NCBI GenBank assembly: GCA_963783375.1
Contig: CAWANH010000029.1
Location: 1,120,001-1,184,000, forward strand
Origin: Candidatus Eiseniibacteriota bacterium
GTDB taxonomy: Bacteria; Eisenbacteria; RBG-16-71-46; JABDJR01
Reading direction: 5' to 3'
Length of the DNA: 64,000 bases
Shown: one piece after another, positions 1-64,000 of the stretch
How positions within the stretch are numbered: position 1 is the first letter of the stretch
How the letters are laid out: each line of letters starts with the position of its first letter
The notes under the pieces: model-generated
Seen by the model: only the letters and a program-made list of their open reading frames with translations
Told to the model about the DNA's origin: nothing
The model's database searches: none
Made by a program: the position numbers and the translations under genes

Positions 1-743
1 TGAACGGCGGCCTCTACGCCGACGCGGTCTACACCGCCGCCGCGGTCGCCGGGGGATGGCGGTTCACGAGCCCGGACGGGAAGATCGAGAAGACCCTCAC
101 CCTCCCCGACGGCGCTTACGATCTGACCGCCGACTACCTGGAGAGCGTCTCCGGCGATCTCTACGTCCGCTTCGGTCTCTCCCCCAATCCGATCGACCTC
201 GCCTTCCACGGCCGGGACCACCTGGTGTCGGAACTCGACGCCGCGGCCGGTACCTACGCCCTGGCCAACACCGCGGGAGGGGGGGCGGTGCTTCGGTTCA
301 GCGGGGCGGGGTGGAACCCGGTTCCCGCCGACGCCGGTTTCGAGCGACGGGCGCTGGCCCTCACCGAGGAGGCGGAGGTGTACGGCGACGGCGCATTCCG
401 GCTGGTGCTCACCCTGATCCCCGGAGAGACCTCGGTGACCGGAGTTCCCGGGCGCCCGGCCGATCCGGGCCTGCGTCTGACCGGTCCCTATCCCTCCCCC
501 GGCGCCGGGCCCGCGCGGCTCGCGTTCACCCTTCCCGAGGCGGCAACGGTGACGGTGACGGTGCTGGATGTCCGGGGCCGGCGGGTCGCGCGCCGGGACC
601 TCGGCCGCCGAGGGCCCGGCCGGGTGGAAGCGGTGCTGGATCCGGTGGACGCGTCGGGGGCCCGCTGGACCAGCGGCGTCTATTTCGTGCGGGTGGAAGC
701 CGGGGGGTTCCGCGCGGCCCGCAAGTGGGTGGTCGTGCGATAG
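1..743 (+). CDS. Partial (5'-truncated) secreted protein with C-terminal FlgD-Ig/T9SS-like sorting domain
   Basis: Frame is open from nt 3 to TAG at 743. C-terminus PYPSP...VTVLDVRGRRV...SGVYFVRV...RKWVVVR matches the FlgD-Ig/Por-type tail. Confidence 0.8.
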   Translation, partial: NGGLYADAVYTAAAVAGGWRFTSPDGKIEKTLTLPDGAYDLTADYLESVSGDLYVRFGLSPNPIDLAFHGRDHLVSELDAAAGTYALANTAGGGAVLRFSGAGWNPVPADAGFERRALALTEEAEVYGDGAFRLVLTLIPGETSVTGVPGRPADPGLRLTGPYPSPGAGPARLAFTLPEAATVTVTVLDVRGRRVARRDLGRRGPGRVEAVLDPVDASGARWTSGVYFVRVEAGGFRAARKWVVVR

Positions 744-835
744 CGCTCCGTGAGCGGCGCGGCGGCCCCGGCCTCGCCGCGTGGATCGCCGCGTCCGCGG
801 GCGCGTGCTAGCCTTCCCACCCGAGGAGGCTCCCC

Positions 836-2812
836 GTGAACCGCATACCCCCGACCCCGAAGCCCGAAGACGTTCCCGGACCGGAGCCCCTGGTGATGGG
901 TCTTGCCGGCTCCCCCCGCCCGGACATCCTGCGTTTTCTCATGGTACAGAAGGCCTGGGCTCCGTCGCTCTTCCCCAGCGGCTCCCACCTGGCGTTCCGT
1001 AGCGACCGGAGCGGCCGCCCCCAGCTCTGGGTGGTGGATACCCGCGGGGGTTGGCCGTCCCAGCTCACCTTCGGGGAGTCGGTGACCGGGCACGCCTGGT
1101 CTCCCGACGGCGCGTGGATCCTCTACGCCTCGGACCGGGGCGGGAACGAGCGGGAGGGCTACATCCTGATCACCCCGGACGGTGTCCGGGAGCGGGAGCT
1201 TCTCCCCCCGTCCGGCGCCTTCCGGGTCTTCGGCGGCTTCTCCCCCGACGGACGCCGGATCGCCTACGCCGAGTGCCCGCCGGAGAGCGCAGCGTTCGAC
1301 ATCCACGTCCTGGACGTGGAGAGCGGAACCGACCGGGTGGTCCTGGCCGGAAGGATGGGGCTCTACGTGGCGGCGTGGCGACCCGACGGCGGGGCGCTCG
1401 TCCTCACCCAGACCCGGGGGGAGGACGCCCAGGACGTCTTCCTGCTCGATCTCGGGACGGGCGGGCTCCGGACCCTGTTCCAACCCGACGAGCCGTCGCG
1501 CCACGATCACATCTCCTGGCTCCCCGACGGAAGCGGCTTCTACCTGGTCACCGACCAGGGGCGCGACCTCGCCGGCCTCGCGTTCTCCCGCCCGGACGGC
1601 GGGGCGCTCGAGTGGGTGGAGACCCCCGCTAACGACGTGGACGCCGCCGAGGTGACCCGCGACGGCCGCTACCTGGCCTGGACGGTGAACGAAGGGGGCT
1701 ACTCGCGCCTGGCGGTCCGGGACCTGGCGGAGAAGCGGAACATCGAGGTTCCTCCGCTCCCGGCCGGGGTCCTGAGCTTCACCTGCGCGGAGCGAGCGCC
1801 CGAGCTGGCGATCGCGGTGACCGGGCCGCGGATTCCCGGGGACATCTGGACCTGGAACCTCGCCACCGGGGCGTTCGGGCGGGCCACCCACTCCTCCCTG
1901 GCCGGCCTGGATCCGGAGCGGATGGCGGTCCCGGAGCACGTGAGCTTTCCCGCCCGGGACGGGGTCACCCTTCATGGGCTCCTCTACCTTCCCGGAGAGG
2001 CGGGTTCGGGGGGGAACGGCCCCGATCCGGCCGGGATCCAGTCGATCTCCGCCGAGGCCTCGGCGGGCGCGCGCCGGGGCCCGGGGAAGCCGCCGGTGCT
2101 CCTGGCCGTGCACGGCGGCCCCACCGCCCAGGCCCGGCCCGTATTCAACCCCGTCCACCAGTATCTCCTGGCCCGGGGGATCGCGGTCCTGGATCTCAAC
2201 TTTCGGGGCTCGACGGGATACGGGAAGGAGTTCGCGCGGCTCGACAACCTCCGTCGGCGGCCCGACGCGGTGCGGGACATGGAGGACGCCCTGGGCTGGT
2301 TGGCCGGGGACGGTCGCACCGACGCCTCGCGCGTCGCGGTCATGGGCGGATCCTACGGCGGGTTCATGACCATGGCCGCCCTTACCACCTTCCCCGGCCG
2401 GTTCAAGGCCGGGGTGGCGATCGTGGGCGTGTCCAACTGGATCACCGCCCTCGAGGGGGCCTCGCCGCAGCTCAGGGCGGGCGACCGGCTGGAGTACGGG
2501 GACGTCGACGACCCCGACGACCGCGCGTTCCTCGTGGAGCTTTCCCCGATCACCCACGTGGGGCGGGTGCGGGATCCGGTCATGGTGCTCCACGGGGCCA
2601 ACGATCCGCGCGATCCGGTGACGGAGTCCGACCAGTTCGTGCGGGGGGTCCGGGAGCACGGCGGCGAGGTGGAATACCTGCGATTCCCCGACGAGGGCCA
2701 CGGAGTCCGGAAGCTCCCGAACCGGGTCATCGCGTATCGGCGGGTCGCCCGGTTTCTGGAGCGGTGCCTGGGGTTGGAGGACGAAGGGCCCGGGTCAGGA
2801 TCTCCGGTATAG
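836..2812 (+). CDS. S9 family (acylaminoacyl/prolyl oligo) peptidase with N-terminal beta-propeller
   Basis: GAGGAGG RBS before GTG; PD40-like WSPDG repeats; VHGGP, nucleophile GGSYGG, HGAND and DEGHG catalytic motifs. Confidence 0.93.
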
Positions 2813-2830
2813 GACTTTTTCCTACCCAAA

Positions 2831-3035
2831 GTCATCGTGTTCGCCCTATTGCCCCCTGGGTCAGGACGGCCTAGATTCCCGCTGTAGGCGGGGATACGGA
2901 GGGACCTGTCCCTCACGGCACCGAGGTTGGTCCGTCACCCCGCCTTACCGAAATGGCGGGCGGCGCACGTCTGCGATCCAATAGGCCAAGTAATCGGGGC
3001 ATTGCGTTCCTCGGCTACGGACCTTCACGATCGCC
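2831..3035. ncRNA. Candidate structured RNA (multibranch fold with two potential pseudoknot helices), family unknown
   Basis: Nine complementary pairings found by eye, e.g. 2834-39/3026-31, 2850-55/2996-3001, 2868-73/2982-87, 2921-26/3009-14, 2929-35/3017-23; no credible ORF. Confidence 0.45.
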
Positions 3036-3138
3036 GGGCGTTTGCCCGCCGTGTTTTGCTCGAGGGCTCCGCTCCGGCCTTTCCCCCGGCTAGGGACGGC
3101 AGGGTGTTCCTCCCATCCCGGTTGTTGGTCCCCGGGCT

Positions 3139-3170
3139 CCGGCCCCCGTCCACCGGCGGGGGCCGGTTTT
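3139..3170 (+). terminator. Intrinsic terminator
   Basis: CCGGCCCCCG-N8-CGGGGGCCGG followed by TTTT. Confidence 0.7.
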
Positions 3171-3358
3171 CGTCCCCCCGAGACCCGAGTGATCCCTTCC
3201 TCCCGTGTGACCCATCACTTTCCCCGCGCATCCTTCCTCGGGCGCGTCGAGCGGAGCTATGCTCCACAGGCCCGCCACGGCCCGGGGCGATGAGGAACCG
3301 GCTCCGGCCGGGGCCATGGTCCGGCGGAAGCGGTTCTAGGAACCAGGAGGATCAGTCC

Positions 3359-4132
3359 ATGAGGAAGTTCACGGCGATGGGAATGGCCCTGGCGGTATCG
3401 GCGATCCTGGCGGCGCCGGCGGGGGCGGTCCCCACCGAGGTCACGGTGCGGGTCCTGGCCAAAGGGGCCAAGTTCGTGGGCACGTCGATGGGCGGCGTCC
3501 GGATCACCCTGCGGGATGTGGATACCGGCGAGCTGCTCGCCTCGGGGATCACCGCGGGGAGCACGGGGGACACCAAGCGGATCATGGTGGAGCCGCGCGA
3601 ACCCGGCGCCTCCTACTCCACCGAGGGCTCGGCGGCCTACACCGCGACGATCGACCTCACCCGGCCGCGCCTGATCGAGGTGAGCGCCTTTGGTCCCCTC
3701 GGCCAGCGCCAGGCCGCCAACCGGGTCTCGACCACCCAGTGGGTGATCCCGGGGAAACCCATCACCGGCGGCGACGGGGTCCTTCTCCGGCTCCCGGGTT
3801 TCGCGGTGGACGTTCTCGCCCCCCCATCCCACGTTCGCTTCAAGGACCTTCCTCAAGAGGTGGAGCTCCGGGCCAACGTCACCATGATGTGCGGCTGCCC
3901 GGTCACTCCCGGGGGGCTCTGGGACGCGGACACGTTCGAAGTCGGTGCGCTCCTCATGAAGGACGGGAAGCAGGTCGGCCAGATGACCCTCGAATACGCC
4001 GGGTCGGCCAGCCAGTTCGAGGGCACCTGGAAGGTGGACTCCCCGGGAACCTACGAGGCGGTGGTCTACGCCTATGACCCCGCCGACGGAAACACCGGCC
4101 TGGACCGGACGACCTTCAGGGTCGGGGAATAG
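3359..4132 (+). CDS. Secreted hypothetical protein with MMCGCP motif
   Basis: GGAGG RBS then ATG at 3359; Sec signal peptide MRKF...APAGA; beta-rich mature part. Confidence 0.8.
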   Translation: MRKFTAMGMALAVSAILAAPAGAVPTEVTVRVLAKGAKFVGTSMGGVRITLRDVDTGELLASGITAGSTGDTKRIMVEPREPGASYSTEGSAAYTATIDLTRPRLIEVSAFGPLGQRQAANRVSTTQWVIPGKPITGGDGVLLRLPGFAVDVLAPPSHVRFKDLPQEVELRANVTMMCGCPVTPGGLWDADTFEVGALLMKDGKQVGQMTLEYAGSASQFEGTWKVDSPGTYEAVVYAYDPADGNTGLDRTTFRVGE

Positions 4133-4247
4133 AGGGGCGCACCCCGGCGGAGAGCCGCGGTCCGATGAACGGGGAACGGCCGGAGGCGCGGGGCCCCCGG
4201 CCGTCTTGCCGCCAGGCTGACCTATTCACGAACCTGCGGCGGCGGGA

Positions 4248-4664
4248 TCAATCCTTGGCGTGAATGAGCGGGCACTCGAACCGCTTGACCACCTCGCCGA
4301 TCGAGATGTCGCCGGCCTGGGCCGCGGCCTCGATCTGCTCGGCGTTGGTGAACTGGGTCATGGGGATGTTTTCCCAGGTGATCGGGCGGACTTCCCACCG
4401 CCCACCGCGCCAGTCCCGGTCGCCGGGGGCCGATTCGGACACGTTGGCGAGGGTCCCGCCCAGCACGTAGATGGTGTTGAATTTGCCGTGGTTGGGGAGG
4501 GTGGCCGGAGTGCCGACGGTGCGGTAGGCAACGTCGTGGGCGTAGATCTTGCCGCCGGGAGGACCGACCGGGCCCTTGCCGTTGTTGGCGAAGGCGGGAG
4601 CGGCGGCGAGGGCGGCCACCGCGATCAACATCAGGAAAGCGGACAAGGACTTGGAAAAGCGCAT
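4248..4664 (-). CDS. Small secreted hypothetical protein
   Basis: AAGGAG RBS; signal peptide ending APAFA; GC3-biased codons. Confidence 0.78.
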   Translation of the reverse strand: MRFSKSLSAFLMLIAVAALAAAPAFANNGKGPVGPPGGKIYAHDVAYRTVGTPATLPNHGKFNTIYVLGGTLANVSESAPGDRDWRGGRWEVRPITWENIPMTQFTNAEQIEAAAQAGDISIGEVVKRFECPLIHAKD

Positions 4665-4998
4665 GGGTCTCTCCTTGATTTGAGCGTTTGATGTCGGAGC
4701 GTCGGGCGCCTGGGCCTCGCTGCCGGGCGCCCAGCCGCACCGGGTGGACGGCGCCGTTCGAGGGGGCCCGTCCGTGCCGACCCGGGGAGGCGGGACCAGG
4801 CCGGGGGAATGGCCCGGGTACCTCCTCGGAGAAGAACGGCTTCATGCCCACGTACCCCGTCACGCGGTGGGGTGTGACTCACTTTTTCGGGGGCGTCAGC
4901 GAAGCGATCCGGGGAGACCGGCGTCCGAGGGGGGGAGTAGGCTACAGGTCCGGCGCGCGACTATCGCGGGAGTGACGGGGCGCGACCCGAGGACCGGA

Positions 4999-5016
4999 AG
5001 TTCACCCGGGTGAACT
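4999..5016. repeat. Perfect 18-bp palindrome
   Basis: AGTTCACCC|GGGTGAACT, located just past the distal end of the tRNA-Ser(GCT) repeat array. Confidence 0.85.
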
Positions 5017-5050
5017 CGGCACCCGGGGTCCCATCTTCACAGCTCAATCG

Positions 5051-5359
<309 letters not shown>

Positions 5360-5398
5360 GCAAGGCGTACAGCTGTGCATCCCGCAATCGGGTCACGG

Positions 5399-5428
5399 AG
5401 GGTACCACAGCCCAGAAGGAGCCCGCAA
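5399..5428 (-). promoter_or_regulatory. Putative sigma-70 promoter of tRNA-Ser(GCT)
   Basis: Minus strand TTGCGG-N18-TACCCT with extended TG, ~40 nt upstream of the tRNA. Confidence 0.4.
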
Positions 5429-5460
5429 TGAAGGTCGGCGTGGGTTCGCCGGGGCCGGGA

Positions 5461-5808
5461 TCAGGCCGGGATCGGCTCGGTCATCTCTCCCGAGGGGTGG
5501 TAGGTGCGATCGAAGATGATCACCTCCCGCTTCTCATCCTCCACCATCATCCGGATCCAGTGCTTGGTGCCTCGGGGAATATTGGCGAGCCGCTCGCTCA
5601 AATCGTCGCTGGCCTCGAACTCGTCCATCGGAATCCATGCCCCCCAGAGCTCCTGGGAGGTGTGTATGTGCGCCGTGGCGCGACACTGCTCCATGAGCGC
5701 CTGCAATCCCGCGAACATGGTCTGGCAATCATCCGATTGGATGCAGGCGGTAAAGTTGGCATCGAACACGCAACCGCTGAACTCGCAGAACTTGTTCTCC
5801 CTGACCAT
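5461..5808 (-). CDS. Small Cys-containing hypothetical protein (~115 aa) between the two tRNA arrays
   Basis: GGGAG upstream of ATG (MVRENKFCEFSGC...); protein-like composition unlike the shadow ORFs. Confidence 0.65.
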   Translation of the reverse strand: MVRENKFCEFSGCVFDANFTACIQSDDCQTMFAGLQALMEQCRATAHIHTSQELWGAWIPMDEFEASDDLSERLANIPRGTKHWIRMMVEDEKREVIIFDRTYHPSGEMTEPIPA

Positions 5809-6082
5809 CCTGCTCTCCCTCCCGTCCGAGTCCCCGTTGACCGCCTTCCACCGGATAGACTTCTCCCCTCTTCGGGAAATGGGATCCCGCGGGGGTACTC
5901 CACTGAGCTCAAGTTTGGGGGCCACCTACCTTATCTGATGGGGATTTTCGTCCTGACCGACAAGCGATTCCAGAACCTTATCTGGATACTAGCTATTCAA
6001 ATTCGGCATCAATATAGGGTGTGGGCTTCCTGTGCCGCCCTGAGGCCCCATGCTGTTCGCCAAGCCGCCCCTGGGAGCCTTC

Positions 6083-6493
6083 CGGCGGAGGGAGTGGGAT
6101 GGTCGTCCTCAAGCGCCCGTCTCACCCGGCCACCTCCGCCCAACGATCGCCTGCGGAGCTTTCTGGCGGAGGGAGTGGGATGGTCGTCCTCCTCGCCGCC
6201 GCTCGTCGTACGACGTCCCCGAGCGCCCGGCTCTCACGACAACCTCCGCCCAACGATCGCCTGCGGAGCTTTCTGGCGGAGGGAGTGGGATGGTCGTCCT
6301 CCTCGCCGCCGCTCGTCGTACGACGTCCCCGAGCGCCCGGCTCTCACGACAACCTCCGCCCAACGATCGCCTGCGGAGCTTTCTGGCGGAGGGAGTGGGA
6401 TGGTCGTCCTCCTCGCCGCCGCTCGTCGTACGACGTCCCCGAGCGCCCGGCTCTCACGACAACCTCCGCCCAACGATCGCCTGCGGAGCTTTC
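6083..6493 (-). repeat. tRNA-linked tandem repeat array: 3 identical 110-bp units plus a degenerate 81-bp distal unit, each ending in the last ~18 nt of tRNA-Ser(TGA)
   Basis: TGGCGGAGGGAGTGGGAT at 6164, 6274, 6384 and 6494 (the tRNA); decayed copy at 6083 with an internal deletion. Confidence 0.95.
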
Positions 6494-6581
6494 TGGCGGA
6501 GGGAGTGGGATTCGAACCCACGGAGCCTTTCGGCTCATCGGTTTTCAAGACCGACGCCTTCGACCGCTCGGCCATCCCTCC
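6494..6581 (-). tRNA. tRNA-Ser(TGA)
   Basis: Acceptor GGAGGGA/TCCCTCC-G-CCA; anticodon arm TCGGT-CT-TGA-AA-ACCGA; variable arm GAGCC-GAAA-GGCTC; T-arm GTGGGTTCGAATCCCAC. Confidence 0.97.
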
Positions 6582-6784
6582 TCCGGCGGCGGACCGCACC
6601 GGGCGGGAGTCTACCGGAAGGCCCGCTGTCCCGTCTCCGGGTAGGCCGCACCGCCAATGGAGGAGCGCCGGCGGGCCGGACCGCTGTGGTAGACTCCCCC
6701 GCTCGATACGAAGCCTGGAGCTGGGCCCTTTCCGAAAGGTAAATCGCAAGGCCTCGCAAGCACGCCCGCGGCCGCCCTGAGCGC

Positions 6785-8089
6785 ATGAAGGTGAACGCAA
6801 CGCTACCCCCACGATCCTTCAGGACACCCCTCTCCCGGCGTCGCAAGGCTGCCTACGCCGCGGGCACCCTGCTCCTCTTCCTCCTCGCCACCGAGGGGAT
6901 CTGCCGGATCGTGGTGGCGGTGGGCCTGGCCCCCGACCCCCGCGCCGAGACGCTCCGGACGGTCTGGGCGTCGGGAGGCTGGAGCGTCGATCCCCTGCTC
7001 GGCTGGGGCCTTCTTCCCGACCGCGTTTCCGACCAGGGCGGAGCCCGCTGCGAGGCGAACTCGCTCGGGTTGCGGGACGAGGAGATCCCCGTCGAGAGGC
7101 CCGAAGGAGAGATCCGGCTCCTCACCATCGGCGACTCCACGGTGCTCGGATTCGGCGTCGAAGCCGGCCGCACCTTCAGCCAGCTGCTCGAGAAGGACCT
7201 CCGGCAGAAGGTCCGGGCCCGGTTCCAGGTTGTCAACGCCGGCATCCCCGGCTACACAAGCTGCCAATCGCTCCTCTACCTGGAGCACCGCGGACTCCGA
7301 CTCGGCCCGAGCGTGGTGATCGTGGAGACGAACTTCAACGATCGTCGCGCCGTCTTCCCGGACGGCGCCCCCGATTCCGAGGCTCACTTCCGCTCCACCT
7401 ACCGGAAGATCCGCCGGCGGGAGTTCCTGAACCGGAGCACCGCCTACGGTCTCTTCCAGAACCTCCTGCTCTCCGCGGGCGACGTCCTGAGCCGCGGGTA
7501 CGCCGACTACCGCCGGATTTCCCTGGATGCCCCTCCCCGGGTGTCCCTGAGCGCCTACGAGGCGAACATGCGCGAGATCGTCCTCCTATCCCGGAACGCA
7601 GGCGCCTCGGTGATCTTCGTTGGCCTGCCGGACTGGCCAGCGGAGAGCCGGCCGGTGAGGACCGACTCGGCGCTGGTGGCCCGGGAAGACTGGACGGAGG
7701 CGGAACGGCGTCTCCACGCCGATCTCGAGATCTACAAGGTCCAGGCCATCATGCTGCAACGACTCCTGAACGAGGTCTACGACGCCACCGGACGCTCGGC
7801 CGAGTCCAAGCCCACGGTCGAGGTCTCGCTCTCGGGATGGCGGAGCACGGACGGCTACACCCCGGTGTGCCTGAGCGACCCGTACATCGACAAGCTGAAG
7901 GAGCTGGGGAGAGAACTCGACGTGCCGGTGATCGTCCCCACCGCCCCTCCCGACGGCGAGAACATCTACATGGACTACATCCATCTGAACCCCGCCGGGC
8001 ACCGGCTCCTCGCCGACCGGCTTCTAGAAACCGTGGTCGGTCTCCCCCCCTTCGAATCTCCGCCGGCGGTGAGGCCGCCCGGGCAATAA
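6785..8089 (+). CDS. Membrane-anchored SGNH/GDSL hydrolase family protein
   Basis: N-terminal TM; blocks IGDS, NAGIPGY, NFND and DYIH. Confidence 0.88.
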   Translation: MKVNATLPPRSFRTPLSRRRKAAYAAGTLLLFLLATEGICRIVVAVGLAPDPRAETLRTVWASGGWSVDPLLGWGLLPDRVSDQGGARCEANSLGLRDEEIPVERPEGEIRLLTIGDSTVLGFGVEAGRTFSQLLEKDLRQKVRARFQVVNAGIPGYTSCQSLLYLEHRGLRLGPSVVIVETNFNDRRAVFPDGAPDSEAHFRSTYRKIRRREFLNRSTAYGLFQNLLLSAGDVLSRGYADYRRISLDAPPRVSLSAYEANMREIVLLSRNAGASVIFVGLPDWPAESRPVRTDSALVAREDWTEAERRLHADLEIYKVQAIMLQRLLNEVYDATGRSAESKPTVEVSLSGWRSTDGYTPVCLSDPYIDKLKELGRELDVPVIVPTAPPDGENIYMDYIHLNPAGHRLLADRLLETVVGLPPFESPPAVRPPGQ

Positions 8090-8155
8090 GACGGCCCTCC
8101 CGGTCCCTTACGGCCAGGCGGCGGCCGCCCCGCCCCGCCGCCGGGCTGAATCCCT

Positions 8156-8185
8156 TTGAATCCCCGACGCCGCAAGTGATAGACT
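8156..8185 (+). promoter_or_regulatory. Putative sigma-70 promoter for the carbamoyltransferase operon
   Basis: TTGAAT-N18-TAGACT with TGn extension. Confidence 0.5.
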
Positions 8186-8288
8186 CCTGGGGCTTTTCGG
8201 CGTCCGGGCCTGTCCCGCCGCCTCCTCGCTTCCGCGGGACCCCACGAGGACCTTCACCCCTCCCGACCGGAGGGAGATCCGGTAATCC

Positions 8289-10127
8289 ATGGCTCGAATC
8301 CTCGGCTTGTCCGCCTTCTATCACGACTCCGCCGCCGCCCTGATCGTGGACGGGCGGATCGTCGCGGCCGCCCAGGAGGAGCGCTTCACCCGGAAGAAGC
8401 ATGACCCCGGCTTCCCCACCCGCGCCATCGAGTACTGCCTGGCCGAGGCCGGGCTGACCCCGGGCGACCTCGACTTCGTGGGCTTCTACGACAAGCCGTT
8501 CCTGAAGTTCGATCGCCTCCTGGAGACCTACCTGGCCGGCGCCCCCCGGGGGTTCGGCTCTTTCCTGCGGGCCATGCCGCTCTGGCTGAGACAGAAGCTC
8601 CACCTGCCCCGCGAGATGAGCAAGGGGCTGGGGAAGGAGTTCACAAAGCGCTACGTGTTCACCGAGCACCACCAGGCCCACGCGGCCAGCGCGTTCTTCC
8701 CCTCACCCTTTGAAGAGGCGGCGATCATGACCCTCGACGGGGTCGGGGAATGGGCGACCGCGAGCTACGGGGTGGGGAGGGGAAACCGGGTCCATCTGTC
8801 CCACGAGCTCCGATTCCCCCACTCCCTGGGCCTCCTCTACTCCGCCTTCACCTACTACGCGGGGTTCAAGGTGAACTCCGGCGAGTACAAGCTCATGGGG
8901 CTGGCCCCCTACGGCGAACCGGTCTACGTGGACCTGATCCTCCGGCATCTGCTGGACCTGAAGGAAGACGGGTCTTTTCGCATGGACATGTCCTACTTCA
9001 ACTATTGCCACGGCCTGACCATGACTTCGGAGAAATTTCATCGGCTCTTCGGCGCCCCGCCGCGCCCCCCGGAATCCCCGGTCACCCAACGCGACATGGA
9101 CATCGCCGCCTCCATCCAGAAGGTGACCGAGGAGATCATGCTGCGCATGGCGCGTCACGTGCATGCGGTCACCGGGATGAAGAACCTCTGCCTGGCCGGG
9201 GGGGTGGCCCTCAACTGCGTGGGAAACGGAGCCATTCTCCGCGAGGGGCCGTTCGAAAATATCTGGATCCAGCCGGCGGCCGGGGACGCCGGCGGGGCTC
9301 TCGGGGTCGCGCTGTTCATCTGGCACCATCTCCTGGACCGGCCCCGGACCGCGGACCCCCTGGACAGCCAGCAGGGCTCCCTTCTGGGCCCTCGGTACGG
9401 CAACGAGGAAGTTCAACGCTTCCTGGACGGGGCGGGGGCGAAGTACCTCCGGTACCCGGACGAGGACGCCCTTTGCGACCATGTGGCCGATCAGATCGCC
9501 GGCGGAAAGGTCGTGGGATGGATGCAGGGCCGGATGGAGTTCGGCCCCCGGGCCCTCGGTTGCCGAAGCATCGTCGGAGACGCCCGAAGCGCCGAGATGC
9601 AGACGGTCATGAACGTGAAGATCAAATTCCGGGAGTCCTTCCGGCCGTTCGCTCCCGCGGTGCTCCAGGAGCGGGTCCACGAGATCTTCTCGATCCGCCG
9701 GGAGGAACCGAGCCCCTACATGCTCCTGGTGGCTCCGGTGCGGGAGGAGAAGCGAACCGCACTCGACGGGCGGCGGGACGGCCTTACCGGACTGGACCTC
9801 CTCAGGGTCCGGCGCTCCGAGGTCCCGGCCATCACCCACGTGGACTACTCGGCCCGCATCCAGACCGTCGATCCGCACCGTCACGGCCGTTACTACAAGC
9901 TGATCAAGCGGTTCGAGGAAAAGACCGGGTGCCCGGTGATCATCAACACCAGCTTCAACGTCCGCGGCGAGCCGATCGTCTGCACCCCCGAGGACGCCTA
10001 CCGCTGTTTCATGGCGACGGGCATGGACGTGCTCGTGTTGGAGGATTTCGTTCTGATGAAGGGCGAGCAGCCCGACGCCGGGACCGTGGACCGGCAGGCG
10101 TATCTGGAACAGTTCGCACTCGACTGA
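8289..10127 (+). CDS. O-carbamoyltransferase, NodU/CmcH family
   Basis: YHDSAA, EERFTRKKH, EHHQAH, DGVGE, GEYKLMGLAPYG, EFGPRALG, KFRESFRPFAP and NTSFN motifs. Confidence 0.96.
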   Translation: MARILGLSAFYHDSAAALIVDGRIVAAAQEERFTRKKHDPGFPTRAIEYCLAEAGLTPGDLDFVGFYDKPFLKFDRLLETYLAGAPRGFGSFLRAMPLWLRQKLHLPREMSKGLGKEFTKRYVFTEHHQAHAASAFFPSPFEEAAIMTLDGVGEWATASYGVGRGNRVHLSHELRFPHSLGLLYSAFTYYAGFKVNSGEYKLMGLAPYGEPVYVDLILRHLLDLKEDGSFRMDMSYFNYCHGLTMTSEKFHRLFGAPPRPPESPVTQRDMDIAASIQKVTEEIMLRMARHVHAVTGMKNLCLAGGVALNCVGNGAILREGPFENIWIQPAAGDAGGALGVALFIWHHLLDRPRTADPLDSQQGSLLGPRYGNEEVQRFLDGAGAKYLRYPDEDALCDHVADQIAGGKVVGWMQGRMEFGPRALGCRSIVGDARSAEMQTVMNVKIKFRESFRPFAPAVLQERVHEIFSIRREEPSPYMLLVAPVREEKRTALDGRRDGLTGLDLLRVRRSEVPAITHVDYSARIQTVDPHRHGRYYKLIKRFEEKTGCPVIINTSFNVRGEPIVCTPEDAYRCFMATGMDVLVLEDFVLMKGEQPDAGTVDRQAYLEQFALD

Positions 10128-10155
10128 ACCGGGGACCCGCTCCGGAGGGAATTCC

Positions 10156-10572
10156 GTGTCGCTGATCGAAGTCAACAGGAACCCGTCCCGAAAGGACCTG
10201 CTCTGGTTCGGCGCCATCCTGGCGCTGTTCGGGGCGGCGCTCGGAGCCGTCTTCTTCCGGCGTTTCCACGCCCCGGAGGCGGGGCGAGCGATCTGGCTGG
10301 CCGGAGCGGCCCTCACCGTGATCTATTTCGCGATCCCCCCGGTTCGCCGGTGGATCTATCTCGGGTGGGTGTACGCGGCCTACCCGATCGGCTGGACGGT
10401 ATCCCACCTGTTGCTGGGCATCGTCTATTACCTGGTGCTCACCCCCATCGGGCTGATCATGCGGATGGCCGGTCGCGACCCGCTCGAACGCCGGTTCGAA
10501 CCGGACCGATCGAGCTACTGGACCGAGCATTCCCCCAGCGAGGATCCATCCCGCTACTTCCGACAGTACTGA
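10156..10572 (+). CDS. SxtJ family membrane protein
   Basis: Three hydrophobic segments; YYLVLTPIGL...GRDPL...SYW...RQY signature; directly follows NodU. Confidence 0.85.
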   Translation: MSLIEVNRNPSRKDLLWFGAILALFGAALGAVFFRRFHAPEAGRAIWLAGAALTVIYFAIPPVRRWIYLGWVYAAYPIGWTVSHLLLGIVYYLVLTPIGLIMRMAGRDPLERRFEPDRSSYWTEHSPSEDPSRYFRQY

Positions 10573-10600
10573 GCGCCCACCGGGCGAAGGGTAGAAGCTC

Positions 10601-10819
10601 ATGACCAAATCCAAGCGTCCATCACACAGCCCGGCCGGCGACACCTTTTCCCGCGAGGCGGAGCGTCCCCGTCCGAACTTCCTTGCGGACTTCGCGGGAT
10701 TCCTGCGGCACAACAAGAAATGGTGGATCACCCCCATCATGGTGATGCTGCTCCTGGTGAGCGTCCTGGTCATCCTGGGGGGGACCGGAATCGCCCCCTT
10801 CATCTACACCCTGTTCTAA
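10601..10819 (+). CDS. DUF5989 (SxtK-like) small membrane protein
   Basis: KKWWITPI...APFIYTLF signature. Confidence 0.88.
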   Translation: MTKSKRPSHSPAGDTFSREAERPRPNFLADFAGFLRHNKKWWITPIMVMLLLVSVLVILGGTGIAPFIYTLF

Positions 10820-10847
10820 GCCACAGCGGGCCCGGCCGCCCGGTCAC

Positions 10848-10879
10848 AAAAAAACGGGCGGACCCGAAGGTCCGCCCGT
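10848..10879 (-). terminator. Intrinsic terminator of pckG
   Basis: Minus strand ACGGGCGGACC-TTCG-GGTCCGCCCGT followed by a T-run. Confidence 0.9.
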
Positions 10880-10896
10880 CGGCAATCGAATTCCGC

Positions 10897-12714
10897 CTAC
10901 GCCTGATCGAGGCGCTTCTCGAGGGCGGCCAGCTCCTCCCGGAGCCCCGCCGGCAGCTTGTCCCCGAACTTGGCGAAGTGCTCCTTCATGGAGGGGATCT
11001 CCTCCTTCCAGGCCTTCACGTCGACGTTCAGGAGCGCCTTCAGGGTCTCGGGCTTCAGATCCAGCCCCTTGGTGTCCAGAGCCTCGGGCTCGGGGAGGAG
11101 GCCGATCGGCGTTTCCGCCGCCTTGGCCTTCCCGTCGCAACGCTCGAACACCCACTTGAGCACCCGGCTGTTCTCGCCGTAACCGGGCCACATGAACTTC
11201 CCGTCGTCATCCTTCCGGAACCAGTTCACGTAGAAGATCTTGGGAAGCTTGGCCCCGCTCTTGGCCCCGATCTCGAGCCAGTGAGCGAAGTAGTCCCCCA
11301 TGTGGTAGCCGCAGAAGGGCAGCATGGCGAAGGGATCGCGCCGGACCTCGCCGACCTTCCCCGCCGCCGCCGCCGTCTTCTCCGACGACATGATGGAACC
11401 CAGGAACGTGCCGTGCTGCCAGCTCAGGGCCTCGGTCACCAGGGGAATGGTGGTGGCCCGGCGGCCGCCGAACAGGATCGCGCTGATCGGCACCCCCTTG
11501 GGGTCCTCCCATTCGTCGGCGATAACCGGGCATTGCTTGGCCGGAGCGGTGAACCGCGCGTTGGGGTGCGCCGCGGGCCGGCCCACTCCCGGCCGCCACT
11601 GGCGCCGGATCCAGTCGGTGCAGGCGTCGGGCTCCTTGTCCTGCATCTGCTCCCAGTAGATGTCGCCGTCCTTGGTGAGGGCGACGTTGGTGAAGATGCA
11701 GTTGGCATGGAGGGTCTTCATCGCGTTCAGGTTGCTCTTGTTCGAGGTGCCGGGGGCCACCCCGAAGAACCCGGCCTCGGGGTTGATGGCGTAGAGCCGC
11801 CCGTCGTCCCCGAACTTCATCCACGCGATATCGTCGCCGACCGTTTCCGCCTTCCATCCGGGGATGGTGGGAACCAGCATCGCGAGGTTGGTCTTTCCGC
11901 AGGCCGAGGGGAAGGCGCCGGTGACGTACTTCACCTCGCCCTCCGGGCTGGTGAGCTTCAGGATCAGCATGTGCTCGGCCATCCAGCCCTCGTCGCGGGC
12001 CTGGACCGAGGCGATCCTGAGGGCGTGGCACTTCTTTCCCAGGAGCGCGTTTCCGCCGTAGCCGGAGCCGTAGGACCAGATCTCGCGGGTGTCCGGAAAG
12101 TGGGTGATGTACTTGTTGTCGCCGTCGCAGGGCCAGGGAAGATCCGGCTTCTTGGGGTCGTTCAGCGGGTATCCCACCGAGTGCACCCCGCGCACGAAGT
12201 CGTCGCTCTCCCCGAGCACCTCGAGCACCTTCGTCCCCACCCGGGTCATGGTGTGCATGTTGGCCACCACGTAGGGGGAGTCGGTGACCATGATCCCGAT
12301 CTTGGCGATCGGCGAGCCCACCGGGCCCATGGAGTAGGGAATCACGAACATGGTCCGGCCGGCCATCGAGCCATCGTAGAACTTCTTGAGCGTCCCCTTC
12401 ATCTCTTTCGGGTCCGCCCAGTTGTTGGTGGGGCCGGCATCGTCCTTCTTCAGCGCGCAGATGTACGTCCGGTCCTCGACCCGGGCCACATCCGCGGGGT
12501 CGGAGCGGACCAGAACGCTGTTCTTCCGCTTGTCGGGGTTCAGCCACACGGCGGTTCCGGTCTCCACCATGAGCTGCAGCATTTCCTGGTATTCCTTGTT
12601 CGAACCGTCGCACCAGCGAACCGACTCCGGCTTGAGCATGGTCTTCATGTCATCGACCCAGGCCAGGAGCTTCTCATTGCTGGTGGGCGCGGTGACGGAT
12701 TCCAGTGTTCCCAT
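10897..12714 (-). CDS. pckG: Phosphoenolpyruvate carboxykinase (GTP)
   Basis: [47 protein letters not shown] and FYVNWFR motifs. Confidence 0.97.
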
Positions 12715-13075
12715 GGCTTCTCCCCTCATTCCCGTGGATATGCCCCGCTTTGAACTTTCAAAAGATGTTCCGCAAACGCGGGCAATGTGCTGTAACTCGC
12801 TAAACGCTACACGGATGGTAGGGGTTTTGCAAACCGGGACACGCCCCGTCCCGATCCGGTCCCGGTGTCCGCCGGTCCGAGGCCCCGGTTCCCGCGCACG
12901 CCTCCCGCTCCCCGAAACGCCATCCCACGGCACCGCAAGCGTCAACCGCGTCGATCCGCTCCCCCCACGGAAACGGCGGCCCCGAAGGACCGCCGTTCCG
13001 TCGACCGGATGTAGAAGCCAATTCCAGATTTTCTATCGTTCGCCCGCGACCGGGAACACTCGAATTCCGGATGGA

Positions 13076-14638
13076 TCAGGCCGCCGCCTTTTCGTGGCGC
13101 TGCACCACCCGGTTCAGCGGCTTCGACATCGCCCACATCGCGATCCCCGCGGTCACCCCCAGGAGGGTGAGCATGAAGAAGAACGAGGTGCGCGGCATCC
13201 TGGTCCAGAACGTGCCGAGGAAACCGGACAGGTAGTTCCCGAAGAAGCTGGACAGGAACCAGACGCCCATCATCATGGAGACGATGCGGGCCGGAGCGAC
13301 CTTGGTGACCAGGGACAACCCGATGGGAGAGAGGAACAGCTCGCCGATGGTGAGGACGAAGGTCGTGCCCACCAGCCACATCACGTTCCGGAGCTGGTCC
13401 GGATTCATCCCCTGGGAGGCCACGATCATGATGATGAACGAGCCGCCGAGAAGGAAGCACCCGATGGCCATCTTGACCACGCTCGAGGGCTCCCGGTCGC
13501 GCTTGTTCTGCCAGGCCCAGAGTTGGTTCAGGATGGGGGCGAAGATGAAGATCATGAAGGGGTTGAATGCCTGATACCAGGTGGAGGGGATATGCATCCC
13601 CAGGAAGTTCCAGTTGGTGTTCTGGTCCGCCCAGAGCTGCATCGTGTTCCCCTGCTGCTCGTAGACCGCCCAGAACACGATGTTGAGGGCGCAGAGCACG
13701 ATCAGGGCGCCCACCCGAAGCGCATCGTCGCGGGGTAGGGAGAGCAACCATCGGGAGATCAGGAATACCAGGATCCCCAGGGCGCCCAGGAGGAGAGCGA
13801 GGCGAACCAAGCCGGGCACGAAGGACAGGAGCGTGGGGAGCGCGATCAGGAGCACCAGGATTCCGACCACGATGCCGACGATGTAGAGGCTGATGAATCC
13901 GGTCGACCTCACTGGATTTGACTTGGTCGTGGATGGCTCCGGAGCGAGGTAGCGCTGGCCGTACAGATAGAGGAACAACCCGAGGACCATGCCGACCCCC
14001 GCGGCTCCGAATCCCCAGTGCCAGCCGACCGTCTGGCCCAGGGTCCCGCAGATCAGGGGCGAACCGAAGGCCCCGAGATTGATGCCCATGTAGAAGATGG
14101 TGAAGGCGCGGTCGCGACGGGAGTCGCCCTTGGGATAGAGGCCGCCGACCTGGGTCGAGATGTTGGGCTTGAAGGCGCCGTTCCCCAGGATGAGGAAGAT
14201 GAGGGCGGGGAAGAACATGCTCTGGACGGCCATGAGGAAGTGGCCGATGGCCATGAGCACCGCTCCCAGGATCACCGCTTTCTTCTGGCCGAGGATCTTG
14301 TCGGCCAGAAGCCCCCCGAAGAACGGGGTGAGGTATACAAAGGCGGTGTAGAGGCCGTAGATCTGCGACGACAGAGGCTGGATGCCCAGGGGGCCGAACA
14401 TATGCTCCAAACCGCCCCGGAGCGCGTTGAATCCGAGCACCTCCCGCCCCACGTCGGGCTTCAGGAACAGGAAGTTCACCATGTACAGCACCAGAAGGGA
14501 GCGCATGCCGTAGTAGGAGAAGCGCTCCCACATCTCGGTGAAGAAGAGAAAGAACAGCCCGATCGGATGCCCCAGGAAAGTGCGGGTGCTCTTGGGCCCG
14601 ATGAAGTCGGGATCCGAGGCGGTAAGGGAAGGTGTCAC
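13076..14638 (-). CDS. POT/PTR family di-/tripeptide:H+ symporter
   Basis: EMWERFSYYG (ExxER), FKPNIS, FYMGINLG and GELFLSPIGLS motifs. Confidence 0.95.
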   Translation of the reverse strand: MTPSLTASDPDFIGPKSTRTFLGHPIGLFFLFFTEMWERFSYYGMRSLLVLYMVNFLFLKPDVGREVLGFNALRGGLEHMFGPLGIQPLSSQIYGLYTAFVYLTPFFGGLLADKILGQKKAVILGAVLMAIGHFLMAVQSMFFPALIFLILGNGAFKPNISTQVGGLYPKGDSRRDRAFTIFYMGINLGAFGSPLICGTLGQTVGWHWGFGAAGVGMVLGLFLYLYGQRYLAPEPSTTKSNPVRSTGFISLYIVGIVVGILVLLIALPTLLSFVPGLVRLALLLGALGILVFLISRWLLSLPRDDALRVGALIVLCALNIVFWAVYEQQGNTMQLWADQNTNWNFLGMHIPSTWYQAFNPFMIFIFAPILNQLWAWQNKRDREPSSVVKMAIGCFLLGGSFIIMIVASQGMNPDQLRNVMWLVGTTFVLTIGELFLSPIGLSLVTKVAPARIVSMMMGVWFLSSFFGNYLSGFLGTFWTRMPRTSFFFMLTLLGVTAGIAMWAMSKPLNRVVQRHEKAAA

Positions 14639-14854
14639 GGTTCAACTCCAAGCAGTTTTGAGATCTCGGCTGAATCGGAGACGCGCCGGGGCATTGTAGC
14701 GGGGGCGGCGATTCCCTTCACCTCCCAATTTGACCCCGGCCGCGGCCCCCGGGACCGCGGCCGGACATCGTTCAGGGGGCGCCGGAGGGTGTTTCCCGGG
14801 CCCTCCGGTCGCCGTGAGGCCGGAGGTCACGGCCCTCCGTCCCCATGGACCCGG

Positions 14855-16903
<2,049 letters not shown>

Positions 16904-17262
16904 ATACCTCCCGACGAACGTGGATACGGTGCCGGGTGGCCGGGCGGGCGGCCCGGGAATGGATCCCGGCCCCTACCGAAGGGGGACCGGTTCACGCACC
17001 CGGGACTGAGGGGGGACGCCGGCCGGTTCGGAACGAGGCTGCGCGCACCCTTCGCGCGGCGATCGCCCGGCCCCGACCGGGCGGGGCGCCGGCAGTATAG
17101 GACAAAACCGGAGCGGCGACCAGCGCACCGGCACCCCGGCCGCTACCCCGGGCCCCGGGCTATACTCGTCCCGGAGGGGGCCCCGTTCCCCCCGATCGAT
17201 CCGGTCCGGCGGTTCGAACCGCCGCCGCCTCGCCACCCCCGCCGGCCGCCGAGGAGATCACG

Positions 17263-18051
17263 ATGAGCGAAGTCACGGAATACGCCCCGGGAATCTTTTG
17301 TTGGATGGAGCTGGCCACCACCGAACCGGGGGCGGCCAAGGAATTCTACGGAAGTCTGCTCGGGTGGACCCCCGAGGATCTCCCGGTCGGACCGGACATG
17401 GTCTACAGCATGCTCCGGCTCCGGGGAAGGGACATCGGCGCCCTCTACGGGATGCCGGCGGCGATGACCGCCCAGGGGATTCCGCCTCACTGGCTGTCCT
17501 ACGTCTCGGTGGCCGACGTCGACAAGGCCTCGGAGAAGGCGCGCGCCCTGGGCGGCAAGGTGGTCCGGGATCCCATGGACGTGATGGACGTCGGGCGTAT
17601 GAGCGTGATCGCCGACCCCCGCGGGGCGGTCCTTGCCCTGTGGGAGGCCCGGAACCACCACGGAGCGGGGCTCGTGAACGAGCCGGGGGCGCTCTGCTGG
17701 AACGAGAACCTGACCGACGATCCCGATGCGGCCGCGGCCTTCTACTCCGGACTCTTCGGCTGGGTCGGCGAAACCCAGGAGACGGAGACCGCGCCGTACA
17801 CCACGTTCACGAACGGAGGGCGACCGGTCGCCGGCATGATGCGGATCCAGGAGGAGTGGGGACCGGTTCCCCCCAACTGGCTCCCCTACTTCGCGGTGGC
17901 GGACTGCGACGGGGACGTGAAGCGGGCGCGCGCCATGGGAGCCCGGGTGCTGGTCGGCCCGCTGGACATCCCCCGGGTGGGCCGGTTCGCCTCGTTCCAG
18001 GACCCCCAGGGGGCGACCTTCTCCATCATCAAGCTGGAGATGGCTCCCTAG
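17263..18051 (+). CDS. Tandem VOC (glyoxalase/bleomycin-resistance) domain protein
   Basis: Two repeats of CWxE...FY.xLxGW...W..Y..V.D...DPxG; GAGGAG RBS. Confidence 0.9.
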   Translation: MSEVTEYAPGIFCWMELATTEPGAAKEFYGSLLGWTPEDLPVGPDMVYSMLRLRGRDIGALYGMPAAMTAQGIPPHWLSYVSVADVDKASEKARALGGKVVRDPMDVMDVGRMSVIADPRGAVLALWEARNHHGAGLVNEPGALCWNENLTDDPDAAAAFYSGLFGWVGETQETETAPYTTFTNGGRPVAGMMRIQEEWGPVPPNWLPYFAVADCDGDVKRARAMGARVLVGPLDIPRVGRFASFQDPQGATFSIIKLEMAP

Positions 18052-18108
18052 AGCCGCGACCGATCCGCCGCGGCAGCGGGCTTCGCGGCGCCACTATTGA
18101 GCGCCGCG

Positions 18109-19524
18109 CTAGCGACCGGCCTCCCGGGCGTGGTCGGCCAGGATACCGGACACGCAGGCGGTCAACCGTTTTGCGGCCTCGATGTGCAGGAACTCGTTCG
18201 GCGCGTGGGCGTTGGAAGACGGTCCCAACAGACCGGTGATCACGAACTGCGCCTTCGGAAACCGCGCGCCCAGGAATCCCATGAAGGGGATCGAGCCCCC
18301 CTCCCCCATCACGCAGGGGGGCTTCCCGAAGTAGGCCTCCGAGGCCTCGGCGATGCTCTTCTCGAGCCAGGGGGCCAGCGTGGGGGCGGCCCAGCCGTCC
18401 CCCGGTCCCTCGACCTCGAAATCGACCCGGGCTCCATAGGGCGGATCGGCCTCCAGGGTGCGTTTCACGGTCTCAGCCGCCCGCACCGAATCCACCCCCG
18501 GGGGAATCCGAAGCGAGAGCTTGAGCGCGGTGGCGGCGCGGATCACGTTCCCCCCGTCGGCCAGGGGCGGGAGCCCCTCCGCTCCCGTCACGGCCAGGGC
18601 GGGGCGCCAGGAATTATTGAGCACCAGTTCGGCGAGGTCCCCGGTGAGGGGACGCATCCCGGGGACCATCCCCATGTCCTCGTGGATCTTCGGTCCCAGC
18701 ACCCGCGCCACCTCTTCGGCCTGGGCCCGTCGGTCGGGGGGGATCTCGACCTGGAAGTCCCCGATCAGGATCTCCCCGGTCGCCTCGTCCTCGATCCGGC
18801 TCAGCAGGGTGCGGGCGATGCGGAAGCTCGAGGGGACGATGCCGCCGGCCGTCCCGGAGTGGACCGCCTCCTTCAGAACCTCCACCCGAAGGTTCCCCAC
18901 GACGATTCCCCGCAGCGACGCGGTGAGCCAGAGACGCTCGTAGTCGCCCGCACCGGAGTCGAGGCAGACGATCAGATCCACCTGGCCGATCCGGGAGGCC
19001 AGGTGATCGACGTAGGACGGCAGGTCCGGACTACCGCTTTCCTCGGTGGCCTCGATCAGGACCACGCACCGCGCGTGGGACGCCGCCTGCTCCCGAAGCG
19101 CCTTGATCGCGGTGATCGAGGCGAACGCGGCGTAGCCGTCGTCCGCGCCCCCCCGCCCGTACAGCTTTCCGTCCTTCACCACCGGGGTCCAGGGGCCGAG
19201 ACCGTCGCGCCACCCGGTCATCGGCGGCTGCTTGTCCATGTGACCGTAGAGGAGGACCGTGCCCGTCCCGGTTCCCGGCGCCTCCATGTAGAGGAGCGGC
19301 GATCTCCCGGGAAGCCGTACGATCTCCGTGGTGAGACCCTCGATCCCCTGCTCCCGGCACCAGCCCTCGATCAGGCGCATGGCCTTTTCGATGTGCCCGT
19401 TCTTCTCCCAATCCCGATCGAACATCGGAGAGAGGGCGGGAATCGCGATGTAGGTCTCGAGGGCGGGTATGATGCTCTCTTCCCAGGTGCGGTCCACGAA
19501 TGCTTTCGTCTTGGCGGAGTCCAT
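18109..19524 (-). CDS. M20/M25/M40 family metallopeptidase (dipeptidase-like)
   Basis: YGHMDKQPP, GRGGADDG, EESGS, CLDSG and NAHAPNE motifs; AGGAGG RBS. Confidence 0.93.
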   Translation of the reverse strand: MDSAKTKAFVDRTWEESIIPALETYIAIPALSPMFDRDWEKNGHIEKAMRLIEGWCREQGIEGLTTEIVRLPGRSPLLYMEAPGTGTGTVLLYGHMDKQPPMTGWRDGLGPWTPVVKDGKLYGRGGADDGYAAFASITAIKALREQAASHARCVVLIEATEESGSPDLPSYVDHLASRIGQVDLIVCLDSGAGDYERLWLTASLRGIVVGNLRVEVLKEAVHSGTAGGIVPSSFRIARTLLSRIEDEATGEILIGDFQVEIPPDRRAQAEEVARVLGPKIHEDMGMVPGMRPLTGDLAELVLNNSWRPALAVTGAEGLPPLADGGNVIRAATALKLSLRIPPGVDSVRAAETVKRTLEADPPYGARVDFEVEGPGDGWAAPTLAPWLEKSIAEASEAYFGKPPCVMGEGGSIPFMGFLGARFPKAQFVITGLLGPSSNAHAPNEFLHIEAAKRLTACVSGILADHAREAGR

Positions 19525-19795
19525 GGTGCGGCGGTTCCTCCTTCTGCTCCTGGCGCCCCGCACGGGGCGGCCGGGGTGGGCTCCGGGACGTCCGGGGCGC
19601 CGAGCCGGCCGGATAACTCTTCCAGAAGTCGATGGCGGTGTCCACGCCCGCTTCACCGCCGGCCCCTTCCGCCACCCACGGCACGGACCTTTCCACCCTC
19701 TTCACCTCGCCGGTGTGGCAGAATTCCGACCGTTGGATTCGCGCCGCGCCGGCCGAGCCCCCCGGCCCCCGACCCCTCTGCCCGATGGAGACGTC

Positions 19796-20704
19796 GTGAC
19801 CACGGATCGAGAGCGTTGGCAAAAACTCGATTCCGGGGACCGGTTCCCCGATCGGAGCGACTACGTGCGGCCGCTGGCCCTTCTCCTGGTGCGCGCCATC
19901 CGCTCCACTCCGATCCGGAGCCTGCACTTGACCTGGGCCTTCATCGCCGCGGGTGCGGCGGCCGGGGTGCTGATCGGGGCGGGGACCCCCACGTCGCTGG
20001 CCGTTGCGGCGGTGCTGCTCCAGATCAAGAATCTCCTCGACGCGATGGACGGCTCCCTGGCCCGGGCCCAGAATCGCCCCTCGCAGACCGGACGCTTCCT
20101 GGATTCGGTGGGTGACGCGTTCGTCCACGCCGTGGTGTTCGCGGGCATCGCGTGGGCCGCCGCCCCGCGGCTCGGACATGCCGTGGTCTGGCCGCTGGCC
20201 CTCGCCGCCCTGGTCTCCGCCCTCCTCCAGGGCTCGTACTACAGCTTTCACACCGTGGCCTGGCGGACGCTACGCCGCGGGAACATCGTGAGCCGGATCG
20301 ACGAGCGGTCCCGCCCGCGGGACGGGGGGTTCTTCCTGGTCGTCCTCCACCGGCTTTACCTCGCGATCTATGGATGGCAGGACCGGTGGGTCCAGGCCCG
20401 GGTGGGCCGGGCGCTCGGGGATCCCGGGGCGGTGCGCACCCCGGCCGGCTTGGCCCGCATGGCCGACGGCCCGCTCTTCGCAAGGTCCCACCTCACCCGG
20501 GTCTCCATGCTGGGATTGGGGGTCCAGCTCCTCGTTCTCACCCTGGCCGCCGGCGCCGCCGCCGCCATCGGTTCGTCCGTTCCCCTGGCCGCCGCGCTGG
20601 CCGTCTTCCTGGTGGCGGGGAACGCGTATCTCGTTCTTGACCTCGTCTCCATCCGTCGGAGTGCGCTTCGGACCCGGGGAGCGGGCCCGGCCAAGGCGGG
20701 GTGA
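19796..20704 (+). CDS. CDP-alcohol phosphatidyltransferase family protein
   Basis: DAMDGSLAR...GRFLDSVGD signature; GGAG before the GTG start at 19796. Confidence 0.88.
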   Translation: MTTDRERWQKLDSGDRFPDRSDYVRPLALLLVRAIRSTPIRSLHLTWAFIAAGAAAGVLIGAGTPTSLAVAAVLLQIKNLLDAMDGSLARAQNRPSQTGRFLDSVGDAFVHAVVFAGIAWAAAPRLGHAVVWPLALAALVSALLQGSYYSFHTVAWRTLRRGNIVSRIDERSRPRDGGFFLVVLHRLYLAIYGWQDRWVQARVGRALGDPGAVRTPAGLARMADGPLFARSHLTRVSMLGLGVQLLVLTLAAGAAAAIGSSVPLAAALAVFLVAGNAYLVLDLVSIRRSALRTRGAGPAKAG

Positions 20705-20824
20705 TTCCCGCACCCTGGGCGGCTCGATTCCGATACAATAACAGGCGGGACGGATATGGAAATCCAGCGATTTCACCGGCCCGCCCGCACCATGGATTCG
20801 CACCAGAGCGAGGGGGAACACCTC

Positions 20825-21220
20825 ATGAGATCCGCACCGATCCTCGTATTGGCCGCCTGCCTGATTCCGGTCCTGGGTCTTTCCGCAGCGGAGGGGGCGG
20901 ACCCCCCGACCCGGACCGCCCTGACGTCCCCGGCGCCGGCCGCCGGACCCGCCGAGGCCTCGGGCATGGCCCTTCAACCCGTCCTATCCGGCCTCTTCGT
21001 CCCCATCCGCCGCTGCAACGACTGCCAGGCCGTGCGCACCGCCCGCTGGATCCGTTCGCTTTCCGGCGACCGGGCCCGGGTGTACGGCGAGGCGGGGTTC
21101 CCGGTCTATCGCTATCGCGAGGATGCCTTCGGTCAGGTGGTCGAGTACTGGACCTATCCGGAGCGCCACCGGACCTACGTCTTCGCCGGCAACCGGCTGC
21201 TACGCAGCCAGTCCTTCTGA
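20825..21220 (+). CDS. Small exported hypothetical protein (CxxC; E-Y-W-T-Y...Y-V-F tail)
   Basis: Hydrophobic N-terminus; CNDC; C-terminal EYWTY/YVF pattern reminiscent of small BamE/SmpA-like folds. Confidence 0.6.
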   Translation: MRSAPILVLAACLIPVLGLSAAEGADPPTRTALTSPAPAAGPAEASGMALQPVLSGLFVPIRRCNDCQAVRTARWIRSLSGDRARVYGEAGFPVYRYREDAFGQVVEYWTYPERHRTYVFAGNRLLRSQSF

Positions 21221-21250
21221 CCGGGTCCCCCATCCGGCGCCGGCGGCCGG

Positions 21251-22159
21251 TCAGCGGGAGAGCCAGGTGAGGTCCAGGCGCATCTCCACGAACCCCGCGG
21301 TCTGGAAGATGTCGTTCCGGAAGCCTTCATAGGTGTGGTCGCTGAACACCTTCACCCCCGCGGCCACGTTGGCGCCCACCGATGTCTGTCCGGAACGGAA
21401 GAGATCGACGCCCGCCCCCACGTAGGGCGTCCAGGAATTCACGAAGTCGCTGTGCACCCAGGACACGTCGCCCCACTCGTCCTCGACGGGGAGGCCGGCG
21501 GCGTAGTCCCAGCGCACGAGTCCGGCCCGGAACCCGGCCAGCGCATAGGGACTGGGGCCGGCCCGGAGCGGCGTCATGTAGAAGCGGAGGCTTCCGCCGG
21601 CGGTGAGCTCCAGCACGTCGGTGAGGCCCTCGGTCAAGAAGCCGGTCTGGCGGACGGAGGCGGCGCCCAGTTCCAGGCCGCCCTGGAGCCTCCGGCCCGT
21701 TCCCTGTTCCACCGCACCGGCCTCGATGGCGATGGAGGTCCACCCGTCGAGCTCGGGGCGATCGCTTCCTCCGCCCCCCCCGCTCAACCGGGCGAAGTAG
21801 GTGGTCGGGGTCGCTTCCTCGTGGTCCCGGGCGCGGTATTCGGGAACGGGACCCTCGGCGTCGTCCACCAGGATCACCACCGTGTCGGGAACGCGGTCGC
21901 GGTTCCGCCGGGTTTCCCGCCCGGCGTGGAGCGCCTTCTTCTTCGGCTTCCCGCGCCGGTCGTCGTCCTTGTGGCGGTCGTCGTCCTGGTGGCGGGCGGA
22001 GCGGGACGCCTCGCGTGATGCGTCGCTCAACAGCGATCCCCCCCGGCGACTGCTGGCGCAACCGGACAGGAGCACGGCGGCCAGCGCGGTCAGAGCCACC
22101 GCTTCGCGGGTTCCGATCAGCCTCGCGTCCAGTCTTGCAATCCATCTGCGGGCTCGCAT
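21251..22159 (-). CDS. Putative lipoprotein with C-terminal outer-membrane beta-barrel-like domain
   Basis: Lipobox LLSGC; alternating amphipathic strands (SPYALAGFRAG, TPYVGAGVDL); GAGGAGG RBS. Confidence 0.7.
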   Translation of the reverse strand: MRARRWIARLDARLIGTREAVALTALAAVLLSGCASSRRGGSLLSDASREASRSARHQDDDRHKDDDRRGKPKKKALHAGRETRRNRDRVPDTVVILVDDAEGPVPEYRARDHEEATPTTYFARLSGGGGGSDRPELDGWTSIAIEAGAVEQGTGRRLQGGLELGAASVRQTGFLTEGLTDVLELTAGGSLRFYMTPLRAGPSPYALAGFRAGLVRWDYAAGLPVEDEWGDVSWVHSDFVNSWTPYVGAGVDLFRSGQTSVGANVAAGVKVFSDHTYEGFRNDIFQTAGFVEMRLDLTWLSR

Positions 22160-22235
22160 CGATACCTCCTCGTTTCGGTTCGGGCGTCGTCCCGCCTCCA
22201 GGGGATCCCGCCGGACCGGTCTGCCCCGCGTTCAA

Positions 22236-22252
22236 GGCAAGTCCGATGCCAA
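22236..22252 (-). promoter_or_regulatory. Putative sigma-54 (-24/-12) promoter
   Basis: Minus strand TTGGCATCGGACTTGCC fits TGGCA-N6-TTGC (GG-N10-GC), ~80 nt upstream of the 22159 start. Confidence 0.6.
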
Positions 22253-22517
22253 GCCGGACCGTCCCCTCTCCTGCGGCAACCTCTTGATTCCAGGGGCCTT
22301 CCATCGACCCGCCCCGGCCGTTCCCGAGCCCGGATGTCGCCCCCGCACCTCAGGTGTGTCGGGGACACCACACGCGCCGGCCTCCCGCGAGCCATGGACA
22401 CCGGCGCCTTGGACTGGGTAGGGTGGGCGGAACCACGGCCCGTCCGCCGGCCGGACGGATTCGGAGAGACATCGGAGACGGGCGACAGGCTGCCGCCCCG
22501 AGAAGGAGGAGTCGGTC

Positions 22518-24095
22518 ATGAGGTGGAAGTCACGATCCGCTCTGGGATGCGTGGTGGGCGCGGTGCTGGCGGCGATCCTGTCGGGGCCGGCCCCCGCCGG
22601 GGCCGCCGACTCCCCCATCCTGCGATTCGACAGCTCCAGCAACATCGAGATCGATCTCCACCGGGTGGTGGAGGATCTCACCCCGCTTCTCGTCCCGCCG
22701 GACCTCGGCGACAGCACCGCGACGGCGGCCGCGGCGTTCCTCGATCTCCTGGGCATTCCCTCCCTCGACCGGCTGACCTACGACACGCGGACCTCGCTCC
22801 AGGATCTGGAGGCGCACCTCGCCGTGACCCTGGATCGCTCCCGGACCACGGGGCTCCTGGGAGCCCTGGCCGACGTCCCTCCCGGCCGGTTCCGCTTCGG
22901 CTCCTACCTCCGGGACGACGAGGTTGCCGCGGTCTTTTCCCGGCCCAACGGCGCCGGGGACCTACGAACCCTGAGCGCGTTCATGAACCGCCCCGACGTT
23001 CAGGATCTCCTTTCCAAGGGCCCGGTGGCGGAACTGACATTCCTCACCCTCTGGCATTCCCAGATCGAGTCCCAGATCCTGCCGCTCCTGAGCGGTGAGC
23101 TGGACGTCGCGGTCCTCACCCCCCGCCCTGACGCCGAGGACCACAACCCCACGGTGATCGTCGCCCTGGGCGTCGAGGACGCGACCGCGTTCCGTGACGA
23201 GCTCCTCGATGCCCTCGGGTCCACGATGGGCACCGACACCGTCGCCCGGATGCGGGCGATGCCCGGTACGAAGGCGGGAGAGTTCACGCTCTATCCCCTG
23301 ATGAACGACTACTTCTACGCCATGGGCCCCGGCTTCTTCGTGGTGGCCGCCGACTCCGCACGGCTGGCCGAGACCGTCGGGCGGAAGGCGCCGGAGAAGG
23401 ACGGTCTCCCGGAAGTTACCGGCCGCACCTACGTTCGGGTGAACGCGGACCTGGCCTTCCCGCTCCTGGCCTCGCTGGGGGACGGCGGCGGTCCGGCCGG
23501 CGCCGGCATGGACAGCGTCCTCGCGGTCCTCCGGACCTCGGCCGGGGGGCGCCTCGGCGTGTTCGAGGTGACCGGCACCGCCGGGTCCAACCGGTTCGAA
23601 CTGAACTTCCACGGCCCCGGCTCCCTCCTGAGCGCGGAGTACGGTTTCCTCGAGGCCGCGATGCGGAGGTCGCTGGAGGCCCGGGCGGCCGGGATGAAGC
23701 TCGGGCGGCTCCGCCAGGCGGTATCCACCGTCGACCAGGCCATGACCGCCTACGGATCCCAGCACGGCGGTCTCTATCCCGAAAAGCTGGAGCAGCTGGT
23801 CGAGGAAGGCTACCTCGCCGCCCTCCCCGATCTCATCCCCACGCCACCGGGCCGGTACGTGGATGGGGGCTACTCCTACATCCCCCTCCGGAACGACGAC
23901 GGCTGGGTGGATGGGTACTTCTACTTCGTCTACGGCGGGGGAAAGGGCACGGGCTACGACGTCTTTACCCCGGACAATTCCGGGACCCCGGCCCACTTCG
24001 AGGTCGCCTCCGACGGCAAGGGAGACGGCGTCCCCGCCTTCGCCTACGACGGATCGGCCGGCGACCAGATCGAGGCCTGGCGACAAGGCCGGTGA
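22518..24095 (+). CDS. Secreted hypothetical protein with a C-terminal pseudopilin/GspG-like segment
   Basis: AGGAGGAG RBS; signal peptide; AMTAYGSQHGGLYPEKLEQLVEEGYL resembles the GspG/pilin A..Y....G.YP..L..L...Y pattern. Confidence 0.7.
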   Translation: MRWKSRSALGCVVGAVLAAILSGPAPAGAADSPILRFDSSSNIEIDLHRVVEDLTPLLVPPDLGDSTATAAAAFLDLLGIPSLDRLTYDTRTSLQDLEAHLAVTLDRSRTTGLLGALADVPPGRFRFGSYLRDDEVAAVFSRPNGAGDLRTLSAFMNRPDVQDLLSKGPVAELTFLTLWHSQIESQILPLLSGELDVAVLTPRPDAEDHNPTVIVALGVEDATAFRDELLDALGSTMGTDTVARMRAMPGTKAGEFTLYPLMNDYFYAMGPGFFVVAADSARLAETVGRKAPEKDGLPEVTGRTYVRVNADLAFPLLASLGDGGGPAGAGMDSVLAVLRTSAGGRLGVFEVTGTAGSNRFELNFHGPGSLLSAEYGFLEAAMRRSLEARAAGMKLGRLRQAVSTVDQAMTAYGSQHGGLYPEKLEQLVEEGYLAALPDLIPTPPGRYVDGGYSYIPLRNDDGWVDGYFYFVYGGGKGTGYDVFTPDNSGTPAHFEVASDGKGDGVPAFAYDGSAGDQIEAWRQGR

Positions 24096-24147
24096 CGCCG
24101 GCCTTTCCCGGAAGCCGGCGGCGGACCGACCGGGGCGATCCTCCGCC

Positions 24148-24938
24148 TCATCGCTCCGCGTCGAGCAGGGCGTAGAGGACCGGCCGGAGCGCGTCCACGT
24201 CGGTTCTGTACTGGGCCAGGACCACCGTCCCGTCCCGATCGATCACGTAGGTCGGATTGGGGGCGGTCCCGTAGGTGCACCACACGGGGTTCACCAACCC
24301 GTCCCGGTTGAGATCGTCGACCAGGTAGAGCTGGTTCCCGGTCACCAGGGACCGGGTGAGACGGGCGTTGGCCAGGCGATCCTCGTAGGTCTTGGCCTGG
24401 GGCACGTCGGAATACTCCAGCTCCCACACCTTTCCGGTGTAGGGGCTGGGCTCGGGGGCGAGTCGGATGCGCCTCGATGACGTAGACGTGCACGAACCGC
24501 ACGTGGTCGGCCAGGGTGGTGCCATCACCCATGGGTTCGGCGGCCAGGGAGTCCAGGGCAGGCACGCTGCCCCGATAGAGCGGTCAGGTGTGGGACCCCA
24601 GGATGAGCAGGACCGGTTCCTCGGCCAGGAGAGCGGACAGGGCGACCGGCCGATCCTCCAGGTCCCGCAAGGGTGAAGTCCACCGCGGTGTCCCCGGCGG
24701 CGAGACCGACGGAGAGGGCGGCCTCGTTCCGCGGCGTGAACTGTCCCACCGGCCAACGGTAGCAGTTGGAATGGATGTCGCCGGAGAGAACCGGAGGGCC
24801 GGGGGGCGGGACTTCTCCTCCACTCCCCGGATCGGAAGGGGCGGCGGCGGGTCCATCCGAACATCCCAGGAACAACAGGAGCAGAAGCGGCAGGACGCCG
24901 CGCGGGCCGTCGGGCAATCTCAGTTCGCGCCTCCTCAT
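24148..24938 (-). CDS. Deiodinase-like (thioredoxin-fold) lipoprotein with probable selenocysteine; two single-base insertions split the frame
   Basis: Reconstructed as LFLGC lipobox...GDTAVDFTL/RDLEDRPVAL...PVLLILGSHT-UGA(24586-24584)-PLYR...YVIEAHP/...LVDD...YGTAPNPTYVIDRDG; extra bases near 24670 and 24463. Confidence 0.8.
24556..24572 (-). promoter_or_regulatory. Bacterial SECIS-like hairpin
   Basis: GGGCAG-CGTGC-CTGCCC begins exactly 11 nt after the in-frame UGA; GU in the apical loop. Confidence 0.7.
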
Positions 24939-25143
24939 ATCATCCCATCCGCACCCCACTCTCCGTTGAGGGCGAACACCGGTGGAGGAGGCTACCCCAT
25001 CCGCGTGTGGAGAACCACGGATTCCCCGTCCCGAAAAATAGATTTGGATCATTTGTAGCGAGAAGAACTGGAATTCGCGATGGATATCGAGACGCCTGGC
25101 ACGGGATTCGAACGCGGAGATTCCAGGACGCCTCCGGCGGGGG

Positions 25144-26286
25144 CTACTGGAGGAGCAGGGTCTTCTGGAAAGCGGTCCGCCCGGCGGCGTTCAGGCGGAT
25201 GTAGTAGAGCCCCGAGGCAGCGGGTTCCCCCCGGTTGTCGGCCCCGTTCCAGGTCACGGTCCGGAGCCCGGAGCGGACGGAGCCGTCGAGCAGAGTGCGG
25301 ATCAGCCGGCCGTCGGCGGAATAGACCGCCATCCGGGCCGCCGTCCCGTCCGGCACCTCGAACGCGATGGCGGTGGAGCCCCGGAAGGGATTGGGGCTCG
25401 CCGGGGCGAGCGCGAAGGGCGCCGACGGCGCCGGCGGGTCCACCCCCACCGTCCCCGGGAGGACCGGCGAGCCCGCGTCCACCCAGGCCGAGTACCAGAG
25501 CCCGGCCACCCGGGAGGAGGCTTTCCAGAGCCAGGTGCGGGTATCGTCGCTCATTTCCTGCCACAGGGCGTCGTAGTAGGCGGTGCTCCGGGTGCTGCCC
25601 CCGGAGACCTGCTTGGCGACCAGGTCCGCGGCGAGGATCTCGGCCACTCCCGGGTACTGGCCGTCGATCCAATCGAACGCGCCTTCCAGAGGGTCGGCGA
25701 CGTAGCTCGCGGGCCCCGGGCCGGGGGCCAGCTCGGCGAGGTGACGCCCGGTCATGTTGCTCTCGTAGCGGGAGTGGATGCCGTCCTGGTCGGTGAGCTG
25801 TCCGTCGTAGTTCTCGGTGTCGTGGAGCGGATTGTGGAGATCCCCCACGTAGTGCCCGATATCCGCGGCCTTGGCCACCGCGGTGGTCCAGTCGTGGGCG
25901 GCGAATGCGTTCACGAGGCTCGCGTAGGTGTCCTCGATCGCCCAGGGCAGTACCCCGTTGCTGTCGACGGTGTACGTCCCGTAGAGAGCCACCGCGGCGT
26001 CGTAATCGTGGGGGAAGGTGCCGGTGAAGAAGCTGTCGTAGCTGTCGATGTCGATATAGTGCCGGATCGATTCTCCGGGGGTGCTGCTCTTCCGCGCGTC
26101 GGCGGCGGTGGAGAGATTCACCAGATCCGTCGACCACTGGGCGAACCCCTGGAACGCGAGGGGAAGATCCTGGATCGCGCCCTGGTTGATCAGCCGGTGG
26201 ACGTCCCCTCCCCACCCCAGGGCGGCCCCGGGGAAGAGGATCAGGGCGGCAAGAACGACGGCGAGGAACGGACGGGGTCGACGCAC
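25144..26286 (-). CDS. Zinc-dependent S1/P1 nuclease / phospholipase C-like protein with FlgD-Ig C-terminal domain
   Basis: Mature N-terminus WGGDVH, HYID, GHYVGDLHNPLH and IHSRYE Zn ligands; PNPF...WNG.D...SGLY tail. Confidence 0.88.
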   Translation of the reverse strand: MRRPRPFLAVVLAALILFPGAALGWGGDVHRLINQGAIQDLPLAFQGFAQWSTDLVNLSTAADARKSSTPGESIRHYIDIDSYDSFFTGTFPHDYDAAVALYGTYTVDSNGVLPWAIEDTYASLVNAFAAHDWTTAVAKAADIGHYVGDLHNPLHDTENYDGQLTDQDGIHSRYESNMTGRHLAELAPGPGPASYVADPLEGAFDWIDGQYPGVAEILAADLVAKQVSGGSTRSTAYYDALWQEMSDDTRTWLWKASSRVAGLWYSAWVDAGSPVLPGTVGVDPPAPSAPFALAPASPNPFRGSTAIAFEVPDGTAARMAVYSADGRLIRTLLDGSVRSGLRTVTWNGADNRGEPAASGLYYIRLNAAGRTAFQKTLLLQ

Positions 26287-26369
26287 CGGGGGCCTCCTTC
26301 AACCACACCCGGACGAGCCGGGATCCACACAATAGTGCGGGGAATATATCACCTCGGAGACGTCACCGG

Positions 26370-27473
26370 TCATTCCGAATCGCGATGACCGCCATCTCCC
26401 CCGCGGATGGGCGCCGTTGTCGGCCGGATGAAGGGCGCGGCCGGCCGGCTACCGGAGACCGCTGGAATTCCGGTACCGCTCTCCGGCGCCCCGTGGTTGG
26501 GCGGACCGTGGAGCGCGACCATCGCCCGATTCAGAAGCCGTTCCATCCGCCACAGCACCTCCTCCAACACCCGCACGTCCCGGCCGAAGGCGATCCGGTG
26601 AACCAGGGGCTTCACCAGGGTCATCCGACGCCGGAGCCCCACGTTGCGGTATCGCAGGCGGAAGTAGCCGTCGGGCGCAAGGTCCCATTTCTTCCGGAGA
26701 TGGTCCAGGCTCGCGGCTTCCCAGATATCGCTCCAGCGCAGCATGAAATAATGCAGATCGTACCACTTCAACGGGGGGCCGGGAACGTAGGTCACCACGG
26801 CGGTCGGTTCGAACCGGATGGTCCCGCCGGCGGCCAGCACGGTCAGGCAGAAGTCCACGTGCTCCCGGGTGGCAAGGAGCCCCTCGTCCAGGGGGCCCAC
26901 GGTGTCGAACAGCGCGGTCCGCACCAGCATGCAGTGGAACTCGGCGAACTCGGTGGGGCCGGCCCGGAATCGGTCCCGGATCTCGGCCACCGGCATGGCG
27001 TGGAAATCCATCCGCTCGAAGACGTGCCGCTCCACCTTGCCGTTCCGTTCCTCCTCGCGGATCCCGGTTTGTCCCCCCGCGGAATGAACGGTCCGTCCCA
27101 CCGGAAGCCCCTGACAGATGAGCGGGGTCACCACGTCCGCCCCGCTCGCCTCCGCGGCCGACACCATGGTGGTGAGCCATCCCGGCGTGACCTGGACGTC
27201 GTTGTCGATGAACACCGTATAGGTTCCGGCCCGCCGAAGGCCCAGGTTCCGGGCACGGTTCGGGGTGAGGTAGGCGCGGGTCCGGATGAGCTTGAAGCCG
27301 CGTTCCCTCGCCGAGGTCTCGAGCCAGGCCCGCACCGGCCACGGGGAGCCCCCGTCCACGTAGATCAACCGGAACGGCATCGCGGTGTGGGCGTAGATGC
27401 TCTCCAACGATTCCCGGGCGTAGCTGAACCGTTCCCGGGGAACGACGACGATGGTCACGTCGGGTTGAGGCAT
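26370..27473 (-). CDS. Glycosyltransferase family 2
   Basis: IVVVP, VDGGS, ARNLG and FIDND (DxD) motifs; EHVDFC acceptor-side motif. Confidence 0.9.
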   Translation of the reverse strand: MPQPDVTIVVVPRERFSYARESLESIYAHTAMPFRLIYVDGGSPWPVRAWLETSARERGFKLIRTRAYLTPNRARNLGLRRAGTYTVFIDNDVQVTPGWLTTMVSAAEASGADVVTPLICQGLPVGRTVHSAGGQTGIREEERNGKVERHVFERMDFHAMPVAEIRDRFRAGPTEFAEFHCMLVRTALFDTVGPLDEGLLATREHVDFCLTVLAAGGTIRFEPTAVVTYVPGPPLKWYDLHYFMLRWSDIWEAASLDHLRKKWDLAPDGYFRLRYRNVGLRRRMTLVKPLVHRIAFGRDVRVLEEVLWRMERLLNRAMVALHGPPNHGAPESGTGIPAVSGSRPAAPFIRPTTAPIRGGDGGHRDSE

Positions 27474-27578
27474 GCATCCTCGCAGGGTTCGGGATTACGG
27501 ACCGAAGGCGGCGGCGCCGGCGGGTCCGATTATGGAGAACGAGGCCCCGGCCCTCAATGGCCCGGCCGGGGACCGGGC

Positions 27579-28922
27579 TCAGCGCCGCCGGCGTCCCCGC
27601 ACCGCAGCCAGCAGCGGCCAGTCGATCGACCCGGCCGAGGGGCGGAGGGCCAGGGTCCGGAACAGAAGGCCCATGACGGGGAATTTGAGCCCCGCCACCC
27701 GGACCAGAAGCACCACCGCTCCCAACCGCGCGAGCCACGACACCGCGAACAGGGCCCGATAGCCGAGCAGCCCGTGGCCCAGGGCCCCGAAGAGCGCGGC
27801 TCCCAAGAGCGACCCTCCCACCGTGGCCATGGAGTTCACCAGATTGTAGGTGGTCAGGAGGCTCGTTCGCTCCTCCTCCCGGATGGTGTCGAAGAGGAGC
27901 AGGAACGAAGCGAACTCGTAGAAGGCCCAGAGGACACCGGAAGCCACCTGGAGAACCAGAAGATAGCTGAAGGACCGGGACACCATCCAGAACAGGGGGA
28001 TGGCCATGATGCCCAGACCCCCGACCCGGAGCAGGGCCATCGCGCCCACCCGCCGGGCCAGGCCTCCGAGACCGGTCAGGACGGCGATCTTGGCCGCGAA
28101 GGACGCCCCGATCAGGAACATGTAGGCGGTATAGGAGAACCCGATCTCCTGCAGCATGTAGGGGGTGAAGTAGGGGCTGGCGATAGCCACCGAGGCGGTG
28201 AGGACGATCATGTAGCCCAGGAGCTTCCCTCCCGCGGCGTGGCGGAATCGCCCCAGGAGGTCGCGACCCACCACCAGCCTTTCCCCGGTCAGGGGAGGTC
28301 GGGACTCGCTCTGCCGGGAGACGCGGCGGTAGGAAAGATACCGGGCGCCGCCGGCCAAAAGAAAGATCACCGCGAACCCCAGGAGCGGAGCCCCGAGCTT
28401 CGAGGCCAGCTCGAGGATGGCTCCCCCGGCCAACAGGGCCAAGAGGCTCCCGAGCTGGATGGCCCAGGTTCGCCGCGCCCAGTACCGGGTCCGCACCATC
28501 CTCGGCACGAGCTGGCCCACCCAGACGTTCCAGGCCGGGCCGGCAGCGAGCCCCGCCCCCCAGTAGAGCGAGGCGGCGGCGAACAAGGCGAGGACGGAAA
28601 TCCTTCCCATCGCCGCCGCTCCGATGAAGGGGAGGAAGGCCGCGGCCTGCACGAAAGCGCACGCCGCCACCCAACGGCGGCGGGAACGGAGCCGGGTGAC
28701 CCCCCAGGGAGTGACCAGCTGGAGCACGCCTCCGGCCAGGAGGGGCACGGTGGAGATGAGGCCGGCCGGCACCGCACCCATGCCCAGGGCAAGCACGAAC
28801 GCGGCGAAGTAGGTCTCGCCGAGGCCGACCATGGCGCTCCAGGCCACGCCCTCCTGGAAGATCAGTCGGAGGTCGCGACGGGGCCGTGACGCCACGACGG
28901 GCTCCCCGGCGGCGGCGGTCAT
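27579..28922 (-). CDS. MFS transporter
   Basis: About 12 hydrophobic segments with MFS-like loop motifs. Confidence 0.85.
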   Translation of the reverse strand: MTAAAGEPVVASRPRRDLRLIFQEGVAWSAMVGLGETYFAAFVLALGMGAVPAGLISTVPLLAGGVLQLVTPWGVTRLRSRRRWVAACAFVQAAAFLPFIGAAAMGRISVLALFAAASLYWGAGLAAGPAWNVWVGQLVPRMVRTRYWARRTWAIQLGSLLALLAGGAILELASKLGAPLLGFAVIFLLAGGARYLSYRRVSRQSESRPPLTGERLVVGRDLLGRFRHAAGGKLLGYMIVLTASVAIASPYFTPYMLQEIGFSYTAYMFLIGASFAAKIAVLTGLGGLARRVGAMALLRVGGLGIMAIPLFWMVSRSFSYLLVLQVASGVLWAFYEFASFLLLFDTIREEERTSLLTTYNLVNSMATVGGSLLGAALFGALGHGLLGYRALFAVSWLARLGAVVLLVRVAGLKFPVMGLLFRTLALRPSAGSIDWPLLAAVRGRRRR

Positions 28923-28964
28923 CTGACGGAGCGGAGCCGGGTCGCCCGGGACCGCGCCGATCGT

Positions 28965-30152
28965 CTAGGACGAGGCGGCATAGATCTCCCGGGCGGCGGC
29001 GGCGCCGACCCCGGGACGATACGGGGCCCCGACCCCTCCCAGGACGGTGTCCAGGGCGCTCAGGCAGGTGAGCACGTTGACCCGGCTGGCCGCTGCGCCC
29101 ATGAGCCCGATCCGCCAGACCTTGCCGGCGAAGTCCCCCAGACCGGCGCCGATCTCCAGCCCGTGCTCCACCCGGAGCCGGGTCCGCACCTCGGCCTCGT
29201 CCACTCCCGCCGGCACCTTGACCGGGTTGAGCTGAGGGGTTCGGATCGGCTCGTCGACCAGCAACTCCAGCCCCATCGCGGTCAACCCGGCTTTCAGGGC
29301 CTCGTGGTGGAGCCGGTGGCGCGTCCAGCACGGCTCCAGACCCTCCTCGGTCAGCATGACCAGGGCCTCGTGAAGTCCGTAGAGGGCGTTGCTGGGTGCG
29401 GTGTGGTGGTAGGCACGGCGCCCGGCTCCGCTCCAGTAGGACGTGAGGAGCCCCATGTCCATGAACCAGCTATGCACCGGGATCCGGCGGTTCTTGATCC
29501 GGTCCACCGCCCGCGGGCTCATGGTGATCGGGGAAAGACCGGGAGGGGCGGAAAGGCACTTCTGGCCCGCCGCGAACACCGCGTCCAGCCCCCACTCGTC
29601 GGTCAGGACCGGGGTCCCCACCAGGGAGGTCACCGCATCCACGATGGTGTAGGCGTCGTGGCGGCGGGCGATTCCGGCCAGCTCGGCCGCGTCGGAGAGC
29701 ACCCCGGTCGAGGTCTCGGCGTGGACGAAGGTCACCACCTTGGCCTTGGGATGGGCGGCCAGCGCCGCCTCCACCTGGGCGGGGTCGATCGCCCGGCCCC
29801 AGGGGGCCTCCACCATCACCGGAACGCCGCCGGCGCGCTCGACCATGAGGTGCATGCGGTTGGAGAAGTAGCCGTTCCGGCACACCACGACCTCGTCTCC
29901 GGGCTCCACCAGGTTCACGATGCAGGCTTCCATGCCCGCCGAGCCGGGACCGGAGAAGGGAAAGGTGAGCTCGTTCCGGGTCCGGAAGGCGTAACGCAAG
30001 AGCTCTTTCACGCCGTCCATGAACTCACCGAACTCGGGATCGAGATGGCCGAGGGTGGGGTGGGCCATGGCCTGCCGGACCCGCGCCGGTACGTCGGACG
30101 GGCCCGCCCCCATGAGAATGCGGCGGGACGGATGAAACGATCGGGTCTCCAT
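28965..30152 (-). CDS. Class V PLP aminotransferase (alanine/serine-glyoxylate aminotransferase family)
   Basis: [28 protein letters not shown] (PLP lysine), YHHT and WRIGLMG motifs. Confidence 0.94.
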
Positions 30153-30303
30153 GACGTCTTGCTCCTTGTCGAAATGTCCGGCGGCACGGCCCGGGGGACG
30201 GCGCGTGCCGGATGCGCCGGTAAATGTCGCATCCCGGTCGGGAAATTTCCAGCGCGGAGCGCGCGGGGGGTCCGGGGGATTTCCCCCGAATCAGGAGCTG
30301 ACG

Positions 30304-30384
30304 TGGGGCCCGAACGGGGGGCTTCACCCACCTCCGCGGCACGGGCTGCAGGTCCGTAATGCCTTGGCCGCCTGCTAGTTCGCC
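30304..30384 (-). pseudogene. Possible degenerate tRNA-like sequence (Cys-like)
   Basis: Minus strand GGCGAAC-TA-GC...GGCCAAGGCA...ACGG-ACCTGCAGC-CCGT...GGTGG-GTGAAGC-CCCCC-GTTCGGG-CCCCA; 5 of 7 acceptor pairs; T-loop decayed. Confidence 0.35.
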
Positions 30385-30497
30385 CGCCAGCGGCACTTGC
30401 GCCGCGGAACCCGCATCCCACTTTCTGGTACACTTGTTGCGTTCACTGCAACCAGATGCACGCATTTCTTGCGCTCAAACCCATGGGTACCCCCACC

Positions 30498-33400
30498 ATG
30501 CACGTTGGACGCCGCGCCGCTCTCTTTCTGCTGGCTTCGAACCTGCTCCTCACATTTCCGGCGGCTGCCTCCCCTTCCGAGGTGAGCCGGGATGTCCGCG
30601 TGGCGCCCGGTGACCTCGTCATCCGGGAAGCCGACGGCCTCACCCGGGTCGAACTGCGGGAGGGTTCATTGCTCCTCCCCGCGGGCAGTCCCGATCTTCC
30701 GGTCAAACCCATCGTCCTTCTCCTCCCCGAGGGGACCCGGGCCGCCTCGGTCCGGGTGACGCCCCTCGAGACCGCCGACATCCCGCTGGGCGGACCCCTG
30801 GCCGCGGTCGGCCCCGCCGCCGTCGACGGCGAGCCGAGTTCCCCACGCGCCGCCCGGGGGCAGGGCGGATCGTTCATTCCGGACGATCCGGTCGTCGGAT
30901 ACCACGGGGGCTCGATGCGGGGCCAACCGGTCGTCTCGGTCGTGGTGGCTCCGGTGAGCTGGCGCGCGTCGAGCGGGACGGTCCGGCTAATGACCCGGTT
31001 TCGAGTGACCGTCCTCCTCGAAGCGGCGGGCGAGGAACCAGGCCGACTCCGGATGCGCCGGGAGAGTCCGGAGGGGGAACGTACCTTCCGCGAGTCCCTC
31101 CGCGCGCTCACCGGTCGGGATCCCGACGCCATCCTCCATTTCAACGCTCCCCGGGGGGGAAGCGCCGGACGGCGCGGAGATCTGGCCCCCCAGGTCAACA
31201 GCGGCACGCCGGTCGGAGCCACCTACCGGCCTTCGGTGGACGGCGGTACCGTGGACATGGTCATCATCACGTCCTCGGAGCAAGCGGCGGAGTATCAACG
31301 CCTGGCCGACTTCAAGACCCGGACCGGTATCTACACCGTGGTCCGGACCCTGGACTGGATCCGGACCAACTACCCCGGGGGCGTGGACAAGCAGGAATCC
31401 ATCCGGCTCTTCATCCGCGACGCGGTATCCCAATGGGGCACCGCCTATGTGCTTCTGGGCGGCGATTCGGACGTTCTCCCCCCCCGGTACATCCACGCCG
31501 CGTCCCCCATCGTGGAGGACATCCCGACCGATCTCTACTTCAGCGACGTGGACGGCAACTGGAATGCGGACGGCGATTCGCAGTTCGGTGAGGCGCAGGC
31601 CACCGGAAAATCGGGAGATGCCGTCGACATGTACCCCGACGCCTGGGTGGGGAGGCTGCCCTCGCAAGACGCGGCCACGGCCTCGATCCTGGTGGACAAG
31701 ACCCTGGCCTACGAACAGGCTCCTCCGGCCGACACCCGAAACAAGGTGGTGTTCGCCAGCGAAGTGTTGAACCCGGGAACGTGGACGCCGGGTGCGACCG
31801 CGGTCTTCGACGGAGCCGCCGTCAGCGAGAGCGTCGTGGACAGCCTGGCGGCGGGGATCGTCCCCGTTCGACTCTACGAGAACTACACCGCGTGGCCGGG
31901 CGCGGTGGCCGAGAACAAGCAAGCGGTCATCGACTCGCTGAACCAGGGCTGCGCCTTCTTTCATCACATCGGCCACGGTCACACCAACGTGATGTCCCTG
32001 GGGATCGGTGGGCTGACCCTCACCAACTCCGATGTCGACGCCTTGCACAACGGGAACAAGACGTTCGTCCTCTACGCCAGCAACTGCATCTCGGCGGCAT
32101 TCGATTACAACTGCATCGGCGAACGTTTCCTGCTCAACCCGAACGGGGGCTCCGTCGCCGTCCTCGGATCCACCCGGGAGAGCTTCGCGGACACCCAGAC
32201 CGGCTGGATCCGCCAGTTCTACTCCCTGCTCTTCCGGCAAAAGGTGCTGGATCTGGGAAGGGCCGCGGGGTTGACCAAGGTGCCCTTCATCGGCGCGTCC
32301 AACTACGACGGTCCGCAGCGCTGGTCCGAGATGAGCCAGATCTACCTGGGGGACCCCAGCCTGTCCTACTGGCTCCTGGCTCCCGATTCGCTGGTGGTTT
32401 CCCACTCCCCGACCTTCTCCCTCGGACAGGGAACGTTCACCGTCGGGGTCGCCCGGAACGGATCCCCGGCGGCGGGGGCGCGGGTGGCCCTGGTGAAGGA
32501 CGGCGACGACTACGGGGCGGGCCTCACCGACGCGTTCGGCCAGGCGGTGGTGGCCTTCCATCCCGATATTCCCGGAACGGTGTCGGTGGGCGTATTCGAC
32601 GAAGGCGCCCTGCCGTCCTTCGGAACGGCTCAGGTCGTAGCTCCGCCGGGGGCGTTCCTCTTCGCCCAGAGCCAGGAGGTCGACGACGATCAGACCGCGC
32701 CCTCCTGGGGGAACGGCGATGGGGAATTCGACGCCGGCGAGACGGTGGAACTTTGGCTCACCATCGGTAACTCCGGCACCACCGCCACCGGTGCGTTCAG
32801 CGCCTCCCTCTCCAACTCCGACCCCTACCTGACGGTGGGAGACGGAGCCTCGTCCTTCGGCTCCATCGCGGCGGGGGCTACGGGCTTGGCCCTCGATCCC
32901 ATGGTCATCACCGTGGAACGCGGCTTCGGCGGGAAGCACGAAGCGCACGTGAGCCTGACCCTGTCCGGGCCCTCGGGGATCTTCATCCAGGACATCATCT
33001 TCTATCTCCACGGACCGGAGTACGAGTACCTCACCCAAACGATCAGGGACACGGTGGGAAACGGAAACGGCAACGGGTCGATCGAGCCTTCCGAGGATTT
33101 CTCCGTGATCCCCGAACTCGGAAACACCGGCCTGGGCGAGGCCTATCAGGTGACCGCCCGGCTTCGCTCCATCGATCCCGGGGTGACGATCACGGATTCG
33201 ATGAGCGTGATCGGCAACATCGCGCCCGGGACGACCGGCTCGAACCCCGCGGACGGATTCGTCCTCCGGCTGAACGATCCCGCTGCGGCCCACTCGATCT
33301 CGGTCGTAGTGGTCGACGCCTACGGCGAGGAGTCGACCTGGCCGGTGGAGTTCACCCCACCCGGCCCGGTGAGCGGTCTATTGGCATTCGGCGGAGCCAA

Positions 33401-35273
33401 TTCCATCGCTCTCGAGTGGACCCAGCCCGCGGATTCCGACCTGCGGAGCTACCTCGTATACCGGGCGCCGACCCCCTCCGGACCGTTCACCCGAGTGAAT
33501 TCCCGGATCAACGAACGAAGCGCGGTTTACGTGGACGAGTCCCTCTCTTCCCTGACCCGATTCTCCTACCGGGTGGCCGCGTTGGACTCCTCCGGCAACC
33601 AGGGTCCGTTATCCCCGGTGATCTCGGCCACGACCTCCCTCGCCATGCACGCGGGTTGGCCGGTGGAGGTCAAGACCGCCACGGTGGGAGGGGTGAGCCT
33701 GGCGCGGCTTGACGGCGCCGGGACTCCGGAAATCCTCGCCGGCGGGGAAGAGCTGTACGCCCTGACCGCCGATGGCGGCGAATACACCGACGGCGACCAC
33801 AGCAGCTCGACCCTGGGGCCGCTCACTCAAACCACGTCGACCGGGTTCTGGAATACGCCCTGTTCGGGCGACGCCCTGCATACCGGATACCAGGTGGTTG
33901 CCGCCGCGGGCTGGTCCGACTACCTCCTTCACGTCGTGGACCGCTTCGGCGCCGAACTTGCCGGGTGGCCCAAGAACATCGACGTGAACGGAACCGGCTC
34001 GATCAACCCCATCGGATCGCCGGCCATGGAGGATCTGGACGGCGACGGCCTGATGGAGATCACGATCACCGCGGGCAGGTGCATCTTCGCCTGGCACGCC
34101 GACGGCACCGAGCTCCGGGATGGGGATTCGAACCCCGCCACCGACGGCGTCCTGGCGGAGACCGGGACGCTCTATTCCTACGGCACCCCGAGCATTGCGG
34201 ACATCGACGGAAACGGCTCCCGAGAGATCATCGCCGGCATGCGGGACGGGAAGCTCTACGTCTTCAACGCGGACGGAACCCCCTATCCCGGGTTCCCATA
34301 CGTCACCGGGGGCGACATCACCATGGGTCCGGCGATAGGCGACATCGACGGGGACGGCCGGCAAGAGATCGTGTTCGGCTCCGGCGTCGACGCCAAGCTC
34401 TACGCCGTCCGCTATGACGGATCTTCCGCCGCCGGGTTTCCGGTGTCGTTGGCATTGAGCGGGGATTGGGATTCTTCCCCCGCCCTGGCCGACCTGAACG
34501 GGGACACCTATCCGGACGTGGTGGTCGGCGGATCCAGCGGCGGTGTCTATGCATTCAGCGGGGTGAACGGGTCCCCCCTCCCCGGCTTCCCCTTCCCCTT
34601 CACCGATGCCATGGGCAACCCGGTGAGCGTCCTCAGCTCCCCCGTGGTGGTCGATCTGGACGGGGATGGCGACCTCGATCTCGTGGTTGCCGATCATAGG
34701 GGCCGGGTGCACGCGATCTCGAGCACGGGGACCGAGTTACCGGGATTCCCGATCCAGACCGGCAACGCCACCGACACCACTCCCCTGGTCTGGGACGTGG
34801 ACGGAGACGGGCTGAGCGAGGTTCTGATCCAGTCCCTGGACCAGAGGGTCTATTGCTGGGACACGCCGTGGACCTTCGACGCGGCCCGCGCCCCCTGGCC
34901 CATGTTCAAGCACGACGAGCGCCACACCGGATGGGCGACCGATGAGATCCTCCAGGTTCTCGCCACCCCCTCCACCCCGGTCGCCGGGAGCGCCCTGCTC
35001 CAGCAGAACGCCCCCAACCCCTTCCGCGGCTCCACGGTGATCCGGTATCGAATCCCGGAGGGAGCCACCTACCAGAGCGTCAGGCTCCGGGTTTTCGACC
35101 TGAACGGACGGGTGGTGCGGAGCCTGATCGACGGGGAACAGCCTCCTGGCTCCTACTCGGCGTCCTGGGACGGGAGGGACGGCCGCGGGGTCCCGGTGGC
35201 CTCTGGGATCTACCTGTATCGTCTGGAGGCGGCGGGAAGGGCCCTATCCCGAAAGCTGGTCGTTCTCCAGTAG
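30498..35273 (+). CDS. Secreted C25 (gingipain-like) cysteine peptidase with propeptide, FN3, FG-GAP/VCBS repeats and FlgD-Ig tail
   Basis: YVLLGGD, TDLYFSD, WVGRLP, catalytic HIGHG and SNC; repeated DLDGDG motifs; WPMFKHD; NAPNPF...WDGRD...ASGIYLYRL. Confidence 0.92.
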   Translation: MHVGRRAALFLLASNLLLTFPAAASPSEVSRDVRVAPGDLVIREADGLTRVELREGSLLLPAGSPDLPVKPIVLLLPEGTRAASVRVTPLETADIPLGGPLAAVGPAAVDGEPSSPRAARGQGGSFIPDDPVVGYHGGSMRGQPVVSVVVAPVSWRASSGTVRLMTRFRVTVLLEAAGEEPGRLRMRRESPEGERTFRESLRALTGRDPDAILHFNAPRGGSAGRRGDLAPQVNSGTPVGATYRPSVDGGTVDMVIITSSEQAAEYQRLADFKTRTGIYTVVRTLDWIRTNYPGGVDKQESIRLFIRDAVSQWGTAYVLLGGDSDVLPPRYIHAASPIVEDIPTDLYFSDVDGNWNADGDSQFGEAQATGKSGDAVDMYPDAWVGRLPSQDAATASILVDKTLAYEQAPPADTRNKVVFASEVLNPGTWTPGATAVFDGAAVSESVVDSLAAGIVPVRLYENYTAWPGAVAENKQAVIDSLNQGCAFFHHIGHGHTNVMSLGIGGLTLTNSDVDALHNGNKTFVLYASNCISAAFDYNCIGERFLLNPNGGSVAVLGSTRESFADTQTGWIRQFYSLLFRQKVLDLGRAAGLTKVPFIGASNYDGPQRWSEMSQIYLGDPSLSYWLLAPDSLVVSHSPTFSLGQGTFTVGVARNGSPAAGARVALVKDGDDYGAGLTDAFGQAVVAFHPDIPGTVSVGVFDEGALPSFGTAQVVAPPGAFLFAQSQEVDDDQTAPSWGNGDGEFDAGETVELWLTIGNSGTTATGAFSASLSNSDPYLTVGDGASSFGSIAAGATGLALDPMVITVERGFGGKHEAHVSLTLSGPSGIFIQDIIFYLHGPEYEYLTQTIRDTVGNGNGNGSIEPSEDFSVIPELGNTGLGEAYQVTARLRSIDPGVTITDSMSVIGNIAPGTTGSNPADGFVLRLNDPAAAHSISVVVVDAYGEESTWPVEFTPPGPVSGLLAFGGANSIALEWTQPADSDLRSYLVYRAPTPSGPFTRVNSRINERSAVYVDESLSSLTRFSYRVAALDSSGNQGPLSPVISATTSLAMHAGWPVEVKTATVGGVSLARLDGAGTPEILAGGEELYALTADGGEYTDGDHSSSTLGPLTQTTSTGFWNTPCSGDALHTGYQVVAAAGWSDYLLHVVDRFGAELAGWPKNIDVNGTGSINPIGSPAMEDLDGDGLMEITITAGRCIFAWHADGTELRDGDSNPATDGVLAETGTLYSYGTPSIADIDGNGSREIIAGMRDGKLYVFNADGTPYPGFPYVTGGDITMGPAIGDIDGDGRQEIVFGSGVDAKLYAVRYDGSSAAGFPVSLALSGDWDSSPALADLNGDTYPDVVVGGSSGGVYAFSGVNGSPLPGFPFPFTDAMGNPVSVLSSPVVVDLDGDGDLDLVVADHRGRVHAISSTGTELPGFPIQTGNATDTTPLVWDVDGDGLSEVLIQSLDQRVYCWDTPWTFDAARAPWPMFKHDERHTGWATDEILQVLATPSTPVAGSALLQQNAPNPFRGSTVIRYRIPEGATYQSVRLRVFDLNGRVVRSLIDGEQPPGSYSASWDGRDGRGVPVASGIYLYRLEAAGRALSRKLVVLQ

Positions 35274-37514
35274 CGCTTGGTCGATCGAGGATACGCTTTC
35301 CGGGCCCCCGAACACCCGCCCGATCTGAACCGTGATGTTGTCGGGGCCTCCCCGGCTCCGGGCCAATTCCACCAGCCTCCGACAGGCTCCGCCGGGAGGA
35401 TCGGACATGACCACGTCCCGGATTTCCTCCTCGCTCACCACCTCCCAGAGCCCGTCCGAGCAGAGGAAGACCACGTCGCCGTCCGTCAGGCAAACCGGTT
35501 CGGGCGAGGCCTCCACCTCCAGTTCCTCTTTCTCTCCCAGACAGCGGGTCAGGATGTGACTCGGGATCATCGGTGACGGGCCGTCGTCCCCCGACGTCCG
35601 TCGCATCTCGGCGGCGAGATTGTGATCGCTGGTCAGTTGGGTGATCTCTCTCCTCGAGACCAGGTAGGCCCGGGTGTCCCCAACATGGGCCACGTACAGG
35701 TCGAGGCCGTGGAAGACCGCGGCGGTACAGGTGGTTCCCATCCCTCCCAGGCGATGACTCCCCGCCGCCCGGGCGTGGATCCTCTGATTGGCCCGATTCA
35801 TGGACTCCACCAGGGCGGCTCGCGGTCCCCCCTCGAGCATCAACGCGAAGTAGTCCGACGCGAATGCCTCGACCGCCATCCGGCTCGCCACCTCTCCCGC
35901 CGCCGCCCCCCCCATGCCGTCGGCCAGCACGAGAAGTCCTCCCGGAATATCCGCGCAGCCGGCCACGATGCCGAACGCGTCTTCGTTGTTGGCGCGCACG
36001 CATCCCCGGTCGGTTCGGGCCGCTGCTTCCAGGCGCAGGTTGCCGTCCTCGCTCAGGTACAGGGTCGCTTCCTCGGCCCGATTGTCGGGTTCGGGGAGTT
36101 CCAGCTCCGGAATCGCCGAGGATCCGTCGCCGCTTCCCCACTTCTCGGGAACCGCGATCTTGAATCCCCGCCGCTCCAGGTGGGCCTCCACCGCCCGCGA
36201 GGCGATTTCCCCCCGCGCGTACTTCTCCAGCTCCTCTTCCCCCAGCTCGACGAAGAGGGCGTCTTCGGAGTACAGGTCGATCAGGGCCTCCACCACGTCC
36301 GGGAAGAACTGGGAGCCGGCATGGGCGAGGAGTTCCTCGAAGGCGGCTTCGGGGGATAGGCCGCGCCGGTAGGGACGGTCCGAGGTCATGGCGTCGAAGG
36401 CGGCGGCGGCCATGATGATGCGGCTTCCCACCGGGATGGCGTCTCCCGACAGACCCCGTGGATAGCCGCGGCCGTCGGGCTGCTCGTGGTGGCAGTAGAC
36501 GATATCCGCGGTCTCCGGGAAGAATCTGAACCTCCGGATCATCTCGGCCCCGATGCGGGGGTGGGTCCTGAGAAGCGACTGCTCCGATTCGTCGAGCCGT
36601 CCCGGCTTGTCCAGAACCTCACGCTGGATGACGTTGCGGCCGATGTCGTGGAGAAGCGAGGCGTACTGGATGCCCTCGATTTCCCGGACGGGAAGCCCGA
36701 GGCGCCTTGCCACCGCGGTGGACATCGTGGACACCCGGAGACAGTGGCCCCGGGTGAATGGGTCGGTCGCGTCCACCTCGGACATGAGTTCACGGACCGA
36801 GGTGAGGTGGGTCCGCTTCGACTCCCGCCAGAGCTTCATGGCGTAACGGGTGACCAGGAGCGGAATCAGGAAGAGCGCCGAGCCCATCGGGCCGATCCGG
36901 ATCTGGGTGAGGGCGAGCAGGACCCCGAAAGGGAGGAGCAGGGCCTGGAACGCGCCCTCCGAAGCAATCGTACCGAACCCGGACTCACGCAGGCGTTTCG
37001 GGGACTGAAGCCCGAGGCCGACGGCGGAGAGAGTTCCCCAGGTCAAGAGATAGGCCGCGGCGGCGGCGACGAGAGACCCCACTTCACCGGGGTCGATGAA
37101 CAGGTCCGCTCCCGTCCTCCCCCCCATACCGACGTACACCGTCCCCGCCGCGCCAACCACCAACGCCGCCCGGCCCAAGCGGGCGATGCTCTTGGCCATG
37201 GGGTTCCATTTCTCGGCGATATTGGAGACCAGTCGGGCGTACACCGCGACCCAGCACGCGGTAAGGGGGCCGAAGACCAGGAGCGCGGCCAGATCCAGGG
37301 CCGCGGTGAGCCGCACGGTGCCGGAGCCGCGGGGGAGCGGGACCGGCGACATCGCCGCCACCGAGATCATGGCCAGCCACAGGATGAGGGTCGAAGTCGT
37401 ACCGGCGGCGCGCTCCACCTCCCCGGCCCCTGCCCCCATCGCGGCCAGCACGACGATGCCGGCGCCCAGGAGGGCCAGAGCGAAGAATCGGTACTTCAAG
37501 CTGGTGTGCATCAC
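35244..37514 (-). CDS. Membrane sensor - HD-GYP - PP2C Ser/Thr phosphatase fusion
   Basis: Multi-TM N-terminus; LLHDIGR, HHE, DGRGYP and DRPYR; PP2C motifs RANNED, ADGMGG, MGTT, HVGDTR, LCSDGL and GGPDN. Confidence 0.92.
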   Translation of the reverse strand: MMHTSLKYRFFALALLGAGIVVLAAMGAGAGEVERAAGTTSTLILWLAMISVAAMSPVPLPRGSGTVRLTAALDLAALLVFGPLTACWVAVYARLVSNIAEKWNPMAKSIARLGRAALVVGAAGTVYVGMGGRTGADLFIDPGEVGSLVAAAAAYLLTWGTLSAVGLGLQSPKRLRESGFGTIASEGAFQALLLPFGVLLALTQIRIGPMGSALFLIPLLVTRYAMKLWRESKRTHLTSVRELMSEVDATDPFTRGHCLRVSTMSTAVARRLGLPVREIEGIQYASLLHDIGRNVIQREVLDKPGRLDESEQSLLRTHPRIGAEMIRRFRFFPETADIVYCHHEQPDGRGYPRGLSGDAIPVGSRIIMAAAAFDAMTSDRPYRRGLSPEAAFEELLAHAGSQFFPDVVEALIDLYSEDALFVELGEEELEKYARGEIASRAVEAHLERRGFKIAVPEKWGSGDGSSAIPELELPEPDNRAEEATLYLSEDGNLRLEAAARTDRGCVRANNEDAFGIVAGCADIPGGLLVLADGMGGAAAGEVASRMAVEAFASDYFALMLEGGPRAALVESMNRANQRIHARAAGSHRLGGMGTTCTAAVFHGLDLYVAHVGDTRAYLVSRREITQLTSDHNLAAEMRRTSGDDGPSPMIPSHILTRCLGEKEELEVEASPEPVCLTDGDVVFLCSDGLWEVVSEEEIRDVVMSDPPGGACRRLVELARSRGGPDNITVQIGRVFGGPESVSSIDQALLENDQLSG

Positions 37515-37568
37515 GGGGATACGTCCTCCCTGTTCGGTCCCACGGAACCCGGACCTTTCATCCTCCTG

Positions 37569-37595
37569 TCATCGGCTCCTGGGCCTCGCGGCTGA
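37569..37595 (-). promoter_or_regulatory. Putative sigma-28-type promoter for the HD-GYP-PP2C gene
   Basis: TCAG-N15-GCCGATGA on the minus strand. Confidence 0.55.
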
Positions 37596-37621
37596 AGCCT
37601 GGAAAGGGGGCAGGACCCCCT

Positions 37622-37648
37622 CAAGGCGGGCCCCCAGGGAGCCGAAAA
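37622..37648 (+). promoter_or_regulatory. Putative sigma-28-type promoter for the GAF-HD-GYP gene
   Basis: CAAG-N15-GCCGAAAA on the plus strand. Confidence 0.5.
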
Positions 37649-37742
37649 CCCGAGAACAAGGTCCGGTCAGGCCGGGCCGTACGGCCCCGGGCCGATCCCC
37701 CCGGGCTTCGGGGCCATCCCTTGCCAATGGAGAGCCCTATCC

Positions 37743-39005
37743 ATGAGCGACGGCACCCATCGGAATCCGGCCGGGCCCGATCGGCAATCCTCGGGGGATT
37801 CGGACCGCATTTCGGTTCTTCACTCTCAATCGGTGTCGCGATTTTCCATGCTCCAGTCCGATCTGGTGGGGCTGGATACCCGAATGGCCGACCTGTTCCT
37901 CCGGTTCGCCACTCGGACCAGCGCGGCCCGGAACGACGAGTCCCGGCTCATGTCGGTGATCGGCGAGTTCACCTTCCAGGCCTTCCCGCGAGCCACTCAC
38001 CTGGTCGTGGCCCTGAGCGAACCCGGCGAGAGTGACGTCCGTCCCCTGGTCGCGGTGTCCCGAACCGGAGACGAGCCGGAGGTAAAGCTCAGCACCACCC
38101 TGATGCGCCGGGTGATCGAGGACGGCGTCGCCCTGCTCTACACGCCGGCGCAGTCCGGCTCCGAGTCCTCCACGAGCATCACCCTCTCCCGGATCCAAAC
38201 CGCCTTGTGCGCCCCCCTGTTCAGCATCGAGGATCCCTTCGGGGTGATTCAGCTCGACGTCCGCCATCCGGCCACCGGCACCTTCACCCGCAAGGACGTG
38301 GACCGGATCATCGTCTTCGCCCATCACGTGGCGCTGGTGCTGGACAATCTCCGGCTCTATCAGGAGCAACGCCGGGCCTTCGAGTCTACGATCCGGGCGC
38401 TGGTGCACTCGCTCTCCCTGAAGGATCCCGACACCGCCCATCACTCCGAACGGGTCCAGACCCTGGCCGTTCTGATCGGAGCGGAGATGGGGCTTCGCGG
38501 AAACGACCTGGAATCGCTGGGAGTGGCCGCGGTTCTCCACGACATGGGAAAGCAAGGGATCCGGGACGAAGTGCTGCTCAAGCCCGCCCGCCTGTCCAGC
38601 GTGGAGAGGGAGGAGATGTCCCGCCACTCCGAACTCACCCAGAACGTCCTCGACAAGATCGCCTATCCCCAGCACCTGCGTGACGTGCCCCTCTACGCCG
38701 CCTATCACCACGAAAAGATGAACGGCACCGGGCCCTATCGCATTCCCGGGGAGGAAATCCCCATCCAGGCCCGAATCATCTCGGTGGCCGACGTCTTCGA
38801 CGCCTTGTTCTCGGCTCGGGTGTACAAGGAGCCCAAACCGGTGGAGGAGGTGCTGGCCATCCTGGAGCGCGGCAAGGGGAAGGAATGGGACGCCCGGGTG
38901 GTGGATGCCGTCCGGGCCCTCGCCCCCCGCCTCCTGGCCCGGGTATACGACGCCTCGCCGGCGCCCCGGGGATCGGACGGGATTCCGGGCCGTCAGGCGG
39001 CCTGA
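37743..39005 (+). CDS. GAF + HD-GYP domain protein
   Basis: GAF motifs LCAPL...GVIQLD...FT.KD; HHSERV, LHDMGK, HHEKMNGTGPY and SVADVFDAL. Confidence 0.92.
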   Translation: MSDGTHRNPAGPDRQSSGDSDRISVLHSQSVSRFSMLQSDLVGLDTRMADLFLRFATRTSAARNDESRLMSVIGEFTFQAFPRATHLVVALSEPGESDVRPLVAVSRTGDEPEVKLSTTLMRRVIEDGVALLYTPAQSGSESSTSITLSRIQTALCAPLFSIEDPFGVIQLDVRHPATGTFTRKDVDRIIVFAHHVALVLDNLRLYQEQRRAFESTIRALVHSLSLKDPDTAHHSERVQTLAVLIGAEMGLRGNDLESLGVAAVLHDMGKQGIRDEVLLKPARLSSVEREEMSRHSELTQNVLDKIAYPQHLRDVPLYAAYHHEKMNGTGPYRIPGEEIPIQARIISVADVFDALFSARVYKEPKPVEEVLAILERGKGKEWDARVVDAVRALAPRLLARVYDASPAPRGSDGIPGRQAA

Positions 39006-39035
39006 TCCCCCCCCGGATGCGCCGGCCGCCGGGAA

Positions 39036-40106
39036 TCAGGCCGCTTCGGCGCGGGCCAGCGAACGCTCGAACTGGCTGGGGTCGATGGCGTGGTCGTAGG
39101 CCTCCTCGCCGGTGATGACGCCCTTCCGCACCAGCTCCCGGAGTTCGGCGTCCAGGCTCTGCATGCCGATCCCGCGTCCGGCCTGGATCACCGAGGTCAA
39201 CTTGTGGCCGTTCCCCGCGCGAATCATCGAGGCGGCCGCGGGGTTGTTGACCAGGATCTCGGCCACCGCCAGCCGTCCCGAACCGTCCGCTCGGCTCACC
39301 AGTTGCTGGGAGATAACCATGCGCAGGCTTTCGGCCAGCATGCTCCGGATCTGCTCCTGGCGGCGGGCCGGAAACACGTTCACGATCCGGTCGATGCTTC
39401 GCGAGGCCCCGCTGGTGTGGAGGCTCCCCAGGACCTGGATCCCGGTCTCCGCCGCGGTGAGAGCCAGGGCGATGGTCTCGACGTCTCGCAGCTCCCCCAC
39501 CAGGATCACGTCGGGGTCCTCGCGGATCGCGTGGCGAAGCGCTTCCGAGAAATCGGGAGCGTGAACCCCGATCTCGCGCTGGGTGACCAGGGAAAGCCGG
39601 TACCCGTGAACGAACTCGATCGGGTCCTCCACCGTGATCACATGCCCCTTCCGGGTGGCGTTGATCTCGTTCACCATGGCGGCCAGGGTGGTCGACTTCC
39701 CGCACCCGGTGGGTCCGGTGGCCAGGGTAAGGCCCTTGGGCTGGGAACAGATCAGCTTGAGCACGGCGGGGAGCCCCAGGTCGTCCAGCACCGGCACCTG
39801 GGCCGGGATCACCCGGAGCGCGACGCCCAGGCCTTTCTGGTGGCGATAGGCGTTGACCCGGAACCGTCCCAGTTCCTGAACCTCGTAGCCGAAATCCACC
39901 GAGAGATGCCGGGCGAGCCGCTCCCGCTGCGCCTCGGTGGTGAACTCCTCCAGTACCCGCTCCATGTCCTCCACCGAGAGCTCGCGGAACCTCACCTTGT
40001 GGAGCACGCCGTTGATGCGAATGCGGGGGGACTGGCCCGAAATCATGTGGAGGTCCGAGCCTCCCTGCTTCACCGCCAGCTCCAGGAAGGTGTTGATCCG
40101 GCTCAT
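39036..40106 (-). CDS. pilT: PilT/PilU-family type IV pilus retraction-type ATPase
   Basis: SDLH, GRFRVN, Walker A GPTGCGKST, EDPIEF, REDPDVILVGELRD and GMQS motifs. Confidence 0.92.
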   Translation of the reverse strand: MSRINTFLELAVKQGGSDLHMISGQSPRIRINGVLHKVRFRELSVEDMERVLEEFTTEAQRERLARHLSVDFGYEVQELGRFRVNAYRHQKGLGVALRVIPAQVPVLDDLGLPAVLKLICSQPKGLTLATGPTGCGKSTTLAAMVNEINATRKGHVITVEDPIEFVHGYRLSLVTQREIGVHAPDFSEALRHAIREDPDVILVGELRDVETIALALTAAETGIQVLGSLHTSGASRSIDRIVNVFPARRQEQIRSMLAESLRMVISQQLVSRADGSGRLAVAEILVNNPAAASMIRAGNGHKLTSVIQAGRGIGMQSLDAELRELVRKGVITGEEAYDHAIDPSQFERSLARAEAA

Positions 40107-40119
40107 CGGTTCACCTCGC

Positions 40120-41247
40120 TCATGCCGCGTCTTCCTTCCCGGCGACGTCCGGCGCCGCTCCGCCGCCCCCGAACAGACTCTTGAGCTCGGGCCGGGTGAC
40201 GAACCGGGTAAACTCCCGCTTGTCGTTGGCCAGGATGAACGCCTCGTCGGGATCGATGTTCCCGGCCTGGACCATGCTCAACAGGGCCTGGTCCATGAGC
40301 TGCATCCCCGCCCGCCGTCCGGTCGCGATCACGCCGGGAATCTGGAAGGTCTTTCCCTCGCGGATGAGCTGGGACACCGCCGCGTTCACCACCAGGATCT
40401 CGCAGACCGCTCGTCGTCCCCGCCCGTCGGAAACCCGCACCAGCTCCTGGCTCACCACGCACTTCAGGTTCTCGGCCAGGGTGTGACGGATCTGGGACTG
40501 GACCTCGGCGGGAAAGGAATCCACGATGCGGTGGATGGTCTGGTAGGCGCCCCGGGTGTGGAGCGTCCCCAGAACCAGGTGTCCGGTCTCCGAGGCCTCG
40601 ATGGCCAGCGAGATCGTCTCGAAGTCCCGGAGCTCCCCCACCAGGATCACGTCGGGATCCTCCCGCAACCCGGCCCGCAAACCGTCGTGGAACGTGTGCA
40701 CGTGGGTTCCCACCTCACGCTGGACGATGAGCGCCATCTTGCTCTCGTGGACGAACTCGATCGGCTCCTCAAGGGTGAGGATGGTCACGTTGCGGGTGCG
40801 GTTGATCTCTTCGATGATCGAGGCCAAGGTGGTGGACTTTCCGGTCCCCGACCCTCCGGTGACCAGCACCAACCCCGCGTTCAGACCGGTGAATCGGGAG
40901 ATCACGTTGGGGAGCCCCAGGTCGGCGAGGGCCGGCGCATGATCGGGAACCACCCGGCAGATGATGGCGAGCCCGGTCCGATGGCGGCAGACGTTGACCC
41001 GGAAGCGGCCCACGTCCTGGGCGGTGTAGGAGAGGTCCACCGCTCCCTTGACCCCGAGAGCGTCCCAATGCTCGGGGCCAAGAATCTCGCCGGCCAGCCC
41101 GTCGATCTCCGCCGCCTCCAGCTCCCGGTGATCGAGCGAGAGCAGCTCTCCGTCCAGGCGGACGAGGGGGGCGCGCCCCGCGGTCAGGTGGATGTCCGAA
41201 CAGCCCTGCTCCCGGCCGAGCCGGAGGAAGCCATCGATTTCAGGCAT
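40120..41247 (-). CDS. pilT: PilT/PilU-family ATPase (second paralog)
   Basis: SDIH, GRFRVN, GGSGTGKST, EEPIEF, REDPDVILVGELRD, TGHLVLGTLH and LIREGK; start overlaps the kinase stop (ATGCCTGA). Confidence 0.92.
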   Translation of the reverse strand: MPEIDGFLRLGREQGCSDIHLTAGRAPLVRLDGELLSLDHRELEAAEIDGLAGEILGPEHWDALGVKGAVDLSYTAQDVGRFRVNVCRHRTGLAIICRVVPDHAPALADLGLPNVISRFTGLNAGLVLVTGGSGTGKSTTLASIIEEINRTRNVTILTLEEPIEFVHESKMALIVQREVGTHVHTFHDGLRAGLREDPDVILVGELRDFETISLAIEASETGHLVLGTLHTRGAYQTIHRIVDSFPAEVQSQIRHTLAENLKCVVSQELVRVSDGRGRRAVCEILVVNAAVSQLIREGKTFQIPGVIATGRRAGMQLMDQALLSMVQAGNIDPDEAFILANDKREFTRFVTRPELKSLFGGGGAAPDVAGKEDAA

Positions 41248-43657
41248 GTCGCCTCCGAGGTTCGAGTGGGGAGGCATCGAGGAGATCCCGGATCCTCTCT
41301 CCCAGTTCCGCCGCGCTCCCGATGCGTTCGTCCGGTTCGCGGGCCATGGCCGCCGCGGTAAGGGCCTCGATTTCCGGCGGCACCCCCTCGGAAAGCTCGC
41401 TCATGGGCCGCGCCTCCCCTTCGAGGTGCTGGAAGAGGATCTTGACCGGGGTTTCGGCGGTGAACGGGGGCCGCCCGGTGATCATCTCGTAGAGGACGAT
41501 GCCCAGGCCGTACACGTCGACCCGGTGATCGGCTTCCTCGCCGCGGATCTGCTCGGGGGCCATGTACTCGGGGGTCCCGATCAGGAGCCCGCTCTTGGTG
41601 AGCCGGGACCCGACCCTCTGCTCGGCCCACGCCAGGCCGAAGTCCACGATCTTCACCTCGTCGTCCACTCCCACCAGGATGTTCCCGGGCTTGATGTCCC
41701 GGTGCACCACCCCCGCCTCGTGGGCCGCGACCAGACCGTCGCAGGCCTGCGCCAGAATGCCGAGCGAACGCCAGGGATCGAGCTTCCCCGCCTCGGTCAG
41801 GACCTTCCCCAGGTCTCGCCCCGGGAAATACTCCATGGACACCGCGTGCGCGCCGCCCAGATCGATCAGGTCGTAGATGCGGATCACGTTCCGGTGGGTG
41901 ATCTTCCGGGTGAGCTTCAGCTCCTGCACGAAACGACGGATGGCCCCTTCATCCTCGGAGAGGTGGGAGTTCAGGATCTTGAAGATGATGCGGTCCTGGA
42001 CCGCGGTGTCCTCGACCAGGTAGATGGCTCCGAACCCTCCCCGACCGATCCGCTGGACCACGCGATACCGGTTGAGTAGCTCCATCCCCGGGGACAGCTC
42101 GCGGAAGTTGGTGGAGGGGTCCTTGTCCGCCTCGGGGCGTCGCGCCCCGGGGGGAACCGATCCGATGGCCGCGAACGGCGAATCCCCCGAACCCGCGGTC
42201 ACCGGGAACGGCAGGCCCGTTCCGGAACCCTGGTGTCGCTTGCCTTCGACCTGGAGCGGCATGTCGGCGCGCGCCTCGGACTCGGGGCCGATCCGGGCCG
42301 CCCCCAGGGCGTCGTTCACCCGGCGTCGTTCCTCCGCGTCGAGGTCGGCGCTGGAGAGCAGCTTCAGGGCGGAAGCGGCTTCGCGCCGGATCTCCTCGCT
42401 CTCGGACTTCGCGAGCCGGCTCAGGGGCTCCAGCGCCCGGGGATCGCCGATCGCGCCCAGGGCGCGGGCGCAGAGCGGAGCCACCGTCGAATCGGCGGCC
42501 ATCAGATCCATGAGCGGCTCCACCGCGCGCGTATCGCGGGTGCGGGCCAGGGCGTCGATCGACCGTTCCCGGACCCACCAGTCGGAGTCGCCCAGGGCCC
42601 GGATCAAGGGCTCCACCGCGCGCGCGCTGGGAATCGCGTTCAGGATCTCCACCGCGTACCGGCGAACGAACTCGTCCTCTTCTCCGAGCAGGCCGAGCAC
42701 CGCTTCCACCACCCGCTCCCCTCCCAGGCTCCCCAAGGCGTCGGCGGCTCGCACCCGCACCCACCAGTCCTCGTCCCGGAGCGCCCGCACCAGGTCCTGG
42801 ACCGCCTCGGTGGTGGCCACCTCGTTCAGGACCTCCACCGCGGCCCGGCGGGAGTACTCGGACTCGTCCTTCAGGATCTCCAGGAGGTACGGCACCGCGG
42901 AGGAGTCTCCAAGCTCGATCACCGCGTCGATGACCTCGGTCTGCACCTTGAGATCCTCGTCCCGGAGCGCCCGCACCAGATCGCCGATCTGCGAACGCGC
43001 TTCCATCTGGCGGAGCGACCGCACCGCTTCCAGACGGACGCTCTTGTGCTCGTCCTGGAGCGTGGCAATCAGGGCGGGAGCCACCCGTTCGGCGTCGAAC
43101 CGGGCCAGGAGCTTCACCATGTAGAGGCGGATCCACCAGTCCTCGTGGCGGAGGAGTTCGACCATGGGAGCCAGCACGGACTCGTCCGCGTTTCGCTCCA
43201 GGAGCCGAAACACCACCCCCCGGGCCTCCTTGCTGAGACCGGGCAGGACCGCCACCAGCTTTCGCGGGGGCATGTGCGGAGCCTGCGCGGTGAGGATTCC
43301 CTCCAGTACCCCCCTGGGCAAGGTGCGGTCGGCGAGGAGATCGATGAGCCGCTCGGGATCGTACCCCCGGCCCCGCTCCAGTACCTGGGCCACCCCGGAA
43401 ACCACGGCGGGGTTCGGGGAAGAGAGGGCATCCAGATAGGCGGGCAGGGTCTCGTCTTCGAGAAGGCGGGCGAGGATCTCCTGGGCGGGTCCGCGAGCTT
43501 CACCGTGGCTCAGGCAGTCCAGGACGCGAGGAAGCGTGGGCGCGCCCAAAGCCACCAGGTCCTCTTGGGCCCGGCCCAGCGCCGCGGGAGAGACGGAGCG
43601 GGAGACCTTGAGCCTCCGAACGCACCGTCCCGCTCTGAACTCATTGAGCAGGTTCAT
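41240..43657 (-). CDS. HEAT-repeat (PBS-lyase-like) Hanks-type Ser/Thr protein kinase
   Basis: About 8 repeats of ~31 aa of the DxDWWVR type; kinase motifs GRGGFG, K, HRDIKPGN, DFG, GTPEYMAPE and DVYGLG; no TM seen. Confidence 0.94.
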   Translation of the reverse strand: MNLLNEFRAGRCVRRLKVSRSVSPAALGRAQEDLVALGAPTLPRVLDCLSHGEARGPAQEILARLLEDETLPAYLDALSSPNPAVVSGVAQVLERGRGYDPERLIDLLADRTLPRGVLEGILTAQAPHMPPRKLVAVLPGLSKEARGVVFRLLERNADESVLAPMVELLRHEDWWIRLYMVKLLARFDAERVAPALIATLQDEHKSVRLEAVRSLRQMEARSQIGDLVRALRDEDLKVQTEVIDAVIELGDSSAVPYLLEILKDESEYSRRAAVEVLNEVATTEAVQDLVRALRDEDWWVRVRAADALGSLGGERVVEAVLGLLGEEDEFVRRYAVEILNAIPSARAVEPLIRALGDSDWWVRERSIDALARTRDTRAVEPLMDLMAADSTVAPLCARALGAIGDPRALEPLSRLAKSESEEIRREAASALKLLSSADLDAEERRRVNDALGAARIGPESEARADMPLQVEGKRHQGSGTGLPFPVTAGSGDSPFAAIGSVPPGARRPEADKDPSTNFRELSPGMELLNRYRVVQRIGRGGFGAIYLVEDTAVQDRIIFKILNSHLSEDEGAIRRFVQELKLTRKITHRNVIRIYDLIDLGGAHAVSMEYFPGRDLGKVLTEAGKLDPWRSLGILAQACDGLVAAHEAGVVHRDIKPGNILVGVDDEVKIVDFGLAWAEQRVGSRLTKSGLLIGTPEYMAPEQIRGEEADHRVDVYGLGIVLYEMITGRPPFTAETPVKILFQHLEGEARPMSELSEGVPPEIEALTAAAMAREPDERIGSAAELGERIRDLLDASPLEPRRRHA

Positions 43658-43721
43658 CCGCGATCATCCTCGCGAGTCGACGGGTCGGCCCGCGGCGGGT
43701 GAAGGGCCGACCCGGCCGGGA

Positions 43722-44333
43722 TCAACCCCGGCCCAGGAACCACAGACCGGCCCCACCCACCAGCACCCCCACCAGGAAGGAGATGATCAGGAGGAGCGTT
43801 ACGGCGGCGTTCGAGAACCCGGTTCGCACGGTCTGCGCGGACATGGAGGCCGGCCTCTCGGTCCCGTCCTGCTCGCGATACTCCGAAGCCAGGTTCTCGA
43901 GTTCCACGGTGGAGAGCACGGTGGTGCCCTGAAAGGCGGTGGGGGTCAACTGCCGCGTGTCCCCCGCCTGGTGGCCGCGGCGTTCGTCCTCGTAGCTGAT
44001 CCAGAGGGAGAACTTCCCGATGTGCAGAACGTCGTTCTCCATCAGGACTTCGCGCTTTGCCTGGATCATCTTCTCGTTCAGGACGGTGCCGTTGGCGCTC
44101 CCCAGATCCTCGGCCTCGTAGTAGCCCCGGGGGACGGCGTGGAGCCGCAAGTGGTGGCGGGACACCCCGGGATTGTCCAGAAAGACATCGCTGTCCGGGT
44201 CCCGACCCACCGTGACCATCTCCTGTTTGAAACGATAGGAGCGGATCGGCCTCCCCTTCAGGGAGAGCCGCACCTTGAGAACCTTGGTTCCCGGCTGAGG
44301 GGCTCCGTCGCTTACGTGTTCGGGCAGTCCCAT
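43722..44333 (-). CDS. FHA domain protein with C-terminal membrane anchor
   Basis: VGR...VSRHH...DLGSANGT FHA motifs; C-terminal hydrophobic helix; alternative GTG start at 44342. Confidence 0.9.
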   Translation of the reverse strand: MGLPEHVSDGAPQPGTKVLKVRLSLKGRPIRSYRFKQEMVTVGRDPDSDVFLDNPGVSRHHLRLHAVPRGYYEAEDLGSANGTVLNEKMIQAKREVLMENDVLHIGKFSLWISYEDERRGHQAGDTRQLTPTAFQGTTVLSTVELENLASEYREQDGTERPASMSAQTVRTGFSNAAVTLLLIISFLVGVLVGGAGLWFLGRG

Positions 44334-44382
44334 CGTGTCCACGCCTCCTTCCTGCGCGCGAGGTTCGATACGCCTCGTGTCG

Positions 44383-44409
44383 TTATCGGCACGCCGGATA
44401 TGGGGTTTA
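44383..44409 (-). promoter_or_regulatory. Consensus sigma-28 (FliA/WhiG-type) promoter for the FHA-kinase-pilT-pilT operon
   Basis: Exact TAAA-N15-GCCGATAA on the minus strand; weaker tandem site CCAA-N15-GCCGATAG at 44492-44466. Confidence 0.75.
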
Positions 44410-44691
44410 AGGCCGCGAGGCGTCGGCGGGGCAACGGGGACGGCTCGCGGGGTGGGGGGACGGGCCTATCGGCTTATCCGGCAAGAAGTTGGAGCTTTCG
44501 AGGACCTCCGGCCGCTCCCCGAGACCCCGACGTGGACGCCGGCGCGCCGCCCATCGGGCAAAGGGATTTGCGTTATCCACCGCATTTCGCCCGGCCGCGG
44601 GTGCTTAATCAAGTGGGCTCATGGCGATGGGGTCGCCCGCGGAGGCAGGCGGCCAGCCGGTTTCTCGTGGAAGGCGGAGGCGGGGAGTTCG

Positions 44692-47600
44692 ATGGACGAG
44701 GCTCTCGGGCGGGAAGGCCGATCTTCTCCGGAGCCCTCCTCCGGGGCGGCGGGGGGAGACGGCGCCCGGGCGCGGGCGATCGCCGACCAGTTCGAGGTCG
44801 CCCTGGGCTGCCCCGATGCGGTGACCGCGGCCCTGGCCGGAATCCTGGCGGGGACCGGTACCCTGCCCACCGGGCGCGAGAAGACGCTCCTCGGCCTGGC
44901 TCCCCTGCTTCGGCGGCGCACCGGGGCGGTGGCCGCCGCGCTCTTCGACGGTCTGTCCTCCGCCCTGGACCGCCTCCCCGATCCCCGGCCGCTCCTTCTG
45001 GAACTTCTTCGCACCCGGGATCCCGAACTGCTTTCCCGCGCGCTCGCCCACACGGAACGCCTGGTCGCGGCGAAGGCCGTTCATCCGGACCGCCGACTGC
45101 TGGCCTTCTTCGCCGAGCGATTCGAGGAACGCGGCGGGCTTTGGGAGCGCCCCGAGACCCTGAATCGCGTGGCCGAACTGGTGGAATCCTCCGGCCCTTC
45201 TCCGCCCTGGACCGATTTGCTGACCGATCCCGCCGACCCCGGTAGCGCCCGGTTGGCCGCGCGAGCCCTCGACCGGCACGGGGAACCCGCCCCCCCCGGG
45301 GTCGCCCGGCGGATCCTCGGGGAGGTGGCCTACGCATTTCTCGCCCCCTACCTGGCCTACACCCGGGCCGGCCATGCCGATCTCCTGGCCCTGGTCCCCC
45401 GCCCCGGCGCCCCGCCGCCGGCGCTCGCCGCCCTCCGCCGGGCGGCCGAGCGATGCGGCGAGAGCGCCCTCCGGGACATCGTGGCCCGGTTGGGCTGGCC
45501 GGCCGTGAACCTGGGGCTCGAGGCGGGGCCGGTATGGGAGGTCTCGCTGGCGGGAGCCTTCCCGTACCTGATGTCCCCGGAAGAAGCGCCGCTCCTCGAA
45601 GCGGTGGGCGAGACCCGGAAACACGGCGAGGCGATCCTCGCGGTGGCTCACGGCGGAGCGCCCGACCCCGGACGGGAGGGGCCGGGAGCCGAGGACCCGG
45701 TGGCCCGCTTTCGGGCCATGAACCTGGTCCACGCCGAGCTTCTGGCCGAGATCCTCGACGTCTCCCCCCTCACCCCGGAGAAGGTGCGCCGGATCCTCGG
45801 TGGGATGGACCGGATCGTCGCCGATTTCGTCGGAGTCTTCGCCCGCCACGCCGAGGACGAGGCGGCGGCGCTCCCCGGTCTCTACGCCGCACTCAAGGGT
45901 CGGGTCGAGGCGGAGCTCACCCCCGAGTCCCGCCCCGCCCAGCTCTCTGCCGAACTCACCCGGCTGGTCCAGGCCTTCGAAGACCCCCAAAGCCTCGCCG
46001 AGGTTCGCACCCTCCACGGCCTCAAGCGCTACCTCCACCAGCGGGGCCTCCGCCTGGGGTTCCGCCTGGTCGAGGCCGGACGCGCCACCAACCGGAGCGT
46101 CCGGGTTCTGGTGCTTCGGCCCCGGCGGGAGCCGCCGTCCCCGGTCGTCCTTCGCTACGTGGATTTCGAGCCCGGGGACTACGCGCCGGACTCCGCCCCC
46201 CCGGTTCCCTATCCGGTTCGGGCCCTGGCCGAAGGGATTTCCCGGCAGCTCCTTGTGGGAACATTGGAGTTTCCTGACGTTAAAATATTTTGCTATGGCA
46301 ACGAGGTCCACTACTACCTCGCTTTCGGCACCCATCCCGCGTTCCTCCGGGTGGACTACGCGCCGCCGCTCCGGGGGGGCATGGTCGACCTCGAGTACTA
46401 CGGGGTGAGCAAGGTGGATCTGGGGGCGCATCCCGACCCCAGCCTGGCCGGTATCCGCCTCCTCCTCGAACGGCTCGATTTCGACGTCACCATCGACGCC
46501 ACCCGGGTCCATGCCCGCTACGACAAGGAGCGGGCGCTGGATCTCGGAGAGCTGTGCGAGCACGCCGAGGCCCTCCTCCGTCTCCTCCCCCACGTGATGG
46601 ACGTGGACTGGACGATCGGGTCGCTCCGGCTCTCGCCGGCGGCGCGGTGCGCGACCGCGGAGGCCTGGGCGGAGTTCTTCCTGCGCTGGGGGTCGCTTCC
46701 GGTCGAGCGCTTCCTCACCGACGACCGGGTGGGGATCACCACCGGGCGGGAGACGGGCCCGGCCGGAGACCGCGAAACGGTGTGGGACGGCCGGGGGCCC
46801 TACCGCGACCGGTACCGCCCCGCCCCCGCGGCCCGGGATTTCCTGCCGCTGGTGGAGAGCCTGGGGGCCGGGGGCCGGGCGATTGCCGCGGAACTGGAGT
46901 CGGCGGGGGGTGAACCGATGGGGCAACTCGCCCTGGAGCGGCTCGTGCTCCGCCCGCTCCACGAGGCGGCGGGAGAACCCTCCGCCGGGGCCACGCACTC
47001 CGGGAGGCGACCCGGCGGCCCGCCTCCCCACGAGGCCGAGCGATTCGCACACATCCTGGAGGGAGGCGTGGAGCCGGTCGCCGCCGCGGCGCGCGCGGCG
47101 GCCCTGGTCGCCCCGCTCACCCGAAGCCTCCGCTTCCGGACCACCGGGTCGGTGGAGGGTTTTGCCACCCAGCACGCGGTGGTTCCCCTTCGAGGGGCCC
47201 GCCTGGACGCACACGTGCTCCGCGATCCCTCGGGGCTGATCCGCCTCGCCTACTTCACCGGAGTCGGAAGAGACGGCCGGCGGAGGCTCGGGGGAGTGGG
47301 GTGGCCCGGCGAAGCCGGTCCGGAGGAGGGAACCGCGATCACCGGAGAAGGGACCGGCGCCGGCGATCCGGGGCTCGACGCCGCGCGCCTGGCCGCCCTC
47401 CTCCGGCGAAACAGCTACCCCGTGGTCGAGACCGGGGGGAGCGATTCGGAGGTGGAAGCCGAAGCCCGTGAAACGCTCGCCGCGGTCGGGCGCTCCGCCC
47501 ACCTCCCCCGTCCCCGACCCATCCCCGGAGAGCGATTGGTCACCGGGCTCCGCGCTTCCCCCGGCCGCGCGGTGGGGCGGGCGGTTCTCGATGCGGCGGG

Positions 47601-49835
47601 CCGGACCCCCGAATCGCTTCGCGGCGCGGTGCTGGTCGCCGCTTCCGTCCGTCCCGAGGACACGGTGTTCTTGTTTCACGCGGCGGGGGTGGTCTCCACC
47701 GGGGGCGGGATCCTGAGCCACGCCGGCCTCACCGCGGTGCAGTTTCGAAAACCCGCGCTGGTGATCTCCGGCCGCTGGGAAATGCGCCCGGACGGCGTTC
47801 GCGTGCTCTGGTACCGGGTCACGAGCTGGCGGCCGGAGATCCGCACCGTGGCCGGCTTCGAGATCGAGATGCGCCGGGATCTCCGGGAGAGCGAGCACGC
47901 CCTGGCCGAAGGGGATCTGGTGGTGGTGGACGCCGAGTCGGGAAGGCTCCGGGTGCTGGGGCAGGATCGCGAGGTCCTGGCCCTGACCGAGGATCTGGCC
48001 GAGTTGGGCGAGGCCCACCGCCTTCTGGCCGGCGCCCGGGACGAGCGGGAGATTCTGGCCCTTCGCGGGCGGCGGCTCAGGGCCCGTCACCAACTGTTGA
48101 AGCTCCTGGGGCGACTCCACGATCCGATCCCGGCCCGGCACGCGGTGGAGGAAATCCTGAGCGGGGTTTCCCTGGCCACCGGAGCGGGGGCGCGGGAAGA
48201 GAAGGGACCGCTCCTCATCGCCCTTCTGGCCAACCCCTTCACCGGGGGCGCGGCGCGCGACGCGCTCCTGGCGCTCACCCGCGGGCTGGCCCGGCGGGTG
48301 GCCGTGCGGGCCGCCGAAGCGGTGCGACGGCTTCCCACCGCCGACACCCTCTTCGAGATCCTGGCCCAGCGCCTCGGCCTGGTCCGGGTCCAAAGCGCCC
48401 TGGAGGAAGCGACGGCGGCGCTCACCGCCTGCGGTCTCCCCCCCGAGTCGGCCGAACCCGCCTTCGATCTCGCCGCTTTCGACGTGGGCGCGCGGGAGCG
48501 GCTCCTGGCCATCCGAAGCGAGCAGCTCCGTGCGGTGACTGGATCCGACGCCGGCGGCCCCCGGCTCCGCCATCACCTCCGACGGCTCCGCCGGCTGGAC
48601 GCGGTGCTCGACGTCCCCGAGGCCGACCGGCGGGACGTCACCGCGCTCGACCGGGCGCTGGCCCGCCGCGACCGGGCGGTGCGGACGGGATGCCAGGGGC
48701 GCCAGGTCCTCCTCCCCGCCGAGTGCGGTTTCGAGATGAACCCCCTGATCGGCTGGAAGGCGGCGAACCTGGCCGAGGTGGAGCGGCTGATCGGACCGGA
48801 CCGGGTGCCCCGCTGGTTCGTGGTGACCCACGGCTCCTTCGCGGAGATGCTCCGAAACCCCCTCCCCCGCGGGGAACCGACGAGCGAAGGACCCCGGTGG
48901 CGCTCGGGGAGGCGATCGGCGTGGTGCTGGAACGGGCCGATCTCACCCCGGGGCAGAAGTCCCTCCGCATCCACGATCTGTGGGAGAAGGCGACCCTGCC
49001 GCCGCTCCTGGTGCGGGAGGTGACCGCGGCCTATCGCGCGCTGGCCGAGGCCCCGCCGGACGCGGACCGGGGCGGGCCGCCGTCCCCGGAGACGGAGGGC
49101 GACGAGGCCGGCCTCCCCTACGTGGCCGTCCGTTCCTCCGCGCGCGAGGAGGACGCCGAAGCTGCGGCCCGGGCCGGCGAGTTCGACACCTTCCTCTACA
49201 TCCGGGGGGTGGAGCCGCTCCTCGGATTTCTGAAGCGGGCCTGGAGCGGTCTCTGGACCGAGCGGGCAATCCACAGCCGGTCGGCGTTCGGGATCGGCCT
49301 GGAGGAAATCGGAGGGGGCGTGCTCGTTCAGCGCATCGTCCCCGCCCGGGTCGCCGGGGTGCTCCAGACCGTGAACGTGGGCGAGGACGAGCACCGGGAA
49401 ATGGTGCTGAACGCCGGGCTCGGGCTCGGGGAAGGGGTGGTCTCGGGCACGGTGGGCGCGGATCACGTGGTGGTCCGGAAGGAGGGGGACCTGGAGCATG
49501 CCCCGCTCCGTTTCCGCTACGTGACCGCGGACAAGCGGGAGCGGGTGGTTTTCGACGCCCGCACCGGGTTCGGCACCGAGCGCGTCGAATCGCTCTACCA
49601 CCAACGGCTCCGCCCCGCCCTCGAATACGTGGAACTCAGGGAGCTGGTGATCACCGCCCAACGCCTGGAAGAGGCCTACGGCTACCCCCTCGACCTGGAG
49701 TTCGCGGTGGAGGGGAGCCGGACCTGGATCCTCCAGGTGCGACCGGTGGCCACCTTTCTCTCCGCCCTCAACGAGACCCTCGAGCGCCGGCCCCTCGGTT
49801 CCACGGCCGCCGCCCTCAAGGAGACGACGCCATGA
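44692..49835 (+). CDS. Giant (~1700 aa) PEP-utilizer/dikinase-family protein: large N-terminal region - phosphohistidine domain - C-terminal ATP-grasp (PPDK_N); one frameshift near 48895
   Basis: ASPGRAVG...TGGGILSHAG (His at 47719); GWKAANL, VPRWFVVT, AVRSSAREED, AGEFDTFL, VLVQ, GLGEGVVSG, DLEFA and ILQVRP; adding one C to the run at 48892-48895 joins the two ORFs. Confidence 0.85.
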
Positions 49836-52088
49836 TCCGACGCGAGGATTCCCTCACCTATCACGCTGCCGGGCGCCCCGGAAAGATCGAGGTGCGGGGG
49901 ACCAAGCCCTGCCTCACCCCGCGCGAGATGCGGCTGGCTTACCTCCCCGGCGCGGCATTCCCTTCGGCGGAGATCGCCGAGACCCCGGCCGAGGTATTCC
50001 GCTACACCGCGCGCGGGAATCTGGTGGGGGTGATCACCAATGGATCCGCCGTCCCCGGCCTCGGCAACGTCGGCCCCGAGGCGGCCAAGCCCATGCTCGA
50101 GGGGATGGCGGTGCTGTTCAAGCGCCTGGCTGACATCGACGTTTTCGATCTCGAACTCGCGGTGGAGGACCCCGATCACTTCGTGGAGGTGGTGAAGGCG
50201 CTGGAGCCCACCTTCGGCGGGGTGAACCTGAAGGACATCCGCGCCCCCGAGGGCCTCATCCTCTTCGACCGGTTGAGCGAGGCCCTCCACATCCCGGTTT
50301 TCCACGAGAACCTCTACAGCTCGGCGGTGGTGGCGGGGGCGGCGCTGCTGAACGCTCTCGACCTGGTGGAGAAACGGATCGGGGAGATCCGGGTTGTGGT
50401 GTGCGGGGCGGGCACCATGGGGACCGGCTGCGTGCGGCTTTTCCTGCGCCTGGGGGTGCGGCCGGAGAACCTCCTGGTCTACGACCTCCACGGCCTCGTG
50501 CATCCGGCGCGCACCGATCTCCACGACTTCCAGCGTCTCTACGCCCGCGACCACGCCGCGCGCACCCTGGCGGAAGGACTTCGAGGCGCCGACGTGTTCC
50601 TCGGAGCCTCGGCCGCCGGAGTCCTGACCCCCGAGATGATCCGCTCCATGGGCCGCTATCCGGTGGTCTTCGCCCTGGCCACCCCGGAGCCGGAGATCGG
50701 GTACGAAGCGGCGCGCTCTAGCCGGAAGGACGTGATCGTGGCCACCAGCCTCGGCCAGGACCCGAACGCGGTGGTGGACCTGTTGAGCTTTCCCTACATC
50801 TTCCGCGGGGCACTGGACGCCGGGGCCACCCGTATCACCGAGGGCATGCTGCTCGCGGCCTCGCGCGCCCTGGCCGAACTGGCCCGGGAGGACGTGGTGG
50901 AGGAGGTGGAGCGGGCCTACGGCCACCCGCACTTCGTCTTCGGACCGGAATACCTTCTCCCCAAGGCCATCGATCCCCGGATCCTGGTGCGGGAATCGGC
51001 GGCGGTGGCCCGCCAGGCGGTGGAGGAAGGGGTGGCGCGCCACCCCCTGGCCGACGCCGCCTACCAGGAGAGCCTCGCCGTCCGCCTGGGAACCGGAAGG
51101 GAGACCCTGCGCGGGCTGATCCTGAAAGCCCGCCAGGAAAACCCGCGGGTGGTCTTTCCCGAGGGCACCAACGAGACCATTCTTCGCGCCGCGGGCATCC
51201 TGCTCGACGAGGGGATCGCCCGACCGATCCTGCTCGGCCGCGAGGACGAGGTGCGGGAGTCGATCCGCCGGCTCGGGCTCGACCTGGGCGGGGTCCAGGT
51301 GGTGGATCCGGCGAAGAGCGCGCGGGCCGAGATCTACGCGGAGGCCTACTTCCGCATGCGGAGGCCGGCGCGGGGTCATGCGGGAGGCGGCCCGCGAACG
51401 GCTGGAGCGCCGGGACGTGTTCGCGGCCATGATGCTCCACTCCGGGGACGCGGACATGATGGTGGCGGGGATCCTCGCCCATTACGCGGAGTCCCTCCGC
51501 ACCATCCTCGAGGTGATCGGGCCCGCGCCGGGGGTGAAGCGGATCGCCAGCCACTACCTGGTGCTCCTCCCCAAGGACGTCTACCTGCTGGCCGACTGCG
51601 CGGTGAACATCGACCCCGATGCCGACGAGCTGGCGGAGACCGCCCTCATCTCCGCCCGCATGGCCCGCTCGGTGGGGATCGAGCCGAGGGTGGCCATGCT
51701 CTCCTTCTCCAACTACGGGAGCGTCGACCATCCCTCCACCCTGAAGGTCCGCCGGGCGGTGGAGATCGCCCGGGAGCGGGAGCCGGGACTCATCATCGAC
51801 GGCGAGATGCAGATCGCCACCGCGGTAAACGGGGAACTCCGGCGCGAGCACTTCCCCTTCACCCGGCTGGAGAAGGACGCCAACGTGCTGGTCTTCCCCG
51901 ATCTCCAGTCCGGCAACCTCGCGCTCCAGGTGCTCCAGCACCTCGGGGAGGCGGTGCCGATCGGACCGGTCCTCATGGGCACGCGGCTCCCGGCCCACCT
52001 CCTCCAGTACGGCACCACGGTGGAGGAGGTGGTGAACCTGACCGCGGTGGGGGTAGTGGAGGCGGCGGCGGCGCGGCGCTCGGGGTAG
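49832..52088 (+). CDS. maeB: MaeB-like (malic enzyme + phosphotransacetylase-like domain) protein with degenerate active site; one frameshift near 51365
   Basis: [15 protein letters not shown] and [10 protein letters not shown]; PTA-like VVFPEG, ADCAVN, AMLSFSN, DGEMQ and VFPDLQSGN; extra C at ~51365; ATGA overlap with the upstream gene. Confidence 0.88.
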
Positions 52089-52129
52089 GCGGGGGCGGCG
52101 GTCGGCGCCGGGACGGACCCCGCGCCGGC

Positions 52130-54418
52130 TCAGAGCGCGGCCAGGATCCGGCGGGCCTCCTCCGCCTCCGGACCCTTCGGATCGCCGGCCAGGTAGCGCT
52201 CCAGCTCCCGGCGCGCCCGGGCGGGCTCCCGGGCGACGGGGTTCAACGCGTGGAGGAGCCCGGCGGCCCGGATCACCTCCGGATCGGCGGGGACGGTTTC
52301 GGCAAGATAGCGGTCCAGGAACCCGGTGAGCTTCGCGAACCCCGGATACGCTTCGGGCCGGAGCGCCGAGGCCTCGGGTTGACAGAGGAGAATCGCGGCG
52401 CGAACGACGACGTCCTCCACCCGGCCGAGGTTCTCCGCCTCGAAGCTGGTGGGGTCGTAGCGGCGGAAGAAGCCGGCCAGCCGAAACCGCTCGAATTCGT
52501 TCAGGGCCTCGGCCGCCTGGTCTCCGAGGCCCGGCGCCTCTCCCTTGGGCGCCACGAGATCGACGAAGCCTCGGGGGACGAGATCGTAGCGCAGGGTGTA
52601 GCTCGTCTCCTTCACTCCGAGGAAGGCCGCCGGCCGCCGCCCGTTCAGGTGGTCCAGCCAGAGGACGTTCAACGTGCCGGGAAGCCCGGAGTACCGGTCG
52701 TCGGCCGGAGGGACCAACCCGGTGTTCGTGTAGGCGCGTTTCCGGTCGACGAAGAGGCTCTCGGGGGGGACGTCGCGGTCGATGCCCGCGATCTCGGTCG
52801 AGTCGAGGCTCACCAGCCGGTCGGGGGTCATGAAGCGAAGGCCGCCGGGCGCCCGGCCGAGGATCTTTCCCTCCAGCACCCGGCCCTCGGCGAGGCGCAC
52901 CCGCTCTCCCCCGCCGAGGGGCGGAAGGAGACCGGGGTGGCGGCGCCGGACCTCGCGCACGTACCAGCCCATGGTGAGAAGCTCCTGGTCCACCACGGTC
53001 ACGTCGGGGCGCTCCCCCTCCACCAGGGTGAGGTAGGCGAGGCCGTTGTGGAAGAGGTCCCCCTGGGTGAAGAGCACCGCGTTCGGAGGGAGCGAGGCGA
53101 GGACGTTCCGGTTGAGGTCCCCGGCGAAGGTGTTCCCGCGTTGATCCGCCAGGCGGAAGTGCGCGGCGAGGGGCCAGAGGCCGGCGGCGAGAACGAGTGC
53201 GAGGGCCGCCGCCGGCCGCGAGCGGTTCGGGAGGCGGGCGAGGAGCATCGCCGCGCCGAGCCCGGCGGCCAGGGCCAGCATCAGGTCGGGGAGGATGTAG
53301 AAGCGCTCCACCACCCCGAGATAGACCGCGGGGTGGGTGGGAAACCCGACCCGGGTGAAGAAGAGGGCCTGGAGGGCGAGGAACGCGGTCAGCACGAAGG
53401 CGAGGGCCCGCCGGCGACGGAGGGCGGTGGCCAGGCCGAGGATGGCCAGCGCCGTCCCGAGCGGGGTGAGATCGCGCCATACCGAGACCGCGTAGAGAAC
53501 TGCGTGGCTCCGGTCGGCGGTGAGCCCCGCCGCCTGGGGATCGAGACGCAAGGTGCCGTAGTCCATGCGGAGGAGGAGCCGCAGGAACGCTCGCCAGCCC
53601 TCGGGGTCGCCCCAGTTGAGCGCGGGGTGGCGCGCGGCGGTGATCGGAAGATAGGCGAGGACGGAGAGCCCCACCAGGAACACCGCAACCATCCAGGCGA
53701 GGGCTCGGGGGCCGAGCCGGTAGGGGCGGCGGTAGCCGGGAAGGAGTTTCCGCAGCCGGGGCTCCGGAAGCAGCACCAGGCACGCCGCGGCCAGGTCCAC
53801 CGGCAGGGCGAGGAGAACCAAGGTGTGGTGGTGCGCGGGAATGAGTCCGGTCAGGAGCGCAAGAAGAAAGAGCGGCCAGGGGCGGTTGCCTTCCCGTGGC
53901 GGTTCCGCGCCGAGTCCCGCGTGCTCGAGCATGTGGACGAAGGCGACCAGGATCGCCGCGGCGAAGACGCTCGAAAGGGCGAACACCTCGGCCACCAGGG
54001 CGTACTTCCAGAAGGGAGCGGCGAAGGCGAGCGTCAGCCCCGCCACGAACGCGCCGGGGGCCGAGCGGGTGAGCCGGTGGACGGCGTGGCCGAGGAGCGT
54101 CACCGCCCCCACCGAGAGCACCAGGGAGAAGAGGTTGAGCCGGAAGGCCACCGATCCCAACGGCACGAGGATGGCCCAGACGTGCGCGAGCAGGGTGTAG
54201 AGGGGATATCCGGGGGGATGCGCCACCCCGAGCGTCCAGGCCGCGGCGATGAGCTCGCCTGAGTCTCCGGCGGGCAGGCCGGGGTGGATCGTCCACGCGT
54301 AGACCACGGCGGCGATCGCTCCCGGGAGGAGGACCACGGAGAGGTTTCCCCCGCGCCGCGTCCCGCGCGGGGGGTCGCGGTCGAAGGCTCTGGTCGATGG
54401 TTCGGTTCGACTCGACAC
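52130..54418 (-). CDS. DUF2723/TMEM260-like GT-C membrane glycosyltransferase
   Basis: GDSGELIAAA...GVAHPPGYPLY, AEVF, HHHT, LNWGDP and ERFY motifs; start uncertain. Confidence 0.85.
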   Translation of the reverse strand: MSSRTEPSTRAFDRDPPRGTRRGGNLSVVLLPGAIAAVVYAWTIHPGLPAGDSGELIAAAWTLGVAHPPGYPLYTLLAHVWAILVPLGSVAFRLNLFSLVLSVGAVTLLGHAVHRLTRSAPGAFVAGLTLAFAAPFWKYALVAEVFALSSVFAAAILVAFVHMLEHAGLGAEPPREGNRPWPLFLLALLTGLIPAHHHTLVLLALPVDLAAACLVLLPEPRLRKLLPGYRRPYRLGPRALAWMVAVFLVGLSVLAYLPITAARHPALNWGDPEGWRAFLRLLLRMDYGTLRLDPQAAGLTADRSHAVLYAVSVWRDLTPLGTALAILGLATALRRRRALAFVLTAFLALQALFFTRVGFPTHPAVYLGVVERFYILPDLMLALAAGLGAAMLLARLPNRSRPAAALALVLAAGLWPLAAHFRLADQRGNTFAGDLNRNVLASLPPNAVLFTQGDLFHNGLAYLTLVEGERPDVTVVDQELLTMGWYVREVRRRHPGLLPPLGGGERVRLAEGRVLEGKILGRAPGGLRFMTPDRLVSLDSTEIAGIDRDVPPESLFVDRKRAYTNTGLVPPADDRYSGLPGTLNVLWLDHLNGRRPAAFLGVKETSYTLRYDLVPRGFVDLVAPKGEAPGLGDQAAEALNEFERFRLAGFFRRYDPTSFEAENLGRVEDVVVRAAILLCQPEASALRPEAYPGFAKLTGFLDRYLAETVPADPEVIRAAGLLHALNPVAREPARARRELERYLAGDPKGPEAEEARRILAAL

Positions 54419-54618
54419 AAATCCTCGGGGTGACGCGCGCCGCGGCCCGCCGGTCGCCGTCCGGAGTAAGGAACGAACGCGCCCGCCTCGGCCCGTCCGT
54501 TTCCGCCACAAGGTTAACTGACTGTAGGAGAACGCAGTACCCGGGTAAAGCCCGAACCGCCGGCATCTGCGATAATCGTCCGAACCCAAGAGCGACCGCC
54601 CCATCCCAAGGAGTCCTC

Positions 54619-55107
54619 ATGCCCTATACCCCCATCATCGGTACCCTCGGCTACGTGCTCTCCCCCGACCGCGCGCAAACGCTTCTCATCCACCGAAACG
54701 CCCGCCCCGACGACCAGCACCTGGGGAAATACAACGGACTGGGGGGGAAGATGGATCCTCACGAGGACGTGGTGACCTGCATGCGCCGGGAGATCCACGA
54801 GGAGGCGGGGATCCAGTGCGCGGAGATGGCGCTTCGGGGTACCATCAACTGGACGGGATTCGGTCCGCACGGCGAGGACTGGCTGGGGTTCATCTTCCGC
54901 ATCGACCGCTTCACCGGGACGCCGCTGGCCGAGAACCCGGAAGGGAGCCTGGTGTGGCATCCGGTGGACCGACTCCTGGAACTCCCTCTCTGGGAAGGCG
55001 ACCGGCACTTCCTCGACCTGGTGTTCGACGACGATCCGCGGACCTTTCACGGGGTCATGCCCTACGAGAACGACCGGCCCCTCTCCTGGAGCTACGTGCG
55101 GATCTGA
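54619..55107 (+). CDS. NUDIX hydrolase (8-oxo-dGTP diphosphatase, MutT/MTH1-like)
   Basis: KYNGLGGK...E...C..REIHEEAG Nudix box; LWEGD; AAGGAG RBS. Confidence 0.92.
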   Translation: MPYTPIIGTLGYVLSPDRAQTLLIHRNARPDDQHLGKYNGLGGKMDPHEDVVTCMRREIHEEAGIQCAEMALRGTINWTGFGPHGEDWLGFIFRIDRFTGTPLAENPEGSLVWHPVDRLLELPLWEGDRHFLDLVFDDDPRTFHGVMPYENDRPLSWSYVRI

Positions 55108-55193
55108 TCCCCCGACGATCGCCGGCATGAAAACGGGGCGGACCCGACAACGGGCCCGCCCCTTCGTTCATCGCGTTCCTGGCCGCGATCCGA

Positions 55194-58100
55194 TCACCGC
55201 ACCACGAACACCTTCTTCACCTGGGTCAGCCCCGGCGCCTGGATCCGGTAGAAGTACATGCCGCTCGGCATGGTCCGCCCGCCGGAGTCCCGGCCGTCCC
55301 AGTCGATCCGGTGGGCCCCCGCCGAGAGGTCCTCGTTCACCAGGGTCCGGACCCGCTGGCCCAGCACGTTATAGATCTCGACCAGCACCGGACCGGTGGC
55401 CGGTAGCACCAGCGTTCCCGGCTCCTGGGCGGTGGACGGATCCGACGTCGCGTCGCCCGGATCGGTGGGCGTCCCCGGATCGTTTCCGTTCCCCCAGGGG
55501 AGGAGCGTGTTGAAGGTGATCGGCTCCCCCAGGGCCAGGATGTCCGGCACCAGGTAGTCCGTCCCGTCCTGGGTCCGGTAGTGGAGCCCCAGGGGAACCG
55601 GCTTGGGGTTCGCCTTCACCTTCCCCGGGTCCGTCCCCAGGTCGGCGGCGAGCGCGGCCAGCCGGCGCACCGCGTTCCCGTCGTACATGAGCACCAGGTC
55701 GGGGAGCCCGTCTCCGGTCACCTCGGTCACCAGGTGGTAGTTGGGCTTCACCACCCCGAAGGTGTTGCCGACGTAGGCCTGGAGCGGGAGCACCCCCGAC
55801 ACGTCGAAGCCGTCGCCGGACGGGATGACCAGGGTGTAGGACACGGCGTTCCCGTCGAGGTCGGCGCCGGTGGCGGTGAACCCGGCCGAGCACACCGCTC
55901 CCCCGCCCTGATCGTGCGGAACGCGAACGTAGGTCGTGTCCCAGGCCATGTTGTCGCTGGCGTCGGTGGCCCGATGGATGACCGTGTACAGCCGGCCGCC
56001 CCCGCCTCCCTGCCGCTCGGACCGGAGGGAGAACATGACGTCCGCGGTTTCGGTGACCGCGTCCTGTATGTCGTCGACGGTGTTCCCGTCCCCCTTGCCG
56101 TTGTCCGGCTCGCTGGATTCGATGCTCTCCAGCACGAAGGTGGGGTTCGGGTCGCAGACGTCGCTCACCGTGACGTCGGCCTCGATCGGGGCCATCTTGT
56201 GGTTCGGAGGCCAGAGACAGTCCCGGTTCAGCTCCACCAGGATCTCCGGCGGCGTGGTGTCCTCCACCGTCACCGTGGCGGTGCAGGTCTCGGTGTTGCC
56301 GCAGGCGTCGGTCGCGGTGAAGGTGACCACCCTCGACCCGAGCACGAAGTAGTCCGGCGCATCGTTGGTGATGACCGGGTTCGCGGTGCAGTTGTCGCTG
56401 GCCGAGACCCCGGCGAAGAACGCCGTGAGCTGCGGGTCGGTCTTGGGGGTCCCCAGGTGCGACGTGCACTCGACCGTGGTGTCCGCCGGACAGGTGATCA
56501 CCGGCTTGATGCTGTCGATGACGTCCACCGTCTTCACGCAATCGGTGGCCGCATTTCCGCAGACGTCGTCGGCCTGGACGGTCAGCCTGACCGTGGCCGG
56601 GCAGCTCGTCAGAGCCGAGACCGTCACGCTCCCGGTGAAGGTCACGGTCTTCTCGTCCACCGCGGTCGGGGTCACCGAGACCGTGCCGTGGGAGGCGTTA
56701 CCGGTGATGACGTCGACGGAGACCGAGAACCCGTCGACGGCCATGGCCATGTCGTCGGTGATGCTTCCGCTGAAGGTCACCGTGGCCTCGCAGGACCCGT
56801 CCACCGAACCTCCGACCACGCTGCAGGAGATCGTGGGGGGACCGGCGTCCAGGGTGCAGAGGGCCTGCACCATGTCCAGCCGGCCGGCGCCGGCGTTGTT
56901 GTCGGGACCGGCGGCGTCGATGTCCACCGCCGAGGCGTTGAAGGCGGCGGCCACCTGGGCCGGGGTGAGGGTCGGATCGGCTTCCAGGAGCAGCGCGGCC
57001 AGCCCGGCGATGTGCGGGGTGGAGGCCGAGGTCCCGAAGAAACCGCACCCGCCGGCGGGAACCGGCGGACAGGAGCTTCCGCAGGCGAAGCAGCCGGCGC
57101 CGGAAACCGTGACGCCGTCGGTGGCCGCGCCGTCCGGTTTCAGGATGCTGGTCTGGGCCGGGAAGAAGCGGAGCGCGGGCCCGCGGCTGGAGTAGCTGGT
57201 GACGATGCTCGGGGAGGAGGCGTTGACCGCGGCGGCCACGTAGACCTGGGGCATCCGCGAGGCGCCGTTCAGGCTCCCGGCCTTCACCAGGTACTGGTCG
57301 TAGGAGAGGCCGCCGGCGAAGCTCCGGAGATCGATGAACACGTTCGGGGCCGAGCCGCCCACGTGGTCCACGACGATCTGGCCCGGGTTCCCCGCGGTGG
57401 CCGCGAAGGAAACGAACTCCGACGGGTTGTCGTTGCCGTTCTGGGTGTTGGTGGAGCTGGCGAGGATGTTGCCGGCGCCGTCCAGGACGTAGAGGTCGAG
57501 GTCCACTCCTGCGCTTCCGTAGAGTTCGCTCCACTGGAGTTCGATGTCGTTCTGGGCGGCGAGGGTGATGTTGAGGGTCACGTCGCCGCCGGCGAAGGCG
57601 TGCGGGTTGCTGAAGTTGGTGGGGCCGACGCTGGTGGCCCCGGCGCCGCTGAAGTTCCCCTGGTAGTGCTGGTTGCCGCGGTTCCCCGCCGAACAGGTGT
57701 AGAAGATGCCCGCGGCCACCGCGGCCTGCTTGGCCTGGGCGATGGGACCGTCCTCGAACAGCGGCTCCTCGGGGTGCGGCAGATCGTCGGTGATGATGTT
57801 CATGCCGGCGATCGCGGACAGGCTGGTGATGGCGTTGATCATGTTCGTCGTGCTCGGGTTCCCGCCGCAGAAGGCCAGGGTCGCGCCCGGGGCGAGATCG
57901 GCCACGATCTCGAGCATGGCCGTCCCCTCGTCCCCGGAGCCCGTGCAGCCCCCGGGGACGTTGACCGCGGGAAGCTCACCCCAACCCTGGGAGGTGGCCA
58001 GGCTCGTGACCCCGTCGGAGATCACCCCCACCGTGACCCCGGCGCCGGTGAGATTGAACGCCGCACGCGCGTCGTCGGCGTTGTGGATGGCGTCGCCCTC

Positions 58101-58679
58101 GGTGACCCGGGGGCCGAGGTCGGTGAACGAGGGCAGCATGTGCCGGATGAAGCGCACGTCGGACCGGGCGGCGAACTCCGAGAGCCGGGCGGCCGGGATC
58201 CACGCGGTGAGGTAGCCGTAGCCGCGGGCGACCTCGTCGAGGCGGCCCCCGATCGAGCGGAAATAGGCGTCGTCGAAGGACCCCACGTAGTCGACCTTGC
58301 ACTCCACGAGGAGGCGGCCGTCGGCGTCGATCGGCACCTCGTCGGTCGAGAAGGCCCTGGCTTCGATCAGCCGGGCCGGGGCAAGCACCCCTTCCGCTCC
58401 CAGGAATGCGAGCCGGTCGCGGATCATCGCATCGATCTTCTGGTCGGATTCCGAGAGGGCGCTCTTGGTGGCCCGGGCCACCGCGGGGGTGGTGACCGGC
58501 TGGTACACCGCGGGAACACCGGCCCGCTCGGCGGCGGCGCGCGCGGCCATCACGTCGGCCGGAAAGGGTTCCTGGGCCATGGCGGTCCCGGCCAGGACCA
58601 GGATCGCAAGGGCGAGCCCGGCCGGGATGACGGTTCGATTCAGGAATTTGCGGAGGGAGAGATATGCGGCGAACTTCAT
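55194..58679 (-). CDS. Secreted S8-family subtilase (D-E-S variant) with HYR-like and LWPPNHK domains and FlgD-Ig tail
   Basis: VGVISDG, GDEGTAM, SAGN and FFGTSASTPH; VTFTATDACGN; LWPPNHKM; WDGRD...SGMYFYRI. Confidence 0.9.
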   Translation of the reverse strand: MKFAAYLSLRKFLNRTVIPAGLALAILVLAGTAMAQEPFPADVMAARAAAERAGVPAVYQPVTTPAVARATKSALSESDQKIDAMIRDRLAFLGAEGVLAPARLIEARAFSTDEVPIDADGRLLVECKVDYVGSFDDAYFRSIGGRLDEVARGYGYLTAWIPAARLSEFAARSDVRFIRHMLPSFTDLGPRVTEGDAIHNADDARAAFNLTGAGVTVGVISDGVTSLATSQGWGELPAVNVPGGCTGSGDEGTAMLEIVADLAPGATLAFCGGNPSTTNMINAITSLSAIAGMNIITDDLPHPEEPLFEDGPIAQAKQAAVAAGIFYTCSAGNRGNQHYQGNFSGAGATSVGPTNFSNPHAFAGGDVTLNITLAAQNDIELQWSELYGSAGVDLDLYVLDGAGNILASSTNTQNGNDNPSEFVSFAATAGNPGQIVVDHVGGSAPNVFIDLRSFAGGLSYDQYLVKAGSLNGASRMPQVYVAAAVNASSPSIVTSYSSRGPALRFFPAQTSILKPDGAATDGVTVSGAGCFACGSSCPPVPAGGCGFFGTSASTPHIAGLAALLLEADPTLTPAQVAAAFNASAVDIDAAGPDNNAGAGRLDMVQALCTLDAGPPTISCSVVGGSVDGSCEATVTFSGSITDDMAMAVDGFSVSVDVITGNASHGTVSVTPTAVDEKTVTFTGSVTVSALTSCPATVRLTVQADDVCGNAATDCVKTVDVIDSIKPVITCPADTTVECTSHLGTPKTDPQLTAFFAGVSASDNCTANPVITNDAPDYFVLGSRVVTFTATDACGNTETCTATVTVEDTTPPEILVELNRDCLWPPNHKMAPIEADVTVSDVCDPNPTFVLESIESSEPDNGKGDGNTVDDIQDAVTETADVMFSLRSERQGGGGGRLYTVIHRATDASDNMAWDTTYVRVPHDQGGGAVCSAGFTATGADLDGNAVSYTLVIPSGDGFDVSGVLPLQAYVGNTFGVVKPNYHLVTEVTGDGLPDLVLMYDGNAVRRLAALAADLGTDPGKVKANPKPVPLGLHYRTQDGTDYLVPDILALGEPITFNTLLPWGNGNDPGTPTDPGDATSDPSTAQEPGTLVLPATGPVLVEIYNVLGQRVRTLVNEDLSAGAHRIDWDGRDSGGRTMPSGMYFYRIQAPGLTQVKKVFVVR

Positions 58680-58758
58680 GTTGAGCTCCGTTCTGGATAG
58701 GGGGACCGGGGAGCAGGCCGCCTTCAACCGGAGAGAGTCGGGAGACGGCAACGTGGCC

Positions 58759-58786
58759 AGTGTACCCGGATGATAGACAATTTCAA
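58759..58786 (-). promoter_or_regulatory. Putative sigma-70 promoter of the S8 protease
   Basis: Minus strand TTGAAA-N16-TACACT in an AT-rich patch. Confidence 0.5.
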
Positions 58787-58882
58787 TGGATAAAAGTGAC
58801 TGGTAATATTACCCGACAGGAGATGTCGGTTTTTCTGCCAATGGAGGAGCAGCCCCGGGCCGGAGCATCCCGATCCCCGGAT

Positions 58883-60628
58883 TCAACGGCCCAGAACGGC
58901 GGCCGACCCTCCCGGAAGTAACATCGTGTTTCCCTCCACCGAGATTCCCTCGTCGGAGGCCAGGAGCACGGCGCGGGGGCGATCGGGGGCGACCGGGATC
59001 CGCGCCGGGGCCTCGGAAAGGTTGGCGCAGATCGTTACCGGTCCCCGCTCCATCCGGATCCAGCCCGCCCCCGCGTCGAACTCCACCCGAACCGCTCCGC
59101 GGTCCCCGTCGGTGAGGGCGGGATGGGCGCGCCGAATCCGGAGCAGATCGCGATACCAGGCCAGCGTGGAACGGTGGGGCTCGCGGTCAGGCTCGGCCCA
59201 GTCGAGGCGGGAGCGTTCGAAAGTCGCCGGGTCCTGGGGATCGGGCACCTCCTCCGGCGCCCAGCCGAAGGCCGCGAACTCCCGGCGCCGGCCGTCGCGC
59301 ACCGCTTCGGCCAGGGCCGGGTCCCGATGGTCGGTGAAGTACTGGAAGGGGGCGGTGGCTCCCCATTCCTCGCCCTGGAAGAGCATGGGAACGAAGGGGG
59401 CGCAGAGCACCACCGCCGCCGCCGCCCGCACCCGGCCCGGGCTCACGAGATGGCCGATCCGTTCCCCCCGGGCGCGGTTTCCCACCTGGTCGTGGGTCTG
59501 GAGATAGCCCAGGAACCGGTTGCCGGAGAGCCCGGTCGCCGGCCGACCGTGGCGGCGTCGGCGGAAGGCGGAGTAGCGTCCGTCGTAGACGTAGGCGTCG
59601 GTCAGCGCCTTGGCCACGTCTCCCAGGCCCTCGAAGTCCTCGTAGTAGCCGCTGCGTTCCCCGGTCAGGGCCACGTGGAGGGCGTGATGGAGATCGTCCG
59701 ACCACTGGGCGTCGATGCCGTAGCCGCCGTGCTCCCGGGGGCGCACGATCCGCGGATCGTTGAGGTTGCTTTCGGCGATCAGCACCCGGGAACGGCCGGT
59801 CTCGCGCTCCAGCGCATCCACCTCGGCCGCCAGCTGCTCCAGGATGTGCACCGCCGAGGTGTCCACGATGGCGTGGACGGCGTCGATCCGGAGCCCGTCC
59901 AGGTGATAGTCCCGCAGCCACATGAGCGCGTTGTCGCAGAAGAACCGGCGCACCTCGTCGCTATCGGAACCGTCCAGGTTCACCGCGTCTCCCCAGGGAG
60001 TGCGGTAGCGGTCGGTGAAGTACGGGCCGAACCGGCCCAGGTAATTCCCCTCCGGGCCGAGGTGGTTGTAGACCACGTCCAGGAGCACGGCGAGGCCCCG
60101 GGCGTGGCCGGCGTCCACCAGGCGTTTGAGCCCGTCGGGACCGCCGTAGGCCTCGTGGGGAGCGAAGAGGTTCACCCCGTCGTAGCCCCAGCCGCGGGTT
60201 CCGGAGAACCCGTTCACCGGCATCAGCCCGAGGTGGGTGATCCCCAGGTCCTTCAGGTGATCCAGGCGCGCCGTGACCCCGTCGAACGTCCCCTCCGGCG
60301 AGAACGTCCCCACGTGGAGTTCGTACACCGAGGCCCCGGCGAAGGGTTCGGGTACGAACCCCGCGTCGGTCCAGGCGAACGCCGCGTGATCCACCGTTTG
60401 CGAGGGACCGTGGACTCCGCGGGGCTGGCGCGGGGAGCGGGGATCGGGAAGCGGCGCCCCCCCGTCGAGAGAGAAGGCGTATTCGGTTCCGGGAGGGACG
60501 GCGGCCGCCGCCGCCCACCATCCCCCGCCGGTCCGTTCCATGTCGAGCCGCCGCTCCCCCAGCGCGAGAGCCACCGCGTCCGCGCGGGGGGCCCAGACCC
60601 GGATCGGCTCGATCGCGCGGTCCGTCAT
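58883..60628 (-). CDS. treZ: Malto-oligosyltrehalose trehalohydrolase (GH13)
   Basis: YELHVGTF, WGYDGV, DVVYNHLGPEGNYL, GLRIDAVHAI, QTHDQVGNR and LFQGEEW motifs. Confidence 0.95.
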   Translation of the reverse strand: MTDRAIEPIRVWAPRADAVALALGERRLDMERTGGGWWAAAAAVPPGTEYAFSLDGGAPLPDPRSPRQPRGVHGPSQTVDHAAFAWTDAGFVPEPFAGASVYELHVGTFSPEGTFDGVTARLDHLKDLGITHLGLMPVNGFSGTRGWGYDGVNLFAPHEAYGGPDGLKRLVDAGHARGLAVLLDVVYNHLGPEGNYLGRFGPYFTDRYRTPWGDAVNLDGSDSDEVRRFFCDNALMWLRDYHLDGLRIDAVHAIVDTSAVHILEQLAAEVDALERETGRSRVLIAESNLNDPRIVRPREHGGYGIDAQWSDDLHHALHVALTGERSGYYEDFEGLGDVAKALTDAYVYDGRYSAFRRRRHGRPATGLSGNRFLGYLQTHDQVGNRARGERIGHLVSPGRVRAAAAVVLCAPFVPMLFQGEEWGATAPFQYFTDHRDPALAEAVRDGRRREFAAFGWAPEEVPDPQDPATFERSRLDWAEPDREPHRSTLAWYRDLLRIRRAHPALTDGDRGAVRVEFDAGAGWIRMERGPVTICANLSEAPARIPVAPDRPRAVLLASDEGISVEGNTMLLPGGSAAVLGR

Positions 60629-60671
60629 GGTGCAATCCGTCCCCGGCGGAACCGGCGGCGCCCCGAACCCA

Positions 60672-63321
60672 TCATTCCGCCCGAACCAGGAGGGCGACCG
60701 GGAACCGGGAGAGAAGATCCTCGACCGGACGCGCGCCGCCGGAAACCGCATCGCCGGTGAGAACGTTCCGCCAGCTTCCCTCGGGAAGCTCGACCGCCGC
60801 GTGGGCCCACACCGCCCCGAGCCGGACGCTCTGCCGCGGGACCAGGGTGGCCGCGGCCTCGGCCCGAATGTAGGCCACCGCGTGGTCGGCACGGGCGCCC
60901 GCCACGTCCAGTCGCCGGTAGCCTGCCTGGTCTCCGAACCACTCGGGGTGCTCTCCGCGAACTTCCAGGGCGCGCCGGATCACCCAGAGCTTGGGGAGCC
61001 CCTCGTCCATCCGGGCGAGGACCGCTTCAGGGTCGAGCCCCTCCAGTTCGGCCAGAAGCCGCCGCCGGAGCTCGAAGTCCACCGGGCGCCGGTTGTCGGG
61101 ATCGACCAGGCTCAGGTCCCAGAGCTCGGATCCCTGGTAGAAGTCCGGCACCCCGGGGGCGGTGAGCTTGACGAGGATCTGGGCCAGGGAGTTCACGCGC
61201 CCCGCTTCCACCACCGGCGGGAGGAAGGCCTGGAGATCGGACCGGAAGACCTCGTCCTCCAGCGCCCCGCGAACGAAGGCGAGGAGGGCCTCCTCGTAGG
61301 CGGGATCGGGGCGGCCCCATGAGGTGTGGACCTTGGCCTCGCGCACCGCCTTCTGCATGGCCGCCCCCGCCCGTTCCACGTCGAGGGGCCACGCCCCCAC
61401 CAGGGTCTGGTAGAAGAGGTACTCGGCGTTCCGGTCGGGAAAGTCCCCCCGGCGATGGCGTTCGTTGTGCTCCGACCACCGGCGGACCGCGGCCGTCCAG
61501 CGATCCGGAATCTCCGAGAGCACGGCAAGGCGAGCGCGTACGTCCTCGCTCCGCTTGGTATCGTGGGTCGAGGTGGCGAGCATGGCCCGGGGGCGAGTGG
61601 CCGAGGCCTCGGAGAGGGCGGCATGGAACTCGTCCAACCCCAGGCCGAACCGGCTGGGATCCCCCCCACCTCGTTCAGGGCCACGAAGCGGTTGTAGGAG
61701 TAGAACGCGGTGTCCTCCACCCCCTTGGCCGCGACCGGTCCGGTGAGCTGCTGGAAGCGCATGACCAGCTCCCCTTCCGGATCGCCCCGATGGGTGAGGA
61801 GCAGGATGTCGCGGAGGAAGTCGAACAGCTCGGGATCGAGATCGGGACAGCGGGTCCGGGCCGCGTCCAGGGCGTCGCGCACCATCCGCGCGTCCTCCTC
61901 CCGGATCTCGCCTGCCTGGGCCCGGACGTAGGTGCGATAGACGGGAAAGCTGGCCAGGGCCTGGCGCAGGGCCTCGTGGACCTCGGGGCGGGTGTAGTCC
62001 CGGTAGCGCCGGTGCTGCTCACAGACCCGGAGAAGCAGGTGGGTGAGCCGGTTGAGATCGCTACCCAGGATCTCGTCCATCACCTGGAGCTTCTTCTCCA
62101 GCTCGAGGGCGGGGTAGTCGGAGGGCGCTCCGGTGAACTCCTCGTAGAATCGGGTCAGGGGAGCTTCCCCCGCCGGGTCCACCAGGAGCCCGTTCACCGC
62201 GTTCAGGAAGTCGTAGCCGGTGGTGCCGGCCACCGGCCACCGGGGGGGAGCGTCTCCCCCGCCCCCAGGATCTTCTCCACCACGATCCATGCCTCGGGAG
62301 CCGCTTCCCGCAACCGGCGGAGGTAGCGGCCGGGGTCGCGAAGCCCGTCCGGATGATCGATCCGCAGCCCGTCCGCGGCGCCCTGGGCGAGCCAGTCCAG
62401 GATGAGCCGGTGAGTGTCCTCGAACACCGTCTCGTCCTCCACCCGGAGGGCGATCAGGGTGTTGATGTCGAAGAACCGTCGATAGCCCAGATCGCTCCGC
62501 GCGGTCCGCCAGTAAGCCAGGCGATAGTTCTGCCGCTCCAGGAACGCGTCCATGGCGTCCGGATAGGCGTTCATCTCCTCCACCAGCTCGTCCACCGCGG
62601 CCGCGGTCTCCGGCTGCTCGTCCAGGAGCCGGGCGAGCTGCTTCCGGATCACTTCCTTGTCCCGATGCCGGCGGAGCACGCTCTCCCGATCCACCGCGGT
62701 GGGCAGGGGGAGCCGCTCCAGGGAATCGGCGATGAAGGCCAAGTCGTCCGAGCCGACCCGGGCCCCCGCGCGGGCGGCGATCCCGTCCAGGGACCGCGGG
62801 GCGGCCGGAAGCAGGTGATCGTAGTAGCGGACCAGGAACGTCCCCTCCCGGCGTTCCAGCCGGATCTCCTTCGACTCCACCACGCGTCCGTAGTGATCGC
62901 CCAGGATGGGAATGAGCACCTTGTTGGCCGGCCGGGCTTCGGGGGTCTCCCATTCCACGTCGAAGTAGGCGGCATACCGGCTCGAGGGGCCGTTCTCCAG
63001 CACGTCCCACCACCAGGTGTTCTCGGGGCCGGTGATGGCCATGTGGTTGGGAACCACGTCGAGAATCTGCCCCAGGCCGTGGGCCTCGAGGGCGGCGAGG
63101 AGCCGCGCGTGCCCCTCGGCGCCCCCCAGCTCCTCGTTCACCTTCCCCGGATCCACCACGTCGTAGCCGTGGGTGCTTCCCGGCGCGGCCTGGAGATAGG
63201 GGGAGGCGTAGAGGTGGCTCACCCCGAGGGCGACCAGGTAGTCGGCCGCGGCGGCCGCCCGGTCGAAACCGAATCCCGCGTGCAGCTGAAGACGATAGGT
63301 GGCTCGGAGATTGCGGTCCAT
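60672..63321 (-). CDS. treY: Malto-oligosyltrehalose synthase (GH13), split by two homopolymer frameshifts
   Basis: ATYRLQ, GSTHGYDV, DVVPNH, YRRFFD, GLRIDHPDGL, EKIL / GTTGYDF, AKGVEDTAFY, LNEVGG / STHDTKRSEDVR, SLVDPDNRRPVD; one base missing in each 7-mer run at 62242-62248 and 61661-61667. Confidence 0.93.
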
Positions 63322-63322
63322 G

Positions 63323-64000
63323 TCACTCGGTCCGGCGGAGGAGAACGACGGAGCGGTCCCGGACCCGGATCATCCCGCCCGAGGTGAGAACATCCCCCTC
63401 CCTCTCTCCGGCCGCGTCGTCGGTGTCGAACTCGATAACCCAGTGTGTCCCCCACTCGGGCCCGGGGAGGGTGAAGTCCAGGGGTTCGTAATGGCCGTTC
63501 AGGAGCAGGTAGAAGCTGTCGTCCGTCACCCGCTCCCCGCGCTCGTCCGGGCTCCAGATTCCCTCGCCGTTCAGGAACACACCCAGGGACTTGGCATAGC
63601 CCTCTCCCCAGTGGTCCTCCTCCATCTCCGTGCCGTCGGGGGTGAACCAGCCGATGTCGTGGACGTCGCTCCCGTGGATGGCCCGCCCCAGGAACCACTT
63701 CCGCCGGCGGAGGACGGGATGTTCGATCCGGAGCCGGATCAACTGCCGGGTGAACTCCAGGAGTCCCCGGTCGGTGTGCTCCCAGTCCAGCCACGAGATC
63801 TCGTTGTCCTGGCAGTACGCGTTGTTGTTGCCGCCCTGGGTGCGGCCGATCTCGTCCCCGCCAAGGAGCATCGGCACCCCCTGGGAGAGGAAGAGCGTGG
63901 CCAGGAAATTGCGGCGCTGACGGGCCCGGAGCTCGAGCACGGCCGGGTCGTCGGTAGGGCCCTCCACCCCGCAATTCCAGGACCGGTTATGGCTCTCTCC
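63323..64000 (-). CDS. glgX: Glycogen debranching enzyme (5'-truncated by the window end)
   Basis: NRSWNCGVEG, LSQGVPMLLGGDE, RTQGGNNNAYCQDNE and W.TPDG motifs. Confidence 0.93.
   Translation of the reverse strand, partial: GESHNRSWNCGVEGPTDDPAVLELRARQRRNFLATLFLSQGVPMLLGGDEIGRTQGGNNNAYCQDNEISWLDWEHTDRGLLEFTRQLIRLRIEHPVLRRRKWFLGRAIHGSDVHDIGWFTPDGTEMEEDHWGEGYAKSLGVFLNGEGIWSPDERGERVTDDSFYLLLNGHYEPLDFTLPGPEWGTHWVIEFDTDDAAGEREGDVLTSGGMIRVRDRSVVLLRRTE

Follow-up and report, generated by a model that had tools for sequence, protein, structure and literature searches.

Does the intergenic DNA downstream of an S9 prolyl-oligopeptidase-family gene (836–2812, plus strand) hold a structured RNA and, if so, what is its fold, on which strand does it lie and what might it do? 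The locus is on contig C29 of a Candidatus Eisenbacteria genome (G000), about 2.2 kb from tRNA-Ser(GCT), and is numbered here within the window, the 64,000-nt stretch of DNA that was analyzed. The earlier note had proposed a non-coding RNA of about 200 nt in front of a strong plus-strand terminator, in which three nested long-range helices (P1, P2 and P3) close a multiloop with four hairpins and two further helices (PK1 and PK2) form pseudoknots.

The proposed double-pseudoknot fold

All ten helix strands and all hairpins of this proposal are present in the sequence, and the terminator is found at 3139–3166 with a U-tract behind it. The lack of a known family was also borne out: Rfam 15 gives no match for the locus at gathering score or at E ≤ 10 apart from chance matches (E 7.7–9), and at the homologous loci too the best nearby matches are at chance level.

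A 205-nt stretch of the locus contains 10 perfect stems 6 bp or longer, seven of which share no residues. Seven disjoint stems also occur in 2 of 300 dinucleotide shuffles and in 4 of 300 GC-matched genome windows, which makes the stretch mildly unusual. The same count occurs in at least 19 of the 312 non-overlapping tiles of the window (a lower bound, at most 22 stems per tile having been used); most of these tiles are GC-richer, and two have a GC content of 0.63 or less. Anyone scanning 64 kb will therefore encounter such stretches. The folding beyond shuffled controls expected of such an RNA was not seen either, the 211-nt region being no better than its controls (z −1.19 on the plus and −1.34 on the minus strand).

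Nested folding of the sequence extended to 3060 gives each of P1, P2, P3, PK1 and PK2 a pair probability of about 0, and enforcing P1–P3 costs about 10 kcal/mol (−88.5 versus −98.6). Since nested folding is blind to pseudoknots, the test in homologs weighs more. A blastn search over 61 relatives returned one informative match, in genome G001 (75% over 2968–3039), and a second homolog was obtained from the syntenic region of G003. On the alignment, P1–P3 keep 1–4 of their 6 pairs and the pseudoknots 3–4 of 6–7. An alignment-free test in these two genomes showed that, for 8 of 10 homologous 3' strands, the 183 nt upstream offer no partner of full length; partners of the PK1 strand do exist in the homologs, at scattered and unrelated positions. 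G003 has two 7-bp matches near the places of P2 and P3, set in another register, and none were found in G001; we count these matches as chance in GC-rich DNA. PK1, PK2 and the three nested helices thus fail the homolog test, and their 3' strands pair instead within a covarying rod at 2953–3052.

Strain variants also speak against the proposed helices. In public assemblies C2836A, present in runs X3 and X7 from two studies, breaks P1 on contigs that stop short of its partner, and T2935C, found in X7 on a contig of depth 2.5 that includes its partner, disrupts the last pair of PK2; the variant contigs have depths of 2.5–3.5, and these breaking variants were taken from the differences listed. What speaks for the 200-nt multiloop with its two pseudoknots, whether as the functional fold or as a regulated alternative fold in this species, is that all five long-range helices are perfect matches of 6–7 bp and that the duplexes taken in isolation score −9.4 (PK1) and −11.2 kcal/mol (PK2). 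Against the failed reproduction in G001 and G003, the two variants, the frequency of stem-rich tiles and the complete unfolding of the rod that it would require, we consider the double-pseudoknot reading largely refuted and scarcely credible in either role.

A conserved rod at 2953–3052

The rod occurs at a fixed position in three of four genomes of one genus (G000, G001 and G003), with a single copy in each. The assembly of the fourth, G002, has a gap of about 7.7 kb here, at which the contigs on both sides stop, and its lack of a rod is uninformative. Alignment scores exceed chance only for a 66-nt core (49–76 against about 13, with 0 of 300 shuffles reaching them), and local alignment of the flanks gives p values of 0.40, 0.11 and 0.03 upstream and 0.42, 0.28 and 0.86 downstream for the three genome pairs. 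The proposed extent of about 200 nt therefore fails on both sides: its 5' half (2831–2950) is unconserved and the conserved fold reaches 3052. The non-conserved intergenic segment 2831–2952, to which we assign no strand, is the one that bears the 5' strands of the proposed helices. Fourfold-degenerate sites in flanking orthologs are only 53–61% identical, so that a 15-mer of the core that is invariant in all three genomes (2972–2986) implies selection.

The rod itself is an irregular structure of about 100 nt, described here as plus-strand RNA, and the segment 2948–3058 folds with a z of −2.49. In its outer helix the 5' arm 2953–2972 pairs with the 3' arm 3036–3052 over about 17 bp, including G-U pairs and a bulge; across the three genomes the helix has about 15–17 bp. 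The conserved core consists of a 5' arm (2972–2989), which begins with the invariant 15-mer, and a 3' arm (3019–3034), and contains an internal loop of CCAAU (2978–2982) opposite ACG (3027–3029, with C3028 predicted to bulge). An apical stem joins 2990–2999 to 3009–3018 with a pair probability of 0.93 and carries a variable loop (3000–3008). The order of elements is shared: outer helix, GCGAUC helix, internal loop, AGG/CCU helix, small purine loop and variable-loop apical stem, with a largest central loop of 4 × 4 nt. A U-rich tract (3053–3058) follows the rod in all three genomes.

Covariation supports this fold. The sequence of the outer helix cannot be aligned between species and its pairing is preserved, with 9 of 14 aligned pairs changed on both sides; in the apical stem this holds for 2 of 7 aligned pairs, and in the core C2987–G3020 becomes U-A in both homologs. 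At the matching position G001 and G003 have perfect outer stems of 10 bp and 12 bp whose sequences are unrelated, which would be hard to obtain otherwise. Of the cells in the alignment of the three sequences, 91% pair, and two-sided changes occur at 12 of 31 pairs, a number reached by 0 of 500 shuffles while slid controls give 0–2; these controls take no account of relatedness, and the same three sequences served to derive the structure. Folded singly, each homolog adopts this rod as well, with z between −2.5 and −4.3. None of the 17 strain differences listed breaks a rod pair: two lie within the rod, one in a loop and the other, C2971U, turning C-G into U-G, and ten cluster at 3053–3104, just 3' of it. 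Taken together, we hold with high confidence that the rod is a real conserved structure. An uncatalogued structured RNA ahead of the terminator thus does exist, probably on the plus strand, but its architecture and boundaries differ from those first drawn.

Two repeated sequence features were noted around the core. In all three genomes TTCGCC, followed by a strand complementary to the CAAUAGGC of the core, lies 133–178 nt 5' of it (2840–2851 here, with 5–8 possible pairs), which may reflect chance or a weak long-range contact that is conserved. In G001 and G003 the core word CGAU(C/G)CAAU recurs 20–21 nt downstream, inside the apical stem; this second copy is degenerate in G000.

The core contains a predicted C-loop

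The internal loop of the core can be read as CCAAU*ACG and is identical in 3 of 3 genomes. PMC4551918 describes a C-loop as a five-base strand opposite a strand that reads A...G, in which 0–2 bases may be inserted between A6 and G7; it shows one instance in which a bulged C occupies this place, and it accepts CCAAU*AG as a variant of helix 15. In three dimensions a C-loop would have the crossing non-canonical pairs C2/A6 and 4/7. With C at position 2, a closing U-A and a short strand of the form A-(0–2 nt)-N, the loop of the rod agrees with the sequence criteria and is predicted to be a C-loop; an 8-mer of this kind can also arise by chance. Instances of RNA 3D Motif Atlas entry IL_73276.5, from 16S helix 15 and T-box stem I, share with the rod a CCAAU closed by C-G and U-A as well as a short strand A-(C)-G. 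The C-loop is a motif and not a family, and the likeness is one of sequence pattern. In T-box stem I it is described in PMC7583486 as a flexible hinge with no known partner.

By analogy with helix 15, the RNA could be a genus-specific decoy that copies the C-loop of 16S rRNA on a free-standing rod and would titrate a ribosomal or ribosome-assembly protein. S16, the ribosomal protein that binds helix 15, would be the first candidate. The 16S rRNA of G000 itself reads GCAAU, followed by a G-rich helix, and the literature search found no description of an rRNA-mimicking trans regulator of such a decoy kind. We treat this idea as a long shot. A separate suggestion, that the core originated as an rRNA fragment, was rejected after no significant alignment to the rRNA region of the genome was obtained (p 1.0 and 0.16).

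Strand and expression

The earlier note had left the strand ambiguous. In G000 the plus strand of the rod is more stable than the minus strand (−49.7 versus −44.1 kcal/mol, an advantage of 5.6) and contains 7 G-U pairs; in G001 the minus strand folds equally well (−41.8 versus −41.4 kcal/mol). The C-loop string is found on the plus strand only, terminator-like sites lie in the same orientation in G000, G001 and G003, and no minus-strand terminator appeared in our scans. The C-loop string, the G-U pairs, the energy in G000, the variant that preserves pairing as U-G and the same-orientation terminators thus favor the plus strand, short of proof.

The same data bear on whether the locus encodes a small RNA that regulates by base-pairing, or one that is read from the minus strand. 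In favor of these readings, the 3' arm of the core is rich in pyrimidines and bears a loose likeness to an anti-Shine-Dalgarno sequence, and the minus-strand rod folds stably (z −2.1 to −3.6). However, the conserved bases are themselves paired with probabilities of 0.93–0.99, the 5' arm has no outstanding near-complement, and the 20 sites that resemble the 3' arm with two mismatches look like ordinary GC-rich matches. With the C-loop string confined to the plus strand and the scans for a minus-strand terminator empty, we find such an RNA quite unlikely.

On the plus strand, the intrinsic-terminator-like hairpin at 3139–3170, which has same-orientation counterparts downstream of the rod in G001 and G003, is the likely 3' end of the primary transcript. 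A candidate sigma-70-type promoter (TTGCCC-17-TAGATT, 8/12; 2849–2877, plus strand) was read by eye; it is below the cut-off of the promoter scanner and its position is not conserved, and the scanner passed 0 promoters at the locus in G000, G001 and G003.

Expression was assessed in a salt-marsh metatranscriptome, where one 230-nt contig covers 2898–3125 at depth 6 with 8 differences, the 7 listed all falling within 3053–3092. In a 20-kb control it is the longest of 32 placed pieces, and the 8 of these that are listed include coding pieces of 87–151 nt at depth 2–3 and a tRNA piece. This run was picked for containing the rod stretch, its contigs carry no strand, ends or level, and DNA carry-over is possible. 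Because of the choice of run, and because a DNA contig also ends at 2898, we take the RNA contig as a weak hint of expression that defines no ends.

Distribution of the rod

Searches beyond the genus returned no further copy. Model R1 (101 genomes) and model R2 (150 and 10 genomes) gave strong scores only in G000, G001 and G003. Two pattern searches over 206 genomes of the phylum matched 15 and 5 genomes, all chance beyond the three true ones, and a scan of a genome collection recovered only the two known homologs in G001 and G003. At the syntenic interval of G004, from the FlgD-domain gene to tRNA-Ser, there is another gene and no rod, and nothing was found in the flanks at the syntenic position of G005–G007. 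Scans with 17–19-mers produced 1 viral and 10 metagenome matches, all judged to be chance. A gapped viral scan yielded at least 120 loci, 80 of which were scored with R1 (best 18 bits) while a script ranked the 120 listed, with none credible among the matches listed; a stricter viral pattern gave 0 matches, and blastn against phages and plasmids gave chance matches only. As a whole-genome search with RF00013 missed a true 6S RNA, the negatives of whole-genome RNA searches are weak, and diverged copies of the rod may also have been missed. The literature within our coverage, which lies outside subscription journals, yielded no description of the rod RNA.

Genomic setting and possible roles

A 30-kb comparison revealed a single orthologous block in G000, G001 and G003 in which the gene content around the element varies. 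The S9 gene is at the locus in G003 and absent there in G001. The downstream neighbor (3359–4132, plus strand), which encodes an uncharacterized 257-aa protein with a signal-peptide-like start, is found in G001 and not in G003, whose locus also lacks the FlgD-domain gene. Kept in all three genomes are the element and a convergent gene (4248–4664, minus strand) for a 138-aa protein of no family, again with a signal-peptide-like start; this gene and the rod occur in the same 3 of 10 order-level genomes, and the protein has no relative among the viral contigs searched. The conservation of the rod is thereby independent of both neighboring genes. A plus-strand gene ends 160–205 nt 5' of the core in all three genomes, and its identity differs between them.

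The variability of the locus raises the question of whether the rod is a DNA-level or ssDNA hairpin left by recombination or a mobile element beside tRNA-Ser. Genes have been gained and lost on both sides, the tRNA is 2.2 kb away, and tolerance of G-T pairs fails to separate RNA from ssDNA. On the other hand, the rod is present once per genome at a fixed position in three diverged species, no integrase or transposase is among the window genes examined around it, and the viral, phage and plasmid collections hold no true match, which together leave this origin highly improbable.

Tandem repeats occur nearby. Arrays at 5051–5285 (109 bp, 2.2 copies) and 6104–6511 (110 bp, 3.7 copies) both contain repeats of a tRNA-Ser gene's 3' end; in G001 and G003 these tRNAs are likewise accompanied by related arrays, which differ in copy number. 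The arrays resemble known tRNA-linked repeat arrays such as that behind tyrT of E. coli. A 26-bp sequence 5' of the 257-aa gene (3308–3333), with 96% identical copies in G000 (C28:67132–67157) and in G002, is a possible regulatory site.

The 257-aa protein has an MMCGCP motif and 2066 relatives and matches no family in Pfam or NCBIfam. Proteins P0001 and P0002 are 94% and 82% identical to it, respectively. Its gene is found in 2 of 206 genomes of the phylum, plus one weak partial match, and plasmid homologs lie near redox and stress genes (dsbB, catalase, dps, cydBX, ArsR). The rod could be a cis-acting leader, either riboswitch-like or a protein-gated attenuator, that gates terminator read-through into this gene. 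Rod, terminator and gene follow in this order in G000 and G001, and in G001 the start codon is only about 45 nt past the terminator; in G000 a hairpin at 2939–2960 competes with the outer helix, and 3045–3051 could pair with the 3' arm of the terminator. Yet the core is intact in G003, where the gene is missing, the genomes have no antiterminator in common, three homologs of the gene on plasmids lack a rod in their vicinity, and the terminator of G000 stands about 190 nt before the start codon. A leader function is therefore unlikely in our judgment.

The upstream side suggests another role, in which the rod has no promoter of its own and is the 3'-end module of an upstream transcript, serving as stabilizer, processing site or source of a 3'UTR-derived RNA. 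A plus-strand gene lies 160–205 nt upstream in every case with no terminator listed between them in the scans, and the U-rich tract directly behind the rod would suit such an end. This role, too, appears improbable: the upstream gene is a different one between genomes, a plain stabilizer needs no invariant core and, as a weak point, the RNA contig spans the rod while no long piece covers the S9 gene.

We give about even chances to a further explanation, a plus-strand small non-coding RNA of which the rod would be the functional module and the core a candidate protein-binding site; this model, in which we infer the strand, transcription, C-loop geometry and protein binding of the rod, draws on only three independent sequences. 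The transcript would end at the 3139–3170 terminator or at the U-tract after 3052. The near-invariant core, read as a shape, would sequester or scaffold a protein, and the freely varying outer and apical helices would merely hold it in shape. Invariant bases inside a helix, a variable apical loop and a 15-mer almost without look-alikes (one with ≤2 mismatches elsewhere in the genome, both strands counted) argue for protein binding over base-pairing. An invariant non-canonical center with variable helices and apex fits a protein site better than a pairing seed or a leader. Our searches found no protein partner of the rod.

Comparison with known RNAs

The SRP, RNase P and tmRNA copies of G000 are located elsewhere, with no such match at the rod. 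The resemblance of one 12-mer to the M-box has no Rfam support. 6S RNA had been suspected when the whole-genome RF00013 search came back empty and was dismissed once a canonical 6S was found behind zapA. The latter lies at 1227–1407 (minus strand) of locus L088, near 533,300 on C29 of G000, between zapA and a ymdB-like metallophosphoesterase gene, and scores 80 bits. Like 6S RNA (RF00013), which is a long irregular rod acting by protein binding, the element is rod-shaped, but it has no large central bubble and about 100 nt are conserved as against about 180.

T-box stem I (PMC7583486) resembles our rod, with its predicted C-loop, in being an irregular rod of about 100 nt that has an internal C-loop and lies 5' of a terminator. 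Unlike it, our rod has by eye no K-turn, no S-turn/specifier and no double T-loop apex, its apex is variable, and it comes with no conserved antiterminator, no amino-acid gene downstream and no Rfam match. The raiA RNA is described in PMC12968392 as having a closing P1 in three parts and two pseudoknots, all of them conserved; with about 200–250 nt, a three-segment P1 and two pseudoknots it resembles the earlier proposal, whereas the pseudoknots of the rod region are unconserved and no Rfam match exists. The rod is closest in status to lineage-restricted orphan structured RNA motifs known from comparative genomics (for example the 224 motifs of PMC5737381), which are also intergenic and covarying with no assigned function; it differs from them in sequence and structure and in being found in three species of one genus so far.

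Several other classes were considered and set aside. Bacterial Y RNA was discarded since G000, which is 97% complete, has no match to PF05731 (TROVE, Ro60/Rsr), and a dispersed repeat of the REP or ERIC type because G000, G001 and G003 hold one rod copy each. For a riboswitch or cis leader one would expect a same-strand gene downstream throughout; it is present in 2 of 3 genomes and missing in G003. A small peptide was rejected by eye: a minus-strand frame reads LAYWIA in all three genomes, with no shared start, differing upstream frames and invariant third positions. Inverted ATCG/CGAT words with spacers of 14–18 nt are too variable for a DNA operator.

Implications

We regard the rod as a new RNA family, narrow in distribution and familiar in kind, that Rfam does not cover. 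Its distribution over three species of one genus and the lack of a named partner limit its importance for now. The locus further illustrates clearly how a pseudoknot model that convinces on a single sequence can fail against homologs. For a phylum that is uncultured and has almost no RNA literature, the finding supplies an uncatalogued structured RNA whose consensus fold is defined, and the invariant core of this RNA is a small target suited to probing and pull-down.

Follow-up and report, generated by a model that had tools for sequence, protein, structure and literature searches.

Whether a threonine-phosphorylation circuit may control a pair of PilT motors that stand apart from any pilus genes is the question raised by a 9-kb locus of the window, the 64,000-nucleotide stretch of Candidatus Eiseniibacteriota DNA analysed here. 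A sequence-only reading had described six open reading frames there, and all six proved to be real and to carry the domains assigned to them. On the minus strand, a gene for an FHA protein with one C-terminal transmembrane helix (43722-44333; PF00498, E 2e-16) is followed by those for a HEAT-repeat Hanks kinase of 805 aa (41240-43657; HEAT_2 E 5e-52, Pkinase E 2e-47), PilT-1 (K1, 375 aa; 40120-41247) and PilT-2 (K2, 356 aa; 39036-40106), the ATG of K1 overlapping the kinase stop by 8 nt, as the reading had noted. The GAF-HD-GYP gene (37743-39005, 420 aa, or 385 aa from 37848; Pfam domain match) is indeed adjacent; however, it lies outside the operon, because it is on the plus strand, in convergent orientation to PilT-2 and in divergent orientation to the PP2C gene. 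The latter (35244-37514, minus strand) encodes a 756-aa membrane HD-GYP-PP2C protein, recognised by Pfam domains and hydrophobic segments, and its 3' end overlaps a convergent C25 peptidase gene by 30 nt. A promoter and terminator scan of the locus found none. Domain profiles run on the 3752 called genes of the genome identified 7 HD-GYP, 3 FHA and 2 PP2C proteins, of which the locus holds two, one and one, respectively.

The circuit had been called self-contained, which is wrong, because a full pilus cluster (pilB-pilT-pilC-pilS-pilR-pilin, C29:168-176 kb) lies elsewhere in the genome; its PilB is above the profile cut-off, and the other names come from reading the sequences. The genome also has four further PilT loci. 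The reported lack of pilus genes in the window was confirmed for PilB with the TIGR02538 profile and, by reading the gene calls alone, for pilC and pilins, and none of the loci read had a pilus structural gene linked to the core. PilB exceeded the cut-off in 48 of the 51 Gammaproteobacteria that bear the module, with weaker or partial matches in two of the three misses, and was found in 21/29 control genomes without the module, so that its co-occurrence discriminates little, since PilB is common without the module too.

The gene association recurs in two phyla, far beyond chance, an outcome in favour of the sequence-only reading, although only part of the circuit is invariant. The order HEAT-kinase, PilT-K1, PilT-K2 is found in all 79 de-duplicated loci with at least 3.5 kb of flank (54 Gammaproteobacterial and 25 Eisenbacteria-type); the gene caller missed the low-GC loci L106 and L163, the former being recovered by BLAST. 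K2 at 550 bits or more occurs in exactly those 16 of 41 relative genomes that encode a full-length kinase; of the 400 gammaproteobacterial genomes scored, 51 have the kinase, and a K1 of at least 525 bits is seen in 50 of these and in 0 of the 349 others. The K1 and K2 subtrees divide identically by phylum. Kinase, K1 and K2 are a locked, co-inherited unit across two phyla, and the FHA, HD-GYP and PP2C proteins are optional partners of this core. In 59/79 loci an FHA protein is encoded nearby, its gene being upstream of the core in one phylum and downstream of it in the other, with an HD-GYP protein nearby in 36/79 (21 of the 25 Eisenbacteria-type loci) and a PP2C in 18/79; all three accompany the core in 9/79, and 19 of the 54 Gammaproteobacterial loci have none of them. 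Both phyla have PP2C and HD-GYP next to the core, in differing positions and architectures, the PP2C fusion being confined to some Eisenbacteria-type loci. One genome (G013) carries a second K1/K2 pair with a degenerate HD-GYP in a kinase-less locus. The plasmid collection contained no match to the kinase and only PilTs of ordinary types. A DUF6812 protein is a partner in 43 of the 54 Gammaproteobacterial loci; its fold search returned weak Sm/Hfq-like matches (best Z 4.4), a lead rather than a finding.

The kinase consists of HEAT repeats (aa 1-453) and a Hanks Ser/Thr kinase domain (aa ~526-795) in which K560, E579, HRDxKPxN and DFG are invariant across 86 orthologues; with Gly loop, catalytic Lys/Glu, HRD..N, DFG and xPE motif all present, it is predicted to be active. 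Its AF2 model (pLDDT 88.9; residues 463-512 form a disordered linker) is nearest in fold to PknB, including the PknB-GarA complex 6i2p, and domain, AF2 and hydrophobicity checks revealed no transmembrane segment and no sensor domain beyond the HEAT arm. Kinase matches in the genome number 24 or more. The earlier idea of a HEAT scaffold received independent support from natural fusions: at least 119 other proteins, mostly of ~940 aa, join the HEAT and PilT families in one chain, and in the tree their PilT part sits on the same side as K1/K2. A DWWxR motif is shared by 86/86 kinases and 119/119 listed fusions and found in 3/113 generic HEAT proteins, the control set having come from a HEAT-arm profile search of 1.84 billion representatives that returned mostly generic HEAT matches. 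A profile of the fusion arm gave a median of 98 bits for the kinases versus 50 for generic HEATs; a further HEAT profile built in the analysis did not raise the fusions above generic HEAT proteins (median 120 versus up to 181 bits). A strict three-repeat regular expression matched 26/86 kinases, and looser forms were used afterwards. That the same arm occurs elsewhere in one chain with a sister PilT suggests that it docks on the PilT motor.

Both motors belong to the PilT/PilU family, with TIGR01420 scores of 406 (K1) and 418 bits (K2) against a cut-off of 319, and both keep Walker A, Walker B and the Asp box. The two-histidine His box typical of canonical PilT is intact in K1 (H223 in 86/86) and incomplete in K2, where the first histidine is replaced by I223 (His at 223 in 0/86) and the second, H230, is kept in 86/86; the accessible text of PMC10187167 reports that H222A in P. 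aeruginosa PilT affects twitching only mildly. In place of the AIRNLIRE motif, assigned to the interface with PilC by modelling in the available part of bioRxiv 2025.10.30.685630, K1 has AVSQLIRE and K2 has AAASMIRA, the latter with an invariant R296; neither set of 86 has the canonical sequence among its most frequent variants. K1 additionally has a clade-specific tail, F-x-x-F-V-T351-x-P-x-L, with S/T at position 351 in 92% of K1 and 3% of other PilTs. K1 (support 100/100) and K2 (100/99) each form their own clade outside canonical PilT, to which K2 is ~47-48% identical, and outside a separate 100/99 clade of PilU-type rows. The suspicion that the PilTs were dedicated ones is thus borne out, also with respect to the PilT of the genome's own pilB-pilT-pilC cluster; the root among PilT clades shifted between trees, and the split relied on is that of canonical PilT/PilU from the side containing K1, K2 and the MARID-type proteins. 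Three metagenomic PilTs linked to mshE, taken as proxies by means of the G. sulfurreducens pilT3 primer, join K1/K2 with 100/99 support; this link to PilT3 consists of primer match, synteny and identities, and the tree contains the proxies, which are not GSU0436 because the reverse-primer site is missing in all three. According to the text available from PMC5065972, a pilT mutant of P. aeruginosa regained retraction and twitching when given PilT3. Single-chain PilT-PilT fusions (P0269 and the second junctions of P0270, P0272 and P0275) were judged by eye to be frameshift or read-through artefacts and were set aside as evidence of a heteromer.

The tail-anchored FHA protein (203 aa, with an alternative GTG start at 44342) is built of the FHA domain, a linker and a transmembrane helix (aa 176-194), with almost nothing past the membrane. 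The phosphothreonine-binding residues G43, R44, S58, R59, H61, N81, G82 and N86 are invariant in 31/31 sequences, and the G-R, S-x-x-H and N-G-T signatures mark it as a probable phosphothreonine reader. In the linker, T137 is likewise invariant (31/31) and L140 is kept in at least 90%; this T137-x-x-L140 motif (43914-43925, minus strand) is predicted to be both a self-phosphosite and the FHA ligand. The corresponding motif [P/A]-T-M-F-[ILV] occurs in 42 of the 50 rows of a second FHA group, a group that also takes in 2 rows of Eisenbacteria type and a few FHA proteins of unrelated kinds. At other loci, the FHA domain is fused to an HD-GYP enzyme (FHA-GAF-HD-GYP) or to a cyclase (cyclase-FHA).

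The GAF-HD-GYP protein lacks the N-terminal FHA that its relatives carry at some of these loci. It is predicted to be an active c-di-GMP phosphodiesterase, as equivalents of PmGH H189, H221, D222, K225, H250, H276, H277, D305 and D308 are kept in 16/16 rows; its GYP motif reads GPY, and GYP mutants of PmGH stayed active (PMC4159591). The membrane protein does have the HD-GYP and PP2C domains ascribed to it, although its HD-GYP is degenerate: aligned to 4MCW, D305 is replaced by A and K225 by R, and the HD motif, GYP and RxYR are kept. Among the module-linked rows, D305 is lost in 28/29 and K225 replaced by R in 27/29, and D305 is kept in 5/5 other HD-GYPs of the genome. In PmGH, D305A strongly lowers and K225A abolishes activity, K-to-R not being among the mutants (PMC4159591). 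The residues lost suggest that this domain is probably not a phosphodiesterase and likely a c-di-GMP sensor. The PP2C part contains all metal-binding motifs (R..ED, DG, DG, DN), as expected of a phosphatase, and is above the Pfam cut-off; it scores 190 bits with NF033484, under that profile's cut-off of 230. The membrane domain, with at least four hydrophobic segments, matches no Pfam family and may be MASE9-like.

Control of type IV pilus motors is known to involve chemosensory His/Asp relays, cyclic nucleotides and small adaptor proteins, and writer, reader and eraser proteins for threonine phosphorylation are familiar from the type VI secretion pathway (kinase PpkA, FHA protein Fha1/TagH, phosphatase PppA). 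Like that pathway, the locus places such a triad beside an envelope-machine component; unlike it, the kinase is a soluble HEAT protein and not a sensor kinase of the membrane, a PilT-family ATPase is the client and the FHA protein falls outside the TagH family of type VI systems (35 bits; TIGR03354 cut-off 120). Neighbour clustering revealed no type VI cluster among the recurrent neighbours of the core. The combination of an FHA domain with a conserved Thr motif outside it, together with the PknB-like kinase fold, resembles GarA/OdhI with PknB/PknG, the GarA motif being ETTS in the accessible text of PMC12321487; however, the locus protein is membrane-anchored, its Thr motif lies C-terminal to the FHA domain and its OdhI family score is 55 against a cut-off of 200. 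Desulfovibrio DvhD (PDB 9RBZ), as described in the available part of PMC13090378, is a membrane protein whose HD-GYP lacks metal ligands and binds c-di-GMP; the degenerate membrane HD-GYP here is similar but keeps the HD motif, is altered only at the D305 and K225 equivalents and has PP2C as its output domain. As two adjacent TIGR01420 ATPases, K1 and K2 recall the PilT/PilU tandem of P. aeruginosa and V. cholerae, and the tail of K1 recalls that of PilU (bioRxiv 2025.10.30.685630, accessible part). They differ from that tandem in their separate clades, locked kinase, lost AIRNLIRE and, in K2, the missing histidine, and canonical PilT/PilU are also present in 5/5 Gammaproteobacterial carriers checked. 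G. sulfurreducens PilT3 (GSU0436), whose proxies share the superclade and an N-terminal MARID start, is presented in the accessible text of PMC5065972 as an accessory motor able to power retraction; in contrast to K1/K2, it is a single gene behind mshE with no kinase neighbour described. The extra M. xanthus paralogues MXAN_6705/6706 were compared with K1/K2 by description only, deletion of MXAN_6706 partly impairing S-motility (PMC13584747, in part).

The literature searched, which largely leaves out subscription journals, gave no description of the module, in agreement with the sequence-only reading. In the accessible part of a 2024 review of PilB cofactors, the matches for phosphorylation are histidine-kinase relays and the term 'FHA' is absent (PMC11656802); scattered Ser/Thr effects on pili, namely Thermus PilF phosphorylation and Synechocystis SpkA, appear in the available text of PMC10145908 and PMC4390875. 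Judged from sequence, the module is likely a phosphorylation switch, not described before in that literature, that acts on a pilus motor. We tentatively favour, at somewhat less than even chances, the hypothesis of an accessory motor unit for pilus retraction, made up of the kinase with its two PilT paralogues, which threonine phosphorylation would switch and which would act in trans on the main type IVa pilus. The kinase, K1 and K2 are inherited together with their catalytic motifs kept; in the proposed scheme, the HEAT arm would dock the sensor-less kinase on K1/K2, as the natural fusions suggest. Given their conservation, the kinase would phosphorylate T137 in the membrane-anchored FHA protein and perhaps also T351 of the K1 tail; phospho-T137 could fold back onto its own FHA domain, as in GarA/OdhI, and free FHA could bring either the motor or the kinase, once phosphorylated, to the inner membrane. 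K1/K2, as a mixed ring or a PilT/PilU-like stacked pair, might then bind the PilC platform and serve as a second, conditional motor for retraction. The PP2C would reset the switch under control of the degenerate, probably c-di-GMP-binding HD-GYP, and the GAF-HD-GYP protein, by lowering c-di-GMP, may close a loop between motor state and second messenger. The loss of AIRNLIRE, the absent first histidine of K2, the lack of linked pilus structural genes, the 19 partner-less loci and the kinase-less pair in G013 speak against this scheme. A plausible but uncertain generalisation is that K1/K2 represent a third, kinase-wired PilT branch beside PilT and PilU, an obligate heteromeric ATPase on a dedicated HEAT arm, switched on and off by threonine phosphorylation and reset by a c-di-GMP-sensing phosphatase. 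The arm is fused to the kinase here and to the motor itself in myxobacteria-like genomes. If true, this would be the first dedicated Ser/Thr switch within a type IV filament motor, present in ~1/8 of the sampled Gammaproteobacterial genomes. The conserved kinase-motor unit and the two predicted phosphosites make kinase switching of a pilus motor directly testable, and bear on why many bacteria retain four or more PilT paralogues.

Other explanations differ in how much of the locus they leave intact. Chance clustering of common signalling genes, conceivable in a genome so rich in kinases, is refuted by a gene order conserved across two phyla and by near-perfect co-occurrence. That the system comprises only kinase, K1 and K2, perhaps with the FHA protein, the HD-GYP and PP2C proteins being lineage-specific neighbours with separate jobs and the circuit over-read, would explain the scarcity of PP2C and of complete partner sets, the restricted PP2C fusion and the opposite strand of the GAF-HD-GYP gene; we consider it improbable, as the two phyla both show these partners next to the core, in varied positions and architectures, HD-GYP adjoins most Eisenbacteria-type cores and a degenerate HD-GYP accompanies even the kinase-less copy in G013.

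The signal could also run in reverse, K1/K2 acting as sensor ATPases from which the kinase learns, through its HEAT arm, of the load on the pilus or of the nucleotide state, with phosphorylated FHA-bearing c-di-GMP phosphodiesterases or cyclases as output and little or no retraction. The HEAT arm as the kinase's only candidate input, the interchangeable output enzymes FHA-GAF-HD-GYP and cyclase-FHA, the unconserved AIRNLIRE and the surface sensing to which P. aeruginosa PilT is linked in the accessible text of PMC10187167 would all fit; Walker A/B and the second histidine are nevertheless kept in both ATPases, their PilT3-like sisters are able to drive retraction and the window's phosphodiesterase has lost its FHA, which leaves this reading rather unlikely. 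Less probable still is a pilus-independent, HEAT-scaffolded motor for another substrate, such as a secretion platform or protein remodelling. The unlinked pilus genes, the degenerate PilC-binding motif and the recurrent, weakly Sm/Hfq-like DUF6812 partner point that way, yet nearly all carriers encode PilB, the nearest characterised relative is of the retraction-motor type, no alternative substrate gene is conserved in the neighbourhoods and cyanobacterial Hfq itself binds a pilus ATPase, according to the available part of PMC4390875.

All six open reading frames of the sequence-only reading, with the domains claimed for them, are present in the window. On the minus strand, an FHA protein of 203 aa that has a single C-terminal transmembrane helix (43722–44333) is followed by an 805-aa HEAT-repeat Hanks kinase (41240–43657), by PilT-K1 (K1; 40120–41247), joined to the kinase gene by an 8-nt overlap of its ATG with the kinase stop, and by PilT-K2 (K2; 39036–40106). 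A plus-strand GAF-HD-GYP gene (37743–39005) faces these four genes and is followed by a minus-strand gene for a membrane HD-GYP-PP2C protein (35244–37514). The description of this circuit as self-contained holds for the locus only; a pilB-pilT-pilC-pilS-pilR-pilin cluster lies about 990 kb away in the same genome, which carries four more PilT loci besides, so that K1 and K2 are extra motors and not its sole one. Each part of the module belongs to a known family; the combination has no description in the literature searched. Full-text searches returned no paper combining PilT, HEAT repeat, threonine kinase and FHA and none naming DUF6812, and no module description, and hence no earlier characterisation of the locus, appeared in the titles and abstract openings of work on PilT paralogues, PilT with HEAT repeats or gene neighbourhoods, or HD-GYP with PilT.

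The kinase–K1–K2 module is real and conserved. Among 41 related genomes, the source genome included, 16 encode a full-length kinase orthologue, and exactly the same 16 encode K2 at 550 bits or more. Used as a query against species-representative genomes, the N-terminal repeat part of the kinase (the HEAT arm) yielded at least 581 relatives, the best 80 of which belong to Eisenbacteria, Krumholzibacteria and Gammaproteobacteria, with Candidatus Eisenbacteria as the closest named relatives. Of 401 Gammaproteobacterial genomes sampled evenly, 51 carry the kinase, as a single copy, and in 50 of the 400 scored K1 reaches 525 bits or more, every one a kinase carrier; in G275, the one carrier that misses this K1 score, the contig ends within K1. 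The one borderline K1 match without a kinase, in G271, was ruled out as a canonical pilT. Since the K1 and K2 profiles derive in part from the scored genomes, it is the lack of such scores in the remaining 349 and 25 genomes that is informative. After de-duplication to 113 loci and omission of 34 with short flanks, K1 and K2 follow the kinase in all 79 loci counted, an order kept across two phyla; conservation elsewhere was what the sequence-only reading required. Outside this count, L090 and L152 carry the kinase without adjoining PilTs (the source genome of L152, G220, retains K1>K2 on a different contig), and at L091 the kinase is shortened and PilTs are missing. Genome G013 contains, at L180 (G013:C1:5883000-5899000), a second and divergent K1>K2>HD-GYP cassette that has neither kinase nor FHA.

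The expected surroundings of FHA, HD-GYP and PP2C genes proved optional, all three lying near the core at 9/79 loci. FHA is found at 59/79 (24/25 Eisenbacteria-type, 35/54 Gammaproteobacteria-type), HD-GYP at 36/79 (21/25 and 15/54) and PP2C at 18/79 (7/25 and 11/54), with DUF6812 near 43/54 Gammaproteobacteria-type and 0/25 Eisenbacteria-type cores. FHA is upstream and membrane-anchored in one phylum, downstream and soluble in the other, and PP2C is fused in one and free in the other; these shifts of position and architecture speak for repeated selection and against frozen synteny. The DUF6812 gene (~155 aa) immediately precedes the kinase at 43 Gammaproteobacterial loci, L060:9506-9982 among them, also adjoins kinase-free PilTs with an N-terminal MARID start (L182, L183, L195), and was not found in the source genome. 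Its product folds into a pair of small barrels that weakly resemble Sm/Hfq (Z up to 4.4); Hfq of cyanobacteria binds the PilB1 ATPase (available text of PMC4390875). A Gammaproteobacterial subset carries a class III cyclase-FHA gene just 3' of K2 (L164:13662-14552, with similar genes in L154, L156, L165, L167, L176 and L177), sometimes alongside a retropepsin-like protease.

In trees of PilT subsets (~18–27 K1/K2 pairs), K1 (100/100) and K2 (100/99) form dedicated clades, each covering both phyla, outside canonical PilT, PilU and this genome's pilB-linked PilT, as the sequence-only reading had supposed. Both share one 100/99 branch with the kinase-free MARID PilTs and three metagenomic mshE-linked PilTs recovered via a G. 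sulfurreducens pilT3 primer. Identities of one of these three to canonical PilT (58%) and the pilB-linked type (48%) come near the 56% and 49% published for PilT3 (available text of PMC5065972); we infer that the mshE-linked proteins are orthologous to PilT3, which restores retraction and twitching in a P. aeruginosa pilT mutant (same source). Walker A/B motifs are intact in both K1 and K2. K1 has both His-box histidines, K2 lacks the first in 86/86, neither retains AIRNLIRE, and position 351, in the K1 tail, is Ser/Thr in 92% of K1 proteins against 3% among other PilTs; such fixed, complementary differences fit two specialised subunits, possibly of a heteromer. Kinase-free MARID PilTs of the same class (L186, L194, L195, L196, L197, L182/L184) have Gln in place of the first His-box histidine and are followed by a gene of 370–500 aa, the start of which presumably resembles DUF4388.

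Catalytic motifs of the kinase are all invariant in 86 orthologues, and in its predicted structure a disordered linker connects the all-helical repeat arm to a PknB-like kinase. Three HEAT-PilT proteins were among 120 longer K1 relatives listed, and one such fusion as query retrieved at least 119 further proteins, all with HEAT and PilT families and mostly ~940 aa; named carriers among the matches listed are Myxococcales, Polyangia, Deltaproteobacteria and Thermoanaerobaculaceae. This family (P0270, P0272, P0389-P0507), from myxobacteria-like genomes, shares the DWWxR HEAT arm of the kinase, a motif present in 86/86 kinases, 119/119 fusions listed and 3/113 generic HEAT proteins. A fusion-arm profile scored kinases at a median of 98 bits versus 50 for generic HEAT proteins; the reverse profile, kinase arm against fusions, gave no discrimination from generic HEAT proteins. 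Judged by sequence, the two arms are specifically related. In the tree the fused PilT sides with K1/K2, and the fusion of a DWWxR arm to such a PilT is good indirect evidence that the HEAT arm likely works on a PilT.

FHA domains prefer pT+3. The FHA domain of the module retains every phosphothreonine-binding residue, and outside it the linker residue T137 is invariant (31/31) with Leu at +3, matched by PTMF[ILV] in the soluble Gammaproteobacterial version; the motif recalls the ETTS switch of GarA (available text of PMC12321487). PP2C motifs are intact. In the PP2C-fused HD-GYP (PmGH numbering; partially de-duplicated module-linked rows, one unrelated REC-HD-GYP row left out), the D305 ligand is lost in 28/29, K225 is replaced by Arg in 27/29 and H189 is missing in 18/29, with the GYP and RxYR substrate motifs largely kept. 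Because D305A strongly lowers and K225A abolishes PmGH activity, as the accessible part of PMC4159591 states, this domain is likely a c-di-GMP sensor, the role reported for DvhD (PMC13090378, likewise in part). The active site of the GAF-HD-GYP is intact in 16/16 rows; other loci encode an FHA-GAF-HD-GYP architecture, of which the window protein has lost the FHA and kept an S/T-V-L motif at the aligned position.

We tentatively propose, with a confidence just short of even, that K1/K2 would serve the main pilus as an accessory motor for retraction, with threonine phosphorylation as the switch. PilB exceeds the cut-off in 48/51 module carriers versus 21/29 non-carriers (29 of ~350 kinase-negative genomes), which is weakly compatible with a pilus role. 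The main rival, in which information would flow in reverse, the ATPases informing the kinase and second-messenger enzymes forming the output, we consider rather unlikely; it and the accessory-motor model are not exclusive and can both hold.

Next to the locus, a plus-strand gene (30456–35273) overlaps the end of the PP2C gene by 30 nt. It encodes a C25 (gingipain-family) peptidase of 1605 aa that carries FG-GAP repeats and, C-terminally, a FlgD-Ig domain, and as a neighbour it is not conserved past the closest relative. In two regions of the window (44335–52088 and ~58800–64000), a PEP-utiliser/PPDK-N gene is broken into two overlapping ORFs, and a malic-enzyme-like gene and glycogen/trehalose genes, so named by sequence reading, seem split between frames; these breaks may be assembly frameshift errors. 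Elsewhere in the source genome, contig C15:1-11344 duplicates part of C29 (1016900–1030600), including an mshE-like gene and a PilT; on C29, the mshE-like gene and the large upstream gene are called as fragments, which suggests assembly errors or strain variation.
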